This document shows, piece by piece, positions 1-64,000 of a stretch of 64,000 bases of DNA (positions are counted from its first letter, which is position 1; every line of letters begins with the position of its first letter). The notes beneath the pieces were generated by a model, which searched no databases, had not been told where the DNA came from, and saw only the letters and a program-made list of their open reading frames with translations. Location of the stretch: assembly GCA_020632095.1 (NCBI GenBank), contig JACKGF010000002.1, positions 16,502 to 80,501 of the forward strand, written 5' to 3'. Source of the DNA: Candidatus Nomurabacteria bacterium (lineage in GTDB: Bacteria > Patescibacteriota > Minisyncoccia > Phycocordibacterales > UBA918). Position numbers and translations under genes: made by a program.

Positions 1-1
1 T

Positions 2-610
2 GAAGCCGCTTTAGCCAACCATCTCTACACCCTAGCCATCCCCGGTGGTGGCCTCAGCGACCAATCCCTCTACCCTGCTTCACACAGACAACTTGCTTTT
101 AGAATTTTAGAAAGTAATGGTGGATTACTAAGTGAATTTGAGCCAACCTTCAAAGCGACCAAGTGGTCATTTCCACAACGAAATCGGCTAGTGGCCGGTA
201 TCAGCCAAGCCACTTTACTAGTTGAAGCTGGCGAAAAATCTGGCACCTTAATCACCGCCCGCCTGACCGCTGACTACAATCGTGAGCTCCTAGTCGTCCC
301 TGGAAGTATCTTTTCTAAAAACTCTCTCGGCACCCACCAATTCCTCAAACTTGGTGCCACCCCAGTCACCACTAGTCAGGATATTCTAGAAATACTCAAT
401 ATCTCAGACAACACTCCTCCAGCCACCATTCCTATACTGTTATCCCCAGCCGAGCAGTCGGTCATCGACCAACTCAACGAACCCACTCATCGTGACGAAC
501 TAATCCGTAAAATCAACCTCCAAACCCATGAAGCTTCACAATTATTAATGATGATGGAATTGGCTGGACACATCAAAAGTGAGCAAAATATTTATCGTTC
601 CTGTCGCTAA
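2..610 (+). CDS. dprA: DNA processing protein DprA/Smf, C-terminal part (5' end outside window)
   Basis: The open frame continues from the window start; translated motifs (EKSGTLITARLTAD, LLVVPGS) are typical of the DprA Rossmann domain. The dprA-topA adjacency is a conserved arrangement. Confidence 0.8.
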   Translation, partial: EAALANHLYTLAIPGGGLSDQSLYPASHRQLAFRILESNGGLLSEFEPTFKATKWSFPQRNRLVAGISQATLLVEAGEKSGTLITARLTADYNRELLVVPGSIFSKNSLGTHQFLKLGATPVTTSQDILEILNISDNTPPATIPILLSPAEQSVIDQLNEPTHRDELIRKINLQTHEASQLLMMMELAGHIKSEQNIYRSCR

Positions 611-652
611 CCGTGGTACAAATTAGTTGACAGATTCAACACATGCTAGTAT

Positions 653-3031
653 TTGTACTCATTAATTATGTCAAAAAAGACTTTAGTCATAGTGGAGTCG
701 CCCGCCAAGGCGAAAACCATTGAGAAATATTTAGGAACTGGTTACAAGGTAATGTCTTCAATTGGACACGTGCGTGACCTTCCCAAAAGCAATACTGACG
801 CGGTTGACGTGGCTGGTGGCTTTGTGCCGCACTATATTAATTCCCCCGGCAAAGAACAAGTCATCAAAGGACTACAACTAGCAGCCGCTAAAGTCGACGA
901 AGTTCTACTAGCCTCCGACCCCGACCGCGAAGGAGAAGCGATTGCTTGGCACGTGGCTGAACTAATCAAGAAAAACAACCCACACCTAAGACGAATCGCC
1001 TTTAACGAAATCACAGAAGAAGCAGTCCAAGAAGCCATCAAAGAACCCCGCGAAATTGATCTTCACCTGAAGGAAGCGCAGGAAGCTAGGCGGGTACTAG
1101 ACCGTTTGGTTGGATATGACCTATCCGGACTCATCTGGAAGAAAGTCCGCTACGGTCTTTCCGCTGGGCGAGTTCAGTCTCCGGCTCTACGAATTGTAAT
1201 GGAACGCGAACGAGAAATCCGCGCATTTATAAAAGAAGATTATTTTGTCCTCACTGCATTGTTGGAGAAAAGCAAAATGAATATCCCATTTCTTTGTACC
1301 CAAGAACCAAAAACACTTGAGGAGTCAGAACGAATTAAAAAAATTGGCAAAAGTCATGATTGGATTGTGAATTCAATCAAAGAAACTGAGGTCAAACGTT
1401 CACCTAGACCTCCCTTCACTACTTCTACTTTGCAACAAACAGCGTCCAACCGACTTGGCTTTACACCGTCTCGCACCATGAGCACCGCCCAGAGACTTTA
1501 CGAAGCTGGTTTCATCACCTACATGCGTACCGACAGCACCAGTCTTAGTTCCCAAGCACAAAAACAAATCTTAGCATTGATTAGTAGTGATTATGGTAAA
1601 AATTACGTTGCAGCTCGCACCTACAAAACCAAAAGTAAGTCTGCTCAAGAAGCTCACGAAGCAATCCGCCCTTCAAACTTAAAAAAGCGTAGTGCTGGTA
1701 GCACCGCCGACCAAAAAGCTCTCTATGAATTAATCTGGGAAAGAGCTGTTGCCTCTCAAATGGCTGACGCAGCACTCAAGCGAACCAAACTTCTCACCAA
1801 CGTCATTGATTCCAAAGAAACGATTCCAGACTTTGCTGTTAACGGTTCAAGAGTGGTTTTTGATGGTTGGCTAAAAGTTGATACCAGAGCCCGCGGTGAA
1901 GACACTGAAGTACCTAAGATAGACCAAGGTGACAAACTTAAATGCAAAGATGTTGAAATTGAAGCTAAGCAAACCCAACCGCCCAACCGCTACACCGAAG
2001 CCGGCTTAATTAAAGAACTTGAAAAACGCGGCATCGGTCGCCCATCAACTTACGCTTCAATCATGAACACAATTGTGCAGCGTGGTTACGTAGTCAAAGA
2101 AGGCCGCACCCTAATCCCTACTGACACTGGTGATGTGGTCTCTACTTTTCTAGAAGAACATTTCGCCGAATACATCGGAGATGACTTTACTAGTAGCATG
2201 GAAGACCAGCTTGACGATATAGCTACTGGTGAACGTACTTACATAAAAACCTTGGCCGACTTCTACAAACCATTCAAGCAAGCAGTCGACGCCAAAGAAG
2301 ATATTGAAAAATTAACCACCTTAGGGGTCGGACCAAAAGAATTTCCTTGCCCTGTTTGCGGTAGTGGCATGGTAAAGAAACTGGGTAAAAATGGTACATT
2401 CTTGTCTTGTGACCGTTATCCAGACTGTGATGGTGCGCGACTGATTGACGGTTCAGAAGTAAAGCCAGAAGAACCGATTGGTAATCATCCAGAAACTGGC
2501 GAACCAATCTTCGTCATGAATGGTAAATTTGGACCCTACGTTCAACTCGGTGAAACACCAGAAAAAGTCAAAGGTAAAAAAGCCGTGACCCCGCGACGAT
2601 CTTCTTTACCCGCTGGCACTAAAACAGAAGATGTTACTCTCGATGAAGCTGTACGCTATCTACTACTCCCACGTGAACTCGGACTACATCCAACCACCAG
2701 TGAACCAATTATGGCCAACACTGGACAATTTGGACCATACATCGCTCACGCTGGTGACTTCCGTTCCTTGCGCGCTGAAGGCGACAATCCTTACGATGTT
2801 ACTCTCGAGAGAGCTCTGGAACTGTTAGCCGAACCAAAACAACTCCGCCGCGGTGAATCCTTACTGAAAGAATTAGGAGTCAATCCCAAAACCCACAAAC
2901 TAATAAATGTCTTTGAGTCCAAGTCCGGCCGCTACCTCAAGAAAGGCTTCAAACGAATCGGTATCCCCGACAATCTGAAAACCGATGATATCACCCTAGA
3001 AATAGCTATCGACCTACTAAAACAGAAGTAA
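653..3031 (+). CDS. topA: DNA topoisomerase I
   Basis: 792-aa ORF with a TOPRIM N-terminus (LVIVESPAKAKTIEKYLG), an active-site region and a C-terminal Zn-ribbon (CPVCGSG...CDRYPDC). An alternative start at 668 (MSKK) is possible. Confidence 0.95.
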   Translation: MYSLIMSKKTLVIVESPAKAKTIEKYLGTGYKVMSSIGHVRDLPKSNTDAVDVAGGFVPHYINSPGKEQVIKGLQLAAAKVDEVLLASDPDREGEAIAWHVAELIKKNNPHLRRIAFNEITEEAVQEAIKEPREIDLHLKEAQEARRVLDRLVGYDLSGLIWKKVRYGLSAGRVQSPALRIVMEREREIRAFIKEDYFVLTALLEKSKMNIPFLCTQEPKTLEESERIKKIGKSHDWIVNSIKETEVKRSPRPPFTTSTLQQTASNRLGFTPSRTMSTAQRLYEAGFITYMRTDSTSLSSQAQKQILALISSDYGKNYVAARTYKTKSKSAQEAHEAIRPSNLKKRSAGSTADQKALYELIWERAVASQMADAALKRTKLLTNVIDSKETIPDFAVNGSRVVFDGWLKVDTRARGEDTEVPKIDQGDKLKCKDVEIEAKQTQPPNRYTEAGLIKELEKRGIGRPSTYASIMNTIVQRGYVVKEGRTLIPTDTGDVVSTFLEEHFAEYIGDDFTSSMEDQLDDIATGERTYIKTLADFYKPFKQAVDAKEDIEKLTTLGVGPKEFPCPVCGSGMVKKLGKNGTFLSCDRYPDCDGARLIDGSEVKPEEPIGNHPETGEPIFVMNGKFGPYVQLGETPEKVKGKKAVTPRRSSLPAGTKTEDVTLDEAVRYLLLPRELGLHPTTSEPIMANTGQFGPYIAHAGDFRSLRAEGDNPYDVTLERALELLAEPKQLRRGESLLKELGVNPKTHKLINVFESKSGRYLKKGFKRIGIPDNLKTDDITLEIAIDLLKQK

Positions 3032-3037
3032 CCAGAA

Positions 3038-3068
3038 ACCCGCCGAGCTAACGCTCGGCGGGTTTTGC
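3038..3068 (+). terminator. intrinsic terminator after topA
   Basis: GC hairpin cccgccgagc-taac-gctcggcggg followed by ttttgctg. Confidence 0.6.
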
Positions 3069-3444
3069 TGTCTACTAACCACACTTGCCGAACTGTTAAA
3101 AAGTGTGCTAATTTATTTGTGAAAGTTAAGCTCTTTCAATCCAGTGGTGTCAACCGACACTACGTAACTGCAAAAAGGAGAAAAAAATGTCAAAATCATA
3201 CAAAAAGCAAAACAAGGAGGGAGGATCAGGTGTCTACATTGTGGACAAATCAATCATTAGAGGAGGTCCGACCAGCGGATCAGTCCATTCTGTCAATATA
3301 AAAGCCGTTGTTCCAAGACCCAAGGAACAACGAGCAGCATAAAAGATCATCGGCTAGATGCCCCAACCCCCGCTTCCGGCGGGGGTTAATTAATTTAAAG
3401 TTACCTGAATACTCAGCTACTTATAAAGCTTATTTATAACTTAC

Positions 3445-3473
3445 TTGTCAATAATCATTTATGTCTCTAGAAT
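3445..3473 (+). promoter_or_regulatory. sigma70-like promoter upstream of relA/spoT homolog
   Basis: TTGTCA-N17-TAGAAT lies 7 nt upstream of the ATG at 3480. Confidence 0.45.
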
Positions 3474-3479
3474 AGACAG

Positions 3480-5057
3480 ATGTATTCAGCTGAAGATATC
3501 ATTGCACAGATTAACAGCCCTAACGAGGCTGATCGTAACTTGGTTAAAAAAGCCTACGACTATGCGGCTGAGGCGCACAAGGCGCACAAGCGATATTCTG
3601 GCGAACCCTACATGACACACGTCGCCTCTGTCGGCTACAAACTAGCCGCTATGGGTATGGAACCACGCACAGTGTGTGCTGGACTCCTTCACGATACTAT
3701 TGAAGACACCGCCATTACTTCTGAAGATATCGGTAGTAACTTTGGTGAGGAGGTCTTGTTTCTAGTCGAAGGTGTCACCAAACTTAGTTCGGTTCGCTAT
3801 TACGGCTCCGACCGACACAACGAAAGTCTACGTAAATTATTTGTAGCGACTAGTCAGGACATTCGAGTCCTAATAATTAAGCTAGCCGATCGTCTCCACA
3901 ACCTCGAAACCCTCCACCACATTCCGACTCACAAACAACTACGAATCGCACAAGAAACCCTAGAAATCTACGTACCCGTCGCCCATCGCCTTGGAATGGG
4001 TAAGCTACGCAAAGAGCTGGAAGACTTGGCTTTTCCCTATGTATATCCCAAAGAGGCCAAGCGTGTGACAGAGCTTCTTACCACTCGTTTTGGCAAAGCC
4101 AACGAGATGCTCGAACGCGAAAGAAAAGTTCTGCAGAAGCGTTTAGCTGAAGTGAAGCTAACAAACTTTCATACTTCATTTCGAGTCAAAGGACTCTATA
4201 GTTTGTATCATAAACTGAAACGTAAAGACTGGGATATACAGGCTATTTATGACCTATTAGCTATGCGGGTAGTAGTAACTTCAGTTGAGGATTGTTACCG
4301 CACATTAGGAATCGTTCATGAATTATGGCGTCCACTGCCAAAGCGAGTAAAAGACTACATCGCTTTTCCAAAACCAAACGGCTACCAATCACTTCATACC
4401 ACCGTCACCACTCAAAACGGCGTTATTTTGGAAATTCAGATTCGAACCAAGCAAATGCACCAAGAATCAGAATTTGGTGTAGCTTCACATATTTTGTATA
4501 AAAACCCCAAGGTTTCTGATGATCCGAAACCTTCAATGTTTTCCAATCTTATTCCTACCCTATTTAGACCTTTCACTAAGCGTGAGGATGAGAAAGAAAC
4601 TGATATAAAAAGTATTGCCGAAACTCCACACACACAAAAAATCCCTCTGTGGATTTCACAAATTGGCCAAGCCTACAATCACGACTCCGAAAACCCCACC
4701 AGTGATTTTGTCGAAGACGCCCAATCTGATTTTTTTTCCAGTCGAATCTTTGTTTTTACACCAAAGGGTGATGTGGTCGATCTGCCAGTTGGTGCCACGC
4801 CCATTGATTTTGCTTACGCCATTCACTCAGAAGTTGGCGATCATACCTTCGGAGCCAAGGTAAACCGCAAAATGGTTCAACTTGATACTGAACTCAGAAA
4901 CGGTGACATCTTAGAAATTGACACCAGAAAATCCGCCAAACCCAGTCCTAAATGGCTACTATTCGCTAGAACCTCACTAGCCAGAAGACGAATTCGATCG
5001 GCCATAGAAAACGACCCTGAAAATCAGCACAAACATAACCAACACGGTCACCATTAA
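3480..5057 (+). CDS. bifunctional (p)ppGpp synthetase/hydrolase, RelA/SpoT homolog (short form, no ACT domain)
   Basis: HD hydrolase motif (LLHDTIEDT), a synthetase region (RVKGLYSLYHKLKRK...YQSLHTTV) and a TGS-like C-terminus (IFVFTPKGDVVDLPVGATPIDFAYAIHSEVG). Confidence 0.9.
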   Translation: MYSAEDIIAQINSPNEADRNLVKKAYDYAAEAHKAHKRYSGEPYMTHVASVGYKLAAMGMEPRTVCAGLLHDTIEDTAITSEDIGSNFGEEVLFLVEGVTKLSSVRYYGSDRHNESLRKLFVATSQDIRVLIIKLADRLHNLETLHHIPTHKQLRIAQETLEIYVPVAHRLGMGKLRKELEDLAFPYVYPKEAKRVTELLTTRFGKANEMLERERKVLQKRLAEVKLTNFHTSFRVKGLYSLYHKLKRKDWDIQAIYDLLAMRVVVTSVEDCYRTLGIVHELWRPLPKRVKDYIAFPKPNGYQSLHTTVTTQNGVILEIQIRTKQMHQESEFGVASHILYKNPKVSDDPKPSMFSNLIPTLFRPFTKREDEKETDIKSIAETPHTQKIPLWISQIGQAYNHDSENPTSDFVEDAQSDFFSSRIFVFTPKGDVVDLPVGATPIDFAYAIHSEVGDHTFGAKVNRKMVQLDTELRNGDILEIDTRKSAKPSPKWLLFARTSLARRRIRSAIENDPENQHKHNQHGHH

Positions 5058-5202
5058 TAACCTTACGATCTCACCAAGGTCCCAAGAGGCTAAAAATATG
5101 AGTGAAGATTGTGTAGGTCATGGAAGCGAACCTTGATTCGTTAACGAAACATACGCAATTTGTAGCCATATTTTTGTATTGAGGTAGTGGATAGGTTCTA
5201 GG

Positions 5203-6813
5203 TTAGACAGTAAAATTATTTATTGAGTACAAGTTGCTATCATCACTTTCTGGAGCTTTAGGAGCTGCAGGTTGAGACTGTAGAGTTTCTTGTCTATCAA
5301 CATTTGATTGAGACGGGTTTCTATCAATGAATCCTCCTTGATTTGAATATTGATTATTAACACTAGCTACATAAGGAGGTTTTTCTTCTGGATTGGCAGA
5401 TGGATTTTGCTGAGCTTGGATATTTTGTGAATCTGATTCAGTAGCTTCATTTTTCTCAGCCGGCGCTTCATTATGATTTAGTATTTTTTCATACCACGGT
5501 AGATGAGTTTTTTCTGGTTCAGCTTTTTCTGATTCTACTTGAGTAGCTTGAACTACCTCATTTGATTGAGTCGGTTGAACCGGAGCAACCGGTGACACTA
5601 TCTGAGTTGGCGGGTTGTAGACAAAACTTTCAGCTGGTTTTTCTGTTACCTCGGGCGTATTTTGTACTGGTGTACCATAGGTAACTTTTGGCTCTTCAGT
5701 TTTTTCTGGAGCAACAGTTTCAGACTGACTAAACTTAGAGTAATTATGGATTGACTCTGGCTGATTCACTACTTGCGACGGCTCTTCTTTAGGAGAATCA
5801 GCTTCACTTCTGTTTGACACAGGATTCTCAGTTGGTGAATTATAAGAAGCAAAATCAGGAGCCGGAAAGACTGTGTCACTTGCGAGGTTTTCAGATACAG
5901 CAGTGGCAGTGGCCACTACAGACAATGGCGTATGATCACTCAAACGCTGGGCCATCTCTTGGTGAGATACCATTTTTGCACCTGTTCCTTCATCACGCAT
6001 TCGCTTGAGGATTACTTCCAAATCTTCATTAGAAAAGTAATCAATTGTTAGCTTGCCACCAAAATCGGTCTTTTGGATTTGTACACGAGTTCCAAGAGTT
6101 TCAGTAAACTGTTTTTCAAATTCAATCAAATGTGCATCAATATCATCACCCGACTTTTTCCGTACTTTATCCGTCGCAATTTTACGCACAATTCGTTCCA
6201 CCTCACGTACCGATAGTTTTTTCAATAGGATTTCTCTAAAAATGACTTCTTGTTCCTCTGGACGATCGGTTAACATCAGTAGAGTACGCGCATGACCCTC
6301 ACTCAACTCACCACGCTTAAGCGAAGTTAGAATATGTTCAGGCAAAGCCAATAGACGGATAGAATTGGAAACATATTCTCGACTGCGACCCATCTTCTGG
6401 GCGACTTGAACGTGAGATAATTTGAAAACATCAGCTAATTGTTGAAAAGCTAACGCGCGATCGACCGCATTTAAGTCTTCGCGTTGGAGGTTTTCGATAA
6501 TAGCCAGCTCGAGTTTTTCTTGCTCATTTTGTTCACCATCACGAATTATCACCGGCACCTGTGCCACTCCGGCCAGCTTACTCGCTCGCAAACGACGCTC
6601 ACCCGCAATTAGTTCATACTCCGAGTAAAAAGTACCATCATCGCGATGAATTTCGTTGCGCGTTACCGTCAGTGGTTGCAACACACCATACATCCGGATT
6701 GAATCCGCTAGTTCCTGAAGCTTGTGTTGATCAAACTCCCGTCTTGGCTGAAACGGGTTTGGAACCACTTTTTCAACCTCCACCCAATATATTGAATCAC
6801 CCTGAAATGCCAT
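5203..6813 (-). CDS. parB: ParB/Spo0J-family partition protein with a long low-complexity C-terminal tail
   Basis: ParB box motifs (LIAGERRLRASKLAG, HTH region VAQKMGRSREYVSNSIRLL). The last ~250 aa are P/T/E/Q/S-rich with no recognisable domain. Confidence 0.85.
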   Translation of the reverse strand: MAFQGDSIYWVEVEKVVPNPFQPRREFDQHKLQELADSIRMYGVLQPLTVTRNEIHRDDGTFYSEYELIAGERRLRASKLAGVAQVPVIIRDGEQNEQEKLELAIIENLQREDLNAVDRALAFQQLADVFKLSHVQVAQKMGRSREYVSNSIRLLALPEHILTSLKRGELSEGHARTLLMLTDRPEEQEVIFREILLKKLSVREVERIVRKIATDKVRKKSGDDIDAHLIEFEKQFTETLGTRVQIQKTDFGGKLTIDYFSNEDLEVILKRMRDEGTGAKMVSHQEMAQRLSDHTPLSVVATATAVSENLASDTVFPAPDFASYNSPTENPVSNRSEADSPKEEPSQVVNQPESIHNYSKFSQSETVAPEKTEEPKVTYGTPVQNTPEVTEKPAESFVYNPPTQIVSPVAPVQPTQSNEVVQATQVESEKAEPEKTHLPWYEKILNHNEAPAEKNEATESDSQNIQAQQNPSANPEEKPPYVASVNNQYSNQGGFIDRNPSQSNVDRQETLQSQPAAPKAPESDDSNLYSINNFTV

Positions 6814-6969
6814 AAATAAAAACCATTCAAATTACCCCCGAGCTCATAAACACTCGTATCTGCACATTCTAACACACGGAACTTATACACAGCCCCTATA
6901 GCCACAGTATGGAGATTTTTTTATTAACATTTATTTCTGCAGCGATTTCTGGTACACTCTTTGACACTT

Positions 6970-7051
6970 GCCTCGGTGGCGGAATTGGTAGACGCGCACG
7001 ACTCAAAATCGTGTTCCGAAAGGGGTGAGGGTTCGATTCCCTCCCGAGGCA
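6970..7051 (+). tRNA. tRNA-Leu (anticodon CAA), long variable arm
   Basis: Cloverleaf by eye: acceptor gcctcgg/ccgaggc, anticodon loop cuCAAaa, T-loop ggttcgattcc. CCA is not encoded. Confidence 0.9.
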
Positions 7052-7052
7052 C

Positions 7053-7548
7053 AAAAATCGTGTTCCGAAAGGCTGAAATGATTCGGGGAATCATTTCAGA
7101 AGGTTGCCTGATATTTTATGACGTTAGGAAATAAAATGTCGACAACCTGTACTGCGCCGGTACGGCGGGAGGGTTCGATTCCCTCCCGAGGCACAAGAAA
7201 ACCGCGTTTAGCGGTTTTCTTGTGCCGAGAGAACAGTCTGGGAGACTGTTCGTGGGGGTGTCGAAAAGGTTGCCAGCTGTTTTGGAGCCTGCGACAAAAC
7301 GGCGACAACCTATACTGAACATGTAATGTTCGATTCCCTCCCGAGGCACAAATAACCAACCTGATACGCGCTAGCGTTCAGGTTGTTGTTATTTGTAGCC
7401 TCGGGAGGGGATCGAAAGCCACAGACTCATGTGAATTTCGAAGCGAAGCGGAGAAAGAGAGAGTCGAGGCAGGGTCGTGAGCGACATATTTTTAACGAGT
7501 AAGCGAGTATAAAAATAGTTGACTCCTGACTGATTCCCTCCCGAGGCA
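7053..7548 (+). repeat. three direct repeats of the tRNA-Leu(CAA) 3' end plus one inverted degenerate copy (att-site-like remnants)
   Basis: gagggttcgattccctcccgaggca recurs at 7168-7193, 7328-7348 and 7532-7548. An inverted degenerate copy sits at 7398-7420. Each unit starts with a terminator-like hairpin. Confidence 0.75.
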
Positions 7549-7627
7549 CATAATTTACAATCTAATAATTTGACAAACATATACTTTTAGTGTATACTGT
7601 GATTTGTTATTTTTTGGAGCACAAAAA

Positions 7628-7951
7628 ATGTCGTACATTTCACCTTGGTTGAACGTTGGTTGTGGAGAGGCAACTCCGGAAGGTTGGGTGCTTGGTAACT
7701 TGTACTACCATAGCTCGATTATGGACTTGCTCACTCGAGACGAGATGACTGGTTATCCCCACAACGGGGGTGAACACTCACTATGCCTCAATATCGAGGC
7801 CCTTGGAGAGGACGGTATCGAAACTTTCCTTAGTCTCGTAGAGGAGCGATATCAGGGCAGTAGTGAGATCGTTACTGAACGAGTCCGAGCCTTCACTGAT
7901 CGAGTTCGATCAAAATTAAACGACTGGAAGAAGGCTTCGTCAGAAGCTTAA
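7628..7951 (+). CDS. hypothetical protein (possible island cargo)
   Basis: ORF with GGAG 9 nt upstream of the ATG at 7628 and no recognisable domain. It sits between the tRNA-end repeats and a terminator. Confidence 0.45.
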   Translation: MSYISPWLNVGCGEATPEGWVLGNLYYHSSIMDLLTRDEMTGYPHNGGEHSLCLNIEALGEDGIETFLSLVEERYQGSSEIVTERVRAFTDRVRSKLNDWKKASSEA

Positions 7952-8042
7952 ACTTCAGTCGAACCGCAAAATCGGCACACGAACCTCCAGTTATGTGTGC
8001 CTTTTCTTTTGTAACTTGTAGTTTGAATAATCTTTGGAACAA

Positions 8043-8068
8043 GCCGGCGCTTCGCGCCGGCTTTTTTC
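8043..8068. terminator. bidirectional intrinsic terminator
   Basis: gccggcgc-ttc-gcgccggc followed by a T6 run, between convergent genes. Confidence 0.6.
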
Positions 8069-8093
8069 GATATTCTCACTATTTTTCCTTAGA

Positions 8094-8693
8094 TTAAATC
8101 TTCCCCACCAAATCAACTCCTGGGGTCAGGGTGTCATCACCATCATTCCAACTGGCTGGGCAGACGTTGGCGGGGTTTTTGTTGACGAACTTGGCGGCTT
8201 TTAGCTTACGCAGGGTTTCCGTGGCGTTGCGGCCGATTGAGTTGTCGTTGATTTCAATAGACTTGATTACGCCGTCTGGAGAAATAATGAATGTTCCGCG
8301 CAATGACTCCCCTTTTTCCAAAATCAAAGTACCAAACATAGTTGAAAGTTCATGCGAAGAATCAGAGGCCATTCCGTATTTCACCTGTTTGATTGAATCT
8401 GAAGTATCGTGCCATGCCTTATGAACAAAAGCGGAGTCGGTTGAGACCGACACGATTTCCGCTTCTTCAGCCACAAATTTGTCATATAAACCAGCCAGTT
8501 CAGCCAACTCAGTCGGACAAACAAAAGTGAAGTCACCGGGGTAGAAAAAAAGAATTAACCATTTACCACGATAATCCTTAAAATTCTTAGTATCGATATC
8601 GTTGTCTTGAAAAACCTCAAAAGAAACCTCTTCAGGCACCATATCTCCAATGGTTAGCGGAACGATGTCTGATTCGTAAAATAATTCATCCAT
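8094..8693 (-). CDS. peroxiredoxin (AhpC/Tsa 2-Cys family)
   Basis: Peroxidatic Cys motif FTFVCPTE and overall Prx fold signature (KAWHDTSD...). Confidence 0.9.
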   Translation of the reverse strand: MDELFYESDIVPLTIGDMVPEEVSFEVFQDNDIDTKNFKDYRGKWLILFFYPGDFTFVCPTELAELAGLYDKFVAEEAEIVSVSTDSAFVHKAWHDTSDSIKQVKYGMASDSSHELSTMFGTLILEKGESLRGTFIISPDGVIKSIEINDNSIGRNATETLRKLKAAKFVNKNPANVCPASWNDGDDTLTPGVDLVGKI

Positions 8694-8803
8694 AGAAAAA
8701 TTTAAAATTTGTTAATTGATTGAATAATATCATATTTGGGGTTCAGGGGCCGCGCGAAGCGCGGCCCCTTTCCTATCTCAATCCCCTCTGCTACACTCGA
8801 GAC

Positions 8804-9709
8804 ATGAACAAACCCAAGGTTATGGCCATCGTAGGACCAACCTCCTCCGGCAAAACGTCACTTTCTATTGATATCGCCAAAAAGTTCCGTGGTGAGGTGA
8901 TTTCGGCTGATTCTAGGCAGGTTTATCGCGGCATGGACCTTGGAACCGGAAAAGTCACCAAAGAAGAAGCTGATGGTATCCCCCATCACCTACTCGACAT
9001 AGCCGACCCAATGGAAGTCTACAATGCAGCCATGTTTGAACACGACGCAAAAATCTCCATTGCTGAAATTTCTAAACGTGGCAATTTACCAATCATCACC
9101 GGTGGTTCATCCTTCTACATCGACCTCCTCCGAGGCCAGTTGCAGTCTGCCCCCGTCCCACCAAACGAAGAATTTAGAACTGGTTTAGAAAAATTCTCAA
9201 ACGCCGAACTTTTCAAGAAAATAGCAGCGGCCGACCCCAGACGAGCCGAAATGATCGATCCAGACAACCGTCATCGGTTAATTAGAGCTCTAGAAATTAT
9301 CAATGTCCTTGGTGTAGTTCCTGAATCTACTAAAAGTGAGTCTGATTACAATTGGCTTGTTTTGGGGGTACAAGTAGAAAAAGAAAAACTCCATCAAAAT
9401 ATTCACCAACGATTGGAACAAAGAATCAACGACGGAATGATTGAAGAAGTAAAAAGACTTCACTCTGCAGGATTAACTTACGAACGGATGGATAAACTCG
9501 GATTAGAATACCGCTATGTAGCAAAATATCTGCAAAATGAACTATCCCTAGAAGAAATGACTGAGCAATTAGAATACAAAATCAAACAATACGCCAAGCG
9601 ACAAATGACATGGCTTAAGAAAGACAAGGAGATCGTTTGGGTCGCGCCGGAAAATCGCGAAGCGATTTTCCGACTAGTCATCAACTTCCTCCAAGAACAA
9701 CCAAGTTGA
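8804..9709 (+). CDS. miaA: tRNA dimethylallyltransferase
   Basis: P-loop VMAIVGPTSSGKTS followed by ADSRQVYRGMDLGTGK. The annotated ORF begins at 8720 but a GC hairpin occupies 8745-8772, so the start at 8804 is preferred. Confidence 0.9.
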   Translation: MNKPKVMAIVGPTSSGKTSLSIDIAKKFRGEVISADSRQVYRGMDLGTGKVTKEEADGIPHHLLDIADPMEVYNAAMFEHDAKISIAEISKRGNLPIITGGSSFYIDLLRGQLQSAPVPPNEEFRTGLEKFSNAELFKKIAAADPRRAEMIDPDNRHRLIRALEIINVLGVVPESTKSESDYNWLVLGVQVEKEKLHQNIHQRLEQRINDGMIEEVKRLHSAGLTYERMDKLGLEYRYVAKYLQNELSLEEMTEQLEYKIKQYAKRQMTWLKKDKEIVWVAPENREAIFRLVINFLQEQPS

Positions 9710-9771
9710 CCTCCTGCCCGCTTTCGCCTAATATAACTGCCACGAGCAATTATCAAAACAATCACTACCAC

Positions 9772-9842
9772 GGGTCCATAGTTTAGTGGTAAAACAGTGG
9801 TCTCCAAAACCACCGTCCTCCGTTCGAGTCGGAGTGGACTCG
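9772..9842 (+). tRNA. tRNA-Trp (anticodon CCA)
   Basis: Acceptor gggtcca/tggactc, anticodon loop cuCCAaa, T-loop ttcgagt. Confidence 0.85.
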
Positions 9843-9904
9843 CAGAAAATAGGCAAACTTAAACCCTAAGAAAACAATATTCTTAGGGTTTTAGTTTTAC
9901 TAGA

Positions 9905-10960
9905 TTATTGAGCGTAAATTGAAAAATGCGGTGCAGAAATCCAACTTCCAAGAACCTTCACGCTATCAGCTGGCGCTCCAGCGGCCACCACAGCAGCCTT
10001 TTGAGCTGGAGTACTTACTTCATAAACAGGACGTAACCCATTAGCAGTGGCCGCATTAATCACTTTTACGACATCGTTTGGAGCCATGCCACCTCCAACA
10101 CCATAGTCGACACAAGTCCCATTTTGATGGCAAGGACTCTTGTGAACACGAGTAGGCGGCATAGCTTCTGTTACTCTTGCTCCAGCCACTCCAGCTGCCT
10201 GATGCATAGCTAGTAATTTAGGTTGTAATTCTGAAGATATTGAACAGCTTGCAGTATTTTTACAAGGTACAGCACCGAGCGGTACACAACTACTTCCTGT
10301 ACAAGTAGCGGTCGGTGGACCAGAAGGCAAAGCCGGACTACTAACCACAACATCCCAGCAATTCACTTTATAATTTGTTGGATCTGTAGTATCAATCTCA
10401 GGATTTTTATTCAAAGCGGCACAAGCTGCCTCAGCAACAGAACAATCAATGTTACCTGAAGAGCCAGATGCAGCGCAAGCAGTGGTAGAAATAACGTTAG
10501 AACCACTATTGGGCATACTTGGATCTCCAGCCCAAGGAACTATAGTTGATGCTAATTGAGTATGACACTGAACCTCTGCCCATGGCCCATAACCTTGAAT
10601 ATTACCCGTACCACCATTTAGAAGACCTCTCATAATAGTGTCAACCAATAGAAAAGAAGCGAGAATTATAATTAACCCAATAAATGCATTGATAAACTTT
10701 TGCTTAGCAGATGACAATGCTTCTGAATTACCCCCTGAAGTAACTAGTCCAAAGCCAGCAATAACTGCCAAAACCGCAAAGAACAAAAACGCCATGGCAA
10801 TCAACCAAACCAAAACTTTATTTGCCATTTGAACGATGTTACAAGCAGAACAATCAGTACCGGAACAAGTTACAAAACTTTGGGCTGAAGCCAACTCTGG
10901 TAGAACAAATACAACAATTAATACAAGAGTCGGTATAAATTTCATAAGTTTAGTTTTCAT
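9905..10960 (-). CDS. secreted pilin-like (VirB2/TrbC-type two-helix) N-terminal domain fused to a Cys-rich C-terminal domain, possibly a LAS/M15-like peptidase
   Basis: Signal peptide, CSGTDCSAC motif, then hydrophobic helix-GFGLVTSGGN-helix, as in the other five paralogs. The C-terminus carries HKSPCHQNGTCVDY (His/Asp pattern). Confidence 0.55.
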   Translation of the reverse strand: MKTKLMKFIPTLVLIVVFVLPELASAQSFVTCSGTDCSACNIVQMANKVLVWLIAMAFLFFAVLAVIAGFGLVTSGGNSEALSSAKQKFINAFIGLIIILASFLLVDTIMRGLLNGGTGNIQGYGPWAEVQCHTQLASTIVPWAGDPSMPNSGSNVISTTACAASGSSGNIDCSVAEAACAALNKNPEIDTTDPTNYKVNCWDVVVSSPALPSGPPTATCTGSSCVPLGAVPCKNTASCSISSELQPKLLAMHQAAGVAGARVTEAMPPTRVHKSPCHQNGTCVDYGVGGGMAPNDVVKVINAATANGLRPVYEVSTPAQKAAVVAAGAPADSVKVLGSWISAPHFSIYAQ

Positions 10961-10968
10961 AAATTATA

Positions 10969-11997
10969 TTAAGGTAATTTACTAGCCACATCAGCCACCT
11001 TTACTACATAAGCTCGTGTCTCGTTATATCCAGTATTCGGAGTACAACTGGTGTTTGAAGTACCATAACACCCTGGAGAATCCCACTTACATTCCCAGCG
11101 CATCAACCCCGGACAATCTCTACTAGCACCGTTTGCTCCAGCCCCTCCGTTATAGGCAGCGAATATTTTTCTCTCGTCACCTTTGTAAGTATTATATAAA
11201 TCACTGTAAATCACTGTCCCAAGACTTATGTTGTAATCTTGATCAAGTAACTTTGCCCTTACATCAGCATCACTCAAACCAGCTAATGTAGGGTCATAAT
11301 TTCTGGCAGTATTTGGCATAATCTGCAAACAACCAAGCGCTCCAACCGGACTAACGTTGTTTCTACACCCACCAGACTCTACTCGCATTAACGCTTGTAG
11401 GTTTTTAGTTTGAGTAGCATCTAACCCAGCGGCAGCGGCAGCGGCAGCCACTTTTGCATCTGGAGCAGATAAAGAGGCCAAAGAAGCAATTTGAGCAGGT
11501 GTTAAATTACCCACAGCGGCAGTATTAGCGATTCCACGTGAGGCATTAGGAACAGGGTTGTAAATTCTTTGTATTCCAGACTTAGGCTGATCTACACATT
11601 GAATAGTATTCCATGGACCAAAAGCAAACGGTCCGGTTCTCAGCAAAGCCTTCAAACCATAATCTATCAACAACCAAGCTGATAATAAAATAGCGAAGCC
11701 AATCGCTGCATTAGTAATCATACTTTTAGCCGCTTGTTTCTCGCTTGGATTACCACCTGAAGTCACCAACTTAAAACCAGACACCATAATCATAATAGCC
11801 ATCACAATCGACAATATCATTACCAACCAGCCTATAACTGTGTTCATTAGAGTTGCTACATGACAAAATTGACAAGCCTCTTCACCCGGGCCACCGCATG
11901 GCACTAACCCATTTGCCCAAACTAAAAGTGGGGTTGTAATAAGTAGTGCTAGGAGCGACAAAAAAATTTTTCGATTCATACCAAAATAATAGCACAA
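10969..11997 (-). CDS. pilin-like N-terminal domain fused to a lytic transglycosylase (SLT) domain
   Basis: N-terminal CGGPGEEACQFC plus SGFKLVTSGGNP two-helix module. C-terminal SLT motifs (catalytic-Glu motif VESGG, LQIMP, AAYNGGAGA). Confidence 0.7.
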   Translation of the reverse strand: MCYYFGMNRKIFLSLLALLITTPLLVWANGLVPCGGPGEEACQFCHVATLMNTVIGWLVMILSIVMAIMIMVSGFKLVTSGGNPSEKQAAKSMITNAAIGFAILLSAWLLIDYGLKALLRTGPFAFGPWNTIQCVDQPKSGIQRIYNPVPNASRGIANTAAVGNLTPAQIASLASLSAPDAKVAAAAAAAGLDATQTKNLQALMRVESGGCRNNVSPVGALGCLQIMPNTARNYDPTLAGLSDADVRAKLLDQDYNISLGTVIYSDLYNTYKGDERKIFAAYNGGAGANGASRDCPGLMRWECKWDSPGCYGTSNTSCTPNTGYNETRAYVVKVADVASKLP

Positions 11998-12097
11998 GAA
12001 AACTTTGAAAAAGTGCCAGAGTGTGATATTTTGTTCGCACTCGTATTTTTATATCAAAATAATCTACGATAGGGATTTTCCTTAAAAAATTAAATAT

Positions 12098-12180
12098 GCG
12101 TCGGTGGCAGAGTGGTCAATTGCATTAGACTGTAAATCTAACGGATTTATCCTACGGGGGTTCAAATCCCTCCCGGCGCA
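12098..12180 (+). tRNA. tRNA-Tyr (anticodon GTA), long variable arm
   Basis: Acceptor gcgtcgg/ccggcgc, anticodon loop cuGUAaa. Followed by a terminator hairpin aaaaataaccc...ggggttattttt. Confidence 0.85.
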
Positions 12181-12391
12181 CGCGTTAAAAATAACCCTAT
12201 AACAGGGGTTATTTTTGTTGGGACAGGGAGAGAGTTCGACACTTCTTTTAAATATACTTTTGACTTTTCACAAATATTTAATTTACATTTAGTCAATTCT
12301 TTGCTACTATATTACATAAATATATCTCTTATTTCAAGCCATATATTAACATATTAAGTCAATTAATAATTTGTCTAACGTCAATTAAATT

Positions 12392-13549
12392 ATGTACGAA
12401 TTAAAATTGTTCAACCCATCTTTTGACACTGAATTAGTGGATTTGATTGTTGACTTAGATCAATTGCGGCGGAAAAAACTAGGAGGAAGTACTCACCCTG
12501 CTATCTTCTTTCAATTAAAGAATATTTTTCACACTCTTGAGAGTATTGGTTCGGCACGTATAGAAGGTAACCATACGACAATTGCAGAATTCATTGAAAC
12601 AAAAATAAAGAGTAAAAACGACACAGGAATGGTGAAAGATGAAAAAATCCGCGAGATTCAAAACGGTGAAAAGGCCTTGGAATACATTGATCGGCAGATA
12701 GGTGAATTAGGTGGACAAATAACTGCTTCTTTTTTGAGTGAGATCCATAAAATTGTGGTTGATGGACTAACTCCACACCCTGACGGAGAAGGAAGCAAAA
12801 AACCTGGATCTTACAGAAATGTAAACGTGATAATTGGCGGATCTAATGTAGTTACTGCAGAGTTTCCGCTTGTACCTAATCTCATGAACGACTTAATTAC
12901 GTTCATCCAGAATCCTGATGCAGAGAAATACGACTTGTTGAAAACAGCTATTTCACATCATAGATTTACCATCATCCATCCTTTTGACAATGGTAATGGA
13001 CGTACAGTTCGCCTACTAACTTATTCTATGCTGGTTAAGCAGGGATTTAACGTTAATGTTGGTAGAATTTTAAACCCAACAGCAATTTTTTGTAGTGATA
13101 GAGAGAATTATTATAAAATGCTTGGACTTGCTGATAAAGGTACGGAAGAAGGTCTACGCGAATGGTCAGAATATGTGCTTAAAGGTCTCAAGACAGAAAT
13201 TGAAAAAGTCGATAAGTTATTAAATTATTCGTACTTATCAAAAAACATCCTTGAGGTCGCTGTAGCACACGCACTCGAGAGAAAACTCATCACTGATACC
13301 GAAGCGCATATTTTGAAAATTGCGATTGAAAAACAAGTAATTCAGCAAAGTGACATTAAACACATATTCCCTGGAAAAGACGCCTCTCAGGTCTCTCGAG
13401 TAATTAAGAAACTACTTACCGAAAATATAATTACAACAGAACGTGAAAGCAAGAGAAAGTACATATTAAATTTTCAAAATAACTACCTTTTGCGAGGAAT
13501 AGTGAAGGCTCTTGATAACGAAGGCTTCCTGCCAGCCAGTCTTAAATAG
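12392..13549 (+). CDS. Fic/DOC family protein (AMPylation-type) with a C-terminal wHTH-like region
   Basis: Fic motif HPFDNGNGRTVRLL. The N-terminal SARIEGN resembles an inhibitory helix motif. Confidence 0.85.
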   Translation: MYELKLFNPSFDTELVDLIVDLDQLRRKKLGGSTHPAIFFQLKNIFHTLESIGSARIEGNHTTIAEFIETKIKSKNDTGMVKDEKIREIQNGEKALEYIDRQIGELGGQITASFLSEIHKIVVDGLTPHPDGEGSKKPGSYRNVNVIIGGSNVVTAEFPLVPNLMNDLITFIQNPDAEKYDLLKTAISHHRFTIIHPFDNGNGRTVRLLTYSMLVKQGFNVNVGRILNPTAIFCSDRENYYKMLGLADKGTEEGLREWSEYVLKGLKTEIEKVDKLLNYSYLSKNILEVAVAHALERKLITDTEAHILKIAIEKQVIQQSDIKHIFPGKDASQVSRVIKKLLTENIITTERESKRKYILNFQNNYLLRGIVKALDNEGFLPASLK

Positions 13550-13589
13550 TTACTCAAAATTGTCGAACCAACTCCAGCTCGGCGCACGA

Positions 13590-14300
13590 ATACAGTAAAC
13601 AACCACCGGCCTTAGGGCCGGTGGCTTTGGCTCAACCTAACGGCGTGAGCTTCAGGCCCGCGAAGCGGGCAGATACATAGTTAATCAGAGATAAGTTTGG
13701 TAAAGAGAGATGGTTGATCAACTTGATTATGGTGATGTTGGTGTTTAACATACCGACAGATAATCATTTCATCTAGACCAATCGTAGAAACAAAATAGCC
13801 TCTGGCCCATGGTGACTTTTGTTCATAAAGACCATGAGCTCTTTTAATTTTCTTTTTTAACCAAGCTGAGCTTTTGTGCCTTTAATCATCTGCATTATGT
13901 ATGAGATGGAGTCTCTAGGTGAAGCTGATAGAATCATGTGTATATGGTCTTCTTGGATATTGAGTTCAATGATTTCCCAGTGTTTCCATCTTGTTATGGT
14001 TTCAAAGGTTATTCGAAACTCATCTTTAACCTTTTGTGGGCCTAGTACCTTACCTCGGTATTTTGGAGTCCATACTAGGTGGTATTTCATTTCGTAATAA
14101 CAATGTGATAGGGTTTTAATGGTACGTTTGCGTATACGTATTGTATTAATTACTAAAGCTGTCCTGCCGGACAGCTTTAGTATATGCGTTGCCTGCAAAC
14201 GTACACTCCGGCTGAAGCCGGAGGTTTTTAGATATAAACATCCCGTGACCTTGAGGCCACGGGTAGGGTTACAGACTCGGCACAAGCAGCCCAAGTCTCT
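13590..14300 (-). mobile_element. IS200/IS605-family element (tnpA only), probably inactive
   Basis: Y1 HUH transposase remnants flanked by sub-terminal hairpins (gctgtcctgccggacagc, ccggctgaagccgg, cccgtg...cacggg at the left end; ccaccggccttagggccggtgg at the right end). Confidence 0.55.
13681..14090 (-). pseudogene. tnpA: IS200-type transposase TnpA, frameshifted in an A-run
   Basis: MKYHLVWTPKYRGKVL...DHIHMILSASP (HUH) is in one frame. The C-terminal KSPWARGYFVSTIG (catalytic Tyr region) is in the -1 frame after ggttaaaaaag near 13850. Confidence 0.6.
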
Positions 14301-14780
14301 ATAATTTATTACACATTTCGAGGTATCTTCTTTCTCCTTCACTTGCAGGATTGACCTTCTGCTGCTCTAAATCATGAATTCTTCTAGGGTCGCGATTCCT
14401 AATGAACTGATTTCTGAGGAAAATAAGCTGTTTTTTGCTCAGTCCTGACACTGGCGCGTTATCTGGAATATCGTGTACCATGTTCCATCTCCTTTTGTGT
14501 GAGTGAACATTATAATGGTAACACTTTTTTCGTAACACACTAAACTGAAATAAACCTCAAGAAAACGTGGGACAAAATGGAATAGTAAAACAGGACCTGT
14601 TGCAATTCAATCTATAGTTTAAAAAATAATTCTTTTCTTCTTATAGAACTGTATTCATTTATGATTGTCAAAAACTTTTTCAACAATTAAACCGGGGTCG
14701 TTTCAAAACAACTTGACGTTATACCAATCTGCTATATTCTCAAGAAAGAAACTTTGTTCCCACAACCAAAGAGGTGGTGC

Positions 14781-15111
14781 TATGATGCATATAATTTTGG
14801 TAACAGGATTCACAGTTTATAGTTTCTTCACCCAAAAAACTATTAAGATTGAGGAGCCCAACCCATGCTGGGTCATCAGAAATAGTAACGGAGCTGGAGT
14901 AGTAGCCAGAGATAACTTCATGCTGGTTTTTTCCAGCATCGAGAAACTTCGTTATTTTGTCACACACGAATCTCTTGAAGATTTTGTTCCTCAAAGATTC
15001 ACCTGGGAAAATCTGGTCGAAACGTTTGGTGGCTATTTTTCCGAAGCTATCATCAATCACACAGGTAGTAAAGGAAATTTTATTTGTATCCCCTTACAGA
15101 AAAATCCTTGA
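14781..15111 (+). CDS. hypothetical protein
   Basis: ORF with AAGAGGTGGTG SD-like sequence before the ATG and no domain recognised. Confidence 0.35.
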
Positions 15112-15290
15112 TTAGTAAAATCCAAGCAACCAAATCGCTCAGCCTGCCTGAGCGATTTTATTATCCACAATGAATTAATTAGCAAGCAACTCTAAACTCC
15201 CTCTACTCCATCTTCAAAACCATTGACTTACTCTCAATATAAGAATATGGTGATTTGAGATCAGTTAACTCAACCTAAGGAGAATAAGCC

Positions 15291-16061
15291 GTGCTAGCAC
15301 CTTATATTGGAATCAATGACTTCATGTATCTCGGGCAAGTTGAAGCTATACTCAAGTTTTTCAAGTCGCTCTTACCGATAGGTTCAAACCGCTTGCTTCA
15401 CATCGGTACAATGATGAGTTACAAGACCCTCAACGAGATCGACTGTGTCTGGCTCGAGGCCTTTGCGCCGAAAGAAAGGTTGGCAGAAATTTATAGTTTG
15501 AAAGAAACATAGAACTGCCTACACTACGCCAGTTTCGGTCACGAACCCAGCCTGCGTGACAGCATCTCAAAAGCAATCGCTTACGGCGGACCCAATCTGG
15601 ACGCAATCCAGCTAGACATGACCTGGCCCGACCCAGAAGAAATTCAGTTTGGCCTAGCGACAGCAACCAGGCCAATTGAAGTTATTCTGCAAATCGGCAC
15701 AGACGCCATGGAGCAAGAAAACGACAACCCTAGCAATGTTGCTCGGAGACTGAAAAAATACGATGGTTTGATTTCACGTATTCTGCTCGACAAGAGTATG
15801 GGTAAAGGTTTAGGCATGGATGCTATTAAACTAATCCCCTTTGCCAGAGCCATCAGCGACAGATTCCCGGAGTTGGGTCTTGGTGCCGCTGGCGGACTGG
15901 GGCCAGATACCACGCACTTGGTTTCGCCCTTGTTAGAAAAATTTCCAGATTTGAGTTTTGACGCCCAAAGCAAACTTCACCCCAACGGGAATATTTTGCT
16001 TCCTGTAGACTTGGGTTTTGCAAAAACCTTCCTACTCAGGTCTCTAGCGTTGACTGGATAA
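15291..16061 (+). pseudogene. phosphoribosylanthranilate isomerase (TrpF)-like gene interrupted by a single in-frame TAG
   Basis: Two ORFs in the same frame (15291-15512 and 15618-16061) are separated only by a TAG at 15510. The joined product resembles TrpF weakly (AIQLD, AAGGLGPDT, LSFDAQSKL). Confidence 0.45.
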
Positions 16062-16179
16062 AAAATAATATCTAGCGTGTTAGACCAGTCATGCAACACT
16101 TTTCGTAAAACTTCAGGTCAACCGCCTGAAGTTTTTTCTTGACATAATAGTAAAAACGTTATAAAATGCTAGTCTTGGT

Positions 16180-17185
16180 TGTATGGTCCCTCCAGCTACC
16201 CCTCAAGTAGGACAGATTGCTCATAATAATACTCACTCGAAATCCTAAAATCAATACACTCTTTCGGTCGGTCATTCAAGAAGGTATGAATCTCATTCAA
16301 TTCTTCTTGAGTAACAGACGCAATGTCTCTCCGCTTTGGAACAAAGCATCTAATCCAACGATTAGTATTCTCTACCAGTCCCTTCTCCCAAGAATGATAA
16401 GGGTGGCAGAAATAGATTGGAGCCTGTATGATTTGTTCTAGTTCCGTCCAGTGACGGAATGCAATGTCGTTGTCGGTGGTGATACTCTTGACTATAATAT
16501 TGCTAAACATTTTAGAGAACGCTGCACTGATTGTGTGGCGTTTTCTATTGGGTAACTGACGTACCAAGCTGTATTTAGTTAAACGGTCAGTAGCCACTAG
16601 AAGTACGTATGGACTGTACTTAGAGACAATGAAGTCTAGTTCATAGTGACCTAGCTCATGGCTACCAAGAGGACGAATATCTATATATTTACGGCCATCA
16701 TCAGCTGGTTTATGTGTGGTCCGTTTCGGACCACTTTTCTTTTTGTTCCAACGCCAGAATAGTCGATATTCCAGACCACGACTTTCTATGAACTTGTATA
16801 TAGCTTTGGCGGAACAGGTAACACCGAGCTCTCGTTTGAGATGTCCACTGATTTGTTTAGGGGTCCACTTCTTCTCCAATTTGTCTTCTACGAAACGAAT
16901 CAGGAAACTATCTAGAGCCACCTTGAGACACTGTCGTTTAGCGCGCCAACGACGTTGACTTACTTTTAGTTGGGCTTGCTTGGCGTCATAGACTCCATTA
17001 ACCCTATTCTTCTTTAGTTCCTGACTGATGGTGTTGGGACTACGTTTGAGGAAGATGGCTATTTCTCTGATCAAACTCCCTGCGTTCAATAACTTTTCAA
17101 TTACGAAACGCTCCTCAAATTGTATGTGTCTGTATGTTTTCATAGACAGCGAATTTACTTTATAGCTGTCCTACTTCAAAGGTGT
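16180..17185 (-). mobile_element. IS30-family insertion sequence
   Basis: Contains an IS30 transposase. The ends carry inverted AAGTAGGACAG (16186-16200 region versus 17165-17179). Confidence 0.6.
16196..17143 (-). CDS. IS30-family transposase
   Basis: N-terminal HTH and a DDE core with an IS30-like signature (TTDNDIAF, HPYHSWEKGLVENTNRWIR). Confidence 0.9.
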   Translation of the reverse strand: MKTYRHIQFEERFVIEKLLNAGSLIREIAIFLKRSPNTISQELKKNRVNGVYDAKQAQLKVSQRRWRAKRQCLKVALDSFLIRFVEDKLEKKWTPKQISGHLKRELGVTCSAKAIYKFIESRGLEYRLFWRWNKKKSGPKRTTHKPADDGRKYIDIRPLGSHELGHYELDFIVSKYSPYVLLVATDRLTKYSLVRQLPNRKRHTISAAFSKMFSNIIVKSITTDNDIAFRHWTELEQIIQAPIYFCHPYHSWEKGLVENTNRWIRCFVPKRRDIASVTQEELNEIHTFLNDRPKECIDFRISSEYYYEQSVLLEG

Positions 17186-17221
17186 CTGGGGGTCAAACTG
17201 TTCATTAGAGAGGACTCAAAA

Positions 17222-17716
17222 ATGAAAAAAGGTGTCATCGTCTGTGCCTTCCCTGCCACTGGCAAAAGCACAGCAATCCAAAATGCCACGCGACTCGGTA
17301 TCAGTGCATGAGACTCGGATTCAGAAGACCATCACTGGGTAGACCGTACTCTTCCTCGTGAAGAGCGTGTTGAACGTAAAAACTGGGTCGAAGACTATGT
17401 ACACCATCTGCAGAAGCAGACAAGGTTGAATGACTTTGCATTCGCATCCACGCACGAAGTGGTACGTAACGCTTTGGTAGCCGGAGGCGTGCACTTCGTG
17501 GTCGTGTATCCAACCAACGACCAACGTGACGAGTACATCAAAAGGGTCGCGGATCGCACGACTGGTCTCCACGGTCAGTTTGGCGTCAGTCTTCTGACCA
17601 ATATGTGGCACACATGGCTCACTCAGATGGAGAAGCAACCTCATTGCGGACGGGTCGTCCTGCAGCAGGGACAATACCTGTCTGACGTACTTACCACAAT
17701 ACAGGATCAAGTATAG
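17222..17716 (+). pseudogene. P-loop NTPase/kinase-like gene interrupted by a single in-frame TGA
   Basis: Walker A motif AFPATGKST. The same frame continues through a TGA at 17309-17311 into the 17426-17716 ORF. Confidence 0.4.
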
Positions 17717-17909
17717 TGGTCACATAAACTACCACTTCCAGCTCCCGCCGGCGAAGAACAACTCCAGTTGTCTTCCCTGCTGGAGCTGTTTTTCGCTTTT
17801 CACAAGGGAAAATTCACTATTTCTTCTAATGCGAATATTCCATCTCTAGCTCCTAACACTTGGACAATGCCGAATTTCACATAAGTTTATCTTAAAATAA
17901 ACTTATGTC

Positions 17910-18158
17910 ATGGATATTAAAATACAAAAAAATACTATTGGACTGAAGGATCTCCGAGAGAATATGGAGACATCTATTAAAAGAGTAAACGAGGGTGAAT
18001 CTATCACTGTCTTCCGAAGATCTACCCCTTTATTTCGCATTTCCCCGATTGATGCAGTAGAATCTGGCAGGGAAACTGTGATTGATTTTACCAAAGAAGC
18101 TGGAGATGGAATTTCAGACAAAGAACTACTAAGGGTAATGAAGCGGGTGCATGAATAA
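17910..18158 (+). CDS. type II antitoxin, Phd/YefM-like
   Basis: 82 aa with the pattern LKDLRENMETSIKRVNEGESITVFRRSTPLFRISPID, typical of a YefM/Phd fold. Confidence 0.55.
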   Translation: MDIKIQKNTIGLKDLRENMETSIKRVNEGESITVFRRSTPLFRISPIDAVESGRETVIDFTKEAGDGISDKELLRVMKRVHE

Positions 18159-18208
18159 GACTGAAAAACTTTTTAAAAAAACTCAATGAAAACGAGTTCC
18201 TTTCAGTA

Positions 18209-18418
18209 ATGATAGTAGTAGAGAAAATACTAGCTAATGATGTGATCAGTTTGGACATTAAAAAATTATCTGACCAAAAGGACATTTTTAGAGTTGGGAT
18301 TGGAGATATAGGAATTATTTTCTTAAAAGCTAACGATGATATCGAAATCCTAGAAATTTCTAGAAGAAGTGAAAAGACACAAAAAAATACTAGCTTTCCT
18401 AGTATAATATTAAAATAA
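18209..18418 (+). CDS. RelE/ParE-family toxin (N-terminus uncertain or degraded)
   Basis: C-terminal pattern FRVGIGDIGIIFLKANDDIEILEISRRSE. The open frame extends upstream to 18155 without an ATG, and overlaps the antitoxin stop. Confidence 0.4.
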   Translation: MIVVEKILANDVISLDIKKLSDQKDIFRVGIGDIGIIFLKANDDIEILEISRRSEKTQKNTSFPSIILK

Positions 18419-18440
18419 CTTCTTTAATAATTATTTTTCT

Positions 18441-18887
18441 ATGCCACCCAAGTTTGATTTCTCACAAAAATTTATATTCCGAATAACCGCTGTCGTAATT
18501 CTAATTCTAATGTTTCTTTCTGAAAAATTTTTGTCGCCAGGTAATTATTATATATATGGATTTGGTTTACTTACTCTTTTTCTTCTTAATGCCAAAAGTT
18601 GGAAAGAAGGATTATGGATAACGTTCAAATTTTTTGTTTCTATTGCACTACTGGGACTACTCTTTCTTTTTATTATGGGACATGGATACACATTACTCAC
18701 TAAATTATTAGGATTATCTGCCCTAGCAACTTTAGTTTCATTTATGATTGGACCGGCAGCCAAACAATACGAACCGCCTTTAAGTCCGAAAACCCTACAA
18801 ATTTTAGACATCTATATTCCACTAATTTTAATTGGCATTACTGCTATCCTCTCATTAATACTATTCGCTCCAGTCTATTTAGCTTGA
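18441..18887 (+). CDS. hypothetical polytopic membrane protein
   Basis: Four hydrophobic helices and no recognisable domain. Confidence 0.45.
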   Translation: MPPKFDFSQKFIFRITAVVILILMFLSEKFLSPGNYYIYGFGLLTLFLLNAKSWKEGLWITFKFFVSIALLGLLFLFIMGHGYTLLTKLLGLSALATLVSFMIGPAAKQYEPPLSPKTLQILDIYIPLILIGITAILSLILFAPVYLA

Positions 18888-18926
18888 AGAATCCCATACT
18901 TTTTCATTCTTTGATACTATAAAGCC

Positions 18927-20195
18927 ATGTTGAACGAAAAGAGTATCGAGGTAGTTGAAGCATCGACTTTTTCTAGTAATTTTCGGAAGCCGCTTTATGA
19001 TTCCTATTGTTTTTCAAACATCCCGGGAACAATCGAAAAACTCCTAACCGGTCAATCAAAACTAAAACAACTACCCACAGATGTTGTCTCTGGCGATAAT
19101 TATAAAAAAGTAGTTTTGTTTTTTATTGATGCTTTTGGCTGGCGTTTCTTTACACAATACAAAGACAAGTACCCTATCTTAAGACGCTTTATTGAAAATG
19201 GAACAGCTTCAAAAATAACCTCTCAATTCCCTTCTACCACAGCTGCCCATGTGACGACTATTCATACCGGCCAACGAGTTGACGAAAGTGGTATTTTTGA
19301 ATGGTTCTACTACGAACCAAAAGTCGACGCCACAATTTCTCCTTTACTATATTCGTACGCTGGCGACAAGGAACCTGGCACACTCAAAAACATCATTAAC
19401 ACGAGTGAAATATACCCAAACCACTCTTTATACAAACAACTTGACGAAGCCGGTGTAAATACCTACCTGTTTCAATCAAGCAATTTCACACCATCACCGT
19501 ACGGCAATGTAGTCACCGACGGAGTCCAAAACACAATTGCCTATACGAACATCGAGATAGCCCTAGCGGATTTGAGTAAGGCAGTTATCGATGAAGCCGG
19601 CAAAGCTTATTATTACTTTTACTATAGCGACATTGATACCGCCGGTCACATACACGGCCCAAACTCTAAAGAATTTGAAGCAAAAGTCGATTCATTTTTT
19701 ACTGCACTAGAAGAACTGTTTATCAACGTAGTAGACGGAAAATGTGATAATACTCTAATGCTTATGACAGCTGATCATGGTCAGACCGACATTGACCCAG
19801 CCACTACAATTTATCTAGATCAAGCAATACCAGAAATCATCACTTGGACCAAAACCAACAAGAAAGGCAACCTACTGACCCCGGGCGGAGGCTGCCGTGA
19901 CATGTCTTTGTATATAAAAGATGAATTCATTGATATTGCTCTCGAGCAGCTAACAAACTTACTGGAAGGAAAAGCCGAAGTGTATTTGGTTGACGATTTA
20001 ATAAAACAAAATTTCTTTGGAGATAAACCGAGCGACACTCTACTTAGCCGCCTTGGAAATATCTGTATCCTACCGTACAAAAATGATTCCGTATTTTGGT
20101 GGGATGAAGGACGATTTGAACAGAAATTCTACGGCCACCACGGCGGTCTCACCCCCGCCGAAATGGACACTATTTTCTTGTCGTTGGAATTGTAG
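18927..20195 (+). CDS. alkaline-phosphatase-superfamily phosphodiesterase/nucleotide pyrophosphatase
   Basis: Metal-ligand motifs FIDAFGW, STTAAHVTTIHTG, TADHG and HHGG. Confidence 0.8.
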   Translation: MLNEKSIEVVEASTFSSNFRKPLYDSYCFSNIPGTIEKLLTGQSKLKQLPTDVVSGDNYKKVVLFFIDAFGWRFFTQYKDKYPILRRFIENGTASKITSQFPSTTAAHVTTIHTGQRVDESGIFEWFYYEPKVDATISPLLYSYAGDKEPGTLKNIINTSEIYPNHSLYKQLDEAGVNTYLFQSSNFTPSPYGNVVTDGVQNTIAYTNIEIALADLSKAVIDEAGKAYYYFYYSDIDTAGHIHGPNSKEFEAKVDSFFTALEELFINVVDGKCDNTLMLMTADHGQTDIDPATTIYLDQAIPEIITWTKTNKKGNLLTPGGGCRDMSLYIKDEFIDIALEQLTNLLEGKAEVYLVDDLIKQNFFGDKPSDTLLSRLGNICILPYKNDSVFWWDEGRFEQKFYGHHGGLTPAEMDTIFLSLEL

Positions 20196-20254
20196 ATCTG
20201 CAACCATCCCAATCCTGCTCTTTTTTTACAAAAACCTGTGTGCCAAACATCCTC

Positions 20255-20992
20255 TTATTTACCTAAACAGTTTGCAAGCATTACTCTCAATTGAAAAATA
20301 GTATCCGACTTTAATTTAACCCGTAATGAATCTTTTTGGGCATCATTTAACAATTCACCCAAACCATCAAGAATATGTTTGTTATCCATTTTCTCAAGTA
20401 ACTTTATACATTGAACCAAGGTCTCTTCGAATGACATCCCAGATCGAGCCTTAACAATCTCTTGGTTAATAGGCCAGTTATTCTTGGCAAAAAAATTGAC
20501 ATCGAAAATATCACGACTCGTTTTTCCAACTCGCTCATACATAGCCATCAATTTATGGGCAAACATGTCTTCCCGAATCATTACCAACATAGATATTCCC
20601 AACAGTGTCTTCACATCATAGCGAGACCCGAATTGCCGGCGATTGACTTCGATTTTAATATTCTGTGACTGGGGATGATAAGAAATAATATTTAATAAGG
20701 TATATTTTTTTTGGTAAGAATTTTTAATCTCCCCATATTCCTTAACAATTAAATTTATTTTTTCAAACACTTCAGCCTCCTTTGTCTCATCCAACAAATC
20801 GAGATCAATATCTACAGAGTGTCGAGGTAAGCCATAAAACATCATAGCAGCTGTTCCACCTTTGAAGCCCAAATATGGAGAAATGGATGTGTCAGTATAA
20901 ATATCCTTTAAGATCTGCAGTATTGTACTTTTATGCTGGGGATAATCGAATTTCATATAGCTATATTTCATTATAGTCTGCAAAATATTCAT
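20255..20992 (-). CDS. abiEii: AbiEii/AbiGii nucleotidyltransferase toxin (DUF1814)
   Basis: Signature LGFKGGTAAMMFYGLPRHSVDIDLD. The annotated ORF extends to 21040, but the start at Met17 avoids overlap with abiEi. Confidence 0.8.
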   Translation of the reverse strand: MNILQTIMKYSYMKFDYPQHKSTILQILKDIYTDTSISPYLGFKGGTAAMMFYGLPRHSVDIDLDLLDETKEAEVFEKINLIVKEYGEIKNSYQKKYTLLNIISYHPQSQNIKIEVNRRQFGSRYDVKTLLGISMLVMIREDMFAHKLMAMYERVGKTSRDIFDVNFFAKNNWPINQEIVKARSGMSFEETLVQCIKLLEKMDNKHILDGLGELLNDAQKDSLRVKLKSDTIFQLRVMLANCLGK

Positions 20993-21554
20993 CCACCTTT
21001 TCTTGTAAGCGCTTATTTTTATATATTGGCAATATCTCAAAAACCTTTTTCCAATTCAAGTTAGCTAAATTATCAAAATGATAATCTTTACTAACATAAA
21101 GTCGGTCTAAAAATGCCCGCTCTTGAGTTGCAATTGAAAAATTATTTATGTGCTCAACACCAGCACTATTACTTAAAATATCGTCTTTTACTCTAACAAA
21201 CTGAATCATTTGATTTCCAGCTTTAACTTCTCGCTTAATATAAGATGCAACAAAAATGTTTCCATAAAACTGGAAGTTTACACCTTCTCTAGTCAAGACT
21301 GTCTCAAAACTTACATATGAAGGAGTGTAAATCCTAGTAGCTAATTCTAAGCTATTGTAGTCATGATCTTTAGCATAAAATCCTCTATGAACGCGGATTA
21401 ACTTTCCAGATTTAACATATGACTTTAAACGATCGCTCACTACTGTTTTGTTACCCTCCCTCCACAACAAAGCAACATCTTTAGTTGAAAAGATGGTTTT
21501 TGAAGATCTTAATAAAACTTCTAAATATTCTCCTTTTACAGGTTTTTTATCCAT
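20961..21554 (-). CDS. abiEi: AbiEi antitoxin/transcriptional regulator
   Basis: Lies immediately upstream of abiEii on the same strand. AbiEi_4-like N-terminal wHTH (LLWREGNKTVVSDRLKSYVKSGKLIRVHRGFY). Confidence 0.75.
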   Translation of the reverse strand: MDKKPVKGEYLEVLLRSSKTIFSTKDVALLWREGNKTVVSDRLKSYVKSGKLIRVHRGFYAKDHDYNSLELATRIYTPSYVSFETVLTREGVNFQFYGNIFVASYIKREVKAGNQMIQFVRVKDDILSNSAGVEHINNFSIATQERAFLDRLYVSKDYHFDNLANLNWKKVFEILPIYKNKRLQEKVDEYFADYNEI

Positions 21555-21557
21555 TTT

Positions 21558-21594
21558 ATGACTGGAAAGGGGTTTAAAGCACCTTTCCAGTCAT
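21558..21594. promoter_or_regulatory. perfect 13-bp-arm inverted repeat (candidate AbiEi operator)
   Basis: atgactggaaagg-N11-cctttccagtcat, 4 nt upstream of the abiEi start. Confidence 0.5.
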
Positions 21595-21870
21595 AATTAT
21601 AGCACATATGCTTGATTTTATGCAATAACAATTATGCAACAATTACATGGTGATCGCTTAAGGAACGGTTTTTCTTTTTATATCAACCTGTCACAGGTGT
21701 AGCCCATGTATGATTAACCTCTCCACAACCACATCTTTACACACTTTAAAATCATCACCTTTACACTACACTGGAGCCAACATGTATTATTGACATGTGT
21801 CTATCTTCATGATATGAAACATCCAGGGAGCAATTTTGCTCATTAACAAAGCGGGAACGGGAGAATAAAG

Positions 21871-22818
21871 ATGCCTACAGAAACGTTGTTTATCGAAATA
21901 GGTAATGGCTCATGCGGCGCAGGGTGTGGCCACTGTCCACACTCAAGGCAATCCGTACCGGACAGATGGACGTTTTCAGAAGCTCAACTAGATATGTATA
22001 AGCGTATCCGAGCCTACGGGAGCGTGGCTAACATACCTGTGAACACGAGTCTTTTGAACGACATCAACCAAGAAATTAACTACAGTTTCATCGACGGATC
22101 CCTATCGCTGTCAGTATGTGTGACGCTGGGTGAAATCATCGAGTCAAAAACACTCTTGGAGCGCTTGGAGCTTAAATTCGGAGGTCTTAACACCCCTTTT
22201 TCAGAAATCCGGTTTCAAGTTGAATTTGGGCCAGATATTTTGGCTCTGAGTACAGAACGGATGTTCAAATTACTCTGGTTTCAATCTCTAATTGCCGAAA
22301 AATTTAAGGTTCGAGCGGTGATTGTCGCATTCAACGCAAACACCTACAGCGAGAAAGTCGAGGATATCTACATAGACATAACAACAGTCGCCTTGAAGTA
22401 TAGATCTGTTGTAATATCGACCTTCGAAAGGTTAGTAACATCTTCAATGGTTTCAGTTGTCACAGAACCGTCGGTGTTGCGGATGTGGGCTCATGTGGAA
22501 GTCCCTACTCTTGGATGTCAACTTGTACTAGGCGGTCGTCTTCTTGAGAAAGACCATTCGCCTGATCAAGCAAAGATCATGGAGGACAGAAGTCGGCATG
22601 ATAATACGTGCATGGTTTCACTATTACCCAAGCATGTTCAGTTCAATCACATGACGTACAACATCAACGACCCATCACTCCGGTTCTCCTACGATGATTT
22701 CGGCAGAATCCTGACCGGAGTTCAAAAGAGACAAGGAGACCTTCTTAGGACACTCTTCCGTCACGTAGACGCACGTCGAAAGAGAAAGCAAAAAATGATC
22801 ACTGTTACATCGGCCTAG
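21871..22818 (+). CDS. hypothetical protein with an N-terminal CxxxCxxC motif (radical-SAM-like?)
   Basis: GNGSCGAGCGHCP is close to the N-terminus; the remainder is unrecognised. A terminator hairpin sits at 22843-22870. Confidence 0.45.
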   Translation: MPTETLFIEIGNGSCGAGCGHCPHSRQSVPDRWTFSEAQLDMYKRIRAYGSVANIPVNTSLLNDINQEINYSFIDGSLSLSVCVTLGEIIESKTLLERLELKFGGLNTPFSEIRFQVEFGPDILALSTERMFKLLWFQSLIAEKFKVRAVIVAFNANTYSEKVEDIYIDITTVALKYRSVVISTFERLVTSSMVSVVTEPSVLRMWAHVEVPTLGCQLVLGGRLLEKDHSPDQAKIMEDRSRHDNTCMVSLLPKHVQFNHMTYNINDPSLRFSYDDFGRILTGVQKRQGDLLRTLFRHVDARRKRKQKMITVTSA

Positions 22819-23218
22819 GAGGCGCCAAAAGTATGAAGGACCCCAGCATAGACTGGGGCCTTTTAATTGCACAGGATAATATCTACCGCCACACAACACC
22901 AACAAAGCAATTACTGCTTAACAAGTAAGTATTATCTAGCCACAGATTTCAAAACCTCCACCGCCCAGCATATGCTTCAGAATCTGAATTCTCCGCACTT
23001 AAAAACAGGATGGCGTAGTATACTTTGTTACTCAAATAACTAAATTTATAAATAATTAGACAAAAAAATTTGACTTAAAACAAATTTGGGTAGATATTAT
23101 TAAGCAAGTTGACTAGGTAACTAGCAACGAGTTCTTTCCTGCTGATATTTGTGGCAGGTTTTAAAATTGAGGAGAAAAAGGATCACATCCTGACTCTTCT
23201 GTCTGTTTGGAGAAAAAA

Positions 23219-23413
23219 ATGAATAATGCAACTCAAAATTCAGTCAAAGAATCCATCCTCTTTCCCAACCAAGGGTGGGGTGACCTTGATGCTAGTCTGT
23301 CACGAGTTAGTCTTGGTTGGAATCACACAACCAATACTTCCACAACACCATGCAATTGTACAAACAAAAGCAACGAATTTTGCACAATCTGCGGGGAAGC
23401 ATCCGGCGGATAA
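23219..23413 (+). CDS. small Cys-rich peptide (candidate modified-peptide precursor)
   Basis: GGAG SD before the ATG. 64 aa with a C-terminal PCNCTNKSNEFCTICGEASGG. A terminator follows. Confidence 0.3.
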   Translation: MNNATQNSVKESILFPNQGWGDLDASLSRVSLGWNHTTNTSTTPCNCTNKSNEFCTICGEASGG

Positions 23414-23825
23414 TCGGCAAAGAAGGGTGAGGAGACATAAATAAAATAAATAGCAGATAGTGAGTCTTTTGCATCTGACTATGTCGAGAGGCCGGAAGTA
23501 TGACACGCAAGTGTATGTACCCGGCCTTTTATAATTTTAAATTTTGAAACGTCACGACAGAAGCTTTAACGTTATTAATTTAGTTACTAAGCACATCTAT
23601 TACAAAGATGGTGTCTTAGGGTTAAAATCATTATAGTTTGATACTTGATTGACTTGTACTTAATTGGATTTTTGCGTAACTTGTTACACTTAAAGTTGAC
23701 CTTTATAGATGTGCACTCTATGTCCTTGACAGTAAAAATAGCAGGAATACTATAGATTATGGGTGTAGAGAAAAGTTTTTTGAATAACTTGTCCCATTAG
23801 GGACACAGCAAAAAAGGAGAACGAG

Positions 23826-24209
23826 ATGGAAAAAAAGACCCCATTCGTAACTGAGCTTGAAACATACATAGCAGAAGTAATTCCCACAATTGAAAGCAAA
23901 ACAGATGGTGGTGCGGAGGACATGATGGAAATAGCACAATTCTATCAAGCGGTCAAATCTGTTGACGAGAGACATAAGTGGCGTACGGGTGTCTTAAGGA
24001 AAAAAGATCCGTGGCTTGAGCCAGACGGTCTAAATATGTGCAACTCATACTTCATGGAAAGAAGAGACCCTGAAAAACCATGCGGTGCAGACCTGTTTCG
24101 TGGTCATAGGTTCACTTACCAAACACTACTTCGTCTAGCCAGGAGGAAGGTAGCCGAAGTTTCAAGATCATACGGACTCAATGTAACAGGAAGAATTGAG
24201 TCATGCTGA
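23826..24209 (+). CDS. hypothetical protein
   Basis: AAGGAGAACGAG SD before the ATG and no domain recognised. Confidence 0.4.
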   Translation: MEKKTPFVTELETYIAEVIPTIESKTDGGAEDMMEIAQFYQAVKSVDERHKWRTGVLRKKDPWLEPDGLNMCNSYFMERRDPEKPCGADLFRGHRFTYQTLLRLARRKVAEVSRSYGLNVTGRIESC

Positions 24210-24338
24210 GGTCGGTTGAGAGCGACAATTCCGACCACCTTGAAGGAAACGTGGGCCGACGATACGATTTACGCCGGCCCTTTGTTTTGTTTAAATTTTT
24301 ACATCAAGAACCTTCAGATTTAAATATTATGAAACAAT

Positions 24339-24371
24339 AAAAGACTGGTCCCAACGGGACCAGTCTTTTAT
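24339..24371. terminator. bidirectional terminator
   Basis: aagactggtccc-aac-gggaccagtctttt. Confidence 0.6.
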
Positions 24372-24389
24372 TGTTTCTCTAGCCTAGAC

Positions 24390-27110
24390 CTAAGCCGCTA
24401 TCGGCACTTTAGTCTTATTAATATTTCTCTTAGCAGGTTTAACTGATGACTTGGTCGCAACATTTTTTCGGCCCTGCTTTTTTACCTCGAAGTCCAACTG
24501 ATCTTTTTTCATTGTCACTTTAACCGTTCCACCTTGCAAGACCCCCTCTCCTACCATCATATTAGCAATCGGAGTCAGAATCTTGCTTTGGATTAGTCTG
24601 CGAAGTGGACGAGCACCAAACTTCGGATCATAACCTTCTTTAGCTAAGTAATCACGCACCTCTTTCGAAATAGTTAAAACAATTTCTTTCTTCAACAACC
24701 TTTCAACCACATCAGCCACTTGAATGTCAACAATACCCGCAATTACTTCTGGCGTGAGAATATCAAAGGTAATAATCTCATCTAGTCGATTGAGGAATTC
24801 TGGTCGGAAATATTGCTTGAGGCTTTCCATCACCTTATCCTTAGCTTGTGAGTACTGAGCTTCTTCGCCGTGGTCAACAGCAAAGCCAAAATTGGACATG
24901 CGGTCAATATGCTCTGAGCCAATATTTGAAGTCATGATAATCACCGTATTTTTGAAGTTTACCTTACGTCCTTTCGCGTCAGTTAAGTGCCCAGAATCCA
25001 ATACTTGCAGCAATACATTGAACACCTCCGGATGAGCCTTCTCAACTTCATCAAGTAGAATAACTGAATATGGGCGCCGGCGAACCCGCTCAGTGATAGA
25101 ACCGCCTTCATCGTGACCAACGTACCCCGGCGGTGAACCGATTATCTTGGAAACGGAGTGCTTTTCCATGTATTCAGACATGTCAATTCGCACCACCGCG
25201 TCAGGGTCGTTAAACATGAATTTAGCCAACGCTTGCGACAGCTCCGTTTTACCAACTCCAGTTGGACCAAGGAAGAGGAATGAGCCAATCGGACGATTTG
25301 GGTCAGCAATACCTGCTCGTGAACGCTTGATAGCGTCAGACACAAGCTTCACAGCATTGTCTTGTCCAATGACTTTTTCTTTCAGTACTTCTTCCATGCG
25401 AGCCAGCTTTTGTACTTCTGCTTCGAGCATGCGACTGACTGGAATTCCAGTCCAACGCGACACCACACCCGCAATCTCTTCAGCCGTCACTTCTTCTTTC
25501 AAAAGACGGCGACTGCGCTGAAGTTTCTTCAGCCGCTTCAATTTCACATCTAGCGCTTTCTGTACCGTTGGAATGGTTGAATAGCGAATCTCAGCCGCTT
25601 TCGACAAATCAGCGGCCGCTTCGGCGTTGTCAGCCTCAACTCGGAGTTCTTCCAAATCTTTTTTCAACTGACTGATTTCTCCCAATGCCTCTTTCTCGTT
25701 ATTCCATTTAGTTTCAATATTTGAAGTGGTTTCTTTATATTCACCAATCTCACTTTCAATTTCTTTAATACGGTCTTTAACTTTTTTCTTATTAGCAGAA
25801 ATTTCAACCTCTTTACGCAAAGCCTCACGTTCTATCTCCAGCCGACGAATCAGACGATCGGTTTCAACCAATTCGTCTGGCTTATTTTCTAGTGAAATAC
25901 GCAGGGCGGCGGCGGCTTCATCGATTAAGTCGACTGCCTTGTCGGGTAGGAAACGTTCAGTGATATAACGGGAAGACAAATCCACTGCCGCAACAATCGC
26001 TTCATCGGTAATCCGAATACCATGATACAACTCATACTTTTCGGCCAAACCACGCAAAATCGCAATCGCGTCCTCCTGATTTGGCTCATTCACAAAGACA
26101 GGTTGGAAACGTCGGGTTAAGGCTGGATCACGTTCGATGTGCTTTTGGTATTCCTTAAGGGTTGTAGCTCCAATCACCCGAATTTCTCCGCGTGCCAAGG
26201 CTGGCTTCAACATATTCGAAGCATCCATTGAACCATCAGCTTGACCAGCTCCAACAATAGTATGGAGCTCGTCAATAAAGAGAATTACTTTTCCGTCAGC
26301 GTCTTCCACCTCTTTCATAACAGCTTTTAAACGCTCTTCAAACTCACCCCGAAACTTAGTTCCAGCCACCAAAAGACCGAGGTCAAGAGACAAAATCTCC
26401 TTTCCTTTAACCGACTCTGGCACTTGTCCGAGGATAATTTGTTGGGCCAAGCCTTCTGCAATCGCAGTTTTACCAACTCCAGCTTCACCAATCAGCACCG
26501 GATTATTCTTAGTACGTCGCGACAAAATCTGCACTACGCGCTGAATTTCTAGGTCGCGCCCAATTACTGGGTCGACTTTATTCTCTTGTGCTAGTTTATT
26601 TAAATTACGAGTGAACTTGGCGAGATTACGCGCTTTCTTGGGAGACTGGGCGTCAGAAATGTTGTTTTCGCGTAGTTCTTTGATAGCTTCCATTACCCGA
26701 CTTTTTTCGATACCAGTACGTTGGATAATTTCAGCTGCTGGGCCAGAATGCTCCAGTACGGACACAAACAAATGCTCCACTCCAACGTAAGAATCACCAA
26801 GTTGCTCAGCAAATACACCTGAGTGTTCTAAGGCACGTGCTAGCTCAGGGGTAAGGTAAAGTTGATATGATTGAGAAATTGTTGTTTGCACCTCTGGCAT
26901 TTCAAGTGATTCGAGCAGTAAGTCAGTAAAAGCAATAACGTCAATATCGAGACGATCAAGAATAGCAATCACAGTACTTTCGTCCTGCATCGCGAGCGCG
27001 GTTAGAAGATGAATCGGGCTGACGTGGTTTTGACCTCTTTCAATCGCTAATTCGTGGGCTTTTCTAATCGCTTCTTTAGCTTTGGTTGTGAAATTTTGAA
27101 AATTCGGCAT
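24390..27110 (-). CDS. clpB: ATP-dependent chaperone ClpB
   Basis: Two AAA+ modules ([16 protein letters not shown]), a long coiled-coil M-domain and a Clp N-domain. It has a basic C-terminal extension. Confidence 0.95.
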
Positions 27111-27219
27111 ATATCTATTTATTATACGGTACGGGCGGACAGTAAGTCAGACAAATTGTTAGCAGAAAAGCCTGTATTTAGTATTACGTACCATTATTAA
27201 CTATCTTGCAATGAATCGT

Positions 27220-28425
27220 CTAGCTAGTCAACCTTTTCATTTGTTCAATGTGTTTTTTGAGGACGGCTGTGAGAGATTTTATTTGTTCTAGGGTGGTGTC
27301 TGGACTGAGGGAGATACGGAGGGTAGAGGCGGCGCGGGCGGGGTCAGCTGAAATCTCGCGGACCACTACACTCTCTCCCCCGCCCGCTCCCGCACACGCC
27401 GACTTGGTACTCACCGCAAAACCATGAGTATCCAATACCACCGTCGCATACTCCGTATCAAGTCCCGGAATGGAAATATTTATATTATTAGCCAGACGAT
27501 TGTCTCCTAGCGCACCATTCAACACCATCTCCGGAATCACATCCATCAAGTGCAATATTGCTTGATTACGCACCTGAATCACTCGCTCCGCTCGCTCCCT
27601 CCAATCCGCCTGTGCCGCCTGAAACGCTACCCCAGCTCCCACAATCCCCGCCACATTTTCCGTCCCTGAGCGCAAATCTTGCTCCTGTCCCCCACCAAAC
27701 ATTATCGGCGACAACGTCGCTCGCTTACTTTTCACCAACACTCCAACCCCTTTCGGACCACAGCATTTAGCCGCATCTAACACCAAAAAATCAGCCCCGG
27801 TAGAGTCAAACTGACAAGACAACCACAACGGCGCCTGCGCCGCATCAACATGGAAGTAGATAATCGTATTATACTTTTTCTCCGCCTCAGCAATCACCTT
27901 ACCAATTTGACGCAACGCTTGAACCGTCCCAATCTCACTATTAGCGTAGGCACACGACACCAACACGGTCTTGGCCGACAATAATTCTTTCAAATCTGCC
28001 AACACAATCCTCCCTTCAGTATCAACCGCCACGTATTTCACTGTCACCCCCAATTCTGCCAACTTCTCCATTGTCTTAGTAATTGAAGGATGTTCTATCT
28101 TGGTCGTCACTACTTCCATATAAGCATATTCCCTCCCTTCCTTCCGCAAACTTTCAATCACTCCCAATAGTGCCAGATTGTTTCCCTCGGTACCACCACC
28201 GGTAAAAATCACATACTCTGGTCGCACCTGCACCGCCTGTGCCACCTGTGCCCGTGCCAATTCCACCGCCTGCCGCGCCCGCACTCCCAACTTATGAATC
28301 GAATTAGGATTCCCGTACTCCAAACGTAAAAAAGGTTCCATCGCCACAAAAGCCGCCGGCAACAAAGGCGTAGCCGCCGCATAATCCAAATAAACACTAT
28401 TGGTATCTTTCGCAATTTCATTCAT
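27220..28425 (-). CDS. cysteine desulfurase (class V aminotransferase, NifS/IscS-like)
   Basis: PLP-fold motifs (FTGGGTEGNNLAL, HVDAAQA, active Cys in STKSACAG). The annotated ORF extends to 28485. The gene is noticeably GC-rich compared with its flanks. Confidence 0.8.
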   Translation of the reverse strand: MNEIAKDTNSVYLDYAAATPLLPAAFVAMEPFLRLEYGNPNSIHKLGVRARQAVELARAQVAQAVQVRPEYVIFTGGGTEGNNLALLGVIESLRKEGREYAYMEVVTTKIEHPSITKTMEKLAELGVTVKYVAVDTEGRIVLADLKELLSAKTVLVSCAYANSEIGTVQALRQIGKVIAEAEKKYNTIIYFHVDAAQAPLWLSCQFDSTGADFLVLDAAKCCGPKGVGVLVKSKRATLSPIMFGGGQEQDLRSGTENVAGIVGAGVAFQAAQADWRERAERVIQVRNQAILHLMDVIPEMVLNGALGDNRLANNINISIPGLDTEYATVVLDTHGFAVSTKSACAGAGGGESVVVREISADPARAASTLRISLSPDTTLEQIKSLTAVLKKHIEQMKRLTS

Positions 28426-28552
28426 ACCCGAAATCATTACATGGGGCGAGAAAAGTGTAAATCGTTTTACAAAAATATTTGACATTTTCTAAAACAATGA
28501 TATGTTTTTTCACACGGTAATGTCGCCGTGTTCCTTAAATGGAGGTGTCCTC

Positions 28553-29155
28553 ATGACACAAAGCATTGTTTTTTCATACTATCCAGAATCCTGCTTTCAA
28601 GAATCTGGCGATAGTAAATTGCAACGTGATGTTGTACCTTTTGGTGTAAGACGGCAGCTTTTCGAAAAGGAATACCCGCCGGCGTTACATTCATCAGAAT
28701 GGGGTAATTTCCTCAACGAATTTGAAGAGTACCAAAAATTTTGCGGAGGATGGCACCGTGGAAATCGCACTAAAATGCGCAAACCACTGATTCTGTGGAT
28801 TTTTGACTTAGTTAATAGGGTTGAAGAGCGTTGTACCAAATTCCGTGACGGCTGGGCTTTGTCATGGGAATTCCGTTACTACATTCATCGATCTGAGACT
28901 GACGAAGCAATTCGACTCAGTATACCTGCCTGGTTTGTGACCATCAAAGACCCCGAGGGAAACAATGTCCATAGAAATTGGACGGTTATGTTGGATCAAG
29001 AAGGAGATCTTTGGATAAAACGTGGTGCTGCAACAAGTAAAAGTCCGATGGCATTCAATAGCTACATGTACTGGGACAATGCAGAAGGTCGCTTACTCGA
29101 CGCGATTTATTCCCATATGCGGTTACGTGAATTTAGTATTAAGAAGCAGAAGTAA
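28553..29155 (+). CDS. hypothetical protein
   Basis: GGAGG 7 nt before the ATG at 28553 and no domain recognised. Confidence 0.45.
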   Translation: MTQSIVFSYYPESCFQESGDSKLQRDVVPFGVRRQLFEKEYPPALHSSEWGNFLNEFEEYQKFCGGWHRGNRTKMRKPLILWIFDLVNRVEERCTKFRDGWALSWEFRYYIHRSETDEAIRLSIPAWFVTIKDPEGNNVHRNWTVMLDQEGDLWIKRGAATSKSPMAFNSYMYWDNAEGRLLDAIYSHMRLREFSIKKQK

Positions 29156-29387
29156 AAATATGTTCTTAAGTTTTAATAAAGAATAACCACTGCCTAACTA
29201 AAGAGTTGGGTCAGTTAGAAAAAGCACATATGTAGATATTATAGAATATCTAATAAATATGGTGCTTTTTTAGTTTTTAAACCCGAAACCACGCCACAGG
29301 GTGCGAAAAGTGTAAATCTCTGCTATACTCCAGTAAATATTTTATTAGCACGCCAATCTAGGGCGTTTTTATGAATAGGCATACATT

Positions 29388-30896
29388 ATGGCAAAAAAGA
29401 AAACAATCCAAACTCCAATCATTACTAAGCGACCACCCATCGTGGTGGTTATGGGTCATATTGACCACGGCAAGTCTACCCTGCTTGATACCATCAGAAA
29501 AAGTAACATTGTCGACGCTGAAGCCGGCGGCATCACTCAACACCTCTCGGCTTACGTCGTCCCACACACCACCAAGGACGGCTCTGAAGAAACTATCACT
29601 TTCCTAGATACTCCAGGACACGAAGCTTTCCAGAAAATGCGTCTCCGTGGGGCTGATGTAGCCGATGTAGCGATTCTTATGGTATCGGCCGAAGATGGCG
29701 TGAAGCCTCAGACTCTTGAAGCACTTGAGTCAATCAAGCAAGCCAACATTCCATTTGTAGTTGCTATCAACAAAATCGACAAACCTGGTGCCGATCTACC
29801 ACGTACCCAATCAAGCCTAATCGAAAACGAAATCTACATCGAAGGTATGGGCGGCGATATCCCTTGGGCAGCCGTTTCCGCCAAAAGTGGTGAGGGTATC
29901 AATGAACTACTCGACTTGGTTATCCTAGCGGCCGACTTAGCCGAACTTGAAGGTGACCCCAATGCTCTCGCTACCGGAAAAGTGATTGAAGGTAAAATGG
30001 ACGCCAAACGTGGCAACACCGCTACTCTGATTGTAACCAACGGTACTCTTAAGAGTGGGCAATTTGTCATCGCTGGTAACTGCTACGCCCCAGTACGGAT
30101 TATGGAAGACTTTCAAGGGAAGACTGTAAAGGAAGCTAGTCTTTCTACTCCGATTCGACTGGTTGGGTTTACCAGCGTTCCTGAGGTAGGATCAACTTTC
30201 ACAACCGTTGCTAGCAAGAAAGACGCTGAAGTGATAGTTTCTGAAATCAATGACAACAACACCGAAGCAAATACCCCAGTCAAACGCTCCACCCTACCGA
30301 TGGTACCGATTTTAATCAAAGCTGATGTTCTAGGTACTATCGAAGCTATTCAGCACGAATTAGACAAATTTGAATCAGATCGTATTACGGTTAGAGTAAT
30401 TGATTCTGCTGTTGGAGACATCAATGTCAGTGATGTACAAAACATCAGTGCTACTAAAGACTCTATTATCGTAGGATTCAACGTAAAGGTTGAACGAGCC
30501 GCTCAGGACTTGGCCGACCGACAAGGGGTAGAAATTGATACCTTCAGTATTATTTACGAACTATCCGACTGGTTGAATACTGCCTTGAAGAATCGAACTC
30601 CAAAACTAGAAGAAAAAGTGGAAACTGGATTGGTAAAAATCCTTAAGCACTTCAGTGCCCAGAAGCACATCCATGTCCTTGGAGGTCGAGTTGAGGAAGG
30701 AGTAATAAAAATGAACCAACGAGTAACAATTCTACGTCGAGATATTGAGGTTGGAAAAGGTACCATCAAAAATCTCCAACAATACAAATCCGACGTCCAA
30801 AAAGTCGAAGAGGGTGAATTTGGTATGCAGATCGACACCAAAGCTGAATTAGCCCCTGGAGACTATCTAAAGCCGTACGACACGGTTATTACCTAA
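29388..30896 (+). CDS. infB: translation initiation factor IF-2 (short form)
   Basis: G-domain ([21 protein letters not shown]), followed by beta-barrel domains. Confidence 0.9.
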
Positions 30897-30900
30897 CAAT

Positions 30901-31248
30901 ATGCCTCACACAGACCGTCGCACCAAAGTAGCAATGTTGTTAAAGGAATTAGCTGCCACCTTTATTCAACAAGAAGCCAATGCTAATCCGCTGATTACAG
31001 TGACTAATGTTAATATTTCTCCAGACCTTAGCCAGGCGACTATTTTCTTTACCACTATCCCCGACGGTCGCGAAGGTGACGCTTTGATTTTTCTCAAAAG
31101 AAATGCTACTAACCTACGCAACTACCTAAAGAAAAAAATGCGCATTAAAGCCATTCCTCACCTAGAATTCATGGTTGACGCCGGCGAACGCCACCGCCAA
31201 CACATGGACGAGTTGGTACACGAGATTGAGGAGAAAAAGAAAGAGTAA
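30901..31248 (+). CDS. rbfA: ribosome-binding factor A
   Basis: 115 aa of RbfA length and KH-like pattern. It is immediately downstream of infB. Confidence 0.8.
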   Translation: MPHTDRRTKVAMLLKELAATFIQQEANANPLITVTNVNISPDLSQATIFFTTIPDGREGDALIFLKRNATNLRNYLKKKMRIKAIPHLEFMVDAGERHRQHMDELVHEIEEKKKE

Positions 31249-31312
31249 GTAAGTTAGATTAACATAAAAAGAACGAGGCCAGATGCCTCGTTCTTTTTGT
31301 ATATGTTGTTTT

Positions 31313-31398
31313 GTGCCGAGAATGGGACTTGAACCCATACGAGCTTTCGCTCACAACATTTTAAGTGTTGCGTGTCTACCGATTCCACCACCCCGGCA
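31313..31398 (-). tRNA. tRNA-Leu (anticodon TAA)
   Basis: On the reverse strand: acceptor gccgggg/tctcggc, anticodon loop cuUAAaa, long variable arm. Confidence 0.85.
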
Positions 31399-31418
31399 AT
31401 ATTATCTATAAAATGAAA

Positions 31419-31904
31419 CTACTTAATCATTCGTCTTTTTTGGTTCATACCACGATGAGTAGACTGCAAACTATGACAATTGGGACATAAAATCCTGAGA
31501 TTTTTTAGTCGATTATCAAGGCGGTCACCATTTATATGATCCAATTCAACAGGGATTCTACCATCTTCAGCCTGTTCTGCCCAGCCACAAATCTCACACT
31601 CAGGTTTCATTAAACCCTCATAAAATAATCTATGTTTCAGCTTATAACTCTGACACTTTGAACCCTTTACTAAAATTTCTGATAATTCACTTTTGGGTAA
31701 AAATGAAAAAATTCGATTCTTTCTCCATCCTTTTCCTGTGAAGTGAGTAGTATTTAGGTTTAATTCTTCAATATTTTGTTTGATTTGCACATAGTTACCA
31801 CCAGCCGGAACTAAGCCCAGGACTTTAATCACTTCTCTAACACTATAAGAGCTCTTTACTGCTTTTTTCAGATCATCATTACTCCATTTTTTCTTACGTG
31901 ACAT
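31419..31904 (-). CDS. HNH endonuclease
   Basis: CEICGW...ELDHINGDRLDNRLKNLRILCPNCH (HNH plus Zn-finger). Confidence 0.8.
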   Translation of the reverse strand: MSRKKKWSNDDLKKAVKSSYSVREVIKVLGLVPAGGNYVQIKQNIEELNLNTTHFTGKGWRKNRIFSFLPKSELSEILVKGSKCQSYKLKHRLFYEGLMKPECEICGWAEQAEDGRIPVELDHINGDRLDNRLKNLRILCPNCHSLQSTHRGMNQKRRMIK

Positions 31905-31999
31905 ATTATTATGGTATAGATATAATTCTAACACAATTTACAAGTACTCCACATAAAAATTTTTATATTTTTGATAAATAGTGCTATAGTGTCACTCAT

Positions 32000-32072
32000 G
32001 TCCTGGTGGCGAAGTGGTTAACGCTTCGGTTTGCAAAACCGACATGCGTGGGTTCGACTCCCACCCAGGACT
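32000..32072 (+). tRNA. tRNA-Cys (anticodon GCA)
   Basis: Acceptor gtcctgg/ccaggac, anticodon loop uuGCAaa. Confidence 0.85.
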
Positions 32073-32250
32073 CACGACAGTACAAGAGCAGACTGGTAAA
32101 TCCCTGGGTGGAAGTCGAACCAAGGTTCGCCCTGTTACAGAGGCGGTACACCTTTTGGACAGATTATTCTTTCAGTCTAATCTTCCTCAAAAGGTCTTGC
32201 AAAACGCCCCCGGCATTTTGAACCCATAGAGGACTAACAACAAAACGTAT

Positions 32251-33682
32251 GTAATAAAGAAGTAGAAATGTCCTCCCTAAAGAAATAGAAATGTCCTCCC
32301 GCAAGGGAGGACATTTCCTGTATGTTGTTGGTTCATGCACAACAACAAAAACATCATACTGACGGAAGCAGAAAAAGAAAAGGGAGAAATCATTAAAGGG
32401 TGTACTGAGGGTGATTATACAAATAGTGAAGCAGCAGAAAGACTAGGTTTGTCAGTTAGGCAGGTACGAAGACTAAAGCGTAAAGTTGAGGTGTTTGGAG
32501 TGGAAGGAATTCTGCATGGTCTCAAGGGGTCGCAGTCACACCGCAAGATAGACACAAAACAAGAAAAGAAAGTGTTAAAGTTCCTGAAAAAGAAAGACCA
32601 TCACGACTTCGGTCCAACGTTTGCGATGGAAAAGCTTGAGGAATTAGAGAACATCATTCTTGATGTTGGTACCGTTCGTCGCATCATGGTCGACGCTGAT
32701 CTCTGGAAACCCAAACAACAACGAATCAAACAATCACACAGACAGTGGCGCGAGCCAATGCTTCGCTATGGTGAGCTCATACAATACGATGGAAGCTACC
32801 ATGACTGGAACGAAGACGGTGAGGAGGAGTGCCTTCTCAAAGCCATCGACGACGCAACGAGTATTGTTACGAAAGCCGTATTTGACGATCATGAAGGTAT
32901 CGTGCCCACCTTTCGCTTCTGGTGGAAGTATATCGAGCGCCACGGGCGTCCACGGGCCATATACCTAGACAAATTCAGCACATACAAGGTCAATCATAAA
33001 AGCGCACAGGATAACATTCACTTCATGACACAGTTTGAGCGAGCCATGGAAACATTGGACATCAAGATTATCACTGCCCACTCACCAGAAGCAAAAGGTC
33101 GTGTCGAAAGGGGCTTTCGCACACATCAGGACAGGCTCGTGAAGGAACTTCGTCTGGCAAAGAAGAAGAACCAAGACGAGATGAATGACTTTCTCGAACA
33201 CACCTATCTCCCCAAGCACAACGGAACGTTTGGCAGAACTCCACGTGACCCCAGAGACGCTCATCGGCCACTGACAGACATTCTCAAAAAGAAACTCTCG
33301 TCCATATTCTCCAAACACTATCGCCGCATCGTTAAGAACGACTTCACTATTCAATGGAATGGACGATGGTTTCAGCTTCTTAACAATCAACCGACTACGG
33401 TATACAAAAAAGATGAGGTGATTATGGAAGAGTGGCTCGATAACTCCATACACATCCGTCACACACGAAACAAAGAAGTGTATCTGATATATCAAGAATT
33501 ACCGAACAAACCGAAACAGGTACGCCGACCACCGACTGTCTTGGAGCGAAAGAGTACCGCACACAAGCCGGCACCTGATCATCCATGGAGAAAGAAAAGA
33601 TAAAAAAACAAAAATTTGCTCTGACGTATTACACAACGTATTAATTAACTTGAACAGAGGACACTTCTACTTCACTGCAACA
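32251..33682 (+). mobile_element. IS copy 1 (~1432 bp, rve-type DDE transposase; ISNCY/IS1202- or IS481-like)
   Basis: 100% identical to 58235-59666. Terminal inverted repeats GAAGTAGAAATGTCCTC / GAGGACACTTCTACTTC. Flanked by a 17-bp direct repeat ctaacaacaaaacgtat. Confidence 0.85.
32335..33603 (+). CDS. DDE transposase (N-terminal HTH, rve-like core)
   Basis: HTH motif (AAERLGLSVRQVRRLKRK) and a D...D...E triad (YDGSYHDW, IYLDKFSTY, PEAKGRVERGFRT). Confidence 0.85.
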   Translation: MHNNKNIILTEAEKEKGEIIKGCTEGDYTNSEAAERLGLSVRQVRRLKRKVEVFGVEGILHGLKGSQSHRKIDTKQEKKVLKFLKKKDHHDFGPTFAMEKLEELENIILDVGTVRRIMVDADLWKPKQQRIKQSHRQWREPMLRYGELIQYDGSYHDWNEDGEEECLLKAIDDATSIVTKAVFDDHEGIVPTFRFWWKYIERHGRPRAIYLDKFSTYKVNHKSAQDNIHFMTQFERAMETLDIKIITAHSPEAKGRVERGFRTHQDRLVKELRLAKKKNQDEMNDFLEHTYLPKHNGTFGRTPRDPRDAHRPLTDILKKKLSSIFSKHYRRIVKNDFTIQWNGRWFQLLNNQPTTVYKKDEVIMEEWLDNSIHIRHTRNKEVYLIYQELPNKPKQVRRPPTVLERKSTAHKPAPDHPWRKKR

Positions 33683-33748
33683 CTAACAACAAAACGTATT
33701 GCGAAAACAACCAGAATAAGTTACACTCTCGGTCATAAATAAGTATAT

Positions 33749-33821
33749 CCGCCCTTAGCTCAGTTGGTAGAGCAGCTCCCTCTTAAGGAGACGGTCCAAG
33801 GTTCGAGCCCTTGAGGGCGGA
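33749..33821 (+). tRNA. tRNA-Lys (anticodon CTT)
   Basis: Acceptor ccgccct/agggcgg, anticodon loop cuCUUaa. Confidence 0.85.
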
Positions 33822-34121
33822 CAACGTTAAGAAAAATAGTGCTGGTGCACTATTTTTTAGTTGTCCGGGGCGGAGACATAATTTTTCCTCCTTTCCTAGA
33901 GGAAAAATTGTCGAGCCAGGGTCGCAAGTACTTACTAGAATTTGAGCAAAGCGAAAAATTATAGTTAGTAACTTGTGACGACAAATTTGAACGCAGTGAA
34001 AATATGTACGGCCGAATAAATAATCTGGTAGATTATTTTTTTAGGGCTCGAAGCCCGATTGAGATATTTTGTGAGCAGAGCGAAACAAAATATCCAATTG
34101 GGACACTGGTTGTGTAACAAC

Positions 34122-34141
34122 CGAGCCCTTGAGGGCGGACA
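34122..34141 (+). repeat. direct repeat of the tRNA-Lys 3' end (att-like remnant)
   Basis: cgagcccttgagggcggaca lies 300 bp downstream of the tRNA. It is preceded by a ggttgtgtaacaacc hairpin. Confidence 0.6.
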
Positions 34142-34146
34142 ATCGC

Positions 34147-34188
34147 AAAACAAAATTCACCAGTCTTAAGACTGGTGAATTTTGTTTT
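34147..34188. repeat. 42-bp perfect palindrome
   Basis: aaaacaaaattcaccagtcttaagactggtgaattttgtttt. Confidence 0.8.
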
Positions 34189-34464
34189 AGTCAGCAAACT
34201 GCTTTACTGACGGCGATTGTCCGAGCCGCAGGCATGTTTCGAGCGCGCTTCCAAGCGCGAGAAACAGCCGAGGTGGGGTGGCGAACACTTAGTAAATTTA
34301 GCACGAAGTGCATAAATATACTTAGTGATTCGTGACGACAACTTCCGCCTAGGGTTATTCCGCCTAGGGTTACCCTTGGTAAGGCTTTCTTTAGTAGGAT
34401 AACCTCCCCAAAAAAGTAGCCTTGAAATAAAAACTCTGCTATACTCGTCACCGTAACCACTCTT

Positions 34465-34546
34465 GCGCGGGTGGCGAAATTGGTAGACGCGCTAGTCTTA
34501 GGAACTAGTGGAGCAATCCGTGGAGGTTCAATTCCTCTCCCGCGCA
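34465..34546 (+). tRNA. tRNA-Leu (anticodon TAG)
   Basis: Acceptor gcgcggg/cccgcgc, anticodon loop cuUAGga, long variable arm. An extended -10 promoter (TGcTATACT) sits at 34438-34446. Confidence 0.9.
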
Positions 34547-35345
34547 CTGTTCAATAAAATAGCCTTCCCGAAAGGGAGGGTTATTTTATTGGTACAGTGC
34601 GGAGGGAAGAAAAGTCTGGGGGACTTTTCGGGAGGGATTGAAAAGGTTGCCAGCACTTTCTGGAGCTTGCGAACAGAAAGAGCGACAACCTATACTGAAT
34701 TCGTAGAATTCAATTCCTCTCCCGCGCACTGTTCAATAAAATAGCCTTCCCGAAAGGGAGGGTTATTTTATTGGTACAGTGCGGAGGGAAGAAAAGTCTG
34801 GGGGACTTTTCGGGAGGGATTGAAAAGGTTGCCAGCACTTTCTGGAGCTTGCGAACAGAAAGAGCGACAACCTATACTGAATTCGTAGAATTCAATTCCT
34901 CTCCCGCGCACTGTTCAATAAAATAGCCTTCCCGAAAGGGAGGGTTATTTTATTGGTACAGTGCGGAGGGAAGAAAAGTCTGGGGGACTTTTCGGGAGGG
35001 ATTGAAAAGGTTGCCAGCACTTTCTGGAGCTTGCGAACAGAAAGAGCGACAACCTATACTGAATTCGTAGAATTCAATTCCTCTCCCGCGCACTGTTCAA
35101 TAAAATAGCCTTCCCGAAAGGGAGGGTTATTTTATTGGTACAGTGCGGAGGGAAGAAAAGTCTGGGGGACTTTTCGGGAGGGATTGAAAAGGTTGCCAGC
35201 ACTTTCTGGAGCTTGCGAACAGAAAGAGCGACAACCTATACTGAATTCGTAGAATTCAATTCCTCTCCCGCGCACTGTTCAATAAAATAGCCTTCCCGAA
35301 AGGGAGGGTTATTTTATTGAACAGTGCGGAGGGAAACAAAGTCTG
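34547..35345 (+). repeat. 182-bp tandem direct repeat array (4 identical units plus a degenerate fifth). Each unit ends with the last 21 nt of tRNA-Leu(TAG)
   Basis: Units lie at 34547-34728, 34729-34910, 34911-35092 and 35093-35274, with a partial unit from 35275 to about 35345. Each unit begins with a terminator-like hairpin aataaaatagccttccc-gaaa-gggagggttattttatt. Confidence 0.9.
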
Positions 35346-35469
35346 GGGGACTTTTCCTAATACAGAAAATTATACAGCTAGATACATTTACAAACCCTCA
35401 ACTATTTGCTTTATTAGTTATGGAGTTAACTGTTTATAACCAGTAGTACTTTCAGGGAAAGGTTTAAAA

Positions 35470-36000
35470 ATGACCATAATAAGAGTTGGTAGTGGGTTTA
35501 CAAGGAAAGCTAAACCTATACCACCCTTCGAACACTACCAAACACTAGGGACTGTCAGAGTACCAGAAGACCCTAAGACACCACCAGGCCTCTGGTTGCG
35601 TGTAAACTACAACAACACACCAGTAACAGACGATAATCTACCCTACCTGCAGCATAGGAGCTTATCACCAGGAGACCAGCTTCACGTCAGTGTCTTCATC
35701 AGTCATCAAGACCAGACTCTAGAAAACTGCTTAAGGTTCCTTAAACGCAGACACGCCGTATACCCTGGTATAAAAGGACTGTTGTCGGTAGCAACACAAA
35801 TGGGTGATGATTTGCCCGAACACTTATTCAGTGTCCTGTTCCATGGCGACGGCGATGAACAAGAAGTGAGCAATCATTGCTGTAACACTGCATCTTGTAT
35901 CTGCAACAAAAGCCCAGGACTTCCTTCCTTTCTAACTTTCGCCCAAGACGTAAAATTGTTAGCTGGTTTCCCGCTACTATGCTTCAGTGAAATCAACTAG
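35470..36000 (+). CDS. hypothetical protein (possible cargo downstream of the tRNA repeat array)
   Basis: 176-aa ORF followed by a terminator hairpin at 36016-36044. Confidence 0.45.
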   Translation: MTIIRVGSGFTRKAKPIPPFEHYQTLGTVRVPEDPKTPPGLWLRVNYNNTPVTDDNLPYLQHRSLSPGDQLHVSVFISHQDQTLENCLRFLKRRHAVYPGIKGLLSVATQMGDDLPEHLFSVLFHGDGDEQEVSNHCCNTASCICNKSPGLPSFLTFAQDVKLLAGFPLLCFSEIN

Positions 36001-36045
36001 AAAGTTTATAGTTACCAAGACCAAAACCCCTGCTTGCAGGGGTTT

Positions 36046-38124
36046 TTACTCCAACCAACTTCCCTTCGACGAAAGCGAAGACATAACGCTATTTTTATAA
36101 TCAGTCCACACTATCACTTTTCCTTCATAGCGATGTGAATTTGGATAAGTGCTTAATATTCTCTCAGCATTTAGAGGACTAGTAACTAGCACCCAGACCG
36201 TTGGTAAATACATTTCATTTGTTCCATCTGGTTTTGAAGATACAGTAACGGCTTCATATCCACTATCTCTAGCCATACCAACAATCGGCGGGAATAGATT
36301 TAAGTAGCGGTTTGAAATATGAAAAGCCATAACACCATCCTCTGATAACAGAGGCTTATAAGCACGATTAAATGCCTCTTTGGTTAATAAATGAACAGGA
36401 ATCGCATCATCAGTGAAAGCATCCATCATTATCACATCATAAGTAACCTCGCCCCGCTGAACTTCTTTTTCCAATAAGAGCCGTCCATCACCAATGGTCA
36501 CTGTATTTTTATCTGGACACATTTCTAAATAGGTGAAATATTCACGCGCCAACCTCTCTACTGCTGGGTTAATTTCCAAATATGAAATCAACTCTACATC
36601 ACCACAATACGCATTCATCATTCCTGCTCCCAAACCAACCACATTAACCTTAGGGGAAATCCCTCTGTCAACAAAACTTTTAATAGCAATATCAATACCA
36701 GAGTTTGGACCATAGTAACTAGCCGCTTTGTATTCGTAACGTTCATCAAGAGCCTGAAAGCCGTGATTTGTGTGTCCATTGGCAATAATCCGCACAGAAA
36801 TTTTTTCACCATCAACCTTTTTAACTGAATCAACTACTTTTAAAGTCCCATAAAAATTCCTGTCAGTAACAACCGTTCTACTAGAAGGTAAACTAGAAAG
36901 AACTAAAACAAAAGCCAACACAAAAATCATCCACTGGATACTAACCTTAAAAAGCTTTGGCACCCTTTGAGGTAGCCAGCCGATGTAATTGTAAGAAAAA
37001 TATAATACTAATAGAGAGAAAGCGTAAAAAATTTCGATTTGATCATTCAATAATAACGGTAATATGATCCCAACCACACCAGAACCCAAAGCTCCTCCCA
37101 GAGTCATATACACATAAAACGAACCAAGATCACTAACATCAGGCCTTAGCTTATACACCTGATGATGAAAATAGGTACAAATAACTAAAAAAGAAAACAT
37201 TATTATCACAAAACCAACCCAATAACTAGTTACCCCCTGACTGATTATTGGGAATACAAAAAATACTGAAGCAGTAGAAATCAAAGCCCAGAAACCAAAT
37301 GGTATCTTAGGAGTGAATGATGCCCGATTACCAAAAGCAATAATGAACGAGACTAGATACAACATCAAAGGAATCACCCACAATAACGGAAACGAGGCAA
37401 TTCCTTTGCTTAAAAACTCAGTCAAAGAAGCCAGCATGAAAGTTGGAATAGCTGCCATAAATACAATCCGCCACCGATTATTAAGGGCAAAATCAATAAA
37501 CTTATGCGCTGGAGCGACTACTTTAGTCTTTAACATCTCCACTTGTTTCCATGCAATTAATAGCATCATGAAGAAAATAATGAAACCGATTGTCCACCAG
37601 GCTGCTTGCCAGATTAATGATGTATATAACTCAAAAATAAACGGATAAGCTATCAAACCAAGCAAGGAACCAACATTTGACAAAGCATAAAGTGAATAGG
37701 GCTCCTTATCTGTCAGACGAGCATACAAATATTGAGTAATGACTGAAGTACTAGCCAACAAAACTACCGGCAAACCAACCCCAAACAAAAGTGTTAATAA
37801 TACTGAAAAAGCTGGCGACTGATTCGACACTGTATCGACCAGCAACGGTGAGCCGGCAGTCATCCACCTAGTTAATAGCAACGAACCACAAAGAACAAAA
37901 AATCCGCTATGAAATAGCCGAGATACCTTTGATGGCCAACTCGTCAACAAAGAAGCGTAAACATAACCCAACAAAAGCGTAGTGGAGTAAAAAAACACTG
38001 AAATCGTCCACACTGAAGATGTTCCTCCAAAGTAAGGTAAGAGATACTTAGCGTATAGCGGTTGGACCACAAACAAAAGCGCAGCCGATAAAAAAGTCGA
38101 AAACAATATCAGAGTCCGGACCAT
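36046..38124 (-). CDS. fused polytopic-membrane / spermidine-synthase-like aminopropyltransferase
   Basis: About 10 N-terminal TM helices. The C-terminal SpeE-like fold carries GLGAGMM and DVIMMDAFTD. Confidence 0.75.
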   Translation of the reverse strand: MVRTLILFSTFLSAALLFVVQPLYAKYLLPYFGGTSSVWTISVFFYSTTLLLGYVYASLLTSWPSKVSRLFHSGFFVLCGSLLLTRWMTAGSPLLVDTVSNQSPAFSVLLTLLFGVGLPVVLLASTSVITQYLYARLTDKEPYSLYALSNVGSLLGLIAYPFIFELYTSLIWQAAWWTIGFIIFFMMLLIAWKQVEMLKTKVVAPAHKFIDFALNNRWRIVFMAAIPTFMLASLTEFLSKGIASFPLLWVIPLMLYLVSFIIAFGNRASFTPKIPFGFWALISTASVFFVFPIISQGVTSYWVGFVIIMFSFLVICTYFHHQVYKLRPDVSDLGSFYVYMTLGGALGSGVVGIILPLLLNDQIEIFYAFSLLVLYFSYNYIGWLPQRVPKLFKVSIQWMIFVLAFVLVLSSLPSSRTVVTDRNFYGTLKVVDSVKKVDGEKISVRIIANGHTNHGFQALDERYEYKAASYYGPNSGIDIAIKSFVDRGISPKVNVVGLGAGMMNAYCGDVELISYLEINPAVERLAREYFTYLEMCPDKNTVTIGDGRLLLEKEVQRGEVTYDVIMMDAFTDDAIPVHLLTKEAFNRAYKPLLSEDGVMAFHISNRYLNLFPPIVGMARDSGYEAVTVSSKPDGTNEMYLPTVWVLVTSPLNAERILSTYPNSHRYEGKVIVWTDYKNSVMSSLSSKGSWLE

Positions 38125-38217
38125 ACAGCGAGTCAGTTAAGCTTTAGTAATGAGGGTATACTATCACGCATGCAAAATAACAGTTATTGACAACAGCCTG
38201 ATTAATAATCGCGGAAT

Positions 38218-39270
38218 TTATTGAGTTTGCAAACGTGTTTTCTTAAAAGGCAGACGTTTGCGAATGTATTGATTGTAGTAGCGAGCCAGAGGTTTTTTGT
38301 ATTCAGCTGGAACCTTATCGACTTGCAAACAAACCCAAGAACAGTAACCTTGTTTTTTCTCAATACAACTATCGCAACCTATAAACAAAGTGTGACAGAT
38401 TTGGTTTTTGCAGTGGTAGTGAGTATCGCTTGGAGTCGACTTGCATAAGTGACACTTAGAAATTATTTCTTCACTAACCCTTTCCCCAAGCCGCTCATCG
38501 AAGACGAAGTTTTTACCTTTGAATTTGTTTTGTAAACCCTGCTCTGCTACTTGATGAGCATAGTCAATAATTCCTCCTTTAAGGTGTCTAACGTCTTTAA
38601 AACCATTATGTTTAAGCCAAGCACTAGCTTTTTCACAACGAATACCGCCGGTACAGTAAAGGGCAATTTTCTTGTTTTTATGGATCTTAAGCAGGTCTGG
38701 AGTCTTTTTTAACTCATCACGAAATGTCTCGACGTTTGGGGTAATTGCACCTTCAAAATGACCAACTTCACTCTCGTAAGCATTCCGCATATCAACTATC
38801 ACTGCTTCAGGGTCGTTTACATAATCGTTCATTTCAGCGGCAGTGAGATACTGGCCAGTGTTGGTCACATCGAATGATTCGTCATCTAAACCGTCAGCCA
38901 CAATCTTATCTTTTACCTTAACAATCAGTTTAAAAAATGACGGCATTTTACCTTCTTCCACAGCAATCTTATAAGGAATACCTATCAATTCTGGTTGCGC
39001 CTGCACCCAAGCATCAAACTGCTCCCAATTTTCCTTAGGAACGTTCATTTGAGCATTAATGCCCTCTTTAGCGACGTAAATTCGACCCATACAGTCAAAC
39101 TTATTCCATTGGTTAAGGAGTCGTTCTTGAAACTCTTTTGGGTCTGCAATCTGCACATAGCGGTAAAAAGATAGCGTCACGCGCGGTCGCCTATCAGCAG
39201 CCGCGTCACGTCGCTTCTCGGTCGCACTACGCATATCACGAACATTAGATTTTTTCATGCTAGAAATCAT
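38218..39270 (-). CDS. trhO: rhodanese-domain protein, TrhO/YceA (tRNA U34 hydroxylase) family
   Basis: Rhodanese active site LYCTGGIRCEKAS and a C-terminal Cys-rich tail. Confidence 0.75.
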   Translation of the reverse strand: MISSMKKSNVRDMRSATEKRRDAAADRRPRVTLSFYRYVQIADPKEFQERLLNQWNKFDCMGRIYVAKEGINAQMNVPKENWEQFDAWVQAQPELIGIPYKIAVEEGKMPSFFKLIVKVKDKIVADGLDDESFDVTNTGQYLTAAEMNDYVNDPEAVIVDMRNAYESEVGHFEGAITPNVETFRDELKKTPDLLKIHKNKKIALYCTGGIRCEKASAWLKHNGFKDVRHLKGGIIDYAHQVAEQGLQNKFKGKNFVFDERLGERVSEEIISKCHLCKSTPSDTHYHCKNQICHTLFIGCDSCIEKKQGYCSWVCLQVDKVPAEYKKPLARYYNQYIRKRLPFKKTRLQTQ

Positions 39271-39473
39271 ACCTTACTGGGTGGTTGCTTCGCAACCACC
39301 CTACCCCTCCCCTCCTCCCCCACCCCTAAAATACCCTTATTTTCAAACCCTAAATATAACAACCCAACATTGACTTTTAGTCCAAATTATGCTATTATAG
39401 TGGGTAGGAAGGACAATATCTTTGTCCGAAAGTTTGCGACCTTTGGTCGCTTTGACAATTGAAGGAGTAAAAA

Positions 39474-41078
39474 ATGAACAAGGTACTGATTTGGCTGGAA
39501 GCCTTTAACAAAAGGCTGTCCGCAACCTTAGGGAAAGGTGCTTCTGACGTGCTGAAAAACAGTACGGTCAGAACATTCGCGGTCATTACAACACTAGCGA
39601 TCGCCTCCGCGGCGATCATTCTGGAGGCCATAAACGGCACATTCTGGACCATCAGCCTCATCGGGTTGGTGGTAGGGGGCTACTTTTCGTTCAAGTTCAT
39701 AAAGAACAAGAAAGTGAAGCCCCTAGAAGAAACAGAACCTGAAGGAGAAAACGAAATGAGTAACGTGAAGAAATTTTTTCACATCATAAACAGCATTGCT
39801 CTCAAAGCTTGTGCTGTGCTGTGGATTATCGCTATTGTCTTAGCTGCCTTCACCATGAAATCAATAGCACCTCTGCTACTAATTCTGGTAATCGGTCCCG
39901 TCCTCTTTTGGACAATTCTATTCTCAATTAGCGTCATCGCTAGCTTTACCGGCCACCTGATTATCAGCCCGAATCGTTTTCGGCCTGATGATTACGACGC
40001 CAAAAAAATCGACGGTTCTCTGCCTTCATACAAACCTGACAATTTTGGCATCTTTACCAAAATCGAAGACGGTAGAGCGATGGTTAAAATTATCGGCCAA
40101 ACCTTCCTAACAGCGTTCATGCAAGCACCTGGACTTAGTTTCAGAGGTCATCACGAACCACTGTTAAAACGCAACGAAAAATATTGGGACGTCATCGATA
40201 CACCCCCTGGTAAAAAGGATAGTGATCCGCTTTCTGAGTACAGATGGTTTAACTGGAAGACAATCTTTTTTGGCCCATACCAAACGGCATGGCGTCTCTG
40301 GGAAGCGGCGACACACAAATGGTTAGGACTCGTCTTCGTTGGTATTTGGCCAATTGTGACTCTGCGGATTTATCCAATGGAGTACTTCGAGGAAGCAAAA
40401 ACGTCCGCAGGAGAATTTAATCTCAAAAGGAGGCTGGACTATAGCAACCACTACAGAGTATTCGACTTTCAGGTCTTCGTTCCTATGGACTCTCTCGACA
40501 CCAAAAATATGATTCCGGTGAAGATGGTCATAAGCGAGATCATGAGGGTGGTCAATGTGTACAAAATTGCATTCAGAAGTGACAACAATTGGATTTCAAG
40601 GCTGTTTGCCAGGATTCCTAGCTTCGTAAATGAAGTCACCAACAAGATTACCGTTCAGGAAATCATTGCTTCAACCGGTGAAACCCTACTAACGGAAAAG
40701 ATTCAACCCGGACTGGAAGCGCTTGCAGATGCAGACAAAGGAGGACCAATATACGCTATGGGTCTGCATTTTGCACCTAATGCACTAAGTATACCCGACC
40801 GGTCAGTCAGAAACAAAGAAGACGAACTTCGTCTCGGTGAAGTAGCGCGAGCAGAAATAGACCGTGAAGCACGCATGAGACGGGCAGATGGTGATGCTTA
40901 TGCCATCGAGAAGTCAAACCAGGCCATTGCGGCTGGTGACCCAACAATTGGATTGGAGGTGGCTCGTATCGATGGCCAAGTCCGCCAAGCAGAAGCAGCT
41001 GGCAAATCTGGAGGAACGGTAATCGTCGGTAATACTGCCGGAGTGATTGCAAACCCACAGCCAAGAAAAGGAGATTAG
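39474..41078 (+). CDS. membrane protein with an SPFH/band-7-like C-terminal domain
   Basis: Several N-terminal TM helices. The C-terminus (EVARAEIDREARMRRADGDAYAIE...TIGLEVARIDG...TVIVGN) resembles an HflK/stomatin coiled region. Confidence 0.5.
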   Translation: MNKVLIWLEAFNKRLSATLGKGASDVLKNSTVRTFAVITTLAIASAAIILEAINGTFWTISLIGLVVGGYFSFKFIKNKKVKPLEETEPEGENEMSNVKKFFHIINSIALKACAVLWIIAIVLAAFTMKSIAPLLLILVIGPVLFWTILFSISVIASFTGHLIISPNRFRPDDYDAKKIDGSLPSYKPDNFGIFTKIEDGRAMVKIIGQTFLTAFMQAPGLSFRGHHEPLLKRNEKYWDVIDTPPGKKDSDPLSEYRWFNWKTIFFGPYQTAWRLWEAATHKWLGLVFVGIWPIVTLRIYPMEYFEEAKTSAGEFNLKRRLDYSNHYRVFDFQVFVPMDSLDTKNMIPVKMVISEIMRVVNVYKIAFRSDNNWISRLFARIPSFVNEVTNKITVQEIIASTGETLLTEKIQPGLEALADADKGGPIYAMGLHFAPNALSIPDRSVRNKEDELRLGEVARAEIDREARMRRADGDAYAIEKSNQAIAAGDPTIGLEVARIDGQVRQAEAAGKSGGTVIVGNTAGVIANPQPRKGD

Positions 41079-41079
41079 T

Positions 41080-42123
41080 ATGACAGTTTTTGGAACAGAA
41101 ATTGGTCTCACAGAACTGGTGGTGGGGCTGCTCATTGCCATATTTAGCATCGTGATCATAGCAGCCATATTAATGTTCACGTATGCAACTATGCGCTCAA
41201 AAGGAGGCGCATCCAGTGGAACCACTTCGACCAAACCTTCGAAAGGGGGTTCTGGTCTGACAGTGTTCTTGCAACATCCAGCCGTAATAGCGTTGCTGTT
41301 CTCGGCCTTCGCTATTGCACTCTTCACCTATTGGGGAGATCTACGAAACACCTTCTCTTCGGTATCCAACCAGTCGGCCGGAAAAACAACCTACTGGGTA
41401 ATCGGTGTGGGGGTGCTTCTAGCCTTCGCGCTGAGTCGTAAATTCTCCTGGTTGAAGTCACCCCTGTTTTTTGGGGTGATTGTGGCCATTGGTTACTTCT
41501 GGCAAGACCTGAAGGAGCCAGTAGCAACGTGGTTGGCAACGACCACGAACAGCAACAAAGTACTGGGGGTAGCAGCAGAAGAAATCATGGACTGGATGTG
41601 GGTAATTTTCCCACTCCTAGGACTGGTATGGTTTTTCTTTCTACGGGAAAAGAAGGGGGGTAGTTCCACGGACTTCAACCTCTTCGACATCCTTGTGCTT
41701 TCGCCCATTTCTGTGTCAATAATCTGTACAATGGCAGTGGTAGTCATGATTGTCAGCAAGTGTACAGGCACCACCGAGGCAATCACGAGCACTAACACCC
41801 AAACGCCAAACCGGTGCAGGCTGATTCAGGACCTCAACCACACCGACACTGACGTTGGGATCGCCGCCAAATGCATATCTATCAACAAAGACTCACGGTA
41901 TTTTACCCAGCGTCCAGTTGAAACAGGGTACAAGCTGATGGTGGATTTCCGAAAGGAAGACAAGGAACGCAACCCGGAAATCTATACTGGCCGATACGCT
42001 AGCCAGCTTTTAGTGGCCAGTAGTACGCAAGCTGGGATGGTGCGGTTCGTCGTAAACAACGAGGAACTGAAAAGAATGGGAGTGGAAACCGTCAACATCA
42101 TCATACGGTCAATCCCCCAATAG
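41080..42123 (+). CDS. hypothetical polytopic membrane protein
   Basis: Multiple TM helices. The annotated ORF begins at 41047 but the start at MTVFGTEIG is preferred. Confidence 0.45.
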   Translation: MTVFGTEIGLTELVVGLLIAIFSIVIIAAILMFTYATMRSKGGASSGTTSTKPSKGGSGLTVFLQHPAVIALLFSAFAIALFTYWGDLRNTFSSVSNQSAGKTTYWVIGVGVLLAFALSRKFSWLKSPLFFGVIVAIGYFWQDLKEPVATWLATTTNSNKVLGVAAEEIMDWMWVIFPLLGLVWFFFLREKKGGSSTDFNLFDILVLSPISVSIICTMAVVVMIVSKCTGTTEAITSTNTQTPNRCRLIQDLNHTDTDVGIAAKCISINKDSRYFTQRPVETGYKLMVDFRKEDKERNPEIYTGRYASQLLVASSTQAGMVRFVVNNEELKRMGVETVNIIIRSIPQ

Positions 42124-42253
42124 ACCAACTCCTTCAACCGTTCTTTATTAGGTCAATTGACCACCAAGAACCCTTGCTTCGGCAGGGTTCTTTTTTTACA
42201 TCTATTTCTATGTTAGTAGCAATAACCAACTAAATTAATCCTCTAATTAAACC

Positions 42254-42589
42254 TTAAGGAATAGTGAAAGCAGTAGCACAAGCTGGGCTAAAGTTTGGAT
42301 CTCTAGCACACTCAAGTTGCAAATCAAGCGCAAATGTTGCTACAAAGATAGATAGTATCGCATAAGCAGAAATCATGATAACTAAACCGATAATCCCAAA
42401 AGTAATATGCTTAACACCTTCCTGACGAGCAGTTTCATTGGTGGCATTCATGAAATATTGAGCACAACCATATAAAAAAATCAAAAAAGCAACTGCGCTA
42501 AGAAGAGCTATTAAAGGAAAGATGATGATATCATTCAACTTTTCGACAAACTTAGCTGCTTCTGCTACAGCCATTTGTTGTGGTGACAT
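42254..42589 (-). CDS. small pilin-like two-helix protein (paralog family)
   Basis: Hydrophobic helix-YGCAQYF-ETARQEGVK-hydrophobic helix. Same architecture as the other five paralogs. Confidence 0.5.
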   Translation of the reverse strand: MSPQQMAVAEAAKFVEKLNDIIIFPLIALLSAVAFLIFLYGCAQYFMNATNETARQEGVKHITFGIIGLVIMISAYAILSIFVATFALDLQLECARDPNFSPACATAFTIP

Positions 42590-42696
42590 ATGAAAATATT
42601 ATCACAAATACTAATTCTCCCTCGATAAGTTATCCCACGATTTTAGGCACCAAAAAAAGCCGCGTAAGCGGCTTTTTTGTAATTCTGTAACCGAAA

Positions 42697-43101
42697 TTAA
42701 GGAATTAGATTAGTCTTAGGCACGATAGTTGGATCAATAACCTCACCACTTAGACCAAAGAAAGTTGAGACAAGGTTGATGATTCCCCAGAAGACAATAA
42801 TCAAAACAAAGCCGAGAATTGAGTAAATCATCAAACTCTTTCCTGCTTCTTTCTTTTCGTCGTTGGCGCCACCAGCAATAAAGTACTGGAACATTCCCCA
42901 AACAAATACCAAGAAACCAATACCGATAATAAATGGAATGACTGTTCCATTAACAAAGGTCAGGATGTTAGTCAGATAAGTTTTCATCACATTGTTTGCT
43001 GGATCAAAACCACTACCAGCGGTTCCTCCACCTTGAGCTGATACCAAAGCTGGCAAAACCAACAAAACTGAACTTCCTATAAAATAACCAATTTTTTTCA
43101 T
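42697..43101 (-). CDS. secreted pilin-like two-helix protein (VirB2/TrbC-type; CPR 'T4SS pilin'-like family)
   Basis: Signal peptide, then GMFQYFIAGGANDEKKEAGKSL between two TM helices. Confidence 0.55.
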   Translation of the reverse strand: MKKIGYFIGSSVLLVLPALVSAQGGGTAGSGFDPANNVMKTYLTNILTFVNGTVIPFIIGIGFLVFVWGMFQYFIAGGANDEKKEAGKSLMIYSILGFVLIIVFWGIINLVSTFFGLSGEVIDPTIVPKTNLIP

Positions 43102-43270
43102 ACGTATTTTTTTATAAAATTAATAACGTTATAACGTTCCCTTAATTATAGACTACTAACTTAGTCCAACAATGTAACTTATTCACTTAGTGTGTAAAAC
43201 TATATTTTTACGTATATGGATAAGTTTCCCTATTATACACTAAATTCATGTTTTGTAAAGGGGTAAGACC

Positions 43271-43531
43271 TTACCGTAAGAAAGTTTGCTGGATCATTAT
43301 CACAATCCCCCAGGCGCTGATCATTAATACAAAAACAATTACTGCTGCAGTAGCGTATTTTTTACCCTCTTCACGTTTTGTCTCTTCACCAGCATTTATC
43401 ACCCAAGAATCAAACATTTTCCAGATTAGATAAAGAAACAAAACTCCAAATAAAGCTGGAATTAAGATATCAATAAAATCTATAATGTAATTCACTAAAT
43501 CTGCAAAGGTTGTTGGTGTTGTTGGTGTCAT
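43271..43531 (-). CDS. small pilin-like two-helix protein (paralog)
   Basis: Helix-WKMFDSWVINAGEETKREEGKK-helix. Confidence 0.45.
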   Translation of the reverse strand: MTPTTPTTFADLVNYIIDFIDILIPALFGVLFLYLIWKMFDSWVINAGEETKREEGKKYATAAVIVFVLMISAWGIVIMIQQTFLR

Positions 43532-43539
43532 AAGTTAAT

Positions 43540-43905
43540 CTAAGGCGCTGCAAAAGCTGTTACTAAATTAGAGATTATTTTCGAAATAGCTACTGCTCCG
43601 ATAATTAGAACCCCACCGATAATAGCGTAAGTGAGCGCTTGTGAAGCTTCTTGTATCTGGGCTGGATTCCCTCTTGCCACCACATACTTGAATCCAGAAT
43701 AGATAATAAAGAAAACTACAATTGGAATAGCAATGACAATTATTACATTCAATATAGCCACCAAAAAGTCTTCAATACTATTGAACGCTAGTGGGTTTTT
43801 GAAAGAGTAACTAATTTGAGCATTTGCTAACTGCGGAAAAACCAACAAAGTAAACACGACCATATTTAAAGCGACCGTGTGTAAATTATTAAATATTTTT
43901 TTCAT
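43540..43905 (-). CDS. secreted pilin-like two-helix protein (paralog)
   Basis: Signal peptide, then SGFKYVVARGNPAQIQEASQAL between two TM helices. Closest to the N-domains of the 9905/10969 proteins. Confidence 0.55.
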   Translation of the reverse strand: MKKIFNNLHTVALNMVVFTLLVFPQLANAQISYSFKNPLAFNSIEDFLVAILNVIIVIAIPIVVFFIIYSGFKYVVARGNPAQIQEASQALTYAIIGGVLIIGAVAISKIISNLVTAFAAP

Positions 43906-43924
43906 GATTAAAATTTATTATGTG

Positions 43925-45241
43925 CTAATACTTCTCTGTTAACCTACCAGACACATCCGTCACAGCCGATGACAAGTCTCGACGATTTTCATTAATATCT
44001 TTGGTCATAGTTGTAAATATTTGGTTAGTAGCTTCTAAATCTGGGTTCAACCAACCAAAAGTATACACGGCTGACTGATAGGTTTTTCTCCCAAAAATGT
44101 CATTGCTACCTTGAGTGACATAATTTCTAAACACCGGAACCATATTATTGTATATTGCTATCTGATTTGCCACCTCAACACTACCAAGCTTTTTTAACAC
44201 TTCAGTTGCACCGGCTATATTATCGGTAGATTTTAGCATTGAGAGCGCATAAAATCGCCCATATGTTCTACGAGTCGCTCCGGTATCGTTCTGCGGTATT
44301 TCTGCAATGTCAAAGCTCAAATTAGGGTTTATTTTTTCAATCTGCCTGCCTTCGCTACCATAACCAAAATACAATGCTAAATCTTCAGAGGTGAACCTAG
44401 CTCTATCTTCTGTAAAAGACCGATTCCATGAATATAAAGTGTTATTAGGTTTACTGAACCGAGTAAAGAAATCTGCTGCAGTACTGAGCGGGTCACCACT
44501 TGCTCCTAAAGACAGTTGTAGTTGAACTGAATAGAAACCTTTACTATCTTCAAACACTAGCTTTGAGCCGTTTTGCATCATTAAAGCTGAAATGACTCCA
44601 AAAGCGTTTCTAACGTTACTGTATTCACCCATCGCAACCACACTTTTTCTGACAGTACGGTCTGAATCACGCTGAATCAAAGTTGGGAAATATGTGTTTA
44701 CTAAGGATTCCCAAGTACGCGGTGGCTCTAAATATCCCACATCTGAAAGAGTGTTTTTATTCCAATACATCATTAGGGGGTCAACAGCGATTGGGTAACC
44801 ATACATTCCATCTGATAGAGCAAATATTTTTGTTCCATCAAGATAAAATTCATTAATATTATTTCTTGGAAAGACAAATTCTGCAGAACCAAAGTAAGGA
44901 ATAGGCTGAATGCGTCTACGCATTTCTACAAGTTTTTCATGAGATAAAAGCACTAAATCTGGACCTGTCTTGTCTGCCAAAGCATTTACAAAAACGTTAT
45001 CAAACTCTTCAGGACTAAAATACTTATACGTTACGATACGATACGATTCGTCTTGCTCAGACAATAAGCGTATAGCGTCATTCACACCATCAGCTGGCAT
45101 TGTTCCCCAGATTGTCACCGGAGCGTTGATAGTCGCTGGTTCACCTCCACCACCTTTAAATAAAGCCAACAAAGACAAGGCACCAATAAATAAAGCGATA
45201 AAAATTATAACTAAGGATAGTTCAAAGGGTCGGAGTTTCAT
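43925..45241 (-). CDS. membrane-anchored extracellular solute-binding-protein-like protein
   Basis: N-terminal TM anchor followed by a ~400-aa periplasmic-type domain (PVTIWGTMPADGVNDAIRLL...) resembling an ABC SBP family 1. Confidence 0.45.
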   Translation of the reverse strand: MKLRPFELSLVIIFIALFIGALSLLALFKGGGGEPATINAPVTIWGTMPADGVNDAIRLLSEQDESYRIVTYKYFSPEEFDNVFVNALADKTGPDLVLLSHEKLVEMRRRIQPIPYFGSAEFVFPRNNINEFYLDGTKIFALSDGMYGYPIAVDPLMMYWNKNTLSDVGYLEPPRTWESLVNTYFPTLIQRDSDRTVRKSVVAMGEYSNVRNAFGVISALMMQNGSKLVFEDSKGFYSVQLQLSLGASGDPLSTAADFFTRFSKPNNTLYSWNRSFTEDRARFTSEDLALYFGYGSEGRQIEKINPNLSFDIAEIPQNDTGATRRTYGRFYALSMLKSTDNIAGATEVLKKLGSVEVANQIAIYNNMVPVFRNYVTQGSNDIFGRKTYQSAVYTFGWLNPDLEATNQIFTTMTKDINENRRDLSSAVTDVSGRLTEKY

Positions 45242-45243
45242 AT

Positions 45244-45792
45244 TTAAGCTTTACGAAAGGCTAACCCGTAATGATGATCACCAGCCGGGTACTCGCGCTC
45301 GAAGACGAAGCCGTTTGATTCAAACAAAGCTGTCACTTCAGAAGAAGACATGACGTGACCAGGCTGAGGACCCATACCAGCAAAGGATTCGGTCCAATCA
45401 ACAACAAAGAAATTACCCCCAGATCTTAAGGTTCTGGACATTTCTTTAATTGAAGCCTCTTTATCTTCGATTAAAAATAAAGTATTGACTAGTACTGCCA
45501 CATCAAGTTCGCCAGTACTTATCTTGATTCCTTCCGGCTCTTCGAGATCACACCAAATAGGGTAAATATTATGCAGGCCTTGAGCACGGGACTGTTCACC
45601 TAATTTTTCTACTAGCGCTTTTTGGATTTCACAGACATAAACTCTACCCGACTCACCGACAGCATTAGATAGTGTTTTCATAAAAAAGCCACTACCAGCA
45701 CCGAAATCGGCCACGGTGTCGCCTTCCTTAATGTGAAAATGCGAAGCTACCACTTCCGGTATAACAAACCGCCCGCCAATTGGTGTATTCAT
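45244..45792 (-). CDS. class I SAM-dependent methyltransferase
   Basis: Motif I VADFGAGSGFF and motif post-I/II. Confidence 0.8.
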   Translation of the reverse strand: MNTPIGGRFVIPEVVASHFHIKEGDTVADFGAGSGFFMKTLSNAVGESGRVYVCEIQKALVEKLGEQSRAQGLHNIYPIWCDLEEPEGIKISTGELDVAVLVNTLFLIEDKEASIKEMSRTLRSGGNFFVVDWTESFAGMGPQPGHVMSSSEVTALFESNGFVFEREYPAGDHHYGLAFRKA

Positions 45793-45838
45793 ATGTAAGT
45801 ATTATACATGGTTGAGAGAGAGATTTTGGTAGGGATGT

Positions 45839-45879
45839 GAAAAGTGGGGTGGCTTCCTCCGGAAGCCACCCCACTTTTC
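45839..45879. terminator. perfect 17-bp-stem hairpin
   Basis: aaagtggggtggcttcc-tccg-gaagccaccccacttt. Confidence 0.6.
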
Positions 45880-45888
45880 TTCTACACT

Positions 45889-46322
45889 TTACGTCCAGGA
45901 ATTTGCCCTAGGGAAATATCTGGGACCATTGGTATAGCTGGTTCATTTACAGCTCGCTACCAGCATATTCTCCCTCGGTAGGTCTGAGCTATGCATACAG
46001 AGATACATTCCTTTCAGTCATTATTTTCCAACAATCTGCTTTTCAGTCTTTACTCGTTTACGTCCAGGAATTTGCCCTAGGGAAATATCTGGGACCATTG
46101 GTATAGCTGGTTCATTTACAGCTCGCTACCAGCATATTCTCCCTCGGTAGGTCTGAGCTATGCATACAGAGATACATTCCTTTCAGTCATTATTTTCCAA
46201 CAATCTGCTTTTCAGTCTTTACTCGTTTACGTCCAGGAATTTGCCCTAGGGAAATATCTGGGACCATTGGTATAGCTGGTTCATTTACAGCTCGCTACCA
46301 GCATATTCTCCCTCGGTAGGTC
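45889..46322. repeat. 169-bp tandem direct repeat, 2.6 copies, non-coding
   Basis: Copies start at 45889, 46058 and 46227 and are identical. The third copy is truncated. 169 is not a multiple of 3 and no ORF is present. Confidence 0.9.
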
Positions 46323-46379
46323 GAATCTGCTGAAGCGCCTGTATAAATTCGCAATAGTCGCCGACGGCTCCTTTGCTCA

Positions 46380-48848
46380 TTAAACAAATACAACACTAGC
46401 GATCTCGTCACCAGCGCGCATCTTCATCACTCGCACTCCTTGAGTTTGACGACCGAGGGTTGGGACATCCTTAAGTGGCAACTTAATCACTTGACCCTTC
46501 TTGCTCATAATCACCAACTCTCCTTCCATACGCTCTTCCCCAGTTACAATCAAACCACGAACGATTTTTCCAGTCTTACTAGTTACTTTAGCTGTCTTAA
46601 TACCAGAACCACCACGCTTTTGGGTCTTATACTCCTTAGCTGGAGTCGATTTACCATAACCAAGCTCAGTCACAATCAACACCTCCCTATCTTTATCGCC
46701 TGATTTTAGAACCTCAGCCGACACAATAATGTCACCCTTAACCAACTTCATACCAGTTACTCCGGCCGCTGTTCGCCCCATTTGTCTAATATCAGTCTCC
46801 TTAAATCGGATTGCCTGACCTTTTTGCGTAATTAGAGACACCTCATCACCCTTACCAACAAACTGCGCTGCTATGAGTGAGTCACCTTCTCGCAAAGTAA
46901 TCGCAATCAAACCACTACGACGCACATCTTTAAATGAAGCTGCGTCACTCTTCTTAGCCACACCATCTTTAGTAACCATCATAAGTGACCAATCACCAGC
47001 CCAATCTTCTTTCCGAACAGCCAGCACAGAAGTTATCTTTTCTTCAGAACTTAACGACAGGAAGTTCATAATAGACTTACCTTTAGTGGCTCGTCTTCCT
47101 TCTGGAATCTCATACATCTTGCATTGGAAAACTTTTCCACCATCAGTGAAGAATAGTAGGTCACTGTGAGCTGACGTGGTAAGTAAAGTGGTTACCATAT
47201 CCTCCTCCTTGGTATTTAGGTCGACCACCCCTACTCCTCCACGTTTTTGGGTTTTGTATTCAGTTGGGTTTGTACGTTTTACGTAGCCACCCTTGGTAAG
47301 TACCAGCACACTTTCGTCATCTGGAATCAGGTCCTCTTGACTCATTTGTTTAACCCCTCCCTTAACAATCTTGGTCCGACGATCGTCACCAAACTTATCA
47401 GCCACTTCTTGTAATTCAGTTTTAACGATATTCATCATTTTAGCCTTACTTTTCAGAATAGCTTCTAGTTCTTTAATCAGTTTCTGAATCATTGCTAACT
47501 CATCTTCAATCTTCTTGCGTTCCAAGCCAGCCAACTTCTGCAACCGCATATCAAGAATCGCTTGAGCCTGAATATCTGAGAATTTAAACTCTTTCATTAA
47601 AGCCGCGTGAGCCGTCGGTACATCCTTTGAAGCACGAATTAGCTTGATAATTTTGTCGATATGATCAAGCGCTTTCTTTAGACCAAGCAAAATATGTTCG
47701 CGGTCTTTAGCCTTCCCTAAATCATACTCGGTCCGACGACGAATCACTTCTGCTCGGTGCTTGATATATTCCTGCAAAATACCCTTCAAAGATAAAGTTT
47801 GTGGAATACCGTTCACCAAAGCTACCATGTTGTAGTGGAAAGTATCTTCTAGTTGGGTGTGCTTGTAGAGTTTATTTAAAACTGTTTGTGGCTGAGCACC
47901 AACCTTCAACTCAATTACTACTCGAATATCAGAAGTTGACTCATCCCGCATTTCTCGGATACCTTCAATCTTTTTTTCTCGGACCAAATTAGCAATCTTT
48001 TCTTGCATGTCAGCCTTATTGACTCGGAACGGAATTGAAGTAATCACAATTGAGAAAGCTCCCCGTTTATCTTCAACGATTTCCGCCTCACCGCGCACCA
48101 CAACACCACCCCGTCCATTTGCATAGGCTTGAGCTATAGCTTTCTTATCAAAGGCAATTCCGCCAACTGGAAAGTCTGGACCCTGAACATGCTTAAGCAG
48201 GTCATCAGTTGATGCTTCCGGATCATCAATCAAATGATTAGTGGCCGCTACCACCTCACGCAGGTTGTGTGGGGGAATATTAGTTGCCATTCCAACGGCA
48301 ATACCAAGTGAACCTAGTAAAAGCAAATTAGGAGCAGCTGCTGGTAATACCGTTGGTTCCTTCTTAGTACCATCAAAGTTTGGTCGCCAGTCAACCGTGT
48401 CTTTCTCTAAATCACGAAGCATTTCCTCGGAAATTTTGGACATCTTAGCCTCAGTGTAACGATAAGCCGCCGCACTATCGCCGTCGATGGAACCGAAGTT
48501 ACCCTGCCCTAAAACCAGTGGATAACGTGTGGAAAAACCCTGTGCCAACTTAACCATTGCCTCATACACAGCCGAGTCTCCATGAGGGTGAAAACTACCA
48601 AGAACGTCTCCTACTACAGTCGCCGATTTCTTGAACTTTGCTGTAGAGGTCAATCCGTTTAGACGCATTGAGTATAAAATACGACGGTGAACCGGTTTTA
48701 AACCATCTCGCACATCAGGCAAAGCCCGTTGCGTAATAACAGACATCGCATAATCGAGATACGCTGTCTCCATTTCGCCTGCAATACTTTGCATTACGAT
48801 TCCTTTTCTTGGGTCGATTGATTCCTGGGCTGGTGACTTTTTCGGCAT
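46380..48848 (-). CDS. gyrA: DNA gyrase subunit A
   Basis: Active-site Tyr region (AAMRYTE), QRDR motif, and C-terminal beta-pinwheel repeats. Confidence 0.95.
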
Positions 48849-48902
48849 ACAAACAAGCTATTCAGAAATTATTAAGTTAAATTACGCGCAAGTATAACAC
48901 AT

Positions 48903-49391
48903 TTACAGATTTGGTAGTGTACTTGAGCTAGAAGTTGGTCTAGTAGTGATAATACGTACTTCTCTTTGCTCAACACCAGAATCAGGTTTTGTTGCCGTAC
49001 TAATAGTAGTAGTGGTTGATACGCTATCTGATTCATTGTTTACAAAAGAGGTGGTTGAAGTGGTGGCAGCGACTTGATAATCAGCTGAACTTGCACGATA
49101 AGCTTGTGCCTGTGCTTCTAGTTGCGCTTCGATGTCGGATTCTTCTTTTGACTTATCTGGCGCTGCTTCTGGTATTGAGGACACTTGTTTACCAAGCTTA
49201 TCCATAAACTGAGACATTAAACCTGGTTCATCTGGATTAACCCTACTGTCTATCTCAGCCATCCGACCGGGTACACCGTAAAGCCAAAAAGCAAAAATTA
49301 AAGCAGTAAATGTCCCTGCTAAACCAAGGGCAAATTTATCCCGAACATGTTTTGGCTGTTGTCTGATTTTTGTAATCGTCTTACGAATCAT
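48903..49391 (-). CDS. hypothetical membrane-anchored protein with an S/T-rich tail
   Basis: One N-terminal TM helix, an acidic middle region and a Ser/Thr-rich C-terminus. Confidence 0.45.
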   Translation of the reverse strand: MIRKTITKIRQQPKHVRDKFALGLAGTFTALIFAFWLYGVPGRMAEIDSRVNPDEPGLMSQFMDKLGKQVSSIPEAAPDKSKEESDIEAQLEAQAQAYRASSADYQVAATTSTTSFVNNESDSVSTTTTISTATKPDSGVEQREVRIITTRPTSSSSTLPNL

Positions 49392-49398
49392 AATGTAA

Positions 49399-50019
49399 CT
49401 AAACCTTCAAAATTACCACTTCGCCGGACATGGCACTAACGTCTTTTTTCTTTAGGGTTAGTTTATCAACTGGTTTTAGACCTTCTATACTCTCTTCTTT
49501 GAGAAAGGTTTTGAGAGCGGCGGCGTCATACTGCATTGGAATAATAAGCTTAGCTTCAAGTTTAACAGCCAACTTGGAAGCTTGAGGCACTTCTAGGATG
49601 TCTCCGCCACCAATTGGTAGAAACAAAATGTCTATATCACCAAACTCACCTAGAATCTTTGGGTCTATTTCTGGATCATTCAAGGCACCGAGAAAGATGA
49701 TATTCGTATCCTCGAGATGAACTTGGTAAATAGTGTTGTAATGATCTTGTTTATCGTAAATAGTTTTGACGCCAAAACCACGAGCGGTCACCTGACCAAT
49801 CTCGTATTCGCCTGGACCGTCAACCACAAAAGGTTGTTTTGAACCATGGGCTACTTGTTCGACACCATTAAAATCTGGGTGCCACATAGTGACGAAGGCC
49901 ACATCGGCGCCAAATTTAACTGACTCTAATTTTGACTGCTTTGCAATTGGATTGAAGGCTATGGTCGTGCCACCAAAAGTTAATTTGAGACATTGACCGC
50001 CGTGATATGAAATAACCAT
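49399..50019 (-). CDS. MBL-fold metallo-hydrolase
   Basis: The N-terminus MVISYHGGQCLKLTFGGTTIAFNP is typical of UlaG-like MBL proteins. The annotated ORF extends to 50199 through a GC hairpin and a promoter-like region, so the start at 50019 is preferred. Confidence 0.65.
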   Translation of the reverse strand: MVISYHGGQCLKLTFGGTTIAFNPIAKQSKLESVKFGADVAFVTMWHPDFNGVEQVAHGSKQPFVVDGPGEYEIGQVTARGFGVKTIYDKQDHYNTIYQVHLEDTNIIFLGALNDPEIDPKILGEFGDIDILFLPIGGGDILEVPQASKLAVKLEAKLIIPMQYDAAALKTFLKEESIEGLKPVDKLTLKKKDVSAMSGEVVILKV

Positions 50020-50192
50020 AGTGCGTACAGTATACGACAAACCGGCCGGAACGCGAAGCGTTCCGGCCCCAAACCCCAAACAACCAAAACTTCCCATAAT
50101 TCTAGAAGCTGAAAATAATAACCATTTAGGGTTCGGAATACTATGAATTTCGAACCTTAGACCAGTCTCTATATAAAACCCCTCAAAAAGGC

Positions 50193-50220
50193 TTGACAAA
50201 TATTTTATATATGCTAGTAT
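50193..50220 (+). promoter_or_regulatory. sigma70-like promoter at the edge of the GC-rich island
   Basis: TTGACA-N16-TAGTAT lies in AT-rich sequence immediately before the GC jump. Confidence 0.4.
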
Positions 50221-50225
50221 ATAGA

Positions 50226-51329
50226 GGCTTTGAGTTCGAAATGATTCAGGCCGCCCGATTTGGCTTCGCGATTCATTGCGATTGCTCTGCGCGACCTGAC
50301 GTCGAACTTAGGCTGAGGAGAGAGGTAAAGGAGAAATTTTCGCCAATACCTTACGAGTTCCGCTTCGCCCCGTACTGATCTTGAATCAGATGGCGCAGAT
50401 GGACTTGCCGCTCCAAAAAAGGTGGACATGCCTCCCATGTCCGAACTAGTCCAGCGCGCCGCCGAGGCCGCATGTAGCGCTCGCCCGTTTGGGTGCGCTG
50501 GACCACAACCGTTCGAAGTTGGCGCCAGATCATACTGCCGCCGTTTGCTCAGCCGGACATCGCGATTTGCTTTTGTGCATTTGCGCGCTGCCCGCCCGTC
50601 TATAGCAGGCTTCGAACACAACCCACAATGATCACCTCTGCAAGCCCGATCATTTGGATTGGTAAGCAGATACAAACTAAAAGGAGGGGAAAATGCGACA
50701 CCAAACGTCGACCAAAATCTAAATCTCGATGATCGCCGGCCACTAGTTCGCTTCCTCTTGGTAGGCGAACGCAGCACGGCTTCAAATCCAAGAAAAGCCC
50801 CTTCTTATTAAGGAGAAGGATTTCAAACGCTCAAGAGGCGGCGGCACAAATGAGAGGTCCGCCCCCTATGCCTGAGCAATGGCCGTTTACTGGGAGATCC
50901 CCGTCATGTTGGATAAGTACTGACTGGTGGCGCCTCCCTTTCCAATCCCGGCGCTGTCAAGATAAATTGGGATGGAACTCGAGGTCGATGGCTCTTGAGC
51001 CATCAGCCATCGACCTAGCTGGCCGGTCGCTTGCCACGATGCTTCATCTTCGTCGGCGGTCGCGACACCAGCACAAAAGCCCTCCCTCAGCGCCCTGAGG
51101 GAGGCCCTACAATGAAGCGCACGTTGCGCACAACCCTGGGAGCCCCCAGCCATGTTCTTCAACCGATCCGAATAAGCGCTGTCACCGGCGCTAGACAATA
51201 AATGGTGCCCGATCATAGTGGTCGGGATGAACAACCACAAAAGGAGGTAAAAGATGAATTGGCCGTAGCTAAGTTCCCTCGATGACCCGGTTCAGCTGAC
51301 ATAACAGCCACCGGGTCTTTACTTTTTAT
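50226..51329 (+). other. about 1.1 kb GC-rich, ORF-poor, hairpin-dense segment (candidate large structured ncRNA or decayed foreign DNA)
   Basis: No ORF with a plausible start. Many stable stems, including 50449-50460/50492-50503 (12 bp with a G-U pair) and 51079-51106 (a perfect 10-bp stem). It ends with an intrinsic terminator at 51284-51329. Confidence 0.3.
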
Positions 51330-51457
51330 ATTAAAAGTTAATCAAGCAAGCTTGATTAACCATACAAAACCCCACACATACCATTGACTTTCTCACATTT
51401 TCGTGTATAATAATTCAAATATTGCACACCCTGTTCTACAACAACAAAGGAGAAATA

Positions 51458-51910
51458 ATGTCCGCAGCCGCTCAACCGATTACTCTCCCACCAAACGACT
51501 ACTTCAGTGTCGAGATGTGGGCCCAAAGCCAGTACGGTGACGTTATCGCCAAATTGGAGAAAGGAGGTTATTCTCACATCGACCGCAATGTCGCACCGGC
51601 CGTCACCAAACCTGCACGCCGACGCAAGTCGCGCCAGAACCTGACGCAGGTTGTCACAACGACTCCTGTCAGGATACCTTTCGAGGCTCCGAACATCCAG
51701 CGCAACACTCACGAGGTAGGACTCTTCCAGAACGACAGGAAGTGGTCTCGGAAAGGTCCTGGGCGGCGGAGTAATGGCCGCAAGCATCAACAAGGCTGGA
51801 GGGCAGTAGCTAGCCCGCGCCATGAAGAGCGCCATGCGACCATCCGTCACTTCCGCGAGACCCCTCAATTGGTCATCGACCAATGGGAGCGGGAATTCGA
51901 GCGGCTCTAA
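51458..51910 (+). CDS. hypothetical basic protein (GC-rich gene)
   Basis: Canonical promoter TTGACT-N16-TATAAT at 51384-51411. An AAAGGAG SD precedes the ATG. Terminators lie at 51960-52028. Confidence 0.5.
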   Translation: MSAAAQPITLPPNDYFSVEMWAQSQYGDVIAKLEKGGYSHIDRNVAPAVTKPARRRKSRQNLTQVVTTTPVRIPFEAPNIQRNTHEVGLFQNDRKWSRKGPGRRSNGRKHQQGWRAVASPRHEERHATIRHFRETPQLVIDQWEREFERL

Positions 51911-52383
51911 GAGGCTGGACTCAAGGAGCTCTATCGGAGACACGGCTTCTAGCCAACCCTCGGGGCAAAGCTTCTCTTCGCCCCACCAAGACCCAAACAC
52001 TCACGTGTGCGGGTCTTTTTTATATCTTATTACTAAATCCATACTATTATTACTTTTTACACTTTCATTGAATTTTCGGTTGTTATAAATTTTAAGCGTT
52101 CACGGGGATCGCGTACTTAATGAAGTCAGTATTCGTCGGAGCGTGCTCAAAATTTATGATAACGGAAATCTCCCTCTCCCACAATTAGAATGCTCGACAA
52201 ATAATCCTTTTTATACTATATTTCCCCTACCTTTTAGGTATTTATCAGTTCTAGCGACACACGTTTAACCCTGCGTTCACGGACTACGGCCGGTTGGACG
52301 AAAATCTTCTCAGGAAGATTTTCGTCCAACCTCGCGAAATGGTTACGCAGACGCGTGTCGTCGGAATAAACACATAAGTTAAT

Positions 52384-53505
52384 ATGTTTGGACTAACTAA
52401 GTCTAAGGACGTAGCTGTTGAACCAACAGCTACTGGTGTTATGGACAAGTATTTGGCCGACAGCCCAGTACCTCCAGTAGAAGGAGAAGTAGTAGAAGGA
52501 ACTGTCTCAGCGATTGGCCGAGCGAGAGTTTATATTGATATCCAACCTTTCGGAACAGGTATCATTTACGGACGTGAATACATGAACGCACGGGACATCC
52601 TGCGAAAAGTTCACCCTGGTGACACCATCGCTTCAAAGGTAGTAATGCCAGAAAACGAAGATGGCTACATCGAACTTTCACTTAAGGAAGCTAGACAAGC
52701 TCTCATCTGGGCTGATGCAGAATCAGCCGTTAAGAAAGGAACTATTCTTAGTCTTGAAGTTAAGGAAGCCAATAAAGGCGGACTTATTATCGAATGGCAA
52801 GGAATTCCTGGTTTCCTACCAGCTTCACAACTCTCATCAGAAAACTACCCCCGTGTATCAGATGGCGACAAGGACAAAATCCTCACTGCTCTCAACGAAC
52901 TTATCGGCAAGCATTTGTCAGTAGTAATGATTACAGCTGATCCTAAGGAGCATAAACTAATCTTCTCTGAAAAGGGGCTACAAGAAAAAGAGGAAAAAGA
53001 AGAGAAGGTAAACAAATACGACGTTGGAAATATTGTTAAGGGTGAAGTAACCGGCGCAGTAGACTTCGGAGTCTTTGTAAAACTTGAACCGGGTCTTGAA
53101 GGTTTGGTACACATTTCTGAACTAGATTGGGGCTTAGTTGAAGACACCAAAGCAATGTACAAGGTTGGTGACGAGGTTGACGTTAAGGTAATTGAAGTGA
53201 AAGATGACAAAATTTCTCTTTCTATCAAGCAACTTAAAGAAAACCCATGGTCAACTGCCGCTAAGCGATTTGTGAAAGACCAAATTGTTGATGGTGTAGT
53301 GATTAAGTACAACAAGCACGGCGCTTTGGCATCTATTGAAGAAGGAGTAGCTGGTTTAGTACACGTTTCAGAATTTGAAACAGAAGAAAAGCTTAAGGCT
53401 GCTCTGTCTCTCGGCAGTGTCTACAAGTTCAAGATTACCCTCTTTGAACCAAACGAACAGAAAATGACTCTTTCTTACAAAGAAGGAAACGAAGCAACAA
53501 AGTAA
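52384..53505 (+). CDS. rpsA: S1 RNA-binding-domain protein (ribosomal protein S1-like)
   Basis: Four S1-like repeats (GTVSAIGRARVYIDI..., GEVTGAVDFGVFVKL..., GVVIKYNKHGALASI...). Confidence 0.8.
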   Translation: MFGLTKSKDVAVEPTATGVMDKYLADSPVPPVEGEVVEGTVSAIGRARVYIDIQPFGTGIIYGREYMNARDILRKVHPGDTIASKVVMPENEDGYIELSLKEARQALIWADAESAVKKGTILSLEVKEANKGGLIIEWQGIPGFLPASQLSSENYPRVSDGDKDKILTALNELIGKHLSVVMITADPKEHKLIFSEKGLQEKEEKEEKVNKYDVGNIVKGEVTGAVDFGVFVKLEPGLEGLVHISELDWGLVEDTKAMYKVGDEVDVKVIEVKDDKISLSIKQLKENPWSTAAKRFVKDQIVDGVVIKYNKHGALASIEEGVAGLVHVSEFETEEKLKAALSLGSVYKFKITLFEPNEQKMTLSYKEGNEATK

Positions 53506-53555
53506 ATTACTACTTTACACTAACAAAAAGATCAGCCTTCAGGCTGATCTTTTTG

Positions 53556-54170
53556 TTAGTTAAACCGATTCATCGCCATCTCAACCCCCTCTTTCACTAT
53601 CACCGACAATGCTTCGTCTACTTTCAGATAGGTGTCTTCGAGTTTATTTACTTCCTTGCTCGACAATCGCTTTAACACAAAACGCTCCAACGGCCCGCCT
53701 CCGGCGGGCCGTTTTACCTTACCCGTAAACAAACCAGTCGGCGCAATCCCGATTCGAATACGTACAAAGTCCTTAGAACCTAGTTTTTCGATAATAGATT
53801 TAATACCGTTGTGTCCCCCATCTCCCCGCCCTTTTCCTAATCTTACTTCACCAAAAGGCAGAGCGATATCATCATGGACAACAATTAAATTATCAATCTC
53901 GTCTCTCGGCACCATCTTCACTACCGCGCTACCAGAATTGTTCATAAAAGTGTCTGGATACAACACAGTGGCCGGTCTGCCAGCCACCCCTCCCTCTGCC
54001 ACCCGACCACTATACTGTCGACTATCCACCAACTCTGAAAAGCTATTTTGCCCCCTAACATAATCCAAAGCCAACCACCCAATATTGTGTCGAGTGTTAG
54101 CGTACTTCTCTCCCGGATTTCCAAGTCCAATAACATAAAACATACTCAACATTGTACCAGCGTCCATCAA
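53556..54170 (-). CDS. pth: peptidyl-tRNA hydrolase
   Basis: Motifs GLGNPG, HNIGW and HNG. Confidence 0.9.
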   Translation of the reverse strand: MMDAGTMLSMFYVIGLGNPGEKYANTRHNIGWLALDYVRGQNSFSELVDSRQYSGRVAEGGVAGRPATVLYPDTFMNNSGSAVVKMVPRDEIDNLIVVHDDIALPFGEVRLGKGRGDGGHNGIKSIIEKLGSKDFVRIRIGIAPTGLFTGKVKRPAGGGPLERFVLKRLSSKEVNKLEDTYLKVDEALSVIVKEGVEMAMNRFN

Positions 54171-54347
54171 TTTGCTCTAGGTGAGAATCTTACCTAGACA
54201 TATCATTCTATCCCAATTACAGCCTCATCATCATTAAAGTTGGTTGACATATTTAATAAAAATTAGCACTATACTACGAGCAAAGTTCCAGTAAGTCTCT
54301 AGATTGAACTTACAATCCTGTACCACCCAAACCAAAAGGAGTTCTCG

Positions 54348-55175
54348 ATGAATGGATATGCAAAAGATTTTATCAGTTCCTTCAAAATCAACGGACTATT
54401 CAGAGCAACAACAGTCCTTACGATACTGCCGTTGGGACTAATGTTCTACAGCTTTGAATCTCTGTCTAGTACGTGGGCCATCATTGATTTTGTAGCCCTA
54501 CTCATATTATTAGTATCGGTTGTATTCTACAATTATTACGAGGAAGTTTTTTCAGTTTTACAATTTATTGTTGTAATCTATTTAACTTCCACAATCATAT
54601 ATTTATTCACAACAATTAAAGTATTTGGTGTAAAAATTGACATATTTCCTGACATGTTTTTAATGTCTATAGTCACAAGCATCTCATCACTAGGGTTGCT
54701 AGGGTACATAAAAAGAAAGAAAGCGAAATATTTTTGTCAGTTAGCAATAATCATTTTCTCTCTAACTACTACAACCAATAACATAATCTATACACCAAAC
54801 GCTGGCGAAGCTTGGTACAAACAAGAAGACGGGGCCAGAACTTTATACTCTTTTTCACTCAAAAACAGGAAAGATGCTATCGAGGCAGTTATCATAAAGC
54901 CTGAAATAATCAGAGGAGAAGTTTCTGTTACAGCCACCGCTCCATTTCAGTCATATCTTGAATGGACCACCACAGTTCCTACCACCCTCGTATACAAGAG
55001 AGTTGAATATGTCGTAATCAGACCAGGAGAAACTCTTGAAGAATACGAGAGACGGGTTAACAGTTTCCCTATCACAATAGACCTCCAACTTAAAAGCACA
55101 GGAGAACTCAGAGAAGCTGTTGCCAACCAGGTCGCAACCGTGACAAAAATTTCCCGCGCAGATATCGGGTACTAG
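54348..55175 (+). CDS. hypothetical membrane protein
   Basis: Five N-terminal TM helices and a soluble C-terminal domain. A terminator lies at 55183-55213. Confidence 0.45.
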   Translation: MNGYAKDFISSFKINGLFRATTVLTILPLGLMFYSFESLSSTWAIIDFVALLILLVSVVFYNYYEEVFSVLQFIVVIYLTSTIIYLFTTIKVFGVKIDIFPDMFLMSIVTSISSLGLLGYIKRKKAKYFCQLAIIIFSLTTTTNNIIYTPNAGEAWYKQEDGARTLYSFSLKNRKDAIEAVIIKPEIIRGEVSVTATAPFQSYLEWTTTVPTTLVYKRVEYVVIRPGETLEEYERRVNSFPITIDLQLKSTGELREAVANQVATVTKISRADIGY

Positions 55176-55290
55176 TCAAAACGAAGCTAAAAGACCGCTC
55201 AGTATTATCGAGCGGTTCTTTCTTTGCTTAAAAGTTGTTGACAAATTTCTAAAATAGTAGTTAATACTGAGCGGAAAGTACTTCAATAAC

Positions 55291-56145
55291 TTGAACTTAT
55301 TTCAAAAAGGAATCATTGTGGAAAAAATTAAGAAGGTTAGCTTTTGGATTTTTTGGATTGTCTTTATCGGATTTTCACTACTGTCAGTCCGACATTTACA
55401 AGGACTCAAGATAGTTAATCCTGCATTTGACGTAAAAAAAATGAGTCCGGCCCAAATCGAGCTTTACAGACTTACCCTTTTGCAAGAAATACCAAAACCC
55501 AAATCGGTCGCGGAAAAAAGACCTCCTTACGACCAGAGCTACAACAAACCAATCACAGACTGGAATAATCACTGGCTTGAAGTAAGTCCACCGATAAGTC
55601 CTGTGTTTGATAATCGCTACCAACTAGGTGAACTCGGTGATACTCCCGTCCTAACTTCAATTTTCCAGTCAAAGGAAATGATTATCAAGGACTTTAACTG
55701 GGTAGTCGAGATTCTACCAATGATCCTAGCTGGATCTCTGTTAATAGGAACCAGTTTAACAACCTACTGTCGCAGTCGACACAGCCGAATTGTCTGCCTA
55801 GCTTTTGGACTGTCAACCGGCTTTGCTTGGGGCTTCGATGTCAGCTTTGCTTACGGCTTAGTTCTTGGACTAGGCATATCACAAATCTGGATACACAGCA
55901 TGAAACATATCATCCCCTACACAATCGGTGTTGCAATAGGAATGTTAGTTAGCTTTCTGTCTGTCACAAACCTAGGTTTCGTGTTCAACTTCAATTTTGG
56001 TTTCAAGCTTGCAGTCGCCTTCGGTCTCTGCTTTGGCTTGGTGTACTACATGTACAAACAAACCAGAAACATCTATAAAGAAGCAAGAAATACCTGGGTA
56101 ATATGCTTCGTTCCCCCACCGGACGAATTCAATTACATACCATAG
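55291..56145 (+). CDS. hypothetical membrane protein
   Basis: N-terminal TM helix and C-terminal polytopic region. A terminator lies at 56160-56185. Confidence 0.45.
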   Translation: MNLFQKGIIVEKIKKVSFWIFWIVFIGFSLLSVRHLQGLKIVNPAFDVKKMSPAQIELYRLTLLQEIPKPKSVAEKRPPYDQSYNKPITDWNNHWLEVSPPISPVFDNRYQLGELGDTPVLTSIFQSKEMIIKDFNWVVEILPMILAGSLLIGTSLTTYCRSRHSRIVCLAFGLSTGFAWGFDVSFAYGLVLGLGISQIWIHSMKHIIPYTIGVAIGMLVSFLSVTNLGFVFNFNFGFKLAVAFGLCFGLVYYMYKQTRNIYKEARNTWVICFVPPPDEFNYIP

Positions 56146-56433
56146 AGCAAAGTATTTAGTGCACAACCAATGGTTGTGCACTTTCTTTTTATTAAAAAAG
56201 TAAACATCAGAGCGCTACCGAAAAGAAGGCTCTTTTCATATTGAAATTTTACTTTTAATTAATTTATTAACCCGAATTAACACGCTCAATATAGAACCAA
56301 TATTTTAATAAAAAATTATTTATCAAACAGAAATCAAAACCAAAATTGATGGTTTATCATAAATTTGTTTTTACTTTCAAAATTTCGTATAATGGTGGAA
56401 ATTTAGCCCTATGACACTCTCACCACAAAAAAT

Positions 56434-57039
56434 ATGAATGAAGAACCTCGAGTAGAAAACAAGGAAGAAGTAAAAGCTGAACACCCTCTCACTGAAATTG
56501 TTCGTTTCTCTATTATAGCTATCTTGATTGTCATCCCGATTCGAATGTTTATTGCCCAACCTTTCATCGTGTCTGGAGCCTCCATGGACGACACCTTCCA
56601 TAGTGGACAATACATCATCGTTGACCAAGTAACCTATCAACTGCATTCACCAGAACGTGGTGACGTGATAATTTTTCGCTACCCCAAGGACCCTTCAAAA
56701 TTCTTTATCAAAAGAGTAATCGGAGTGCCCGGAGACACTATAAAAATTGAAGGTGGAAAAGTCACCCTACTCAACAAAGAAAATCCTCAAGGATTTACTT
56801 TAGATGAACCATATATCAAATCAATGGAGCCAGCCCCACTCATGACCGAAACTCTCGGAGAGCGTGAATATTTTGTAATGGGAGACAACCGTGACCAAAG
56901 CTCCGATTCTCGTAGCTGGGGAGTATTGCAAGAGGAACGTATTGTCGGGCGCGCTTGGTTGCGCCTATTTCCGCCGAGTGTTCTAGATTATCTACCAGGA
57001 GAAACCAAGATAGAAAGTCCAACCAAAACATCATCTTAA
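56434..57039 (+). CDS. lepB: signal peptidase I
   Basis: Catalytic Ser motif VSGASM, the KRVIGVPGD box, and GDNRDQSSDSR. Confidence 0.9.
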   Translation: MNEEPRVENKEEVKAEHPLTEIVRFSIIAILIVIPIRMFIAQPFIVSGASMDDTFHSGQYIIVDQVTYQLHSPERGDVIIFRYPKDPSKFFIKRVIGVPGDTIKIEGGKVTLLNKENPQGFTLDEPYIKSMEPAPLMTETLGEREYFVMGDNRDQSSDSRSWGVLQEERIVGRAWLRLFPPSVLDYLPGETKIESPTKTSS

Positions 57040-57059
57040 TCACTTCTAAACTTTTGCTT

Positions 57060-58229
57060 ATGTCACACACACCAACAGATTTTCTAAAAGTTGCCAACCA
57101 CACTGCGGAACACTTTGGTTTTCAAACAATTGACCAACTACGCAAAACTCCTGAGTGCAAGAAGTGTATGACCAGCATGCCTCACACTGTTAATGCCACC
57201 AACAAAAAGACCGACTCTCACCAAGGACTTCTTAGTTCTGGTATTGCAACATACTGTGATGAAAAACTTCACTCTCTCGGCAAACCAGTTCTCTTGTACT
57301 CTTTTGAGCAAGTCCCTCGCACCGGAGAATCAGCTGTCACTTTTCATATTTTTAATGTTGAACGTAGTATCGCCGAAGCAATTCTTATTCACACCACTAA
57401 GGCTCTCGTGACCGACTTAGGTTACGCCGATCATATCGTCAGGATTAATTCCCTCGGAGACAACGACTCTCTCACTCGCTACAGTCGCGAACTAACCAAC
57501 TTTCTTAAAAAACGTATGGACACCATGCCAGCTACAGCCCGTGAATTAATGAAGGAACACCCATTAACCGCCTTGGCTCACCTAGTGGAACAAAATCACG
57601 AACTAGCTCACCGGAGTCCTAACCCTCTCGAATACTTAAGTGACCCAAGTCGAAAGCATTTCCGAGAAATTATCGAATATTTGGATATGAGTTCAACTCC
57701 ATATGAAATTGATGCTAAAATGCTCGGTCATCATGAATGTTATTCAGATGCTATATTCTCACTCGACATACAAAATGAAAATCCTGACAAAGAAGTACCT
57801 GTAACTGCTCAAGGTGGAAGGTTTGATGAATTTGTTTACCGTACTACGCGAGTACGTACTCCAGCTGTCGGAGCAGTGGTGGTACTTAAGAACAGTAAGG
57901 CACCAGCTCGTGTCCCTCGCTCTAAACCCGCCGTACCCTCAGTATACGTCGTACAGCTCGGTTTTGGTCCTAAAATCCGCAGCCTACTCTTAATTGATTC
58001 CTTGCGCAAAGCTGGTATTCCTGTTCACCACGACCTCGCCAGCGATTCACTATCAACCCAACTCCGTGATGCTGAAACTAAAAAAGTAAAATACACTCTA
58101 ATTATAGGCCAAAAAGAATTCGTCGAAAATACAGTCATCCTACGAGATATGGACGTTCGCAACCAAGAATATGTAGACCAAGAAGCCCTTATTCGTAAGC
58201 TTCGTCGGAAGTACACGACACCAGTCTAA
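57060..58229 (+). CDS. histidyl-tRNA-synthetase-like class II aaRS paralog (HisS/HisZ family), divergent
   Basis: Motif 3-like QGGRFDEF and an anticodon-binding-domain-like C-terminus. Motif 2 arginines are not conserved. Confidence 0.5.
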   Translation: MSHTPTDFLKVANHTAEHFGFQTIDQLRKTPECKKCMTSMPHTVNATNKKTDSHQGLLSSGIATYCDEKLHSLGKPVLLYSFEQVPRTGESAVTFHIFNVERSIAEAILIHTTKALVTDLGYADHIVRINSLGDNDSLTRYSRELTNFLKKRMDTMPATARELMKEHPLTALAHLVEQNHELAHRSPNPLEYLSDPSRKHFREIIEYLDMSSTPYEIDAKMLGHHECYSDAIFSLDIQNENPDKEVPVTAQGGRFDEFVYRTTRVRTPAVGAVVVLKNSKAPARVPRSKPAVPSVYVVQLGFGPKIRSLLLIDSLRKAGIPVHHDLASDSLSTQLRDAETKKVKYTLIIGQKEFVENTVILRDMDVRNQEYVDQEALIRKLRRKYTTPV

Positions 58230-58234
58230 AAGCT

Positions 58235-59666
58235 GTAATAAAGAAGTAGAAATGTCCTCCCTAAAGAAATAGAAATGTCCTCCCGCAAGGGAGGACATTT
58301 CCTGTATGTTGTTGGTTCATGCACAACAACAAAAACATCATACTGACGGAAGCAGAAAAAGAAAAGGGAGAAATCATTAAAGGGTGTACTGAGGGTGATT
58401 ATACAAATAGTGAAGCAGCAGAAAGACTAGGTTTGTCAGTTAGGCAGGTACGAAGACTAAAGCGTAAAGTTGAGGTGTTTGGAGTGGAAGGAATTCTGCA
58501 TGGTCTCAAGGGGTCGCAGTCACACCGCAAGATAGACACAAAACAAGAAAAGAAAGTGTTAAAGTTCCTGAAAAAGAAAGACCATCACGACTTCGGTCCA
58601 ACGTTTGCGATGGAAAAGCTTGAGGAATTAGAGAACATCATTCTTGATGTTGGTACCGTTCGTCGCATCATGGTCGACGCTGATCTCTGGAAACCCAAAC
58701 AACAACGAATCAAACAATCACACAGACAGTGGCGCGAGCCAATGCTTCGCTATGGTGAGCTCATACAATACGATGGAAGCTACCATGACTGGAACGAAGA
58801 CGGTGAGGAGGAGTGCCTTCTCAAAGCCATCGACGACGCAACGAGTATTGTTACGAAAGCCGTATTTGACGATCATGAAGGTATCGTGCCCACCTTTCGC
58901 TTCTGGTGGAAGTATATCGAGCGCCACGGGCGTCCACGGGCCATATACCTAGACAAATTCAGCACATACAAGGTCAATCATAAAAGCGCACAGGATAACA
59001 TTCACTTCATGACACAGTTTGAGCGAGCCATGGAAACATTGGACATCAAGATTATCACTGCCCACTCACCAGAAGCAAAAGGTCGTGTCGAAAGGGGCTT
59101 TCGCACACATCAGGACAGGCTCGTGAAGGAACTTCGTCTGGCAAAGAAGAAGAACCAAGACGAGATGAATGACTTTCTCGAACACACCTATCTCCCCAAG
59201 CACAACGGAACGTTTGGCAGAACTCCACGTGACCCCAGAGACGCTCATCGGCCACTGACAGACATTCTCAAAAAGAAACTCTCGTCCATATTCTCCAAAC
59301 ACTATCGCCGCATCGTTAAGAACGACTTCACTATTCAATGGAATGGACGATGGTTTCAGCTTCTTAACAATCAACCGACTACGGTATACAAAAAAGATGA
59401 GGTGATTATGGAAGAGTGGCTCGATAACTCCATACACATCCGTCACACACGAAACAAAGAAGTGTATCTGATATATCAAGAATTACCGAACAAACCGAAA
59501 CAGGTACGCCGACCACCGACTGTCTTGGAGCGAAAGAGTACCGCACACAAGCCGGCACCTGATCATCCATGGAGAAAGAAAAGATAAAAAAACAAAAATT
59601 TGCTCTGACGTATTACACAACGTATTAATTAACTTGAACAGAGGACACTTCTACTTCACTGCAACA
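58235..59666 (+). mobile_element. IS copy 2 (identical to copy 1)
   Basis: Same terminal inverted repeats. The 17-bp direct repeat acaccagtctaaaagct occurs at 58218-58234 and 59666-59682. The insertion point coincides with the stop codon of the upstream HisRS-like gene. Confidence 0.85.
58319..59587 (+). CDS. DDE transposase (identical to 32335-33603)
   Basis: 422 aa, identical to the copy-1 transposase. Confidence 0.85.
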   Translation: MHNNKNIILTEAEKEKGEIIKGCTEGDYTNSEAAERLGLSVRQVRRLKRKVEVFGVEGILHGLKGSQSHRKIDTKQEKKVLKFLKKKDHHDFGPTFAMEKLEELENIILDVGTVRRIMVDADLWKPKQQRIKQSHRQWREPMLRYGELIQYDGSYHDWNEDGEEECLLKAIDDATSIVTKAVFDDHEGIVPTFRFWWKYIERHGRPRAIYLDKFSTYKVNHKSAQDNIHFMTQFERAMETLDIKIITAHSPEAKGRVERGFRTHQDRLVKELRLAKKKNQDEMNDFLEHTYLPKHNGTFGRTPRDPRDAHRPLTDILKKKLSSIFSKHYRRIVKNDFTIQWNGRWFQLLNNQPTTVYKKDEVIMEEWLDNSIHIRHTRNKEVYLIYQELPNKPKQVRRPPTVLERKSTAHKPAPDHPWRKKR

Positions 59667-59721
59667 CACCAGTCTAAAAGCTTGCACCATTTCGCACTAA
59701 ATGATATGCTCTTGCCCACAT

Positions 59722-59967
59722 ATGGCTATCAATGTTGAAGTAGAAAAAAACAATAACGAAAGTAGCGCGAACATAATTCGTCGGTTTACTAAGCGTGTAC
59801 AAGGTGCAGGAATTGTACCTAAAGTACGAGGAGGAAGATACTTTACTCGTGTTAAAGGACCGAACGTAAAACGAACAGCTAAACTAAAGAAACTTGTTAA
59901 ACAAGAAGAATACGAAAAGCAAGTAAAATTAGGGAAAGTTCAAGAATACCGAGGACGACGACGTTAA
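59722..59967 (+). CDS. rpsU: 30S ribosomal protein S21
   Basis: Pattern IIRRFTKRVQGAGIVPKVRGGRYFTR...KR matches S21. The start at MAINVEV is preferred over the annotated start at 59701. Confidence 0.7.
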   Translation: MAINVEVEKNNNESSANIIRRFTKRVQGAGIVPKVRGGRYFTRVKGPNVKRTAKLKKLVKQEEYEKQVKLGKVQEYRGRRR

Positions 59968-60040
59968 TATAAAACAAAAACAGTCGGTACACAGTACCGA
60001 CTGTTTTTGTTTGTCAGTCGGGGTATAATGTCTTCTACCA

Positions 60041-60421
60041 ATGAAAACTTTATCTATCACTAGCACAGTCAAAAACCACCCGACTCATCCTTACGAAGAG
60101 ATGAAGAAAAAAATCCTAGGCGCTAAGTATGAACTCTCTCTTGCTTTCGTTGGTAAAGCAAGAGCAGCTAAACTAAATTTAGATTACAGACAGAAAACCT
60201 ACACTCCCAACGTACTGTCTTTCCCTCTAACTGAATCAGCTGGAGAAATTATTATCTGTCCCCAAGTAGCCAAAAATGAAGCCAAACAACATAACCTGTC
60301 AATCGATGGCTATATCGCTTTTCTGTTTATCCACGGATTACTACATTTGAAAGGATTGGATCATGGCGATACAATGGACAAACAGGAGCAGAAGTACCTT
60401 AAGCTGTTCAATATTTCATAA
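60041..60421 (+). CDS. ybeY: rRNA maturation endoribonuclease YbeY
   Basis: Metal-binding motif HGLLHLKGLDH. Confidence 0.85.
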   Translation: MKTLSITSTVKNHPTHPYEEMKKKILGAKYELSLAFVGKARAAKLNLDYRQKTYTPNVLSFPLTESAGEIIICPQVAKNEAKQHNLSIDGYIAFLFIHGLLHLKGLDHGDTMDKQEQKYLKLFNIS

Positions 60422-60423
60422 TC

Positions 60424-61596
60424 ATGGCCGAGCATATTATCACTGGAATCGACGTTGGAACCTATCACGTAAAAGTGGCGGTTGCTCGAATGCCAAAAAA
60501 TAATCCTAATGGTCAGGCTAAGCCAGAAATTATTGGCACAGGCCTAGCCGAAAGTCGTGGGCTCAAGAGTGGATATATCATGCACGAGGCCGATGTTGCC
60601 CGGAGTATCAAAAGTGCAATTGCTCAAGCCGAGAAAAATTCTGGTGTCACCATCAAGCGCGCCCATGTGGCGATTGGCAGTATCGGACTCGAAGAGACCT
60701 ATTCACATGGAGAAATAATCCCCGCTCGGGCTGACTCGGAAGTCACTACCTCAGACCTAGAAAAAGTTATGCAAGACAGCGAGGATAGAATCATGGACCA
60801 TATCCCTAACCGTCGCATTCTGCACAACATACCCCTCCGACACACTATTGACGGCACAGAAGTACTTGGTCGCGCACAAGGTCTTAAGGGTACCAAACTA
60901 GAAGTTGACAGTCTTTTTATAACAACCTACGAACAACACGTAAATGACTTAATAAAAACAATTGAAGGATTAGGGGTGTACGTGGAAGATGTTATCGCTT
61001 CACCATTAGCGGCTAGCTTTGTGATGCTCTCCAAAGCCCAAAAACGTGCCGGATGTATCTTAACCAATATCGGAGCTGAAACCACCTCGATTGTAGTATT
61101 CGAAGATTCTACCCCCATCTCACTCAAAATCTTCCCTACTGGATCAAACGATATCACAAACGACATTGCCCTTGGTCTGAGGATTCCACTCGAAGATGCT
61201 GAAAAACTAAAAAGAGGTGCCATGACCAGCGCCACTTTCTCAAAAAAGCGACTAGACGAAATCATTCAAGAAAGACTCAAAACTATTTTCCTACTCATCG
61301 ACAACCATTTAAAAAAGATAAAGCGCGATGGATTACTGCCAGCCGGAACTATCCTAACTGGAGGCGGAGCCAATGTGTCAGGTGTAGTTGAAACAGCTAA
61401 AGCAACCCTTGAACTTCCAGCCAGGACCGCCACTTTAGATATTGGTAAGAATATTAAAATCAAAGATGCTTCTTGGGCAGTCGCCTACGGACTCTGTATG
61501 TGGGGTGCTAGCGATATGGAAGAAGCTACCACGATTGGTCTCGTGAAGCACACCAAAAGAAACGTCCTCTCATGGTTTAGTCAGTTTTTACCCTAG
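60424..61596 (+). CDS. ftsA: cell division protein FtsA
   Basis: Actin-fold N-terminus ITGIDVGTYHVKVAV and SHS2 insert. It sits immediately upstream of ftsZ. Confidence 0.9.
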   Translation: MAEHIITGIDVGTYHVKVAVARMPKNNPNGQAKPEIIGTGLAESRGLKSGYIMHEADVARSIKSAIAQAEKNSGVTIKRAHVAIGSIGLEETYSHGEIIPARADSEVTTSDLEKVMQDSEDRIMDHIPNRRILHNIPLRHTIDGTEVLGRAQGLKGTKLEVDSLFITTYEQHVNDLIKTIEGLGVYVEDVIASPLAASFVMLSKAQKRAGCILTNIGAETTSIVVFEDSTPISLKIFPTGSNDITNDIALGLRIPLEDAEKLKRGAMTSATFSKKRLDEIIQERLKTIFLLIDNHLKKIKRDGLLPAGTILTGGGANVSGVVETAKATLELPARTATLDIGKNIKIKDASWAVAYGLCMWGASDMEEATTIGLVKHTKRNVLSWFSQFLP

Positions 61597-61710
61597 TATT
61601 TTACCACCTGTCAATCACACGATTCTCAATACTGTCAATATAGTGACAGATAATTTTATCACGTGTATTATAGGCACATTAATAGGTACTTGTACTCAGG
61701 GGTGGGTGCA

Positions 61711-62970
61711 ATGATAAAGGCACACATAAAATCTTGTATGGAACAAATTAAATCAGACGTAGAATCATTTGCACGCATCCGCGTAGTTGGTGTCGGTGGT
61801 TCTGGAGGAAACGCAGTAAATCACATGGTGTCCTCTAAAATAAGAGGGGTTGAGTTCATCGCTATCAACAGTGACGCTCAAGATCTTCATCACTCTCTAG
61901 CGAAGAAAAAAATTCACGTTGGTAAAAACCTTACCAGAGGACTAGGCGCTGGTGGTAATCCTGATGTCGGACGACGAGCCGCTGAAGAAACCCGAGAAGA
62001 AATCTCTAACTCAATCAAAGGTTCAGACATGATTTTCATCACCTGTGGTATGGGTGGCGGAACTGGTACAGGAGCAGCTCCTGTGGTAGCCAAGATTGCT
62101 CGAGAAAGTGGTGCTCTCACCGTTGGTGTTGTTACTAAGCCATTCTTGTTTGAAGGACAAGAAAGAATGCGTCTCGCTCTTCAAGGAATTGAGGAATTGA
62201 AAAATGAAGTCGACGCTTTAATTACAATTCCTAACGATCGACTACTAGCAATCGTCGATAAAGAAACCACTGTCCGAAATGCCTTTGAACAATGTGACAA
62301 TATTCTCATGCAGGCAGTCGAGGGAATCTCTGACCTCATCACTATGCCAGGTATCATTAATGTTGACTTTGCTGACATTCGTAGTGTTATGGAAAATGCT
62401 GGTTCTGCCTTAATGGGAGTCGGAATCTCATCTGGTGACAAGCGCGCTGAGGAAGCTGCTCGAGCTGCTATCAACTCTCCCCTTCTTGAAGTTTCAATCA
62501 CTGGTGCACGTGGCGTACTGTTCGCTATTGCTGGAGGAGAAGATTTAGGAATGCTCGAGATCCAAGACGCCGCTCGAGTAATCACAGAATCTATCGACCC
62601 ACAAGCTAGAGTTATCTTCGGAGCCATCCGCGATGAAAAACTAAAGAAGAATGAGCTTAAAGTAACCGTTATTGCTACTGGCTTCCCTGAAGACTCAGAC
62701 GTTAGCCCAAACTACAACATTGCCCGTCGCGCTCCAACCGCTCCAGCTGAACCACGAGAGCCAGAACCTAAAAAAGAAGAGGAAGAACCAGTAGTATCTA
62801 GAGGTAGAATCTTTAACTCACTCACCCCAAGCAAGAAGCCAGAGATGGACAAGATCACCACCCCAGAGCCAGTAAAACGAGAACCTAAACCAGTTGATCC
62901 AACTGACGATGATGATGAGGACGACTGGGGAGCAGTACCGGCTTTCCTACGAAGAAGTAAACTCAAATAA
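61711..62970 (+). CDS. ftsZ: cell division protein FtsZ
   Basis: Motifs [13 protein letters not shown] and [13 protein letters not shown], and a C-terminal [12 protein letters not shown] peptide. The annotated ORF starts at 61663. Confidence 0.95.
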
Positions 62971-63123
62971 AAACAAAGATTATAAACAATAAAGGACTGC
63001 CAGCGAAGTTGGCAGTCCTTTATTTTAAAAACCAAAATAACTTTTCCTGCTTATACAACACACATCAACCTATATGTGGTATTCTAGTGGGACTTATTTA
63101 TAATTCTGTTTGAACATTCAGTT

Positions 63124-64000
63124 ATGTACGACTTATTGATTATTGGCGGAGGACCAGCTGGTACAGCGGCGGGTGTATACGCTTCAAGAAAAAACTTAAA
63201 AACCCTTTTTATAACCAAAGATTGGGGTGGACAAAGTACTGTTTCTTTAGACATCCAAAATTGGATTGGCACACCATCAATTAGCGGTGACCAGCTAGCC
63301 AAGGATTTACGCAGTCACCTTGAAGCTTATGCTGGTGATGTTGTAGACATTATCAGTGATCAATTAGTAAGTAGCTTGAGTAAGGTCGAAAGAGGATATG
63401 AAGTGACTTTAAGCGATAACAGTAAGCATCAAGCCAAAGCGATTCTTATTAGTTCCGGCTCAAAGCGACGCCGACTTCAAATTACTGGTGCTGATGAGTT
63501 TGAGCACAAAGGTGTTACTTACTGTGCTAGTTGTGATGGACCGGTTTTTGCTGGTCAAGACGTAGCCGTAATCGGTGGTGGAAACGCAGGCTTTGAAACA
63601 GCCGCTCAACTCCTAGCCTACGCCAAAAGCGTCACCCTGCTACACCAAGGTCCAGCCTACAAAGCCGACCCTGTCACAGTTGAAAAAGTGCTCGCTCACG
63701 CCAACATGACTGGTATCTTAAATGCTAGCAGTACCGAAGTGATCGCTGACAAATTCGTATCCGGACTTAAATACACAGACACTACTGACAACAGCGAACA
63801 TACCCTGCCCATCACTGGTATCTTTGTAGAAATTGGCATGATACCCAATACAGATTTCACAAATGGCATAGTTGAACTAGACGAATACAAGCGGATCACT
63901 ATCGACCCCTGGACTCAAAAAACCTCAGCCGAAAATATTTGGGCAGCTGGTGATTGTACAAATGTCAAATACCACCAAAACAACATCTCCGCCGGTGACG
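63124..64000 (+). CDS. trxB: thioredoxin reductase (3' end outside window)
   Basis: FAD motif IIGGGPAGTAAGVYA and redox CASCDG. The ORF runs to the window end. Confidence 0.85.
   Translation, partial: MYDLLIIGGGPAGTAAGVYASRKNLKTLFITKDWGGQSTVSLDIQNWIGTPSISGDQLAKDLRSHLEAYAGDVVDIISDQLVSSLSKVERGYEVTLSDNSKHQAKAILISSGSKRRRLQITGADEFEHKGVTYCASCDGPVFAGQDVAVIGGGNAGFETAAQLLAYAKSVTLLHQGPAYKADPVTVEKVLAHANMTGILNASSTEVIADKFVSGLKYTDTTDNSEHTLPITGIFVEIGMIPNTDFTNGIVELDEYKRITIDPWTQKTSAENIWAAGDCTNVKYHQNNISAGD

Follow-up and report, generated by a model that had tools for sequence, protein, structure and literature searches.

The tRNA-Leu(CAA) locus

The window, i.e. the whole 64-kb stretch of DNA analyzed here, carries chromosomal genes (TopA, RelA/SpoT, ParB, AhpC, MiaA, IF-2 and RbfA) and seven tRNA genes, one of which, that of tRNA-Leu(CAA), is followed by an array of non-coding, folded units (Table 1). 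The repeated core of the array consists of the last 19-28 nt of this tRNA. The recurrence of the tRNA 3′ end downstream, noticed in the preliminary description of this DNA, is borne out: the 19-mer GATTCCCTCCCGAGGCACA has four exact matches on the + strand, at 7035 (inside the tRNA), 7177, 7332 and 7532, against a chance expectation of 0.01, and four matches were reached in none of 100 shuffles.

The array comprises three units, two of type A and one of type B, which differ from one another. Type A is a three-way junction of helices P1, P2 and P3 preceded by a hairpin, Px, and has P2 as its hallmark helix; type B is a long hairpin. In unit 2 the outer pairs of the terminator-type hairpin (GGCAC / GTGCC) use the final bases of core copy 2, and segment b pairs, G·U wobbles included, with the T-loop and the T-stem 3′ strand of core copy 3. 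Core copy 4, belonging to the type B unit, begins at T-loop position 4, like that of other type B units; the type B profile gave 28 further matches at other loci of candidate-phyla-radiation (CPR) bacteria.

Two additional repeats had been reported. The exact 19-nt duplicate at 7054-7072 exists; as read from the sequence, it is the 5′ half, and core copy 2 the 3′ half, of a single partial copy of the tRNA, 49 nt in length and covering everything from position 36 of the tRNA onward, which is split by the 91-nt cassette 7073-7163. The inverted core copy at 7398-7416 (95% complementary over 19 nt) is likewise present, not however as the scar of an element but as an arm of the long hairpin 7329-7416. 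The ORF further downstream, formerly called cargo, is not supported as such: a homologue search matched nothing but the ORF itself, it has its own near-consensus promoter, and there is no sign that it arrived with an element.

Contig k141_368132 of the independent assembly ENA ERZ27248697 is 100% identical over the whole array and agrees base for base from 6970 to 7550, which rules out an artefact confined to one assembly. In the same strain, three further contigs (two from Logan, one from NCBI) end inside tRNA-Leu(CAA).

Table 1. Positions of the tRNA-Leu(CAA) array, its neighborhood and the related arrays in the window
Feature	Position	Strand	Evidence and remarks
tRNA-Leu(CAA), target gene	6970-7052	+	ARAGORN; Rfam RF00005, 61.1 bits (Rfam end 7051)
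19-nt tRNA duplicate	7054-7072	+	100% identical to 7005-7023 (anticodon-stem 3′ strand and variable arm)
Unit 1, Px hairpin	7073-7099	+	Perfect 12-bp stem, GGG loop; inverted repeat; within covariance-model R1 match 7059-7180, 74.9 bits
Unit 1, helix P2, AAGGTTGCC ... CGACAACCT	7100-7148	+	Pattern match; alignment with 97 other copies
Unit 1, junction GTACTG and helix P3 (CGCCG-GTA-CGGCG)	7149-7167	+	Alignment, P3 covariation
Core copy 2	7169-7196	+	28 nt = tRNA 7027-7054; complete T-arm included
Unit 2, terminator-type hairpin	7190-7226	+	Perfect 16-bp stem; inverted repeat
Unit 2, Px hairpin, GAACAGTC-TGGGA-GACTGTTC	7231-7251	+	Conserved YGGGR loop; pattern match, alignment
Unit 2, segment b (P1 5′ strand)	7252-7265	+	Covariation, fold
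Unit 2, P2 (7266-7311), junction ATACTG, P3 (7317-7331)	7266-7331	+	R1 match 7214-7351, 108.1 bits, E = 4e-31
Core copy 3	7328-7352	+	25 nt = tRNA 7031-7055
Long hairpin	7329-7416	+	Core copy 3 (5′ arm), terminator-like palindrome, inverted core 7398-7416 (3′ arm); inverted repeats, fold
Unit 3, type B cassette, GGGTCG - long hairpin - GACTCCTGACT	7458-7531	+	nhmmer type B profile, 54 bits
Core copy 4	7532-7550	+	19 nt = tRNA 7035-7053
Context: promoter-like TTGACA-17-TATACT (7570-7598), ORF 7628-7951	7570-7951	+	Near-consensus promoter
tRNA-Cys cassette, subfamily A′	32103-32237	-	Inverted repeat; R1 match 20.8 bits, E = 3e-4
Array behind tRNA-Lys (33749-33822)	33823-34345	+	Repeats, covariance model, type B profile
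Array behind tRNA-Leu(UAG) (34465-34547)	34527-35372	+	Four 182-nt type A units, then a truncated fifth; R1 114.9 bits each

Members of the same families stand behind tRNA-Lys, tRNA-Leu(UAG) and tRNA-Cys, and elements are found behind three to four of the seven tRNAs of the window. The tRNA-Lys array contains a type B unit (33906-33988), a divergent type A module (34001-34142) that terminates in a 21-nt core copy (34122-34142), and a second type B unit (34262-34345). Behind tRNA-Leu(UAG) the four 182-nt units are perfect, the first three repeat copies being 100% identical over 300 nt, and the array has a fold z-score of −9.2; a second fold z-score was −13.2. The cassette at tRNA-Cys (32000-32073) has a core that resembles the 3′ end of this tRNA and faces it.

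Anatomy and covariation of the elements

The elements are about 140-200 nt long, lie directly behind tRNA genes and end with a copy of the 3′ end of that tRNA. A typical one consists, in this order, of its own intrinsic-terminator hairpin, usually a Px hairpin with a YGGGR loop, segment b, a conserved apical cassette, which is either of type A (P2 - GUAC - P3) or of type B (one long hairpin), and the tRNA copy, which starts at the T-loop and extends one base beyond the discriminator. Segment b is complementary to the T-loop and the T-stem 3′ strand of the target tRNA. Pairing of this tRNA-specific upstream segment with the copied T-loop/T-stem (tRNA-sense strand) yields P1 and gives the element the shape of a T or Y, with a stem specific for the tRNA and a generic apex.

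In 98 aligned copies 87.0% of the cells were paired, as compared to 38-45% in slid controls, and double-sided changes numbered 493 versus 188 ± 12 in shuffles (0 of 500 shuffles reached the observed value). The structure of the elements is, judging by this alignment, under selection. G·U mismatches (198) exceeded A·C mismatches (86), which indicates that the tRNA-sense strand is the folded one. The nucleotides at the base of P2 and in the junction are invariant across CPR classes; the conserved portion of the P3 loop is the triloop GUA, whose closing pair covaries. Apical loops are of the GNA, GNNA, GNRA, GAA and CUUG types, flanked by tandem G·A pairs, and orthologous tRNAs in distant classes share similar loops, e.g., Ser-GCU at the loci L092 and L126.

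Only 30 of 71 modules have a further segment, a, which pairs with the acceptor part, and its presence shows no correlation with that of an acceptor copy downstream; in 16 of the 71 it complements the real tRNA end while the downstream copy is without an acceptor part. A helix P0 formed by segment a and a downstream acceptor copy was rejected as part of the conserved fold, since 14 modules have both features and 46 just one. A palindromic TTCGAA target-site duplication was rejected because segment b, where the T-loop is not a palindrome (TTCAATT, TTCAAGT), proved to be its reverse complement and not a direct copy. Nor do P2 and P3 appear to hide an outward promoter: hexamer matches are weak, and the loop of P3 is the GUA triloop rather than a −10 box.

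Distribution in CPR bacteria

A pattern scan covering one genome per species yielded at least 105 further copies, nearly all in CPR bacteria, through which the elements are spread phylum-wide. They are linked to tRNA genes: 114 of 146 copies stand directly after a tRNA or after another copy, with no change of strand in any case. Among the tRNAs that carry them, 18 amino-acid specificities are represented; at loci selected for holding at least one copy, 99 of 184 tRNAs carry elements. A T run is present in 52 of 71 tRNA-to-element gaps, i.e., a terminator usually intervenes, which fits a DNA element that keeps the host gene working. At other loci the module lies between two clustered tRNAs, or it starts 30-43 nt past the tRNA and there is no intervening terminator (L153, L157, L100; L062, L066, L077, L091, L120).

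Cassette subfamilies are mixed within one array not only at tRNA-Leu(CAA) of the window but also at L056, L069, L083, L107, L145 and L158, for which tandem duplication alone is insufficient. In one genome the elements at tRNA-Ser(CGA) (L068) and tRNA-Lys(UUU) (L075) differ by 2 mismatches in 85 nt of P2-P3, with segment b and core being tRNA-specific. The tRNA-Leu(UAA) element of L102 and that of L158 are approximately 93% identical including the terminator, while on the upstream side of the tRNA the intergenic sequences do not align; the element is thus better conserved than its surroundings.

Occupied and empty sites

The loci L052 and L102 are from close relatives, with aligned flanks 95-99% identical. 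In L102 three 142-nt units lie between tRNA-Leu(UAA) and the original terminator, whereas in L052 the terminator follows the tRNA directly. The units of L102 are bounded by the 20-nt repeat TCAATTCCCGCCCCGGGCAC, and the last 20 nt of each unit duplicate the 3′ end of the tRNA. The pair could equally stem from deletion between direct repeats. The locus in the window had been called a fossil site of serial integrations; what holds is that, as in L052/L102, tRNA 3′ end copies bound inserted DNA, but the inserts are intact conserved cassettes and not decayed remnants.

The proposal to ask in related genomes whether the array is variable or fixed gave this answer: loci that share this tRNA-Leu(CAA) 3′ end have zero or one unit in relatives versus three here, and the array is therefore variable. 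An empty-site allele of the tRNA-Leu(CAA) locus was not found in JGI metagenomes. Occupancy varies at tRNA-Trp as well, which is empty here and occupied in the relatives L084, L060, L109 and L167.

Search for an integrase, a parent element and known RNA families

The absence of an integrase, stated from the beginning, holds for the parts of the window tested: neither Pfam with 18 window proteins nor a XerD probe of the window ORFs revealed an integrase or recombinase. In about 800 kb (approximately 4 kb around each of more than 100 copies, 1853 ORFs) the XerD probe, a single approximate sequence of low sensitivity, found no integrase either, and no genes for Cas1, casposase, Nop or Cas proteins were found near copies. 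None of the candidate linked genes of the window (an HNH endonuclease, an IS-like transposase, the flanking ORFs) has a homologue near other copies, and they were discarded.

A free, circular or phage-borne form was not found, nor was a parent element, viral contigs included. There the tRNA core had 0 matches, 44 loose-pattern matches of the cassette were all coding or chance sequence, and the one match of a 17-mer, with no tRNA nearby, was due to chance. A phage origin of the window was rejected as well: the only match to phage records in a megablast search was a 50-nt chance one, and the gene content is chromosomal.

With Rfam 15 only the tRNAs in the window reached the gathering score; E-value scans of two arrays added just weak matches of a generic kind, for the most part to models of hairpins (miRNA precursors). 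A hammerhead was rejected by eye, the junction order of the elements not fitting the hammerhead core. Full-text literature searches, the motif string included, yielded nothing on these elements, and the family is apparently undescribed so far.

Nature of the elements

We propose that at tRNA-Leu(CAA) three small structured insertion elements, non-coding and non-autonomous, are stacked, and that such elements target tRNA 3′ ends; to this proposal we give about an even chance. The mechanism that we infer has three components, recombination, a single-strand substrate and an enzyme acting in trans. Elements would be gained and lost by recombination within the segment of approximately 20 nt from T-loop to 3′ end; an insertion would leave the tRNA intact and push the old 3′ end downstream, and the element's own terminator would keep the tRNA properly terminated. 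The enzyme may be a host or an unlinked recombinase recognizing the folded single strand; alternatively, RecA alone might suffice, using the homology to the tRNA once DNA has been taken up. Mixed or homogeneous arrays could arise from repeated entry beside the tRNA together with unequal crossing-over. Since segment b and core are matched to one tRNA, which precludes a simple hop, the 18 specificities would need a templating step or many retargeting events. A further reading, which we consider unlikely, is that the elements are guide-directed homing elements, in which b and a beside the Px/P2/P3 scaffold act as a built-in guide; the guide would pair with the T-loop-to-3′-end strand of the matching tRNA gene and direct a recombinase or nuclease, acting in trans, to insert the element there. 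If so, a new tRNA target would need only a change of guide, similar to the logic of bridge RNA (IS110) or of IS200/IS605, from which the elements would differ in the guide of about 10-20 nt, in tRNA genes as universal safe harbors and in having no linked enzyme gene.

It is possible, if somewhat doubtful, that the modules are instead functional RNAs, i.e., a structured 3′-trailer co-transcribed with the tRNA. Segment b, and a where present, would then pair with the 3′ portion of the real tRNA or with the downstream decoy copy, and the P1-P2-P3 junction would be a switch or protein platform for tRNA folding, processing or read-through, or the module the source of a separate small RNA; the copy of the tRNA end would be kept by selection and spread by ordinary duplication, with which DNA mobility is compatible. 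The sense-strand covariation and the excess of G·U over A·C speak for an RNA, although a folded sense strand fits DNA or RNA alike. The GNA, GNNA and CUUG loops, the tandem G·A pairs and the G·U wobbles are compatible with RNA, and GNRA, CUUG and GAA loops flanked by tandem G·A pairs favor it; several loops (GUUA, GACA), however, are GNNA rather than GNRA and also fit stable DNA mini-hairpins. The invariant nucleotides at the base of P2 and in the junction are equally compatible with a conserved cellular RNA or protein partner and with a selfish element. Modules between clustered tRNAs or shortly after a tRNA without terminator, a segment a that complements the real tRNA end where no acceptor copy follows, and the alike loops at orthologous tRNAs of distant classes also point to RNA. 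Against it are the canonical terminator ahead of most modules, the stacks of 2-4 units and the stacks with mixed subfamilies, for which there is no obvious use as a switch, the presence that differs among close relatives and orthologous tRNAs, and the lack of an Rfam family.

Insertion elements that target tRNA 3′ ends are also to be distinguished from attL/attR scars left by a series of integrase-encoding prophages or islands whose interiors were deleted to 100-200 bp. Direct repeats of a tRNA 3′ end would be expected of such scars, and at tRNA-Leu(CAA) their identity shrinks with distance from the tRNA (28, 25, 19 nt), and other arrays lean slightly the same way (proximal core longer in 7, shorter in 3, equal in 9); at a few loci, e.g., L131 and L125, genes lie between modules. 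But what lies between the repeats falls into two families whose sequence and structure are conserved in more than 100 genomes, and decay at random would not arrive at one and the same fold of 140 nt. Neither Pfam (18 window proteins) nor the low-sensitivity XerD probe revealed an integrase or a pseudogene thereof, the arrays of 142-182-nt units are perfect and multi-copy, and core and cassette motif are absent from the viral contigs searched; we regard this origin as very unlikely. That there is nothing specific about the array, which would be due to tandem duplication by slippage or to misassembly of repetitive intergenic DNA, we find hardly credible. The four 182-nt units of tRNA-Leu(UAG) with 100% identity, the copy number of which is unreliable when derived from short reads, and the same-strain contigs ending inside the tRNA could be so explained, but not the base-for-base agreement of two independent assemblies, the mutual differences of the tRNA-Leu(CAA) units and the homologous units behind other tRNAs and in more than 100 other genomes.

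Comparison with known systems

Tandem att sites at tRNAs formed by serial integration are known, among them cis-mobilizable elements (CIMEs) and the "accretion" described for Streptococcus thermophilus ICEs, and so are tRNA-flanked islands such as the tycheposons of Prochlorococcus. The arrays share with CIME and tycheposon sites that tRNA 3′ copies bound the blocks, that the tRNA is intact (reconstituted behind direct repeats that bound the insert, as seen from the four cores and from L102/L052), that blocks accumulate serially, that an own recombinase is absent and that sites are occupied or empty. They differ in being 140-200 nt long and wholly non-coding, in forming families conserved across a phylum, and in having a covarying three-way junction with a stem built from the target and no known integrase-bearing parent. 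Between the repeats are type A or B cassettes and not heterogeneous remnants of phage or ICE DNA, and neither an adjoining tyrosine or serine recombinase gene or pseudogene nor a parent with matching ends was detected with Pfam, the low-sensitivity XerD probe and the viral contigs.

Like integron attC sites (e.g., the Vibrio cholerae repeats), the elements form arrays of imperfect palindromes (about 60-140 nt in attC) with a conserved fold, in attC that of the single strand rather than its sequence, in the elements that of a sense strand which may be DNA or RNA, and like the forked hairpin of CTX-phage attP(+), in which inverted target copies anneal and mimic the chromosomal site, they contain such a pair in segment b and core. 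Unlike integrons, they have no cassette ORFs and a stem that varies by tRNA. An integron array is headed by an IntI gene with attI and Pc; beside the arrays described here no recombinase was found, there is no IntI or attI, and the R″/R′ boxes (RYYYAAC / GTTRRRY) are absent from the sequences read. Unlike CTX, no phage genome is attached, and the single-strand substrate is here a presumed one.

NIMEs of Neisseria are 50-150-bp blocks separated by 20-bp dRS3 repeats, and REP/BIME and MITE are structured intergenic repeats. With these the elements have in common short non-coding blocks with a constant repeat of approximately 20 bp, richness in hairpins, often terminators, and presumably mobilization in trans. 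In contrast, the constant repeat here is the neighboring tRNA's 3′ end and is another one at each locus, and the copies lie only behind tRNA genes and not at dispersed sites. The inverted repeat is derived from the target, covaries with it (b/core) and is not a transposase-binding TIR shared by all copies and a parent IS; instead of a short target-site duplication of fixed length there are 19-30 nt of tRNA.

Plant mitochondrial t-elements, mascRNA and dicistronic tRNA-snoRNA genes resemble the elements in that a tRNA is followed at once, in the same orientation, by a structured RNA (here a candidate) with T-arm and acceptor sequence. The t-elements and mascRNA are minihelices with a free T-loop and an unpaired discriminator that are cleaved by RNase P and RNase Z, whereas in the elements P1 takes up the T-loop, the discriminator is often base-paired, the module is usually set off from the tRNA by a terminator, and the copy of the neighboring tRNA is exact. 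Integration of the casposon/CRISPR type duplicates its target, a tRNA 3′ end or a repeat, in staggered fashion. A duplicated target bounds each unit here too, and growth may be polar beside the intact "leader" tRNA; unlike in these systems, no Cas1 or casposase was found near copies, the duplication is variable (19-30 nt), and each unit has an inverted copy of the target. In TIGR arrays short constant repeats alternate with variable spacers beside a Tas gene (PMC12045711). A TIGR or CRISPR guide array was rejected: the units are 140-180 nt long with conserved interiors, no Nop or Cas gene is nearby, and the anatomy of TIGR arrays differs.

Significance

The genomes of CPR bacteria (Patescibacteria) are tiny and are thought to be poor in repetitive or selfish DNA. 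A sizeable share of the CPR tRNA genes sampled nevertheless carries one to four copies of a conserved, strongly folded element. These elements likely cause contig breaks and mis-annotation of tRNAs in CPR metagenome-assembled genomes, in which they can be annotated with the covariance model from this analysis. If mobile, they would be minimal, enzyme-less parasites or commensals of tRNA genes with a stem copied from or matched to the target, and a model for the evolution of att-site specificity, possibly also for programmable insertion. If they act as RNA, they would be a phylum-wide cis element of tRNA expression that has been missed by annotation pipelines. Either way, they account for the tRNA-fragment "scars" in CPR genomes.

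The repeated 3′ end of tRNA-Leu(CAA)

The preliminary description of this stretch reported three direct copies and one inverted copy of the tRNA-Leu(CAA) 3′ end behind the gene, and read them as the fossil site of serial integrations. The copies were all recovered: the exact 19-mer GATTCCCTCCCGAGGCACA occurs at 7035 (within the tRNA), 7177, 7332 and 7532 (0.01 expected by chance), the three downstream copies of this core matching the tRNA over 28, 25 and 19 nt in turn. The inverted copy (1 mismatch in 19) pairs with core copy 3 as a long hairpin, and the 19-nt re-duplication described directly behind the tRNA is exact. Across the entire array region an independent assembly from ENA agrees at 100% identity, and three more contigs from this strain, two in Logan and one in NCBI, end inside the tRNA. 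The array is therefore real; since the two assemblies agree and its units are unlike one another, assembly artefact and plain slippage are excluded as its origin.

The array consists of folded non-coding segments (units or modules), each ending in the core. Unit 1 has a complete local T-arm in place of helix P1. Core copy 3, a terminator-like palindrome and the inverted core together build the long hairpin with which unit 3 opens; core copy 4 of this unit starts at T-loop position 4, like the cores of other type B units.

Features of the window and their positions
Feature	Position	Strand	Remarks
parB	5203-6813	-	536 aa
tRNA-Leu(CAA)	6970-7052
Unit 1	7053-7196		49-nt partial tRNA copy (position 36 to 3′ end), interrupted by Px-P2-P3 cassette
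Exact 19-nt duplicate	7054-7072
Unit 2	7197-7352		Canonical type A; 108 bits (covariance model)
Unit 3	7353-7550		Long hairpin, type B cassette, core copy 4
Inverted core copy	7398-7416
Promoter and ORF	7570-7951		ORF 7628-7951, 107 aa
HNH endonuclease ORF	31419-31934	-	171 aa; free-standing, between tRNA-Leu(UAA) and tRNA-Cys
tRNA-Cys and its module	32000-32237		Module inverted
IS-like unit	32227-33716		ORF 32335-33603, 422 aa; 17-nt inverted repeats 32259-32275 / 33657-33673; direct repeat ACTAACAACAAAACGTAT at 32233 / 33682
23-nt unit, twice in tandem	32255-32300		Left end of IS-like unit
TTCCGCCTAGGGTTA, twice	34343-34372		Short tandem duplication just 5′ of tRNA-Leu(UAG)
tRNA-Leu(UAG) and its array	34465-35372		Four 182-nt units, truncated fifth

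Anatomy and fold

In a typical unit the tRNA is followed by an intrinsic-terminator hairpin, sometimes a segment a, the hairpin Px (loop YGGGR), a segment b, GAAA, helix P2, GUAC-U(G), P3 with a GUA triloop, the tRNA copy (from the T-loop through the discriminator plus one base) and a second terminator. In the type A cassette P2 (AAGGTTGCC...CGACAACCT), which lies 3′ of Px, is followed by (G/A)TACTG and then by P3 as a second small hairpin; the type B cassette has the layout GGGTCG - long hairpin - GACTC(C/G)TGACC.

The T-loop and the T-stem 3′ strand of the following copy have their reverse complement in segment b, which pairs with them as helix P1 and closes a three-way junction. In an alignment of 98 copies the Px/P1/P2/P3 fold leaves 87.0% of the cells paired (38-45% with slid partners), and 493 double-sided changes were observed against 188 ± 12 after shuffling, none of 500 shuffles reaching as high. 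Of the six pairs in P3 alone, five have compensatory changes. Pairs of P1 at T-loop positions covary as well (pair 48-138 is CG in 30, UA in 29 and AU in 17 sequences), which shows that b tracks the individual tRNA. Mismatches of the G.U type outnumber A.C (198 to 86), and thus the folded strand is the tRNA-sense strand. For the 182-nt unit the computed fold matches the proposed structure exactly (-81.8 kcal/mol, z-score -9.2); the z-score of the Leu-CAA array is -13.2.

Segment a, in which the acceptor 3′ strand is repeated in inverted form, is optional (30 of 71 modules). Its presence in these 71 modules shows no correlation with an acceptor copy downstream, so that its more probable role is to lengthen the terminator hairpin, taking in the end of the real tRNA.

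Other arrays in the window

Scanning of all seven tRNAs in the window revealed additional 3′-end copies behind three others, tRNA-Leu(UAG) (182-nt period), tRNA-Lys and tRNA-Cys (copy inverted), with inter-copy DNA that is homologous from locus to locus. The first three tRNA-Leu(UAG) copies are 100% identical over 300 nt, and the truncated fifth unit stops after the Px hairpin; the exact copy number of so perfect an array is uncertain in a short-read assembly. At tRNA-Cys the opposite strand carries a P2/P3 cassette of subfamily A′ (GACCTTTTG...CAAAAGGTGTAC) whose core points toward the tRNA 3′ end, an arrangement suggestive of inversion between segment b and core. The type B cassette of the third Leu-CAA unit occurs twice more behind tRNA-Lys. 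An alignment-based covariance model finds every type A unit in the window and also detects a divergent unit behind tRNA-Lys and the inverted one at tRNA-Cys.

Distribution among genomes

A scan of one genome per species with the pattern AGGTTGCC-N22-40-CGACAACCTRTAC yielded at least 118 loci (about 10 chance matches estimated; 10 of the 118 listed loci lack a module in the profile map), with a complete module in at least about 105. Almost all are from Patescibacteria of many classes, among them Saccharibacteria, Kaiserbacteria, Nomurabacteria, Paceibacteria and Minisyncoccia. When modules were mapped with a sequence profile and ARAGORN, 114 of 146 copies lay directly behind a tRNA or another copy, always on the strand of the tRNA. 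The tRNAs concerned cover 18 amino-acid specificities; runs of two to four modules are frequent, subfamilies are often mixed within arrays, and some modules lie between two tRNAs of one cluster. Type B gave 28 further matches within these loci. Viral contigs, Rfam and the searchable literature yielded nothing comparable.

Variable occupancy and evidence for gain and loss of modules

At tRNA-Leu(UAA) two close Nomurabacteria relatives (aligned flanks 95-99% identical) differ in occupancy: in one the terminator directly follows the tRNA, whereas in the other that terminator comes only after three identical 142-nt units, all of which close with TCAATTCCCGCCCCGGGCAC. In a more distant genome this element recurs together with its terminator at about 93% identity, with a double compensatory change in P3 and unalignable intergenic DNA 5′ of the tRNA. 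Comparison of relatives, proposed in the preliminary description, also showed variation at tRNA-Leu(CAA): metagenome contigs that share this tRNA 3′ end either lack modules (L170, L172) or have a single one whose core is degenerate (L171, L174), as against the array here. In L174 the tRNA order Leu-CAA, Trp, Tyr is that of the window. The tRNA-Trp, without a module in the window, is occupied in several relatives.

The tRNA-Ser and tRNA-Lys cassettes of one genome are near-identical from P2 through the first five T-loop bases; b and the core are tRNA-specific. Within arrays the exact core tends to be longer in the tRNA-proximal unit (longer in 7 arrays, shorter in 3 and equal in 9). In locus L158 (~1400-1720) the usual terminator and b are combined with a type B cassette where P2/P3 are expected, so cassettes appear interchangeable within one tRNA-specific frame. 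Further upstream in L158 (~1030-1100), ahead of the real tRNA, a Px hairpin is joined to a fragment from the 5′ part of tRNA-Leu(UAA).

Several other loci are unusual. In L056 (5040-5340) ARAGORN missed a tRNA with an anticodon-loop intron of ~240 nt; behind this tRNA lie three modules, one of type A and two A′, that have its 3′ end. Ordinary-looking genes separate the tRNA/module from a further module in L131 (3313-5772), L125 (516-2594) and L150 (6486-7939); judging by their N-termini these may be ddl and genes of ITPase-like and purA-like type, and the second module of L131 has a partial core from the same tRNA-Ala. In L175 (4181-4330), 47 nt behind an intact tRNA-Leu(CAA) that differs in sequence from that of the window, lies an orphan fragment of 28 nt matching the window's tRNA-Leu(CAA) 3′ end exactly, with miaA next in line; there is no module, and this is a classical replaced-tRNA scar. 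With its 17 tightly packed tRNA genes, L176 (OCZT010007096.1) resembles a unit of phage or tRNA-array type; a tRNA-Met there has a 26-nt 3′ end in common with the window's tRNA-Leu(CAA).

Gene surroundings and the search for a mobilising enzyme

The DNA of the window is chromosomal and comes from a bacterium of the candidate phyla radiation; it carries genes for TopA, RelA/SpoT, ParB, AhpC, MiaA, T4SS-pilin/SLT proteins, Fic, IF-2 and RbfA, and has no match among phage records. ParB is unusually long: beyond its ParB domains, which reach to about residue 273, the C-terminal half matches nothing in Pfam. The small ORF regarded earlier as cargo does follow the array; as cargo it is doubtful, having its own near-consensus promoter (TTGACA-17-TATACT) and, among 5.8 billion proteins, no homologue but itself (an NCBI hypothetical protein of 'Candidatus Nomurabacteria bacterium'). 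A different small ORF occupies this position in the relative L174.

No tyrosine or other recombinase was found beside any array in the window, in agreement with the absence of an integrase already noted, and no free or phage-borne form of the element was found; the mode of movement is therefore one that we infer. The IS-like unit adjoins the inverted tRNA-Cys module, and its ORF matches HTH domains only. Neither this gene nor the HNH endonuclease has counterparts near the copies in other loci.

Interpretation

We put at about even the chance that the modules form a family of non-autonomous structured mini-elements, inserting at and lost from the 3′ ends of tRNA genes. They would be gained and lost by recombination within the segment from T-loop to 3′ end, would supply their own terminator and would build up through serial entry and unequal crossing-over. 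The chief alternative, which we regard as possible though rather unlikely, is that the fold acts as RNA, as a 3′-trailer switch or platform in which b could pair with the real tRNA or with the decoy copy; it is compatible with mini-elements. That the segments are decayed integrase elements, as first thought, is very improbable, because the same covarying 140-nt fold in more than 100 genomes is no product of random decay, and no recombinase was found beside the arrays.

The accretion of att-flanked elements in CIMEs works like the arrangement of the modules, and their architecture recalls integron attC arrays, the forked hairpin of CTX phage and the NIME/dRS3 arrays of Neisseria. The defining features of each are lacking: the modules have no integrase, no R boxes and no shared terminal repeats, and the repeat is the neighbouring tRNA's own end. 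We class the elements with small trans-mobilised insertion elements at tRNA genes; the mechanism itself, perhaps with a guide-like use of b, may be new.

Follow-up and report, generated by a model that had tools for sequence, protein, structure and literature searches.

Integration into tRNA genes classically leaves direct repeats of tRNA 3' ends that begin in the T-loop (integrase site classes): the 3' part of a complete tRNA recurs as a direct repeat some distance downstream, and tandem accretion is possible. Functional RNAs made from tRNA transcripts are represented by the 3'ETS-leuZ sponge RNA of E. coli and by the HDV-like 'theta' ribozymes beside phage tRNAs. In archaea, non-canonical tRNA introns are found at positions that include the T-loop, and their transposition between tRNAs has been proposed. 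The tRNA-like RNAs (tRNA-like domain of tmRNA, YrlA, mascRNA) reuse T-arm and acceptor sequence within a larger RNA. Finally, BIME/REP-REPIN repeats of Enterobacteria and Pseudomonas, BOX elements of pneumococcus, and Correia elements of Neisseria are short, multi-copy, modular, and rich in stem-loops; they lie in the 3' flanks of genes in variable copy number and are sometimes transcribed.

The units described here, which follow tRNA genes and carry a module termed M1, share traits with each of these systems and differ from each of them: Compared with T-loop-class attachment (att) sites, the M1 units possess neither an integrase nor cargo genes, measure only 135-185 bp, and carry an inverted tRNA end and a covarying fold of RNA type beside the junction. 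As in 3'ETS-leuZ and 'theta', a structured RNA is encoded just downstream of a tRNA, probably under the same promoter, whereas the fold of M1 is different, has no Rfam model, and lies beyond a terminator-like hairpin and together with copies of the tRNA end instead of abutting the tRNA 3' end. With the archaeal introns M1 shares the position of a conserved insert beside nucleotides 53/54 of many tRNAs, and in the loci termed class 1 it directly follows a copy of tRNA positions 1-53; however, M1 is bacterial, lacks a bulge-helix-bulge, and always has an intact tRNA adjacent to it. In contrast to the tRNA-like RNAs, the T-loop sequence of M1 units is base-paired and not folded as a T-loop, and an acceptor-like helix, found in about 25-30% of the units, spans the trailer without leaving a free NCCA end. 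The mosaic repeats are restricted to species or genera and have constant ends, whereas the junction nucleotides of M1 are identical across classes of a phylum, and the units are bound to tRNA ends with flanks built of tRNA sequence.

The window (i.e., the whole stretch of 64,000 nucleotides analysed, from contig JACKGF010000002.1 of a Candidatus Nomurabacteria bacterium) contains an intact tRNA-Leu(CAA) gene at 6970-7052 on the plus strand (ARAGORN; Rfam tRNA, 61.1 bits; repeat family D6), after which the 3' end of this tRNA is repeated three further times, in the plus-strand units A (7053-7198), B (7199-7351), and C (7351-7550). Unit A begins immediately 3' of the tRNA with a copy of the stretch from anticodon loop to variable arm (AAAATCGTGTTCCGAAAGG, 7054-7072, read from the sequence), followed by hairpin H1 (CTGAAATGATT-CGGGG-AATCATTTCAG, 7073-7099; sequence and fold), which adjoins helix P3 in the arrangement seen in class 1 loci. 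M1 is present in this unit too, in a diverged form at 7101-7167 (covariance-model match 7089-7176, 73.5 bits; fold), with P3 at 7101-7148, the linker GTACTG at 7149-7154, and P4 at 7155-7167 (CGCCG-GTA-CGGCG). A copy of the T-arm and 3' end of tRNA-Leu(CAA) follows at 7169-7195 (26-28 nt identical; repeat D6).

Unit B has a spacer hairpin 's' (GGCACAAGAAAACCGC-GTTTA-GCGGTTTTCTTGTGCC, 7190-7226), which has an orthologous counterpart in locus L099 and in whose arms lie the end of the tRNA copy before it and the complement of that copy. The spacer is followed by an H1 hairpin with the loop UGGGA (7231-7251; sequence and fold), recurring in many loci, and by a' (GGGGGTGTCGAA, 7254-7265), an inverted copy of the tRNA T-loop and of the 3' strand of the T-stem that forms the 5' strand of helix P2. 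M1 of unit B occupies 7267-7330 (covariance-model match 7255-7339, 84 bits; covariation; fold z = -4.5), with P3 at 7267-7311, the linker ATACTG at 7312-7317, and P4 at 7318-7330 (AACAT-GTA-ATGTT), and the direct tRNA-Leu(CAA) copy from G53/T54 to the 3' end is found at 7328-7350 (25 nt exact). Unit C differs from the M1 units in its cargo, which includes a module M2 (7463-7530) between a spacer hairpin with full a' (7351-7417) and a copy of the tRNA 3' end (7532-7550); this unit type also occurs in loci L034, L094, L081, and L071.

Concerning tRNA-Leu(TAG) (34465-34547, plus strand; ARAGORN and Rfam tRNA), the region at 34527-35356 on the same strand consists of 4.6 tandem units of 182 bp (TRF, 99% matches), each in the order tRNA-end copy, terminator-like hairpin, anti-acceptor strand, H1, a', and M1. 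The covariance model matches M1 on the plus strand at 34632-34719, 34814-34901, 34996-35083, and 35178-35265, whereas the fifth unit is cut off after H1. The ORF following this array (35470-36000) is without a Pfam family. A unit of 318 bp follows tRNA-Lys(CTT) (33823-34142, plus strand; repeat D11; covariance model 54.4 bits; fold z = -6.3). It contains a terminator, a partial a', M2 (33910-33982), a further a' (34043-34053), and an M1 variant (covariance-model match 34042-34130) composed of P3 at 34054-34102 with the base helix CCCGATTG/CAATTGGG, the linker ACACTG, and P4 at 34109-34121, before the tRNA-Lys 3' copy at 34122-34142. Near tRNA-Cys (32000-32073), 30 nt downstream of it, a diverged M1 lies in inverted orientation (32122-32207, minus strand; covariance model 32.3 bits, E = 2.4e-6); a repeat of the tRNA-Cys 3' end (around 32101-32121) comes next on this strand. 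A look-up of the neighbouring ParB returned identical strains only, with one contig showing a single-base difference and three contigs breaking at the repeat. The window also holds transposases, including a truncated IS200-like ORF at 13857-14100, which is situated 6 kb from the units and has hairpins unrelated to theirs.

A first-pass annotation of the window had proposed that unit B and the tRNA-Leu(TAG) units share a structured module, each ending in its own tRNA. The alignment bears this out: unit B (7235-7351) and the tRNA-Leu(TAG) unit (34613-34729) agree in 94 of 121 columns (78% identity), against a mean of 49% and a maximum of 55% in 200 shuffles, and they end in exact copies of their respective tRNA 3' ends from G53/T54 onwards (22-25 nt and 21-27 nt). 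Instead of the six copies counted at that time, the covariance-model scan finds eight M1 copies in the window, namely 7089-7176, 7255-7339, 34042-34130, the four in 34632-35265, and 32122-32207 on the minus strand. Of the stems for which compensatory changes had been claimed, AGTC/GACT and GGTTG/CAACC exist but are identical in both window units, so that no compensation is shown there, and CCAG/CTGG falls outside the fold supported by covariation. True compensation between the two units is found in the inner part of P3 (TGTTTTG/CAAAACG vs. CTTTCTG/CAGAAAG), in P4 (AACAT/ATGTT vs. AATTC/GAATT), and also in the helix with the T-loop copy.

M1 consists of two covarying hairpins, P3 and P4, joined by a conserved linker of 6 nt (GUACUG or a variant), and forms a compact family of around 75-100 nt with a clear consensus. 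P3 measures around 45-60 nt and contains a C-A mismatch and a bulged A or U; P4 has 5 bp and a GUA triloop. Among 101 sequences, 92.5% of the cells pair and 24 of 31 pairs exhibit double changes, and in a broader, model-fitted set these values are 93.2% and 30 of 31, the double changes then covering the base helix of P3, which the search pattern had held fixed. None of 500 shuffles reached the observed level, and slid controls were paired at 35-47% for the 101 sequences and at 35-49% over both sets. Folding z-scores of M1 units range from -4.5 to -6.3. G-U pairs exceed A-C combinations by 121 to 41 overall and by 44 to 6 inside P3 and P4. Among the short P3 tips, 30 of 59 begin with G and are compatible with GNRA tetraloops, most of which RNAfold drew as triloops, and some of the long tips look like C(GUAA)G or G(CUUG)C on inspection by eye. 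The compact junction contains about 15 conserved unpaired nucleotides, and the unpaired junction nucleotides are identical across class-level lineages, whereas the stems drift with compensation. M1 exhibits the covariation and the strand-specific signature that belong to the operational definition of a conserved structured RNA motif; for a transcript, which also belongs to it, the orientation bias relative to tRNAs (134 to 4) is indirect evidence only.

In Rfam 15, with models for hammerhead, HDV-like, twister, pistol, and hatchet ribozymes, group I/II introns, T-box, tmRNA, HEARO, and ROOL/GOLLD, only tRNAs reach the gathering score in the window, and nothing credible is found over M1 at E values up to 10; in the additional loci, only tRNAs and one group I intron elsewhere were matched. 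A literature search that included the conserved sequence strings found no description of the module either. M1 is apparently an undescribed folded RNA element.

The module is closely linked to tRNA ends. Its 5' flank is a', an inverted copy (9-25 nt) of the T-loop and T-stem of the adjacent tRNA, and its 3' flank is a, a direct copy from about T54 to the 3' end; both can zip into helix P2, which closes a three-way junction. M1 is situated 50-100 nt downstream of a tRNA on the same strand, with 17 amino-acid types represented, and 134 copies lie on the tRNA strand vs. 4 on the opposite strand. In most loci the direct copy starts at G53/T54, with an exact identity of typically 21-22 nt and up to 30 nt; the length of the repeated tRNA segment varies from around 13 to 30 nt among loci, and units of the beta type join at about position 60, so that the junction is not strictly fixed. 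The Watson-Crick complement of tRNA positions 54-61 is present in a' in 97-100% of the units, with a consistent core of only about 9 nt, and the better match of a' is to the genuine tRNA in 32 cases and to the downstream copy in 1. Because both strands of P2 derive from the tRNA, covariation in this helix is not independent evidence; DNA-level correction between the arms of the palindrome could also maintain its complementarity.

Between tRNA and unit there is a hairpin, in most cases terminator-like, and another one is often found 3' of the copy. Of 77 units, 48 have a terminator-like hairpin and T-run between tRNA and M1, and expression would therefore need read-through or an unseen promoter. 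In about a quarter to a third of the units, a' reaches over the acceptor strand and the trailer; the anti-acceptor complementarity amounts overall to 7.8 of 10 vs. 7.2 in the control and is clear in around 23 of 81 units. CCA is missing from the downstream copy even in loci whose tRNA gene includes it (L101, L114). A tRNA-like acceptor mimic for RNase P or RNase Z was considered and rejected, as the anti-acceptor pairing occurs in a minority, runs through the trailer, and leaves no free 3' tail; likewise, the analogy to a primer-binding site fails because a' complements the genomic trailer and not CCA. The same platform of a' and spacer carries either M1 or the different cargo M2.

The exact pattern occurs at more than 118 loci, almost all of them in metagenome-assembled genomes (MAGs) of Patescibacteria, comprising Saccharibacteria, Paceibacteria (Kaiser-, Nomura-, and Parcubacteria), and Minisyncoccia. 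The covariance model adds around 40 further diverged copies. When relatedness was assessed from the P3 interior and P4 alone, the closest relative was located at a tRNA of the same anticodon in another genome for 13 of 90 copies (3.35 expected; reached by none of 300 shuffles), whereas it was located within the same genome for 2 of 90 (0.73 expected; reached by 58 of 300 shuffles, i.e., not significant). M1 copies travel with 'their' tRNA across distant lineages, with patchy presence. Among bystander tRNAs, only 20 of 97 possess a downstream repeat of their own 3' end, and the element is therefore dispensable for any given tRNA. Units flanked by direct repeats should be easily lost in genomes of around 1 Mb, and their retention may thus point to selection. 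Concerning the neighbourhood, the 1209 ORFs within 4 kb of 118 loci cluster as housekeeping genes only; no neighbouring gene is conserved, and hence no partner can be named.

The view that the module is a defined element and not random DNA is fully supported by the more than 118 loci in other genomes and by the strong covariation. A recombination arm or a small RNA had further been suggested: the excess of G-U over A-C, the GNRA-compatible tips, and the orientation bias speak for the small RNA, whereas the recombination arm finds no linked integrase, no copy in phages, plasmids, or viruses, and units of small size only. Our favoured reading, to which we assign an even chance, is that M1 is the conserved core of structured RNAs that occur as one family in tRNA 3' flanks throughout the Patescibacteria, and that it functions as RNA, in the tRNA-sense orientation, and not as a recombination arm. 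The unit would be transcribed from the strong tRNA promoter via read-through of the first hairpin; the helix between a' and a would close the RNA fold and keep the spare tRNA end from disturbing the real tRNA. A docking surface for a partner (protein or RNA) common to all Patescibacteria may be formed by the invariant nucleotides of the junction together with the GUA loop, and changes in copy number, e.g., in the array of 4.6 units, might arise by recombination or slippage between the repeated tRNA ends.

Alternatively, M1, M2, H1, and the spacer hairpins could be modules of a selfish mosaic intergenic repeat similar to MITEs, REPINs, BIMEs, or BOX elements that spreads or persists as DNA or ssDNA, moved by a trans-acting transposase or by recombination at the universal T-loop sequence, with the hairpins as recognition structures. 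We regard this as possible but doubtful. The modular architecture with M1 or M2 on a shared platform of a' and spacer, the tandem arrays and copy-number differences (with seven copies in 8 kb of one genome fragment, L044), the patchy presence and absence at orthologous tRNAs, the one inverted unit (32122-32207), the central position of M1 within an inverted repeat made of target sequence, and the transposases of the window, including the IS200-like fragment, are all in line with it. However, constant terminal inverted repeats or a target duplication of fixed length, as in MITEs and REPINs, are missing: unit ends differ between loci, and both the inverted and the direct repeats are local tRNA sequence of variable length. 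Closest relatives are not in excess within genomes but at the same tRNA in other genomes, the junction nucleotides stay identical across class-level lineages while the stems compensate, pairing is strand-asymmetric with many GNRA-compatible tips and an orientation of 134 to 4 with the tRNA, and no transposase is linked to the units among the ORFs within 4 kb of 118 loci.

A more far-reaching reading would make the entire unit a tRNA-specific RNA device, composed of the M1 scaffold, an antisense a' to the 3' half of its own tRNA, and a spare 3' half. It might act on the tRNA as a switch for the maturation of read-through precursors, as a guide bringing an effector to the T-arm, or as a ribozyme supplying a replacement 3' half for damaged tRNA; taken as a whole, we consider this reading rather unlikely.

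Under another alternative, a cis switch on tRNA maturation, which we deem improbable, a' in read-through transcripts would pair either with the 3' half of the real tRNA, whose acceptor and T stems would then be blocked, or with the decoy copy, which would leave the tRNA free, and M1 would be the sensor in the manner of a riboswitch or attenuator. The complementarity of a' to the genuine tRNA is indeed kept (97-100% at positions 54-61; better fit in a ratio of 32:1), a' spans acceptor strand and trailer in a quarter to a third of the units, tRNA, a', and copy are ordered suitably for alternative pairing, and the three-way junction with conserved unpaired nucleotides resembles an aptamer. These points are architectural, whereas the a' core of around 9 nt, the terminator that often precedes a', and the patchy distribution argue against a switch. 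For 52 of 52 loci, RNAfold predicted a 'swapped' fold, in which the 5' acceptor strand of the tRNA pairs with the downstream copy; as this fold persisted in all controls, in which a' or the whole spacer was shuffled or replaced by (CAA)n, it reflects the treatment of unmodified tRNA by the energy model and is silent on a'.

A small ribozyme or intron-like element at the T-loop seems quite improbable. M1 would then cleave or ligate at the 3' edge between P4 and T54, and either release a spare 3' half of the tRNA with a 5'-OH for repair of the RtcB type or excise the whole insert from read-through transcripts. The roughly 15 conserved unpaired nucleotides in a compact junction, the sharp boundary with the tRNA copy at G53/T54, the position of M1 in class 1 loci exactly after a copy of tRNA 1-53, and the group I introns in tRNAs of the same bacteria would fit this model; on the other side, the models of known ribozymes give no match even when E values up to 10 are admitted, the strand order of the junction is unlike that of the hammerhead, removal of M1 restores an otherwise missing tRNA in no locus, and the junction is not fixed, as beta-type units join at about position 60. 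The hammerhead itself was rejected on a reading of the alignment, since the junction strands of 3, 6, and 0 nt do not follow its cyclic order and a G stands where cleavage would be expected. Likewise, an intron of a functional tRNA was rejected, since 124,590 in-silico excisions at 173 M1 copies yielded only the already intact upstream tRNA.

It is very unlikely that the units represent attachment-site arms or scars of integrase-mobilised elements, i.e., attP-only mini-elements or island remnants at the tRNA T-loop. Direct repeats of tRNA 3' ends beginning in the T-loop are present as in att sites, and tandem accretion occurs. However, no cluster of integrases or recombinases is found near 118 loci, nor does Pfam find any beside the window units, the units are just 135-185 bp long, and M1 is absent from 2.9 million viral contigs and from phage and plasmid collections; furthermore, no T-stem-like core site lies 5' of the T-loop copy, the covariation is of RNA type, and an inverted copy such as a' is foreign to such att sites.

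A DNA regulatory element, namely a sigma70-like promoter within M1 (xxGACA, 16 nt, TAnnnT) driving a short RNA (acceptor 3' strand of the tRNA plus terminator) or the next unit, is extremely unlikely: every tRNA-Leu(TAG) unit contains GCGACA-16-TAGAAT and TTGCGA-18-TATACT (9 sites vs. 2.3 expected), and the hexamers coincide with the most conserved letters of M1, but neither the hexamers nor their spacing persist in the Lys, Cys, and other subfamilies, where compensatory changes maintain the helices, and a promoter needs no covarying stems. A type III toxin-antitoxin array was dismissed because ORF 35470-36000 has no Pfam match and no downstream gene is conserved across loci, and for this as for a TIGR-like array, unit size and the absence of a linked gene do not fit.

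The units also matter for genome analysis: The repeated tRNA ends resemble scars of integration and could be mistaken for att sites in annotation, short-read assemblies break at them inside tRNA genes, and they inflate apparent counts of tRNA fragments. Owing to its compact size and clear consensus, the family is an easy target for biochemistry (self-cleavage, binding of ligands or proteins), and for deletion in the genetically tractable Saccharibacteria.

Patescibacteria (CPR bacteria) constitute a large share of bacterial diversity and, with genomes of around 1 Mb, are poorly understood. A many-copy RNA with junction nucleotides unchanged across class-level lineages likely marks undescribed biology in this group, and as the units are built around copies of tRNA ends, it probably has to do with how tRNAs are expressed, with quality control, or with the traffic of mobile elements at tRNA genes. 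Should the units indeed be tRNA-specific devices, they would constitute a new layer of tRNA control or repair private to Patescibacteria.

The window is a segment of a bacterial chromosome with the genes topA, relA/spoT, parB, ahpC, miaA, clpB, infB, gyrA, and pth and with seven tRNA genes. Behind tRNA-Leu(CAA) (6970-7052) lie three units, A, B, and C (repeat family D6), each of which closes with a copy of the tRNA 3' end, and tRNA-Leu(TAG) (34465-34547) precedes a tandem array of 4.6 units (TAG units), 182 bp each and 99% identical. Unit B and a TAG unit are identical at 94 of 121 alignment columns (78%), far above the best of 200 shuffles (55%), such that the module of around 100 nt which the first-pass annotation saw in both (here called M1) is real. 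Unit B comprises, in 5' to 3' order along the tRNA strand, a spacer hairpin (7190-7226), which has in its arms the end of the tRNA copy before it together with the complement of that end, a hairpin H1 with the loop UGGGA (7231-7251), the tRNA T-loop and T-stem as an inverted copy (a', 7254-7265), M1 with its hairpin P3 (7267-7311), the linker ATACTG, and its hairpin P4 (7318-7330, AACAT-GTA-ATGTT), and finally the tRNA copy, which extends from G53/T54 to the tRNA end (7328-7350). The TAG units are built from the same parts. In unit A, a diverged M1 is situated inside a copy of the tRNA 3' half (anticodon loop to end). The pattern AGGTTGCC-N(20-45)-GACAACCTNTACTG matches six times in the window and never in 100 shuffles. 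A covariance model adds two more copies, which makes eight in the window and not six: a variant after tRNA-Lys (34042-34130) with the P3 base helix CCCGATTG/CAATTGGG instead of AGGTTG/CAACCT, and a diverged M1 facing tRNA-Cys (32122-32207, minus strand).

Unit C (7351-7550) exhibits the same frame of spacer, a', and tRNA copy as the other units, but its cargo is different and contains M2, a second conserved module. This long irregular hairpin (5' GAGSYRGGGTSG..GA, a tip like GAGCGAAGCGAA, 3' ..TCGTGAC) is found in the window at 7463-7530, 33910-33982, and 34270-34339, and in loci fetched from other genomes or contigs (L041, around 2020-2090; L020, L034, L071, L081, L094). M2 fills the a'/tRNA-copy frame of M1 ("type II units"), both modules can occur in one unit, e.g., after tRNA-Lys, and the GAGCGAAGCGAA-like tip motif recurs in long P3 tips of M1. 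A 15-bp direct repeat, TTCCGCCTAGGGTTA twice, is situated between an M2 copy and the promoter region of tRNA-Leu(TAG) (34343-34372).

The window further contains an insertion sequence in two identical copies of 1434 bp (32250-33683 and 58234-59667), which encodes a protein of 422 aa, in which Pfam recognises HTH domains only; each copy is flanked by an unusually long target duplication of 17-18 bp (ACTAACAACAAAACGTAT; ACACCAGTCTAAAAGCT), and the first directly adjoins the inverted M1 near tRNA-Cys. A free-standing HNH endonuclease gene (31419-31934, minus) lies between tRNA-Leu(TAA) and tRNA-Cys. A truncated IS200-like Y1 transposase (13857-14290, minus; around 77 aa with the HUH motif, C-terminal half gone) is preceded by three hairpins and showed no link to the M1 units. 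The window also encodes a Fic protein (12392-13549), an IS30-like transposase (16196-17143), and an AbiEii/AbiEi pair (20255-21554). A perfect tandem repeat of 169 bp in 2.6 copies (45888-46394, 100% identical), unrelated to M1, has a methyltransferase gene (45244-45792, minus) on one side and the end of gyrA (46380-48848, minus) on the other.

Concerning other genomes, an exact-pattern search in contigs of one genome per species matched at least 118 stretches. Among the 118 matches listed, around 98 are in contigs with Patescibacteria lineage names (Saccharibacteria, Paceibacteria/Parcubacteria, Kaiserbacteria, Nomurabacteria, Minisyncoccia), 12 in MAGs without a lineage name, and 7 in three MAGs named otherwise; the one Bacillaceae match, without P4 and without a tRNA copy, is due to chance. 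The pattern had no match in 2.9 million viral contigs, and no relatives of unit B were found in phage and plasmid collections. The covariance-model scan suggested in the first-pass annotation was run on the window and on other loci and yielded, besides the two copies in the window, 148 M1 copies in the first 100 loci, around 40 of them outside the exact pattern.

Among 174 M1 copies, 122 are situated downstream of a tRNA on the same strand, 12 upstream on the same strand, and 4 on the opposite strand, while 36 have no tRNA inside 700 nt, partly through contig ends; the neighbouring tRNAs represent 17 amino-acid types. Two loci, L090 (6330-6530) and L003, possess no tRNA within 8 kb, such that the tie of M1 to tRNAs is not a strict one. 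These belong to "class 3" loci (also L085, L068, L020, and L094), in which GGTGAGAAATGGG-hairpin-CCCATTTCGCAAG precedes M1 in place of a' and a second M1-like hairpin and M2 sometimes occur together with M1 in a nested or tandem arrangement. "Class 1" loci are mirrored, with a copy of tRNA positions 1-53, H1, M1, around 50 nt, and then the intact tRNA. In L041 (1460-2000), a group I intron (Rfam, 52.8 bits) interrupts the anticodon loop of a tRNA; behind this tRNA lie a terminator and an M1 unit with an insertion of around 80 nt in P4 ahead of the tRNA-end copy.

The tRNA copy begins 10-11 nt past the M1 linker and in most units reproduces the tRNA over its final 21-22 nt, i.e., from G53/T54 ("beta" subtype units have the junction at around position 60); it is without CCA even when the gene encodes CCA (L101, L114). 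Positions 54-61 of the tRNA are Watson-Crick complementary to a' in 97-100% of units, complementarity at position 65 is down to 32%, and clear complementarity to the acceptor strand is limited to around 1/4-1/3 of units, so that most units are no tRNA-like acceptor mimics. Nor does a' serve as a primer-binding site, since it is complementary to the trailer and not to CCA. Terminator-like hairpins with a T-run separate the tRNA from M1 in 48 of 77 units; past the tRNA copy, terminator-like hairpins occur in 33 of 77, compared with 2 of 77 in shuffles.

The fold P2-P3-P4, with P2 as the helix of a' with the tRNA copy, was tested on 101 non-identical sequences. Standard pairs amount to 92.5%, both sides change in 24 of 31 pairs, and doubly changed cells number 426 versus 137 in shuffles, none of 500 shuffles being as high; with the partner column slid as a control, pairing drops to 35-47%. 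Covariation across the fold is strong. At differences between the genuine tRNA and its copy, a' agrees better with the tRNA in 32 cases and with the copy in 1, so the covariation of P2 is inherited from the tRNA and no independent proof of this helix; the independent evidence lies in P3 and P4. At three positions of P4, each of the four Watson-Crick types occurs. The P3 base is held fixed by the search pattern, and its pairs also covary in a wider set, fitted to the model and hence somewhat favourable (G-C:C-G 46:15 and 51:21; G-C:U-A 55:12), in which 30 of 31 pairs show double changes.

Unpaired letters are conserved as well: GAAA preceding P3, a C-A mismatch and a bulged A or U within P3, the linker GUACUG (variants GUACAG, GAACAG, AUACUG, ACACUG), and the GUA triloop of P4 (115 of 121 copies). 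The ratio of G-U to A-C is 121:41 across the fold and 44:6 inside P3 and P4. Among short P3 tips, 30 of 59 start with G and are compatible with GNRA tetraloops, most being drawn as triloops by RNAfold; long tips resemble a mini-hairpin between UGA and GAA, some by eye C(GUAA)G or G(CUUG)C. Folding z-scores of the units range from -4.5 to -6.3. The G-U excess, the P3 tips, and the z-scores point to RNA, or at least a single strand, of tRNA sense.

In an analysis of P3 interior and P4 only, which owe nothing to the tRNA, the nearest relative is at a same-anticodon tRNA of another genome for 13 of 90 modules (3.35 expected; 0 of 300 shuffles), at the same amino-acid type for 26 (9.9 expected), and within the own genome for just 2 (0.7 expected). 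The units are thus inherited with the tRNA and are not hopping inside genomes. Their presence is nevertheless patchy: of the 97 bystander tRNAs that the fetched loci contain, a downstream 3'-end repeat accompanies 20 and an inverted copy 10. At tRNA-Leu(CAA) loci beside parB, unit sets differ between lineages. In locus L099, spacer hairpin and H1 are orthologous to those of unit B (around 85-90% identity; tRNAs 87% identical), and there as in the window every copy agrees with its own tRNA, which indicates concerted change. The tRNA-end repeats also break assemblies: in three independent short-read assemblies of one strain (L120, L121, L122), the contig ends inside tRNA-Leu(CAA) (cf. window 6970-7015), at or just before the AAAATCGTGT... 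segment repeated in unit A.

Among the rival readings, a selfish mosaic repeat is the most probable, though still unlikely. A switch on tRNA maturation is improbable, and a ribozyme or intron-like element slightly more so. Folding of tRNA-plus-unit transcripts, aimed at the switch and intron-like ideas, gave a "swapped" fold in 52 of 52 loci, but all controls, in which a' had been shuffled or replaced, gave it too, so that the fold carries no information on a'. No Rfam model matches over M1, the hammerhead differs from the M1 junction in topology, and removing M1 in silico never restores a missing tRNA, so M1 is not the intron of a working gene. An att-site arm is very improbable; neither an integrase nor any other conserved gene linked to M1 was found. 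A promoter is hardly credible: sigma70-like hexamers (34667-34709 and equal offsets per 182-bp unit; GCGACA-16-TAGAAT, TTGCGA-18-TATACT) overlap the most conserved M1 letters, but are lost in diverged subfamilies, including the Lys and Cys variants, that retain the helices.

A literature search, with conserved sequence strings included as queries, found no published description of M1. The architecture, a module clamped by an inverted and a direct copy of its own tRNA end, is new as far as we could find, and we class M1 as a conserved structured RNA motif or tRNA-linked repeat. Given the fold, strand, tRNA linkage, and inheritance pattern observed, the best-supported reading, held with moderate confidence, is an RNA-level module transcribed with the tRNA or just after it. 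The two M1 hairpins and their conserved junction would form a docking surface, the helix of a' with the copy would shut the fold and neutralise the spare tRNA end, and arrays might arise from recombination between repeated tRNA ends. The units would then be transcribed, would have a partner, and may be of benefit.

Follow-up and report, generated by a model that had tools for sequence, protein, structure and literature searches.

Tandem fusions of a VirB2-like pilin module to a lytic transglycosylase and a probable LAS-type peptidase belong to a family conserved across Paceibacteria

Why should a pilin-like segment and a cell-wall enzyme be joined in one polypeptide? This question is raised by two tandem genes, A and B, located at positions 9905-11997 on the minus strand of a Candidatus Nomurabacteria chromosome (class Paceibacteria, CPR), within a stretch of 64,000 nucleotides that was analyzed as a whole (hereafter, the window). 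The pair is a two-gene operon with 8 bp between the open reading frames (Table 1). The gene calls of an independent assembly gave 346 aa for A and 336 aa for B, which correspond to the ATG starts at 10945 and 11979, and the product of gene A matched the Candidatus Nomurabacteria protein H6784_05095 (NCBI) with 100% identity. Both proteins share one build, in which a signal peptide, a cysteine motif and a VirB2-like two-helix module are joined through a linker to an extracytoplasmic wall enzyme, and their AF2 models had pLDDT values of 86.3 (A) and 85.7 (B). The motifs quoted in the original prediction were all found: CSAC and CQFC, AGFGLVTSGGN in A and SGFKLVTSGGN in B, and VESGG, GCLQIMP and AAYNGG in B. 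To our knowledge, the combination of a pilin module with a wall enzyme, which is widespread in CPR/Patescibacteria, has gone undiscussed.

Table 1. Positions in the window of genes A and B, their parts and associated features
Feature	Position	Strand	Description
tRNA-Trp	9772..9843		near the gene A stop
Candidate bidirectional terminator	9861..9891	.	palindrome with a perfect 12-bp stem, lying between tRNA-Trp and the gene A stop (terminator scan)
Gene A	9905..10960	-	351 aa (ORF list); 346 aa from the annotated start at 10945; pilin module followed by a Cys-rich spacer and a LAS-like peptidase domain
A, Cys knot and divergent LAS/M15-like domain	9908..10318	-	invariant residues, Foldseek, BFVD, hhalign
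A, putative Zn ligand H345	9926..9928		
A, putative Zn ligand D285	10106..10108		
A, putative Zn ligand H278	10127..10129		
A, linker and Cys-rich alpha/beta insert	10319..10555	-	low-confidence linker, then insert at about aa 150-205; pLDDT 92-97 for aa 150-200
A, pilin module	10556..10879	-	C32-x4-C37-x2-C40, helix-loop-helix, GPW...C132; PF18895 (below cut-off), custom HMM
Gene B	10969..11979	-	336 aa from ATG; the ORF reaches a TTG at 11997 (342 aa); pilin module and lytic transglycosylase
B, family-1 lytic transglycosylase domain and conserved Cys-rich C-terminal extension	10972..11424	-	PF01464, fold search
B, catalytic Glu201-Ser202	11374..11379		
B, pilin module	11587..11913	-	C-x7-C-x2-C, helix-loop-helix, GPW...C tail; PF18895, NCBIfam, model
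B, signal peptide (Sec-type)	11914..11979	-	aa 1-22 (...PLLVWA/NG); hydrophobic helix H2-22 in the model; cleavage site predicted from sequence
Promoter-like site 5' of gene B	12028..12057	-	TTGATA-18-CAAAAT; weak candidate from a consensus scan only
Four stand-alone VirB2-like pilin genes	42254..43905	-	111, 134, 87 and 121 aa; about 30 kb from A and B

A fusion created by mis-assembly or a frameshift was ruled out by hundreds of independent full-length homologues. More than 200 of each type, all from independent assemblies, carried the fusion intact, and the pair recurred in at least 15 other loci. The fusions are therefore not assembly artefacts, and the possibility raised in the original prediction that the parts are separate genes in the raw assembly was dismissed.

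A pilin-like module in both proteins, as originally predicted, was supported by profile and fold searches. Pfam T4SS_pilin (PF18895) matched B with 45.9 bits, over the cut-off of 26.6, and A with 25.6 bits, slightly under it. Further, the B module matched the NCBIfam family of the Mbov_0395 pilin-like conjugal transfer protein (E = 3.9e-7), and a custom HMM of the module gave 140 bits for A. An alignment of the two N-terminal modules gave 35% identity over 136 aa (E = 3e-21), by which they are clearly paralogues. In the AF2 model of B, helices at aa 38-73 and 78-112 flanked the loop TSGGNPSEK; in that of A, helices at aa 39-73 and 79-113 flanked the loop TSGGNSEAL; in both models the pair of helices followed an N-terminal signal helix. 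The cysteine and tryptophan positions of the B module showed 90-100% conservation in 45 homologues, and C32, C37, C40 and C132 of A were invariant in the homologue alignment. Among 110 distant relatives of A, PF18895 was present in 104, and TrbC/VirB2 was also matched in 10. With their enzyme domains, A (346-351 aa) and B (336-342 aa) are unlike a small single-domain pilin (about 70-130 aa). A type IV (T4P) pilin was ruled out by the lack of a class III signal.

The mean pairwise identity of the modules was 0.55 and 0.47, that of the catalytic domains 0.62 and 0.52, that of the linkers 0.30-0.33 and that of the signal peptides 0.24-0.25 (B, 0.24). Because the identity of the modules is near that of the catalytic domains and far above that of the signal peptides and linkers, the module appears to be a constrained functional part and more than a mere anchor.

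The enzyme domain of B is firmly assigned as an SLT family-1 lytic transglycosylase with an intact catalytic Glu-Ser pair. SLT (PF01464) matched aa 195-289 of the 342-aa ORF with 57.4 bits (cut-off, 21.3), and Foldseek returned Slt (6fc4), MltC (4c5f), MltE (2y8p) and MltF, members of the goose-lysozyme-like fold, with probability 1.00. Pfam and the fold search thus agreed with the transglycosylase claim of the original prediction. E201 and S202 were invariant in 45 homologues, across which GC(L/M)QIMP and AAYNGG were also kept. The catalytic domain further matched PHROG families of lytic tail proteins and endolysins. B would accordingly be expected to cut glycan strands.

The C-terminal part of A was more difficult to place. 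The Cys-rich insert had no match in the Pfam search; it was carried by only some orthologues in the alignment and was duplicated in others, with two copies in P0215 and P0218. For the domain that follows, the original prediction of a LAS-type peptidase held with respect to the His/Asp pattern and gained remote support from fold and profile comparisons, but not from the Peptidase_M15 HMM search proposed with it. None of the M15 HMMs (PF13539, PF02557, PF08291, PF05951 and PF01427) matched A, 25 C-terminal domains (E up to 10) or the 110 distant members; the C-terminal domain of A had no match in Pfam, NCBIfam or PHROGs, and a profile search of PDB sequences gave spurious matches only. The putative zinc ligands H278, D285 and H345 were all invariant among 45 close homologues; among the 110 distant homologues, D285 and H345 were invariant and H278 was at least 90% conserved. 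E265, H273 and E314 were likewise invariant. The spacing H278-x6-D285...H345 equals that of the SxHxxGxAxD motif in sister fusions with Pfam-annotated M15_3 domains. The best PDB match by Foldseek was the N-terminal domain of Indian hedgehog (3k7j; probability 0.95, a weak E of 0.06), and the best BFVD match of the model, also weak, was a phage 'Peptidase'. Alignment by hhalign of 134 LAS-like with 18 Peptidase_M15_3 sequences gave a probability of 39% (P = 3e-4) over 68 columns in which the ligand positions lined up, after smaller profiles had given E = 0.0046 in a previous run. The fold search, the profile-profile alignment and the H-x6-D...H pattern suggest that the domain is a probable divergent LAS/M15-like zinc peptidase, and A probably cuts peptide stems or cross-links.

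The combination of pilin module and enzyme is a large conserved family across Paceibacteria and is not particular to this Nomurabacteria locus. The original description of the fusion as a departure from the standard T4SS arrangement was correct in that a pilin-hydrolase fusion is not a textbook one. The gene order [pilin + glycosidase] followed by [pilin + peptidase] was kept in hundreds of Paceibacteria, in which the cassette occupies a single syntenic site flanked by clpB on one side and miaA-parB-relA-topA(-dprA) on the other. This site was conserved, with one copy of the cassette, across Nomurabacteria, Kaiserbacteria and other Paceibacteria; a peptide-pattern scan of genome contigs with narrow patterns found 16 loci, and housekeeping genes surrounded the cassette in all of the approximately 15 loci examined. 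B-type modules were paired with SLT or SLT_3, and A-type modules with the LAS-like domain, M15_4, VanY, M15_3 or NlpC/P60; the enzyme domains are swapped, but inside each class (glycosidase or peptidase). A-type modules shared 46-59% identity across differing peptidase domains and only 35% with the B module of the same genome. By these sequence comparisons, there are two module lineages, each bound to one enzyme class. The family of the LAS-like domain comprised 845 clusters at 50% identity, had no Pfam coverage and was almost always fused to a pilin module.

The T4SS ATPases (VirB4 and VirD4), whose presence elsewhere the original prediction had named as a check, were not found in the window or within 6.5 kb past its left end, and neither were VirB3 and VirB6. 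Extensions of the window by way of RelA and FtsA also contained no T4SS genes, and VirB4, VirB3 and VirD4 were likewise not found in the syntenic loci of the A/B cassette. In another lineage, a fusion of the pilin module with the LAS-like domain (P0301) is encoded beside rnpA-rpmH-dnaA-dnaN, where it follows PrgI and a TraC-like gene at a distance of two genes downstream from VirB4 (PF19044); a further relative (P0260) occupies the orthologous dnaA-proximal site. P0301 is the one verified virB4-adjacent relative, and two other distant relatives were in unrelated housekeeping contexts. The link of A and B to type IV secretion was drawn from two sources, this related locus and the literature. 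Within the window, the four stand-alone pilin genes (Table 1) are probably free pilins of the same system as A and B: all four matched the custom module HMM and PF18895 (23.6-35.3 bits), the 121-aa protein also matched TrbC/VirB2 (PF04956, 30.3 bits), and the array had a match to the NCBIfam pilin-like conjugal transfer protein. A comparison of the 438-aa protein beside this array with the 438- and 539-aa proteins beside the dnaA-proximal fusions found no homology.

PF18895 proteins have been counted as the VirB2-like pilins of Patescibacterial T4SSs, and VirB4, TrsD, PrgI and PF18895 proteins are present in four Nomurabacteria genomes from the tables of that study (PMC12102498). Most genomes with PF18895 proteins had no recognizable VirB1, from which pilus biogenesis was concluded to be apparently independent of VirB1 (PMC12102498). 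Since VirB1 homologues near virB4 were reported specifically in Paceibacteria (PMC12102498), there need be no gap left by a 'missing VirB1' in this case. 'T4SS pilins' are described as highly expressed in a metatranscriptome study of Paceibacteria. Epibiotic growth of Southlakia, the single species tested so far, requires both the T4SS and its VirB2-like pilins, which are encoded in arrays (PMC10633639), and the role of the Patescibacterial T4SS has been called "completely unknown" (PMC11665869).

What, then, would the pair do? The reading that we favor, while holding its chances to be evenly balanced, is that A and B are a split, pilin-tethered equivalent of VirB1/PrgK-type wall hydrolases that is coupled to the assembly of a T4SS pilus. 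It starts from what was observed directly, that is, gene structure, domain identities (firm for SLT, probable for the LAS-like domain), module paralogy, family-wide conservation, synteny and the virB4-linked relative. After Sec export and cleavage of the signal peptide, the two long hydrophobic helices would form a membrane hairpin, with the short TSGGN...AK loop toward the cytoplasm and the enzyme suspended outside the cell from a flexible linker. The four conserved cysteines, located on the outer side, would probably form a disulfide staple between the N-terminal segment and the stretch that follows helix 2. B would cleave glycan strands and A peptide stems or cross-links of the cell's own wall, as an extracytoplasmic matched pair performing as two polypeptides the task of two-domain VirB1-type hydrolases (PrgK, TraG of pIP501 and CwlT). 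The pilin module would replace the membrane anchor of these enzymes and could be recognized by the T4SS pilus machinery; wall opening would thereby be confined to the exit point of a VirB2-like pilus or channel. Against this coupling stand the position of the cassette among housekeeping genes and outside T4SS clusters in all of the approximately 15 loci, the 30-kb distance to the free-pilin array, the single verified virB4-adjacent relative, the score of the A module under the Pfam cut-off and the weak peptidase scores (Foldseek and hhalign).

The same gene context would suit housekeeping autolysins, a glycan cutter and a peptide cutter for growth or division in which the pilin hairpin is a shuffled-in anchor with no tie to a T4SS. 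We consider this possible but doubtful. It would account for the one conserved copy at a syntenic site near parB, topA and dprA, for a cassette that adjoins neither virB4 nor the pilin array in the Nomurabacteria lineage and for the housekeeping contexts of distant members, and even reduced genomes need at least one set of lytic enzymes. However, a mere anchor would be expected to diverge as freely as the signal peptide, which the module does not, and a signal peptide with a two-helix hairpin and a Cys staple is elaborate for anchoring alone. Further, one module family bears at least seven wall-enzyme domains, the LAS-like domain is fused to it in nearly all distant members, and relatives adjoin virB4 or dnaA. 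The phage families matched by B and, weakly, by the model of A could point to a prophage lysis cassette or SAR-type endolysins, with the hairpin as a holin or a signal-anchor-release segment fused to lysins. This we regard as highly improbable: phage genes were absent around the pair, A lacked a PHROG match, the N-terminal module matched conjugative pilin families and not holins, and the cassette was rejected as phage-derived on its housekeeping synteny, which is kept in the chromosomes of many genera. A tblastn search of PLSDB plasmids with B gave zero matches.

A third alternative would make the fusions themselves part of the filament. Pulled out of the membrane by the T4SS and polymerized into a VirB2-type pilus or capping it, they would bore through the cell's own wall and digest host peptidoglycan at the episymbiotic contact, an arrangement comparable to evolved VgrG effectors of the T6SS or phage tail lysins. 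In the structures of VirB2 and TraA, both pilin termini are on the outer surface of conjugative pili; a C-terminal enzyme would therefore be displayed outward. The module is as highly conserved as a polymerizing subunit would need, and the exchange of catalytic domains behind a constant module recalls polymorphic effector systems. The requirement for T4SS and pilins in the epibiotic growth of Saccharibacteria (PMC10633639) and the proposal that lytic transglycosylases breach host envelopes (PMC11665869) also agree with such a role. Two loci (L005 and L006) had a small membrane-anchored ORF after each fusion gene; however, none of these immunity-like ORFs was found downstream in the window, L001 or L003, and those of L005 and L006 were homologous to each other despite differing adjoining peptidase domains, which is unexpected of specific immunity proteins. 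Toxin-immunity pairs were rejected on these grounds. Further, a catalytic domain of approximately 140-220 residues per subunit would crowd the VirB2 lattice, and archaea, the hosts of some cultivated Paceibacteria, have no peptidoglycan (PMC10936435). We therefore judge this alternative unlikely, and host-wall attack by a filament is not the reading that we favor. If it were true, the episymbiotic junction would be made by a filament, the host would be exploited through that junction, and the swapping of enzymes on a constant module would be an adaptation to differing host wall chemistries.

In Paceibacteria, a large share of the PF18895 "pilin" matches are predicted wall-cutting enzymes on a pilin module, arranged as a conserved pair of glycosidase and peptidase; VirB2-like genes may therefore conceal the VirB1 function. 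The analysis also defines a modular pilin-carrier system with at least seven wall-enzyme domains and a large family of LAS-like domains outside Pfam coverage, probably divergent LAS peptidases. The catalytic residues and the Cys staple are targets for studying the passage of filaments through the wall of ultra-small episymbionts and perhaps through that of the host.

Among known systems, the monoderm VirB1-type hydrolases (PrgK of pCF10, TraG of pIP501 and CwlT of ICEBs1) are likewise membrane-tethered extracytoplasmic cutters of glycan and peptide that open the wall for a T4SS. They share the SLT family with B, and a relative of A (P0301) is encoded shortly downstream of virB4. In A and B, by contrast, each activity has its own polypeptide, a pilin hairpin that follows a cleavable signal peptide serves as the tether instead of a single N-terminal transmembrane helix, the peptidase is LAS-like instead of CHAP or NlpC/P60, and the genes are outside a T4SS cluster. 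VirB2/TrbC pilins and the Patescibacterial PF18895 arrays (Southlakia epibionticum and Nanosynbacter lyticus TM7x) resemble A and B in the signal peptide, the two long hydrophobic helices, the short polar loop and the PF18895 matches, with PF04956 for some members, and free pilins occur in the same window. True pilins have 70-130 aa and no extra domain, whereas A and B have 336-351 aa with enzymes; the fusions also have an additional motif of four cysteines, and their module is strongly conserved, in contrast to the pilins within arrays, which vary strongly (average identity, 25%; PMC12102498).

In Agrobacterium, VirB1/VirB1* resembles B in being an SLT lytic transglycosylase with a functional link to the biogenesis of the T-pilus, and its processed form, VirB1*, binds to VirB2 and VirB5. 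That association is non-covalent, VirB1 being a protein of its own in the periplasm of a diderm, whereas A and B are covalent fusions in a monoderm. The LAS metallopeptidases (MEROPS M15: VanY, Peptidase_M15_3, M15_4 and the phage T5 endolysin; Hedgehog fold) have the H-x6-D...H spacing and the order of secondary-structure elements in common with A, and sister fusions have, in the slot of the A domain, genuine domains of the M15_3, M15_4 or VanY type. A differs from them in VTEA-PP in place of the SGYR strand, the extra invariant E265, H273 and E314, the cysteines flanking the first ligand, the Cys knot before the domain and the lack of a Pfam M15 match. The principle of fusing a subunit of a trans-envelope filament to a peptidoglycan hydrolase, so that the wall is cut only at the growing structure, is also found in FlgJ (flagellar rod cap and muramidase), evolved VgrG3 of the T6SS and phage T4 gp5 and other tail-tip lysins; these are unrelated protein families and machines, and the analogy with A and B is functional only.

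The tandem pair of genes for pilin-like modules fused to wall-enzyme domains, A and B, was confirmed as real. The two ORFs are separated by 8 bp, and an identical pair is present in an independent metagenome assembly (ENA k141_368132), where the products were called as 346 and 336 aa. Because of these gene calls, the ATG codons at 10945 (A) and 11979 (B) are the likely translation starts. Further, A is 100% identical to H6784_05095, an NCBI protein from a Candidatus Nomurabacteria MAG, which places the window in the CPR/Patescibacteria, class Paceibacteria. All motifs named in the original prediction were found: CSAC and CQFC, AGFGLVTSGGN in A and SGFKLVTSGGN in B, and VESGG, GCLQIMP and AAYNGG in B. 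Both fusions also gave confident AlphaFold2 models from 45-sequence alignments (pLDDT 86.3 for A and 85.7 for B).

Features of the A-B pair and of the surrounding window
Feature	Position	Strand	Remarks
miaA	8720-9709		flanks the pair, with tRNA-Trp on the same side
Palindrome	9861-9891		perfect, 12-bp stem, between tRNA-Trp and the A stop codon; candidate bidirectional terminator
A	9905..10960	-	351-aa ORF
Insert of A	10346-10513		aa ~150-205; small, Cys-rich, alpha/beta; pLDDT >90
Conserved cysteines of A			C32, C37 and C40 before helix 1; C132 in the GPW...C motif after helix 2
B	10969..11997	-	342-aa ORF counted from TTG
tRNA-Tyr and Fic gene			other flank of the pair
Insertion-rich stretch	12392-24200		between the pair and clpB
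clpB	24390-27110		past the insertion-rich stretch
IS copies	32250-33683, 58234-59667		1434 bp each
tRNA-Leu(tag)	34465-34547
Tandem repeat	34527-35356		182-nt unit, 4.6 copies
692-aa protein	36046-38124	-	~9 TM helices
Membrane proteins	39474-41078, 41047-42123		family-less
Four free VirB2-like pilin genes	42254-43905	-	111, 134, 87 and 121 aa; PF18895
438-aa secreted protein	43925-45241		neighbour of the pilin genes

In Pfam, B exceeded the cut-off for T4SS_pilin (PF18895; 45.9 bits, cut-off 26.6), whereas A fell slightly short of it (25.6 bits). Over their first 136 residues, A and B share 35% identity (E 3e-21), and the two modules are therefore paralogues. In each model, an N-terminal signal helix precedes two helices of ~35 residues, a low-confidence linker and at least one globular domain. 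The helices span residues 39-73 and 79-113 of A and 38-73 and 78-112 of B, with the TSGGN loop between them. Four cysteines per protein are invariant or nearly so among 45 homologues each, and most free pilins in the window lack them. If the loop faces the cytoplasm, these cysteines would lie outside, where disulfides may staple both ends of the hairpin. Mean pairwise identity in the module was 0.55 (A-type) and 0.47 (B-type), compared with 0.25 and 0.24 in the signal peptide, 0.30 and 0.33 in the linker, and 0.62 and 0.52 in the catalytic domain. This regional pattern speaks against the module being a mere membrane anchor.

The C-terminal domain of B matched SLT (PF01464) at 57.4 bits (cut-off 21.3), and Foldseek related it to Slt, MltC, MltE and MltF with a probability of 1.00. 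Glu201-Ser202, the catalytic pair, does not vary among 45 homologues, which also conserve the motifs GCxQIMP and AYNGG. By sequence and fold, the domain is a family-1 lytic transglycosylase with intact catalytic residues.

In A, the linker is followed by a Cys-rich insert, a Cys knot and a 135-residue domain. A Pfam search left the insert unmatched; about half of the orthologues lack it, and the related proteins P0215 and P0218 each have two copies. It may serve as a spacer or bind the wall. The 135-residue domain was unmatched in Pfam, NCBIfam, PHROG and PDB sequences. A LAS-peptidase-like His/Asp pattern had been noted for it; conserved residues and remote fold similarity agree with this, and none of 110 distant members matched an M15 family. 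No variation occurs at E265, H273, D285, E314 or H345, either in 45 close homologues or in these 110 distant ones (identity at most about 40%); H278 is invariant in the former and reaches 90% conservation or more in the latter. H278-x6-D285...H345 has the spacing of the SxHxxGxAxD...H motif of M15 enzymes. Among PDB structures, the model best matched the Indian hedgehog N-terminal domain, which has the LAS fold (probability 0.95, E 0.06), and the best viral structure match was a phage "Peptidase" (E 0.02). In sister proteins sharing the module, the same slot holds Pfam-annotated Peptidase_M15_4, VanY, Peptidase_M15_3/M15_2 or HH_signal-type domains. Further, a 134-sequence profile of the A domain aligned with an 18-sequence Peptidase_M15_3 profile (P 3e-4, probability 39%) in register at the beta1 strand, the H/D motif, helix 2 and beta3. 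Because conserved residues, fold search, sister proteins and profile comparison converge, the domain is probably a divergent LAS (Hedgehog/DD-peptidase, MEROPS M15-like) zinc peptidase.

A and B each had over 200 homologues (E <= 1e-3), of which nearly all share this architecture; those bearing names were annotated as Parcubacteria, Paceibacteria or Nomurabacteria. An exhaustive profile search for the LAS-like domain yielded 845 clusters at 50% identity, 502 of them at E <= 1e-10. T4SS_pilin was matched by 104 of the 110 distant members (TrbC/VirB2 also by 10), and the domain therefore comes joined to the pilin module in essentially every case. Local HMMs revealed a constant order in 22 related loci, a B-type module with a glycosidase preceding an A-type module with a peptidase. 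The B-type partner is SLT or the lysozyme-like SLT_3 (PF18896), and the A-type partner is LAS-like, M15_4 (loci L005 and L013), NlpC/P60 (L006), VanY or M15_3. A-type modules joined to different peptidase domains are 46-59% identical, compared with 35% to the B-type module of the same genome, indicating two anciently separated module lineages with one enzyme class each. Domain replacement stays inside each class. PF18895 and PF18896 are consecutive accessions, which may mean that curators built both from such fusion proteins.

Farther from the pair, the window encodes ahpC, parB, relA/spoT and topA. The order clpB ... pair - miaA - parB - relA - topA - dprA is repeated in loci L001, L003, L005 and L006 and, on the evidence of ORF sizes and Walker motifs, in most GTDB loci, including those of Kaiserbacteria and Nomurabacteria. 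The distance to clpB is much shorter in related genomes. In the window, the stretch in between has lower GC (0.36-0.37 in places) and carries genes for Fic, a phosphodiesterase and an AbiEii toxin, along with those for an IS200-type Y1 transposase and an IS30-like integrase. In some Paceibacteria, such as those of L005 (9477-9998, 11181-11858) and L006 (9416-9988, 10927-11649), a small N-terminally anchored ORF follows each pilin-enzyme gene; these ORFs (173-190 and 225-240 aa) are homologous across the loci despite different adjacent peptidase domains, and the window holds no homologue.

Elsewhere in the window, two IS copies encoding a 422-aa HTH protein are 100% identical. A separate 14-15-bp direct duplication borders each copy (TAACAACAAAACGTA and ACCAGTCTAAAAGC), a sign that they may have transposed recently. 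A tandem repeat with 99% identity and a terminator-like hairpin per unit begins within the 3' end of tRNA-Leu(tag) and may represent reiterated integration-site remnants. The 692-aa protein carries a C-terminal spermidine-synthase-like domain (weak Pfam match).

VirB4, VirD4 and VirB6 were absent from the window, the 6.5 kb to its left and the related loci examined; VirB4 and VirD4 are the T4SS ATPases whose presence elsewhere in the genome had been proposed as a check. One of the four free pilins also exceeded the TrbC/VirB2 cut-off, and no VirB4 lies near their array. Two divergent membrane proteins adjoin the array, the first with a weak TIGR03750/DUF3487 conjugal-protein hint, and its secreted neighbour has a weak MalE-like match. 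A direct link to the T4SS comes from another locus, that of P0301. This distant member of the LAS-like family combines a large N-terminal ectodomain with a pilin module (aa 395-459) and a LAS-like domain (aa 505-645). Its locus, PrgI - TraC-like - VirB4 (PF19044) - 345-aa ORF - P0301 - 539-aa ORF, adjoins yidC-rnpA-rpmH / dnaA-dnaN and corresponds exactly to the dnaA-proximal T4SS locus described for Patescibacteria in a recent survey (PMC12102498). A second such protein, P0260 (pilin and LAS-like), is encoded at the orthologous site of L028, and the gene downstream of it is homologous too (E 7e-27); its contig stops ahead of any virB4. Two other distant members have unrelated surroundings: one sits between xseAB and POR genes, and the other, a 1044-aa protein with a C-terminal LAS-like domain (L027, 10001-13135), is inserted after L5 and before S8 within the conserved operon for ribosomal proteins. 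The same survey regards PF18895 proteins as VirB2-like pilins of a monoderm-type T4SS and reports them together with VirB4 in 1,948 assemblies; VirB4, TrsD, PrgI and PF18895 are listed for 4/4 Nomurabacteria genomes visible in its tables and, in one table part, VirB4 in 31/45 Paceibacteria (PMC12102498).

The components, a VirB2-like pilin, SLT and LAS peptidase, are already known, and the fused architecture is implicit in domain databases. Our literature searches found no paper discussing the fusion of a pilin module to a wall enzyme. Nor did the searchable literature describe the conserved split pair, the two module lineages that each serve one enzyme class, the modular swapping of at least seven wall-enzyme domains, or the size of the unannotated LAS-like family and its occasional virB4-adjacent position. 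These features bear on the role of the essential Patescibacterial T4SS and on how it crosses the wall.

The two-gene unit encodes two proteins predicted to be exported and kept in the membrane, each on a conserved VirB2-like module, one with an intact lytic transglycosylase and the other with a probable zinc peptidase. The earlier interpretation, a surface filament or anchor that itself remodels peptidoglycan, possibly the host's, is partly supported. Display of the enzymes on a pilus and against a host wall is attractive but rather improbable, as immunity-like genes are absent here and the accessory ORFs of L005 and L006 show no covariation with the enzyme. The housekeeping synteny of the pair would suit ordinary autolysins carrying a borrowed anchor; the conservation of the module and the virB4-linked relatives speak against this explanation, which we consider unlikely. 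A phage lysis cassette is highly improbable.

We see about an even chance that the pair are pilin-tethered wall openers recognised by the T4SS pilus-assembly platform. After signal peptide cleavage, each protein would sit in the membrane as a hairpin like a pilin precursor, with both disulfide-stapled ends outside, and flexible linkers would let the enzymes reach peptidoglycan. B would cut glycan strands and A peptide stems. Recognition of the module by the platform would confine wall opening to the exit of the pilus or channel. In PrgK, TraG (pIP501) and CwlT of monoderm T4SSs, two domains split glycan and peptide cutting between them, presumably the same division of labour as in B and A. FlgJ on the flagellar rod is of comparable design, with wall opening confined to the exit of a growing structure.
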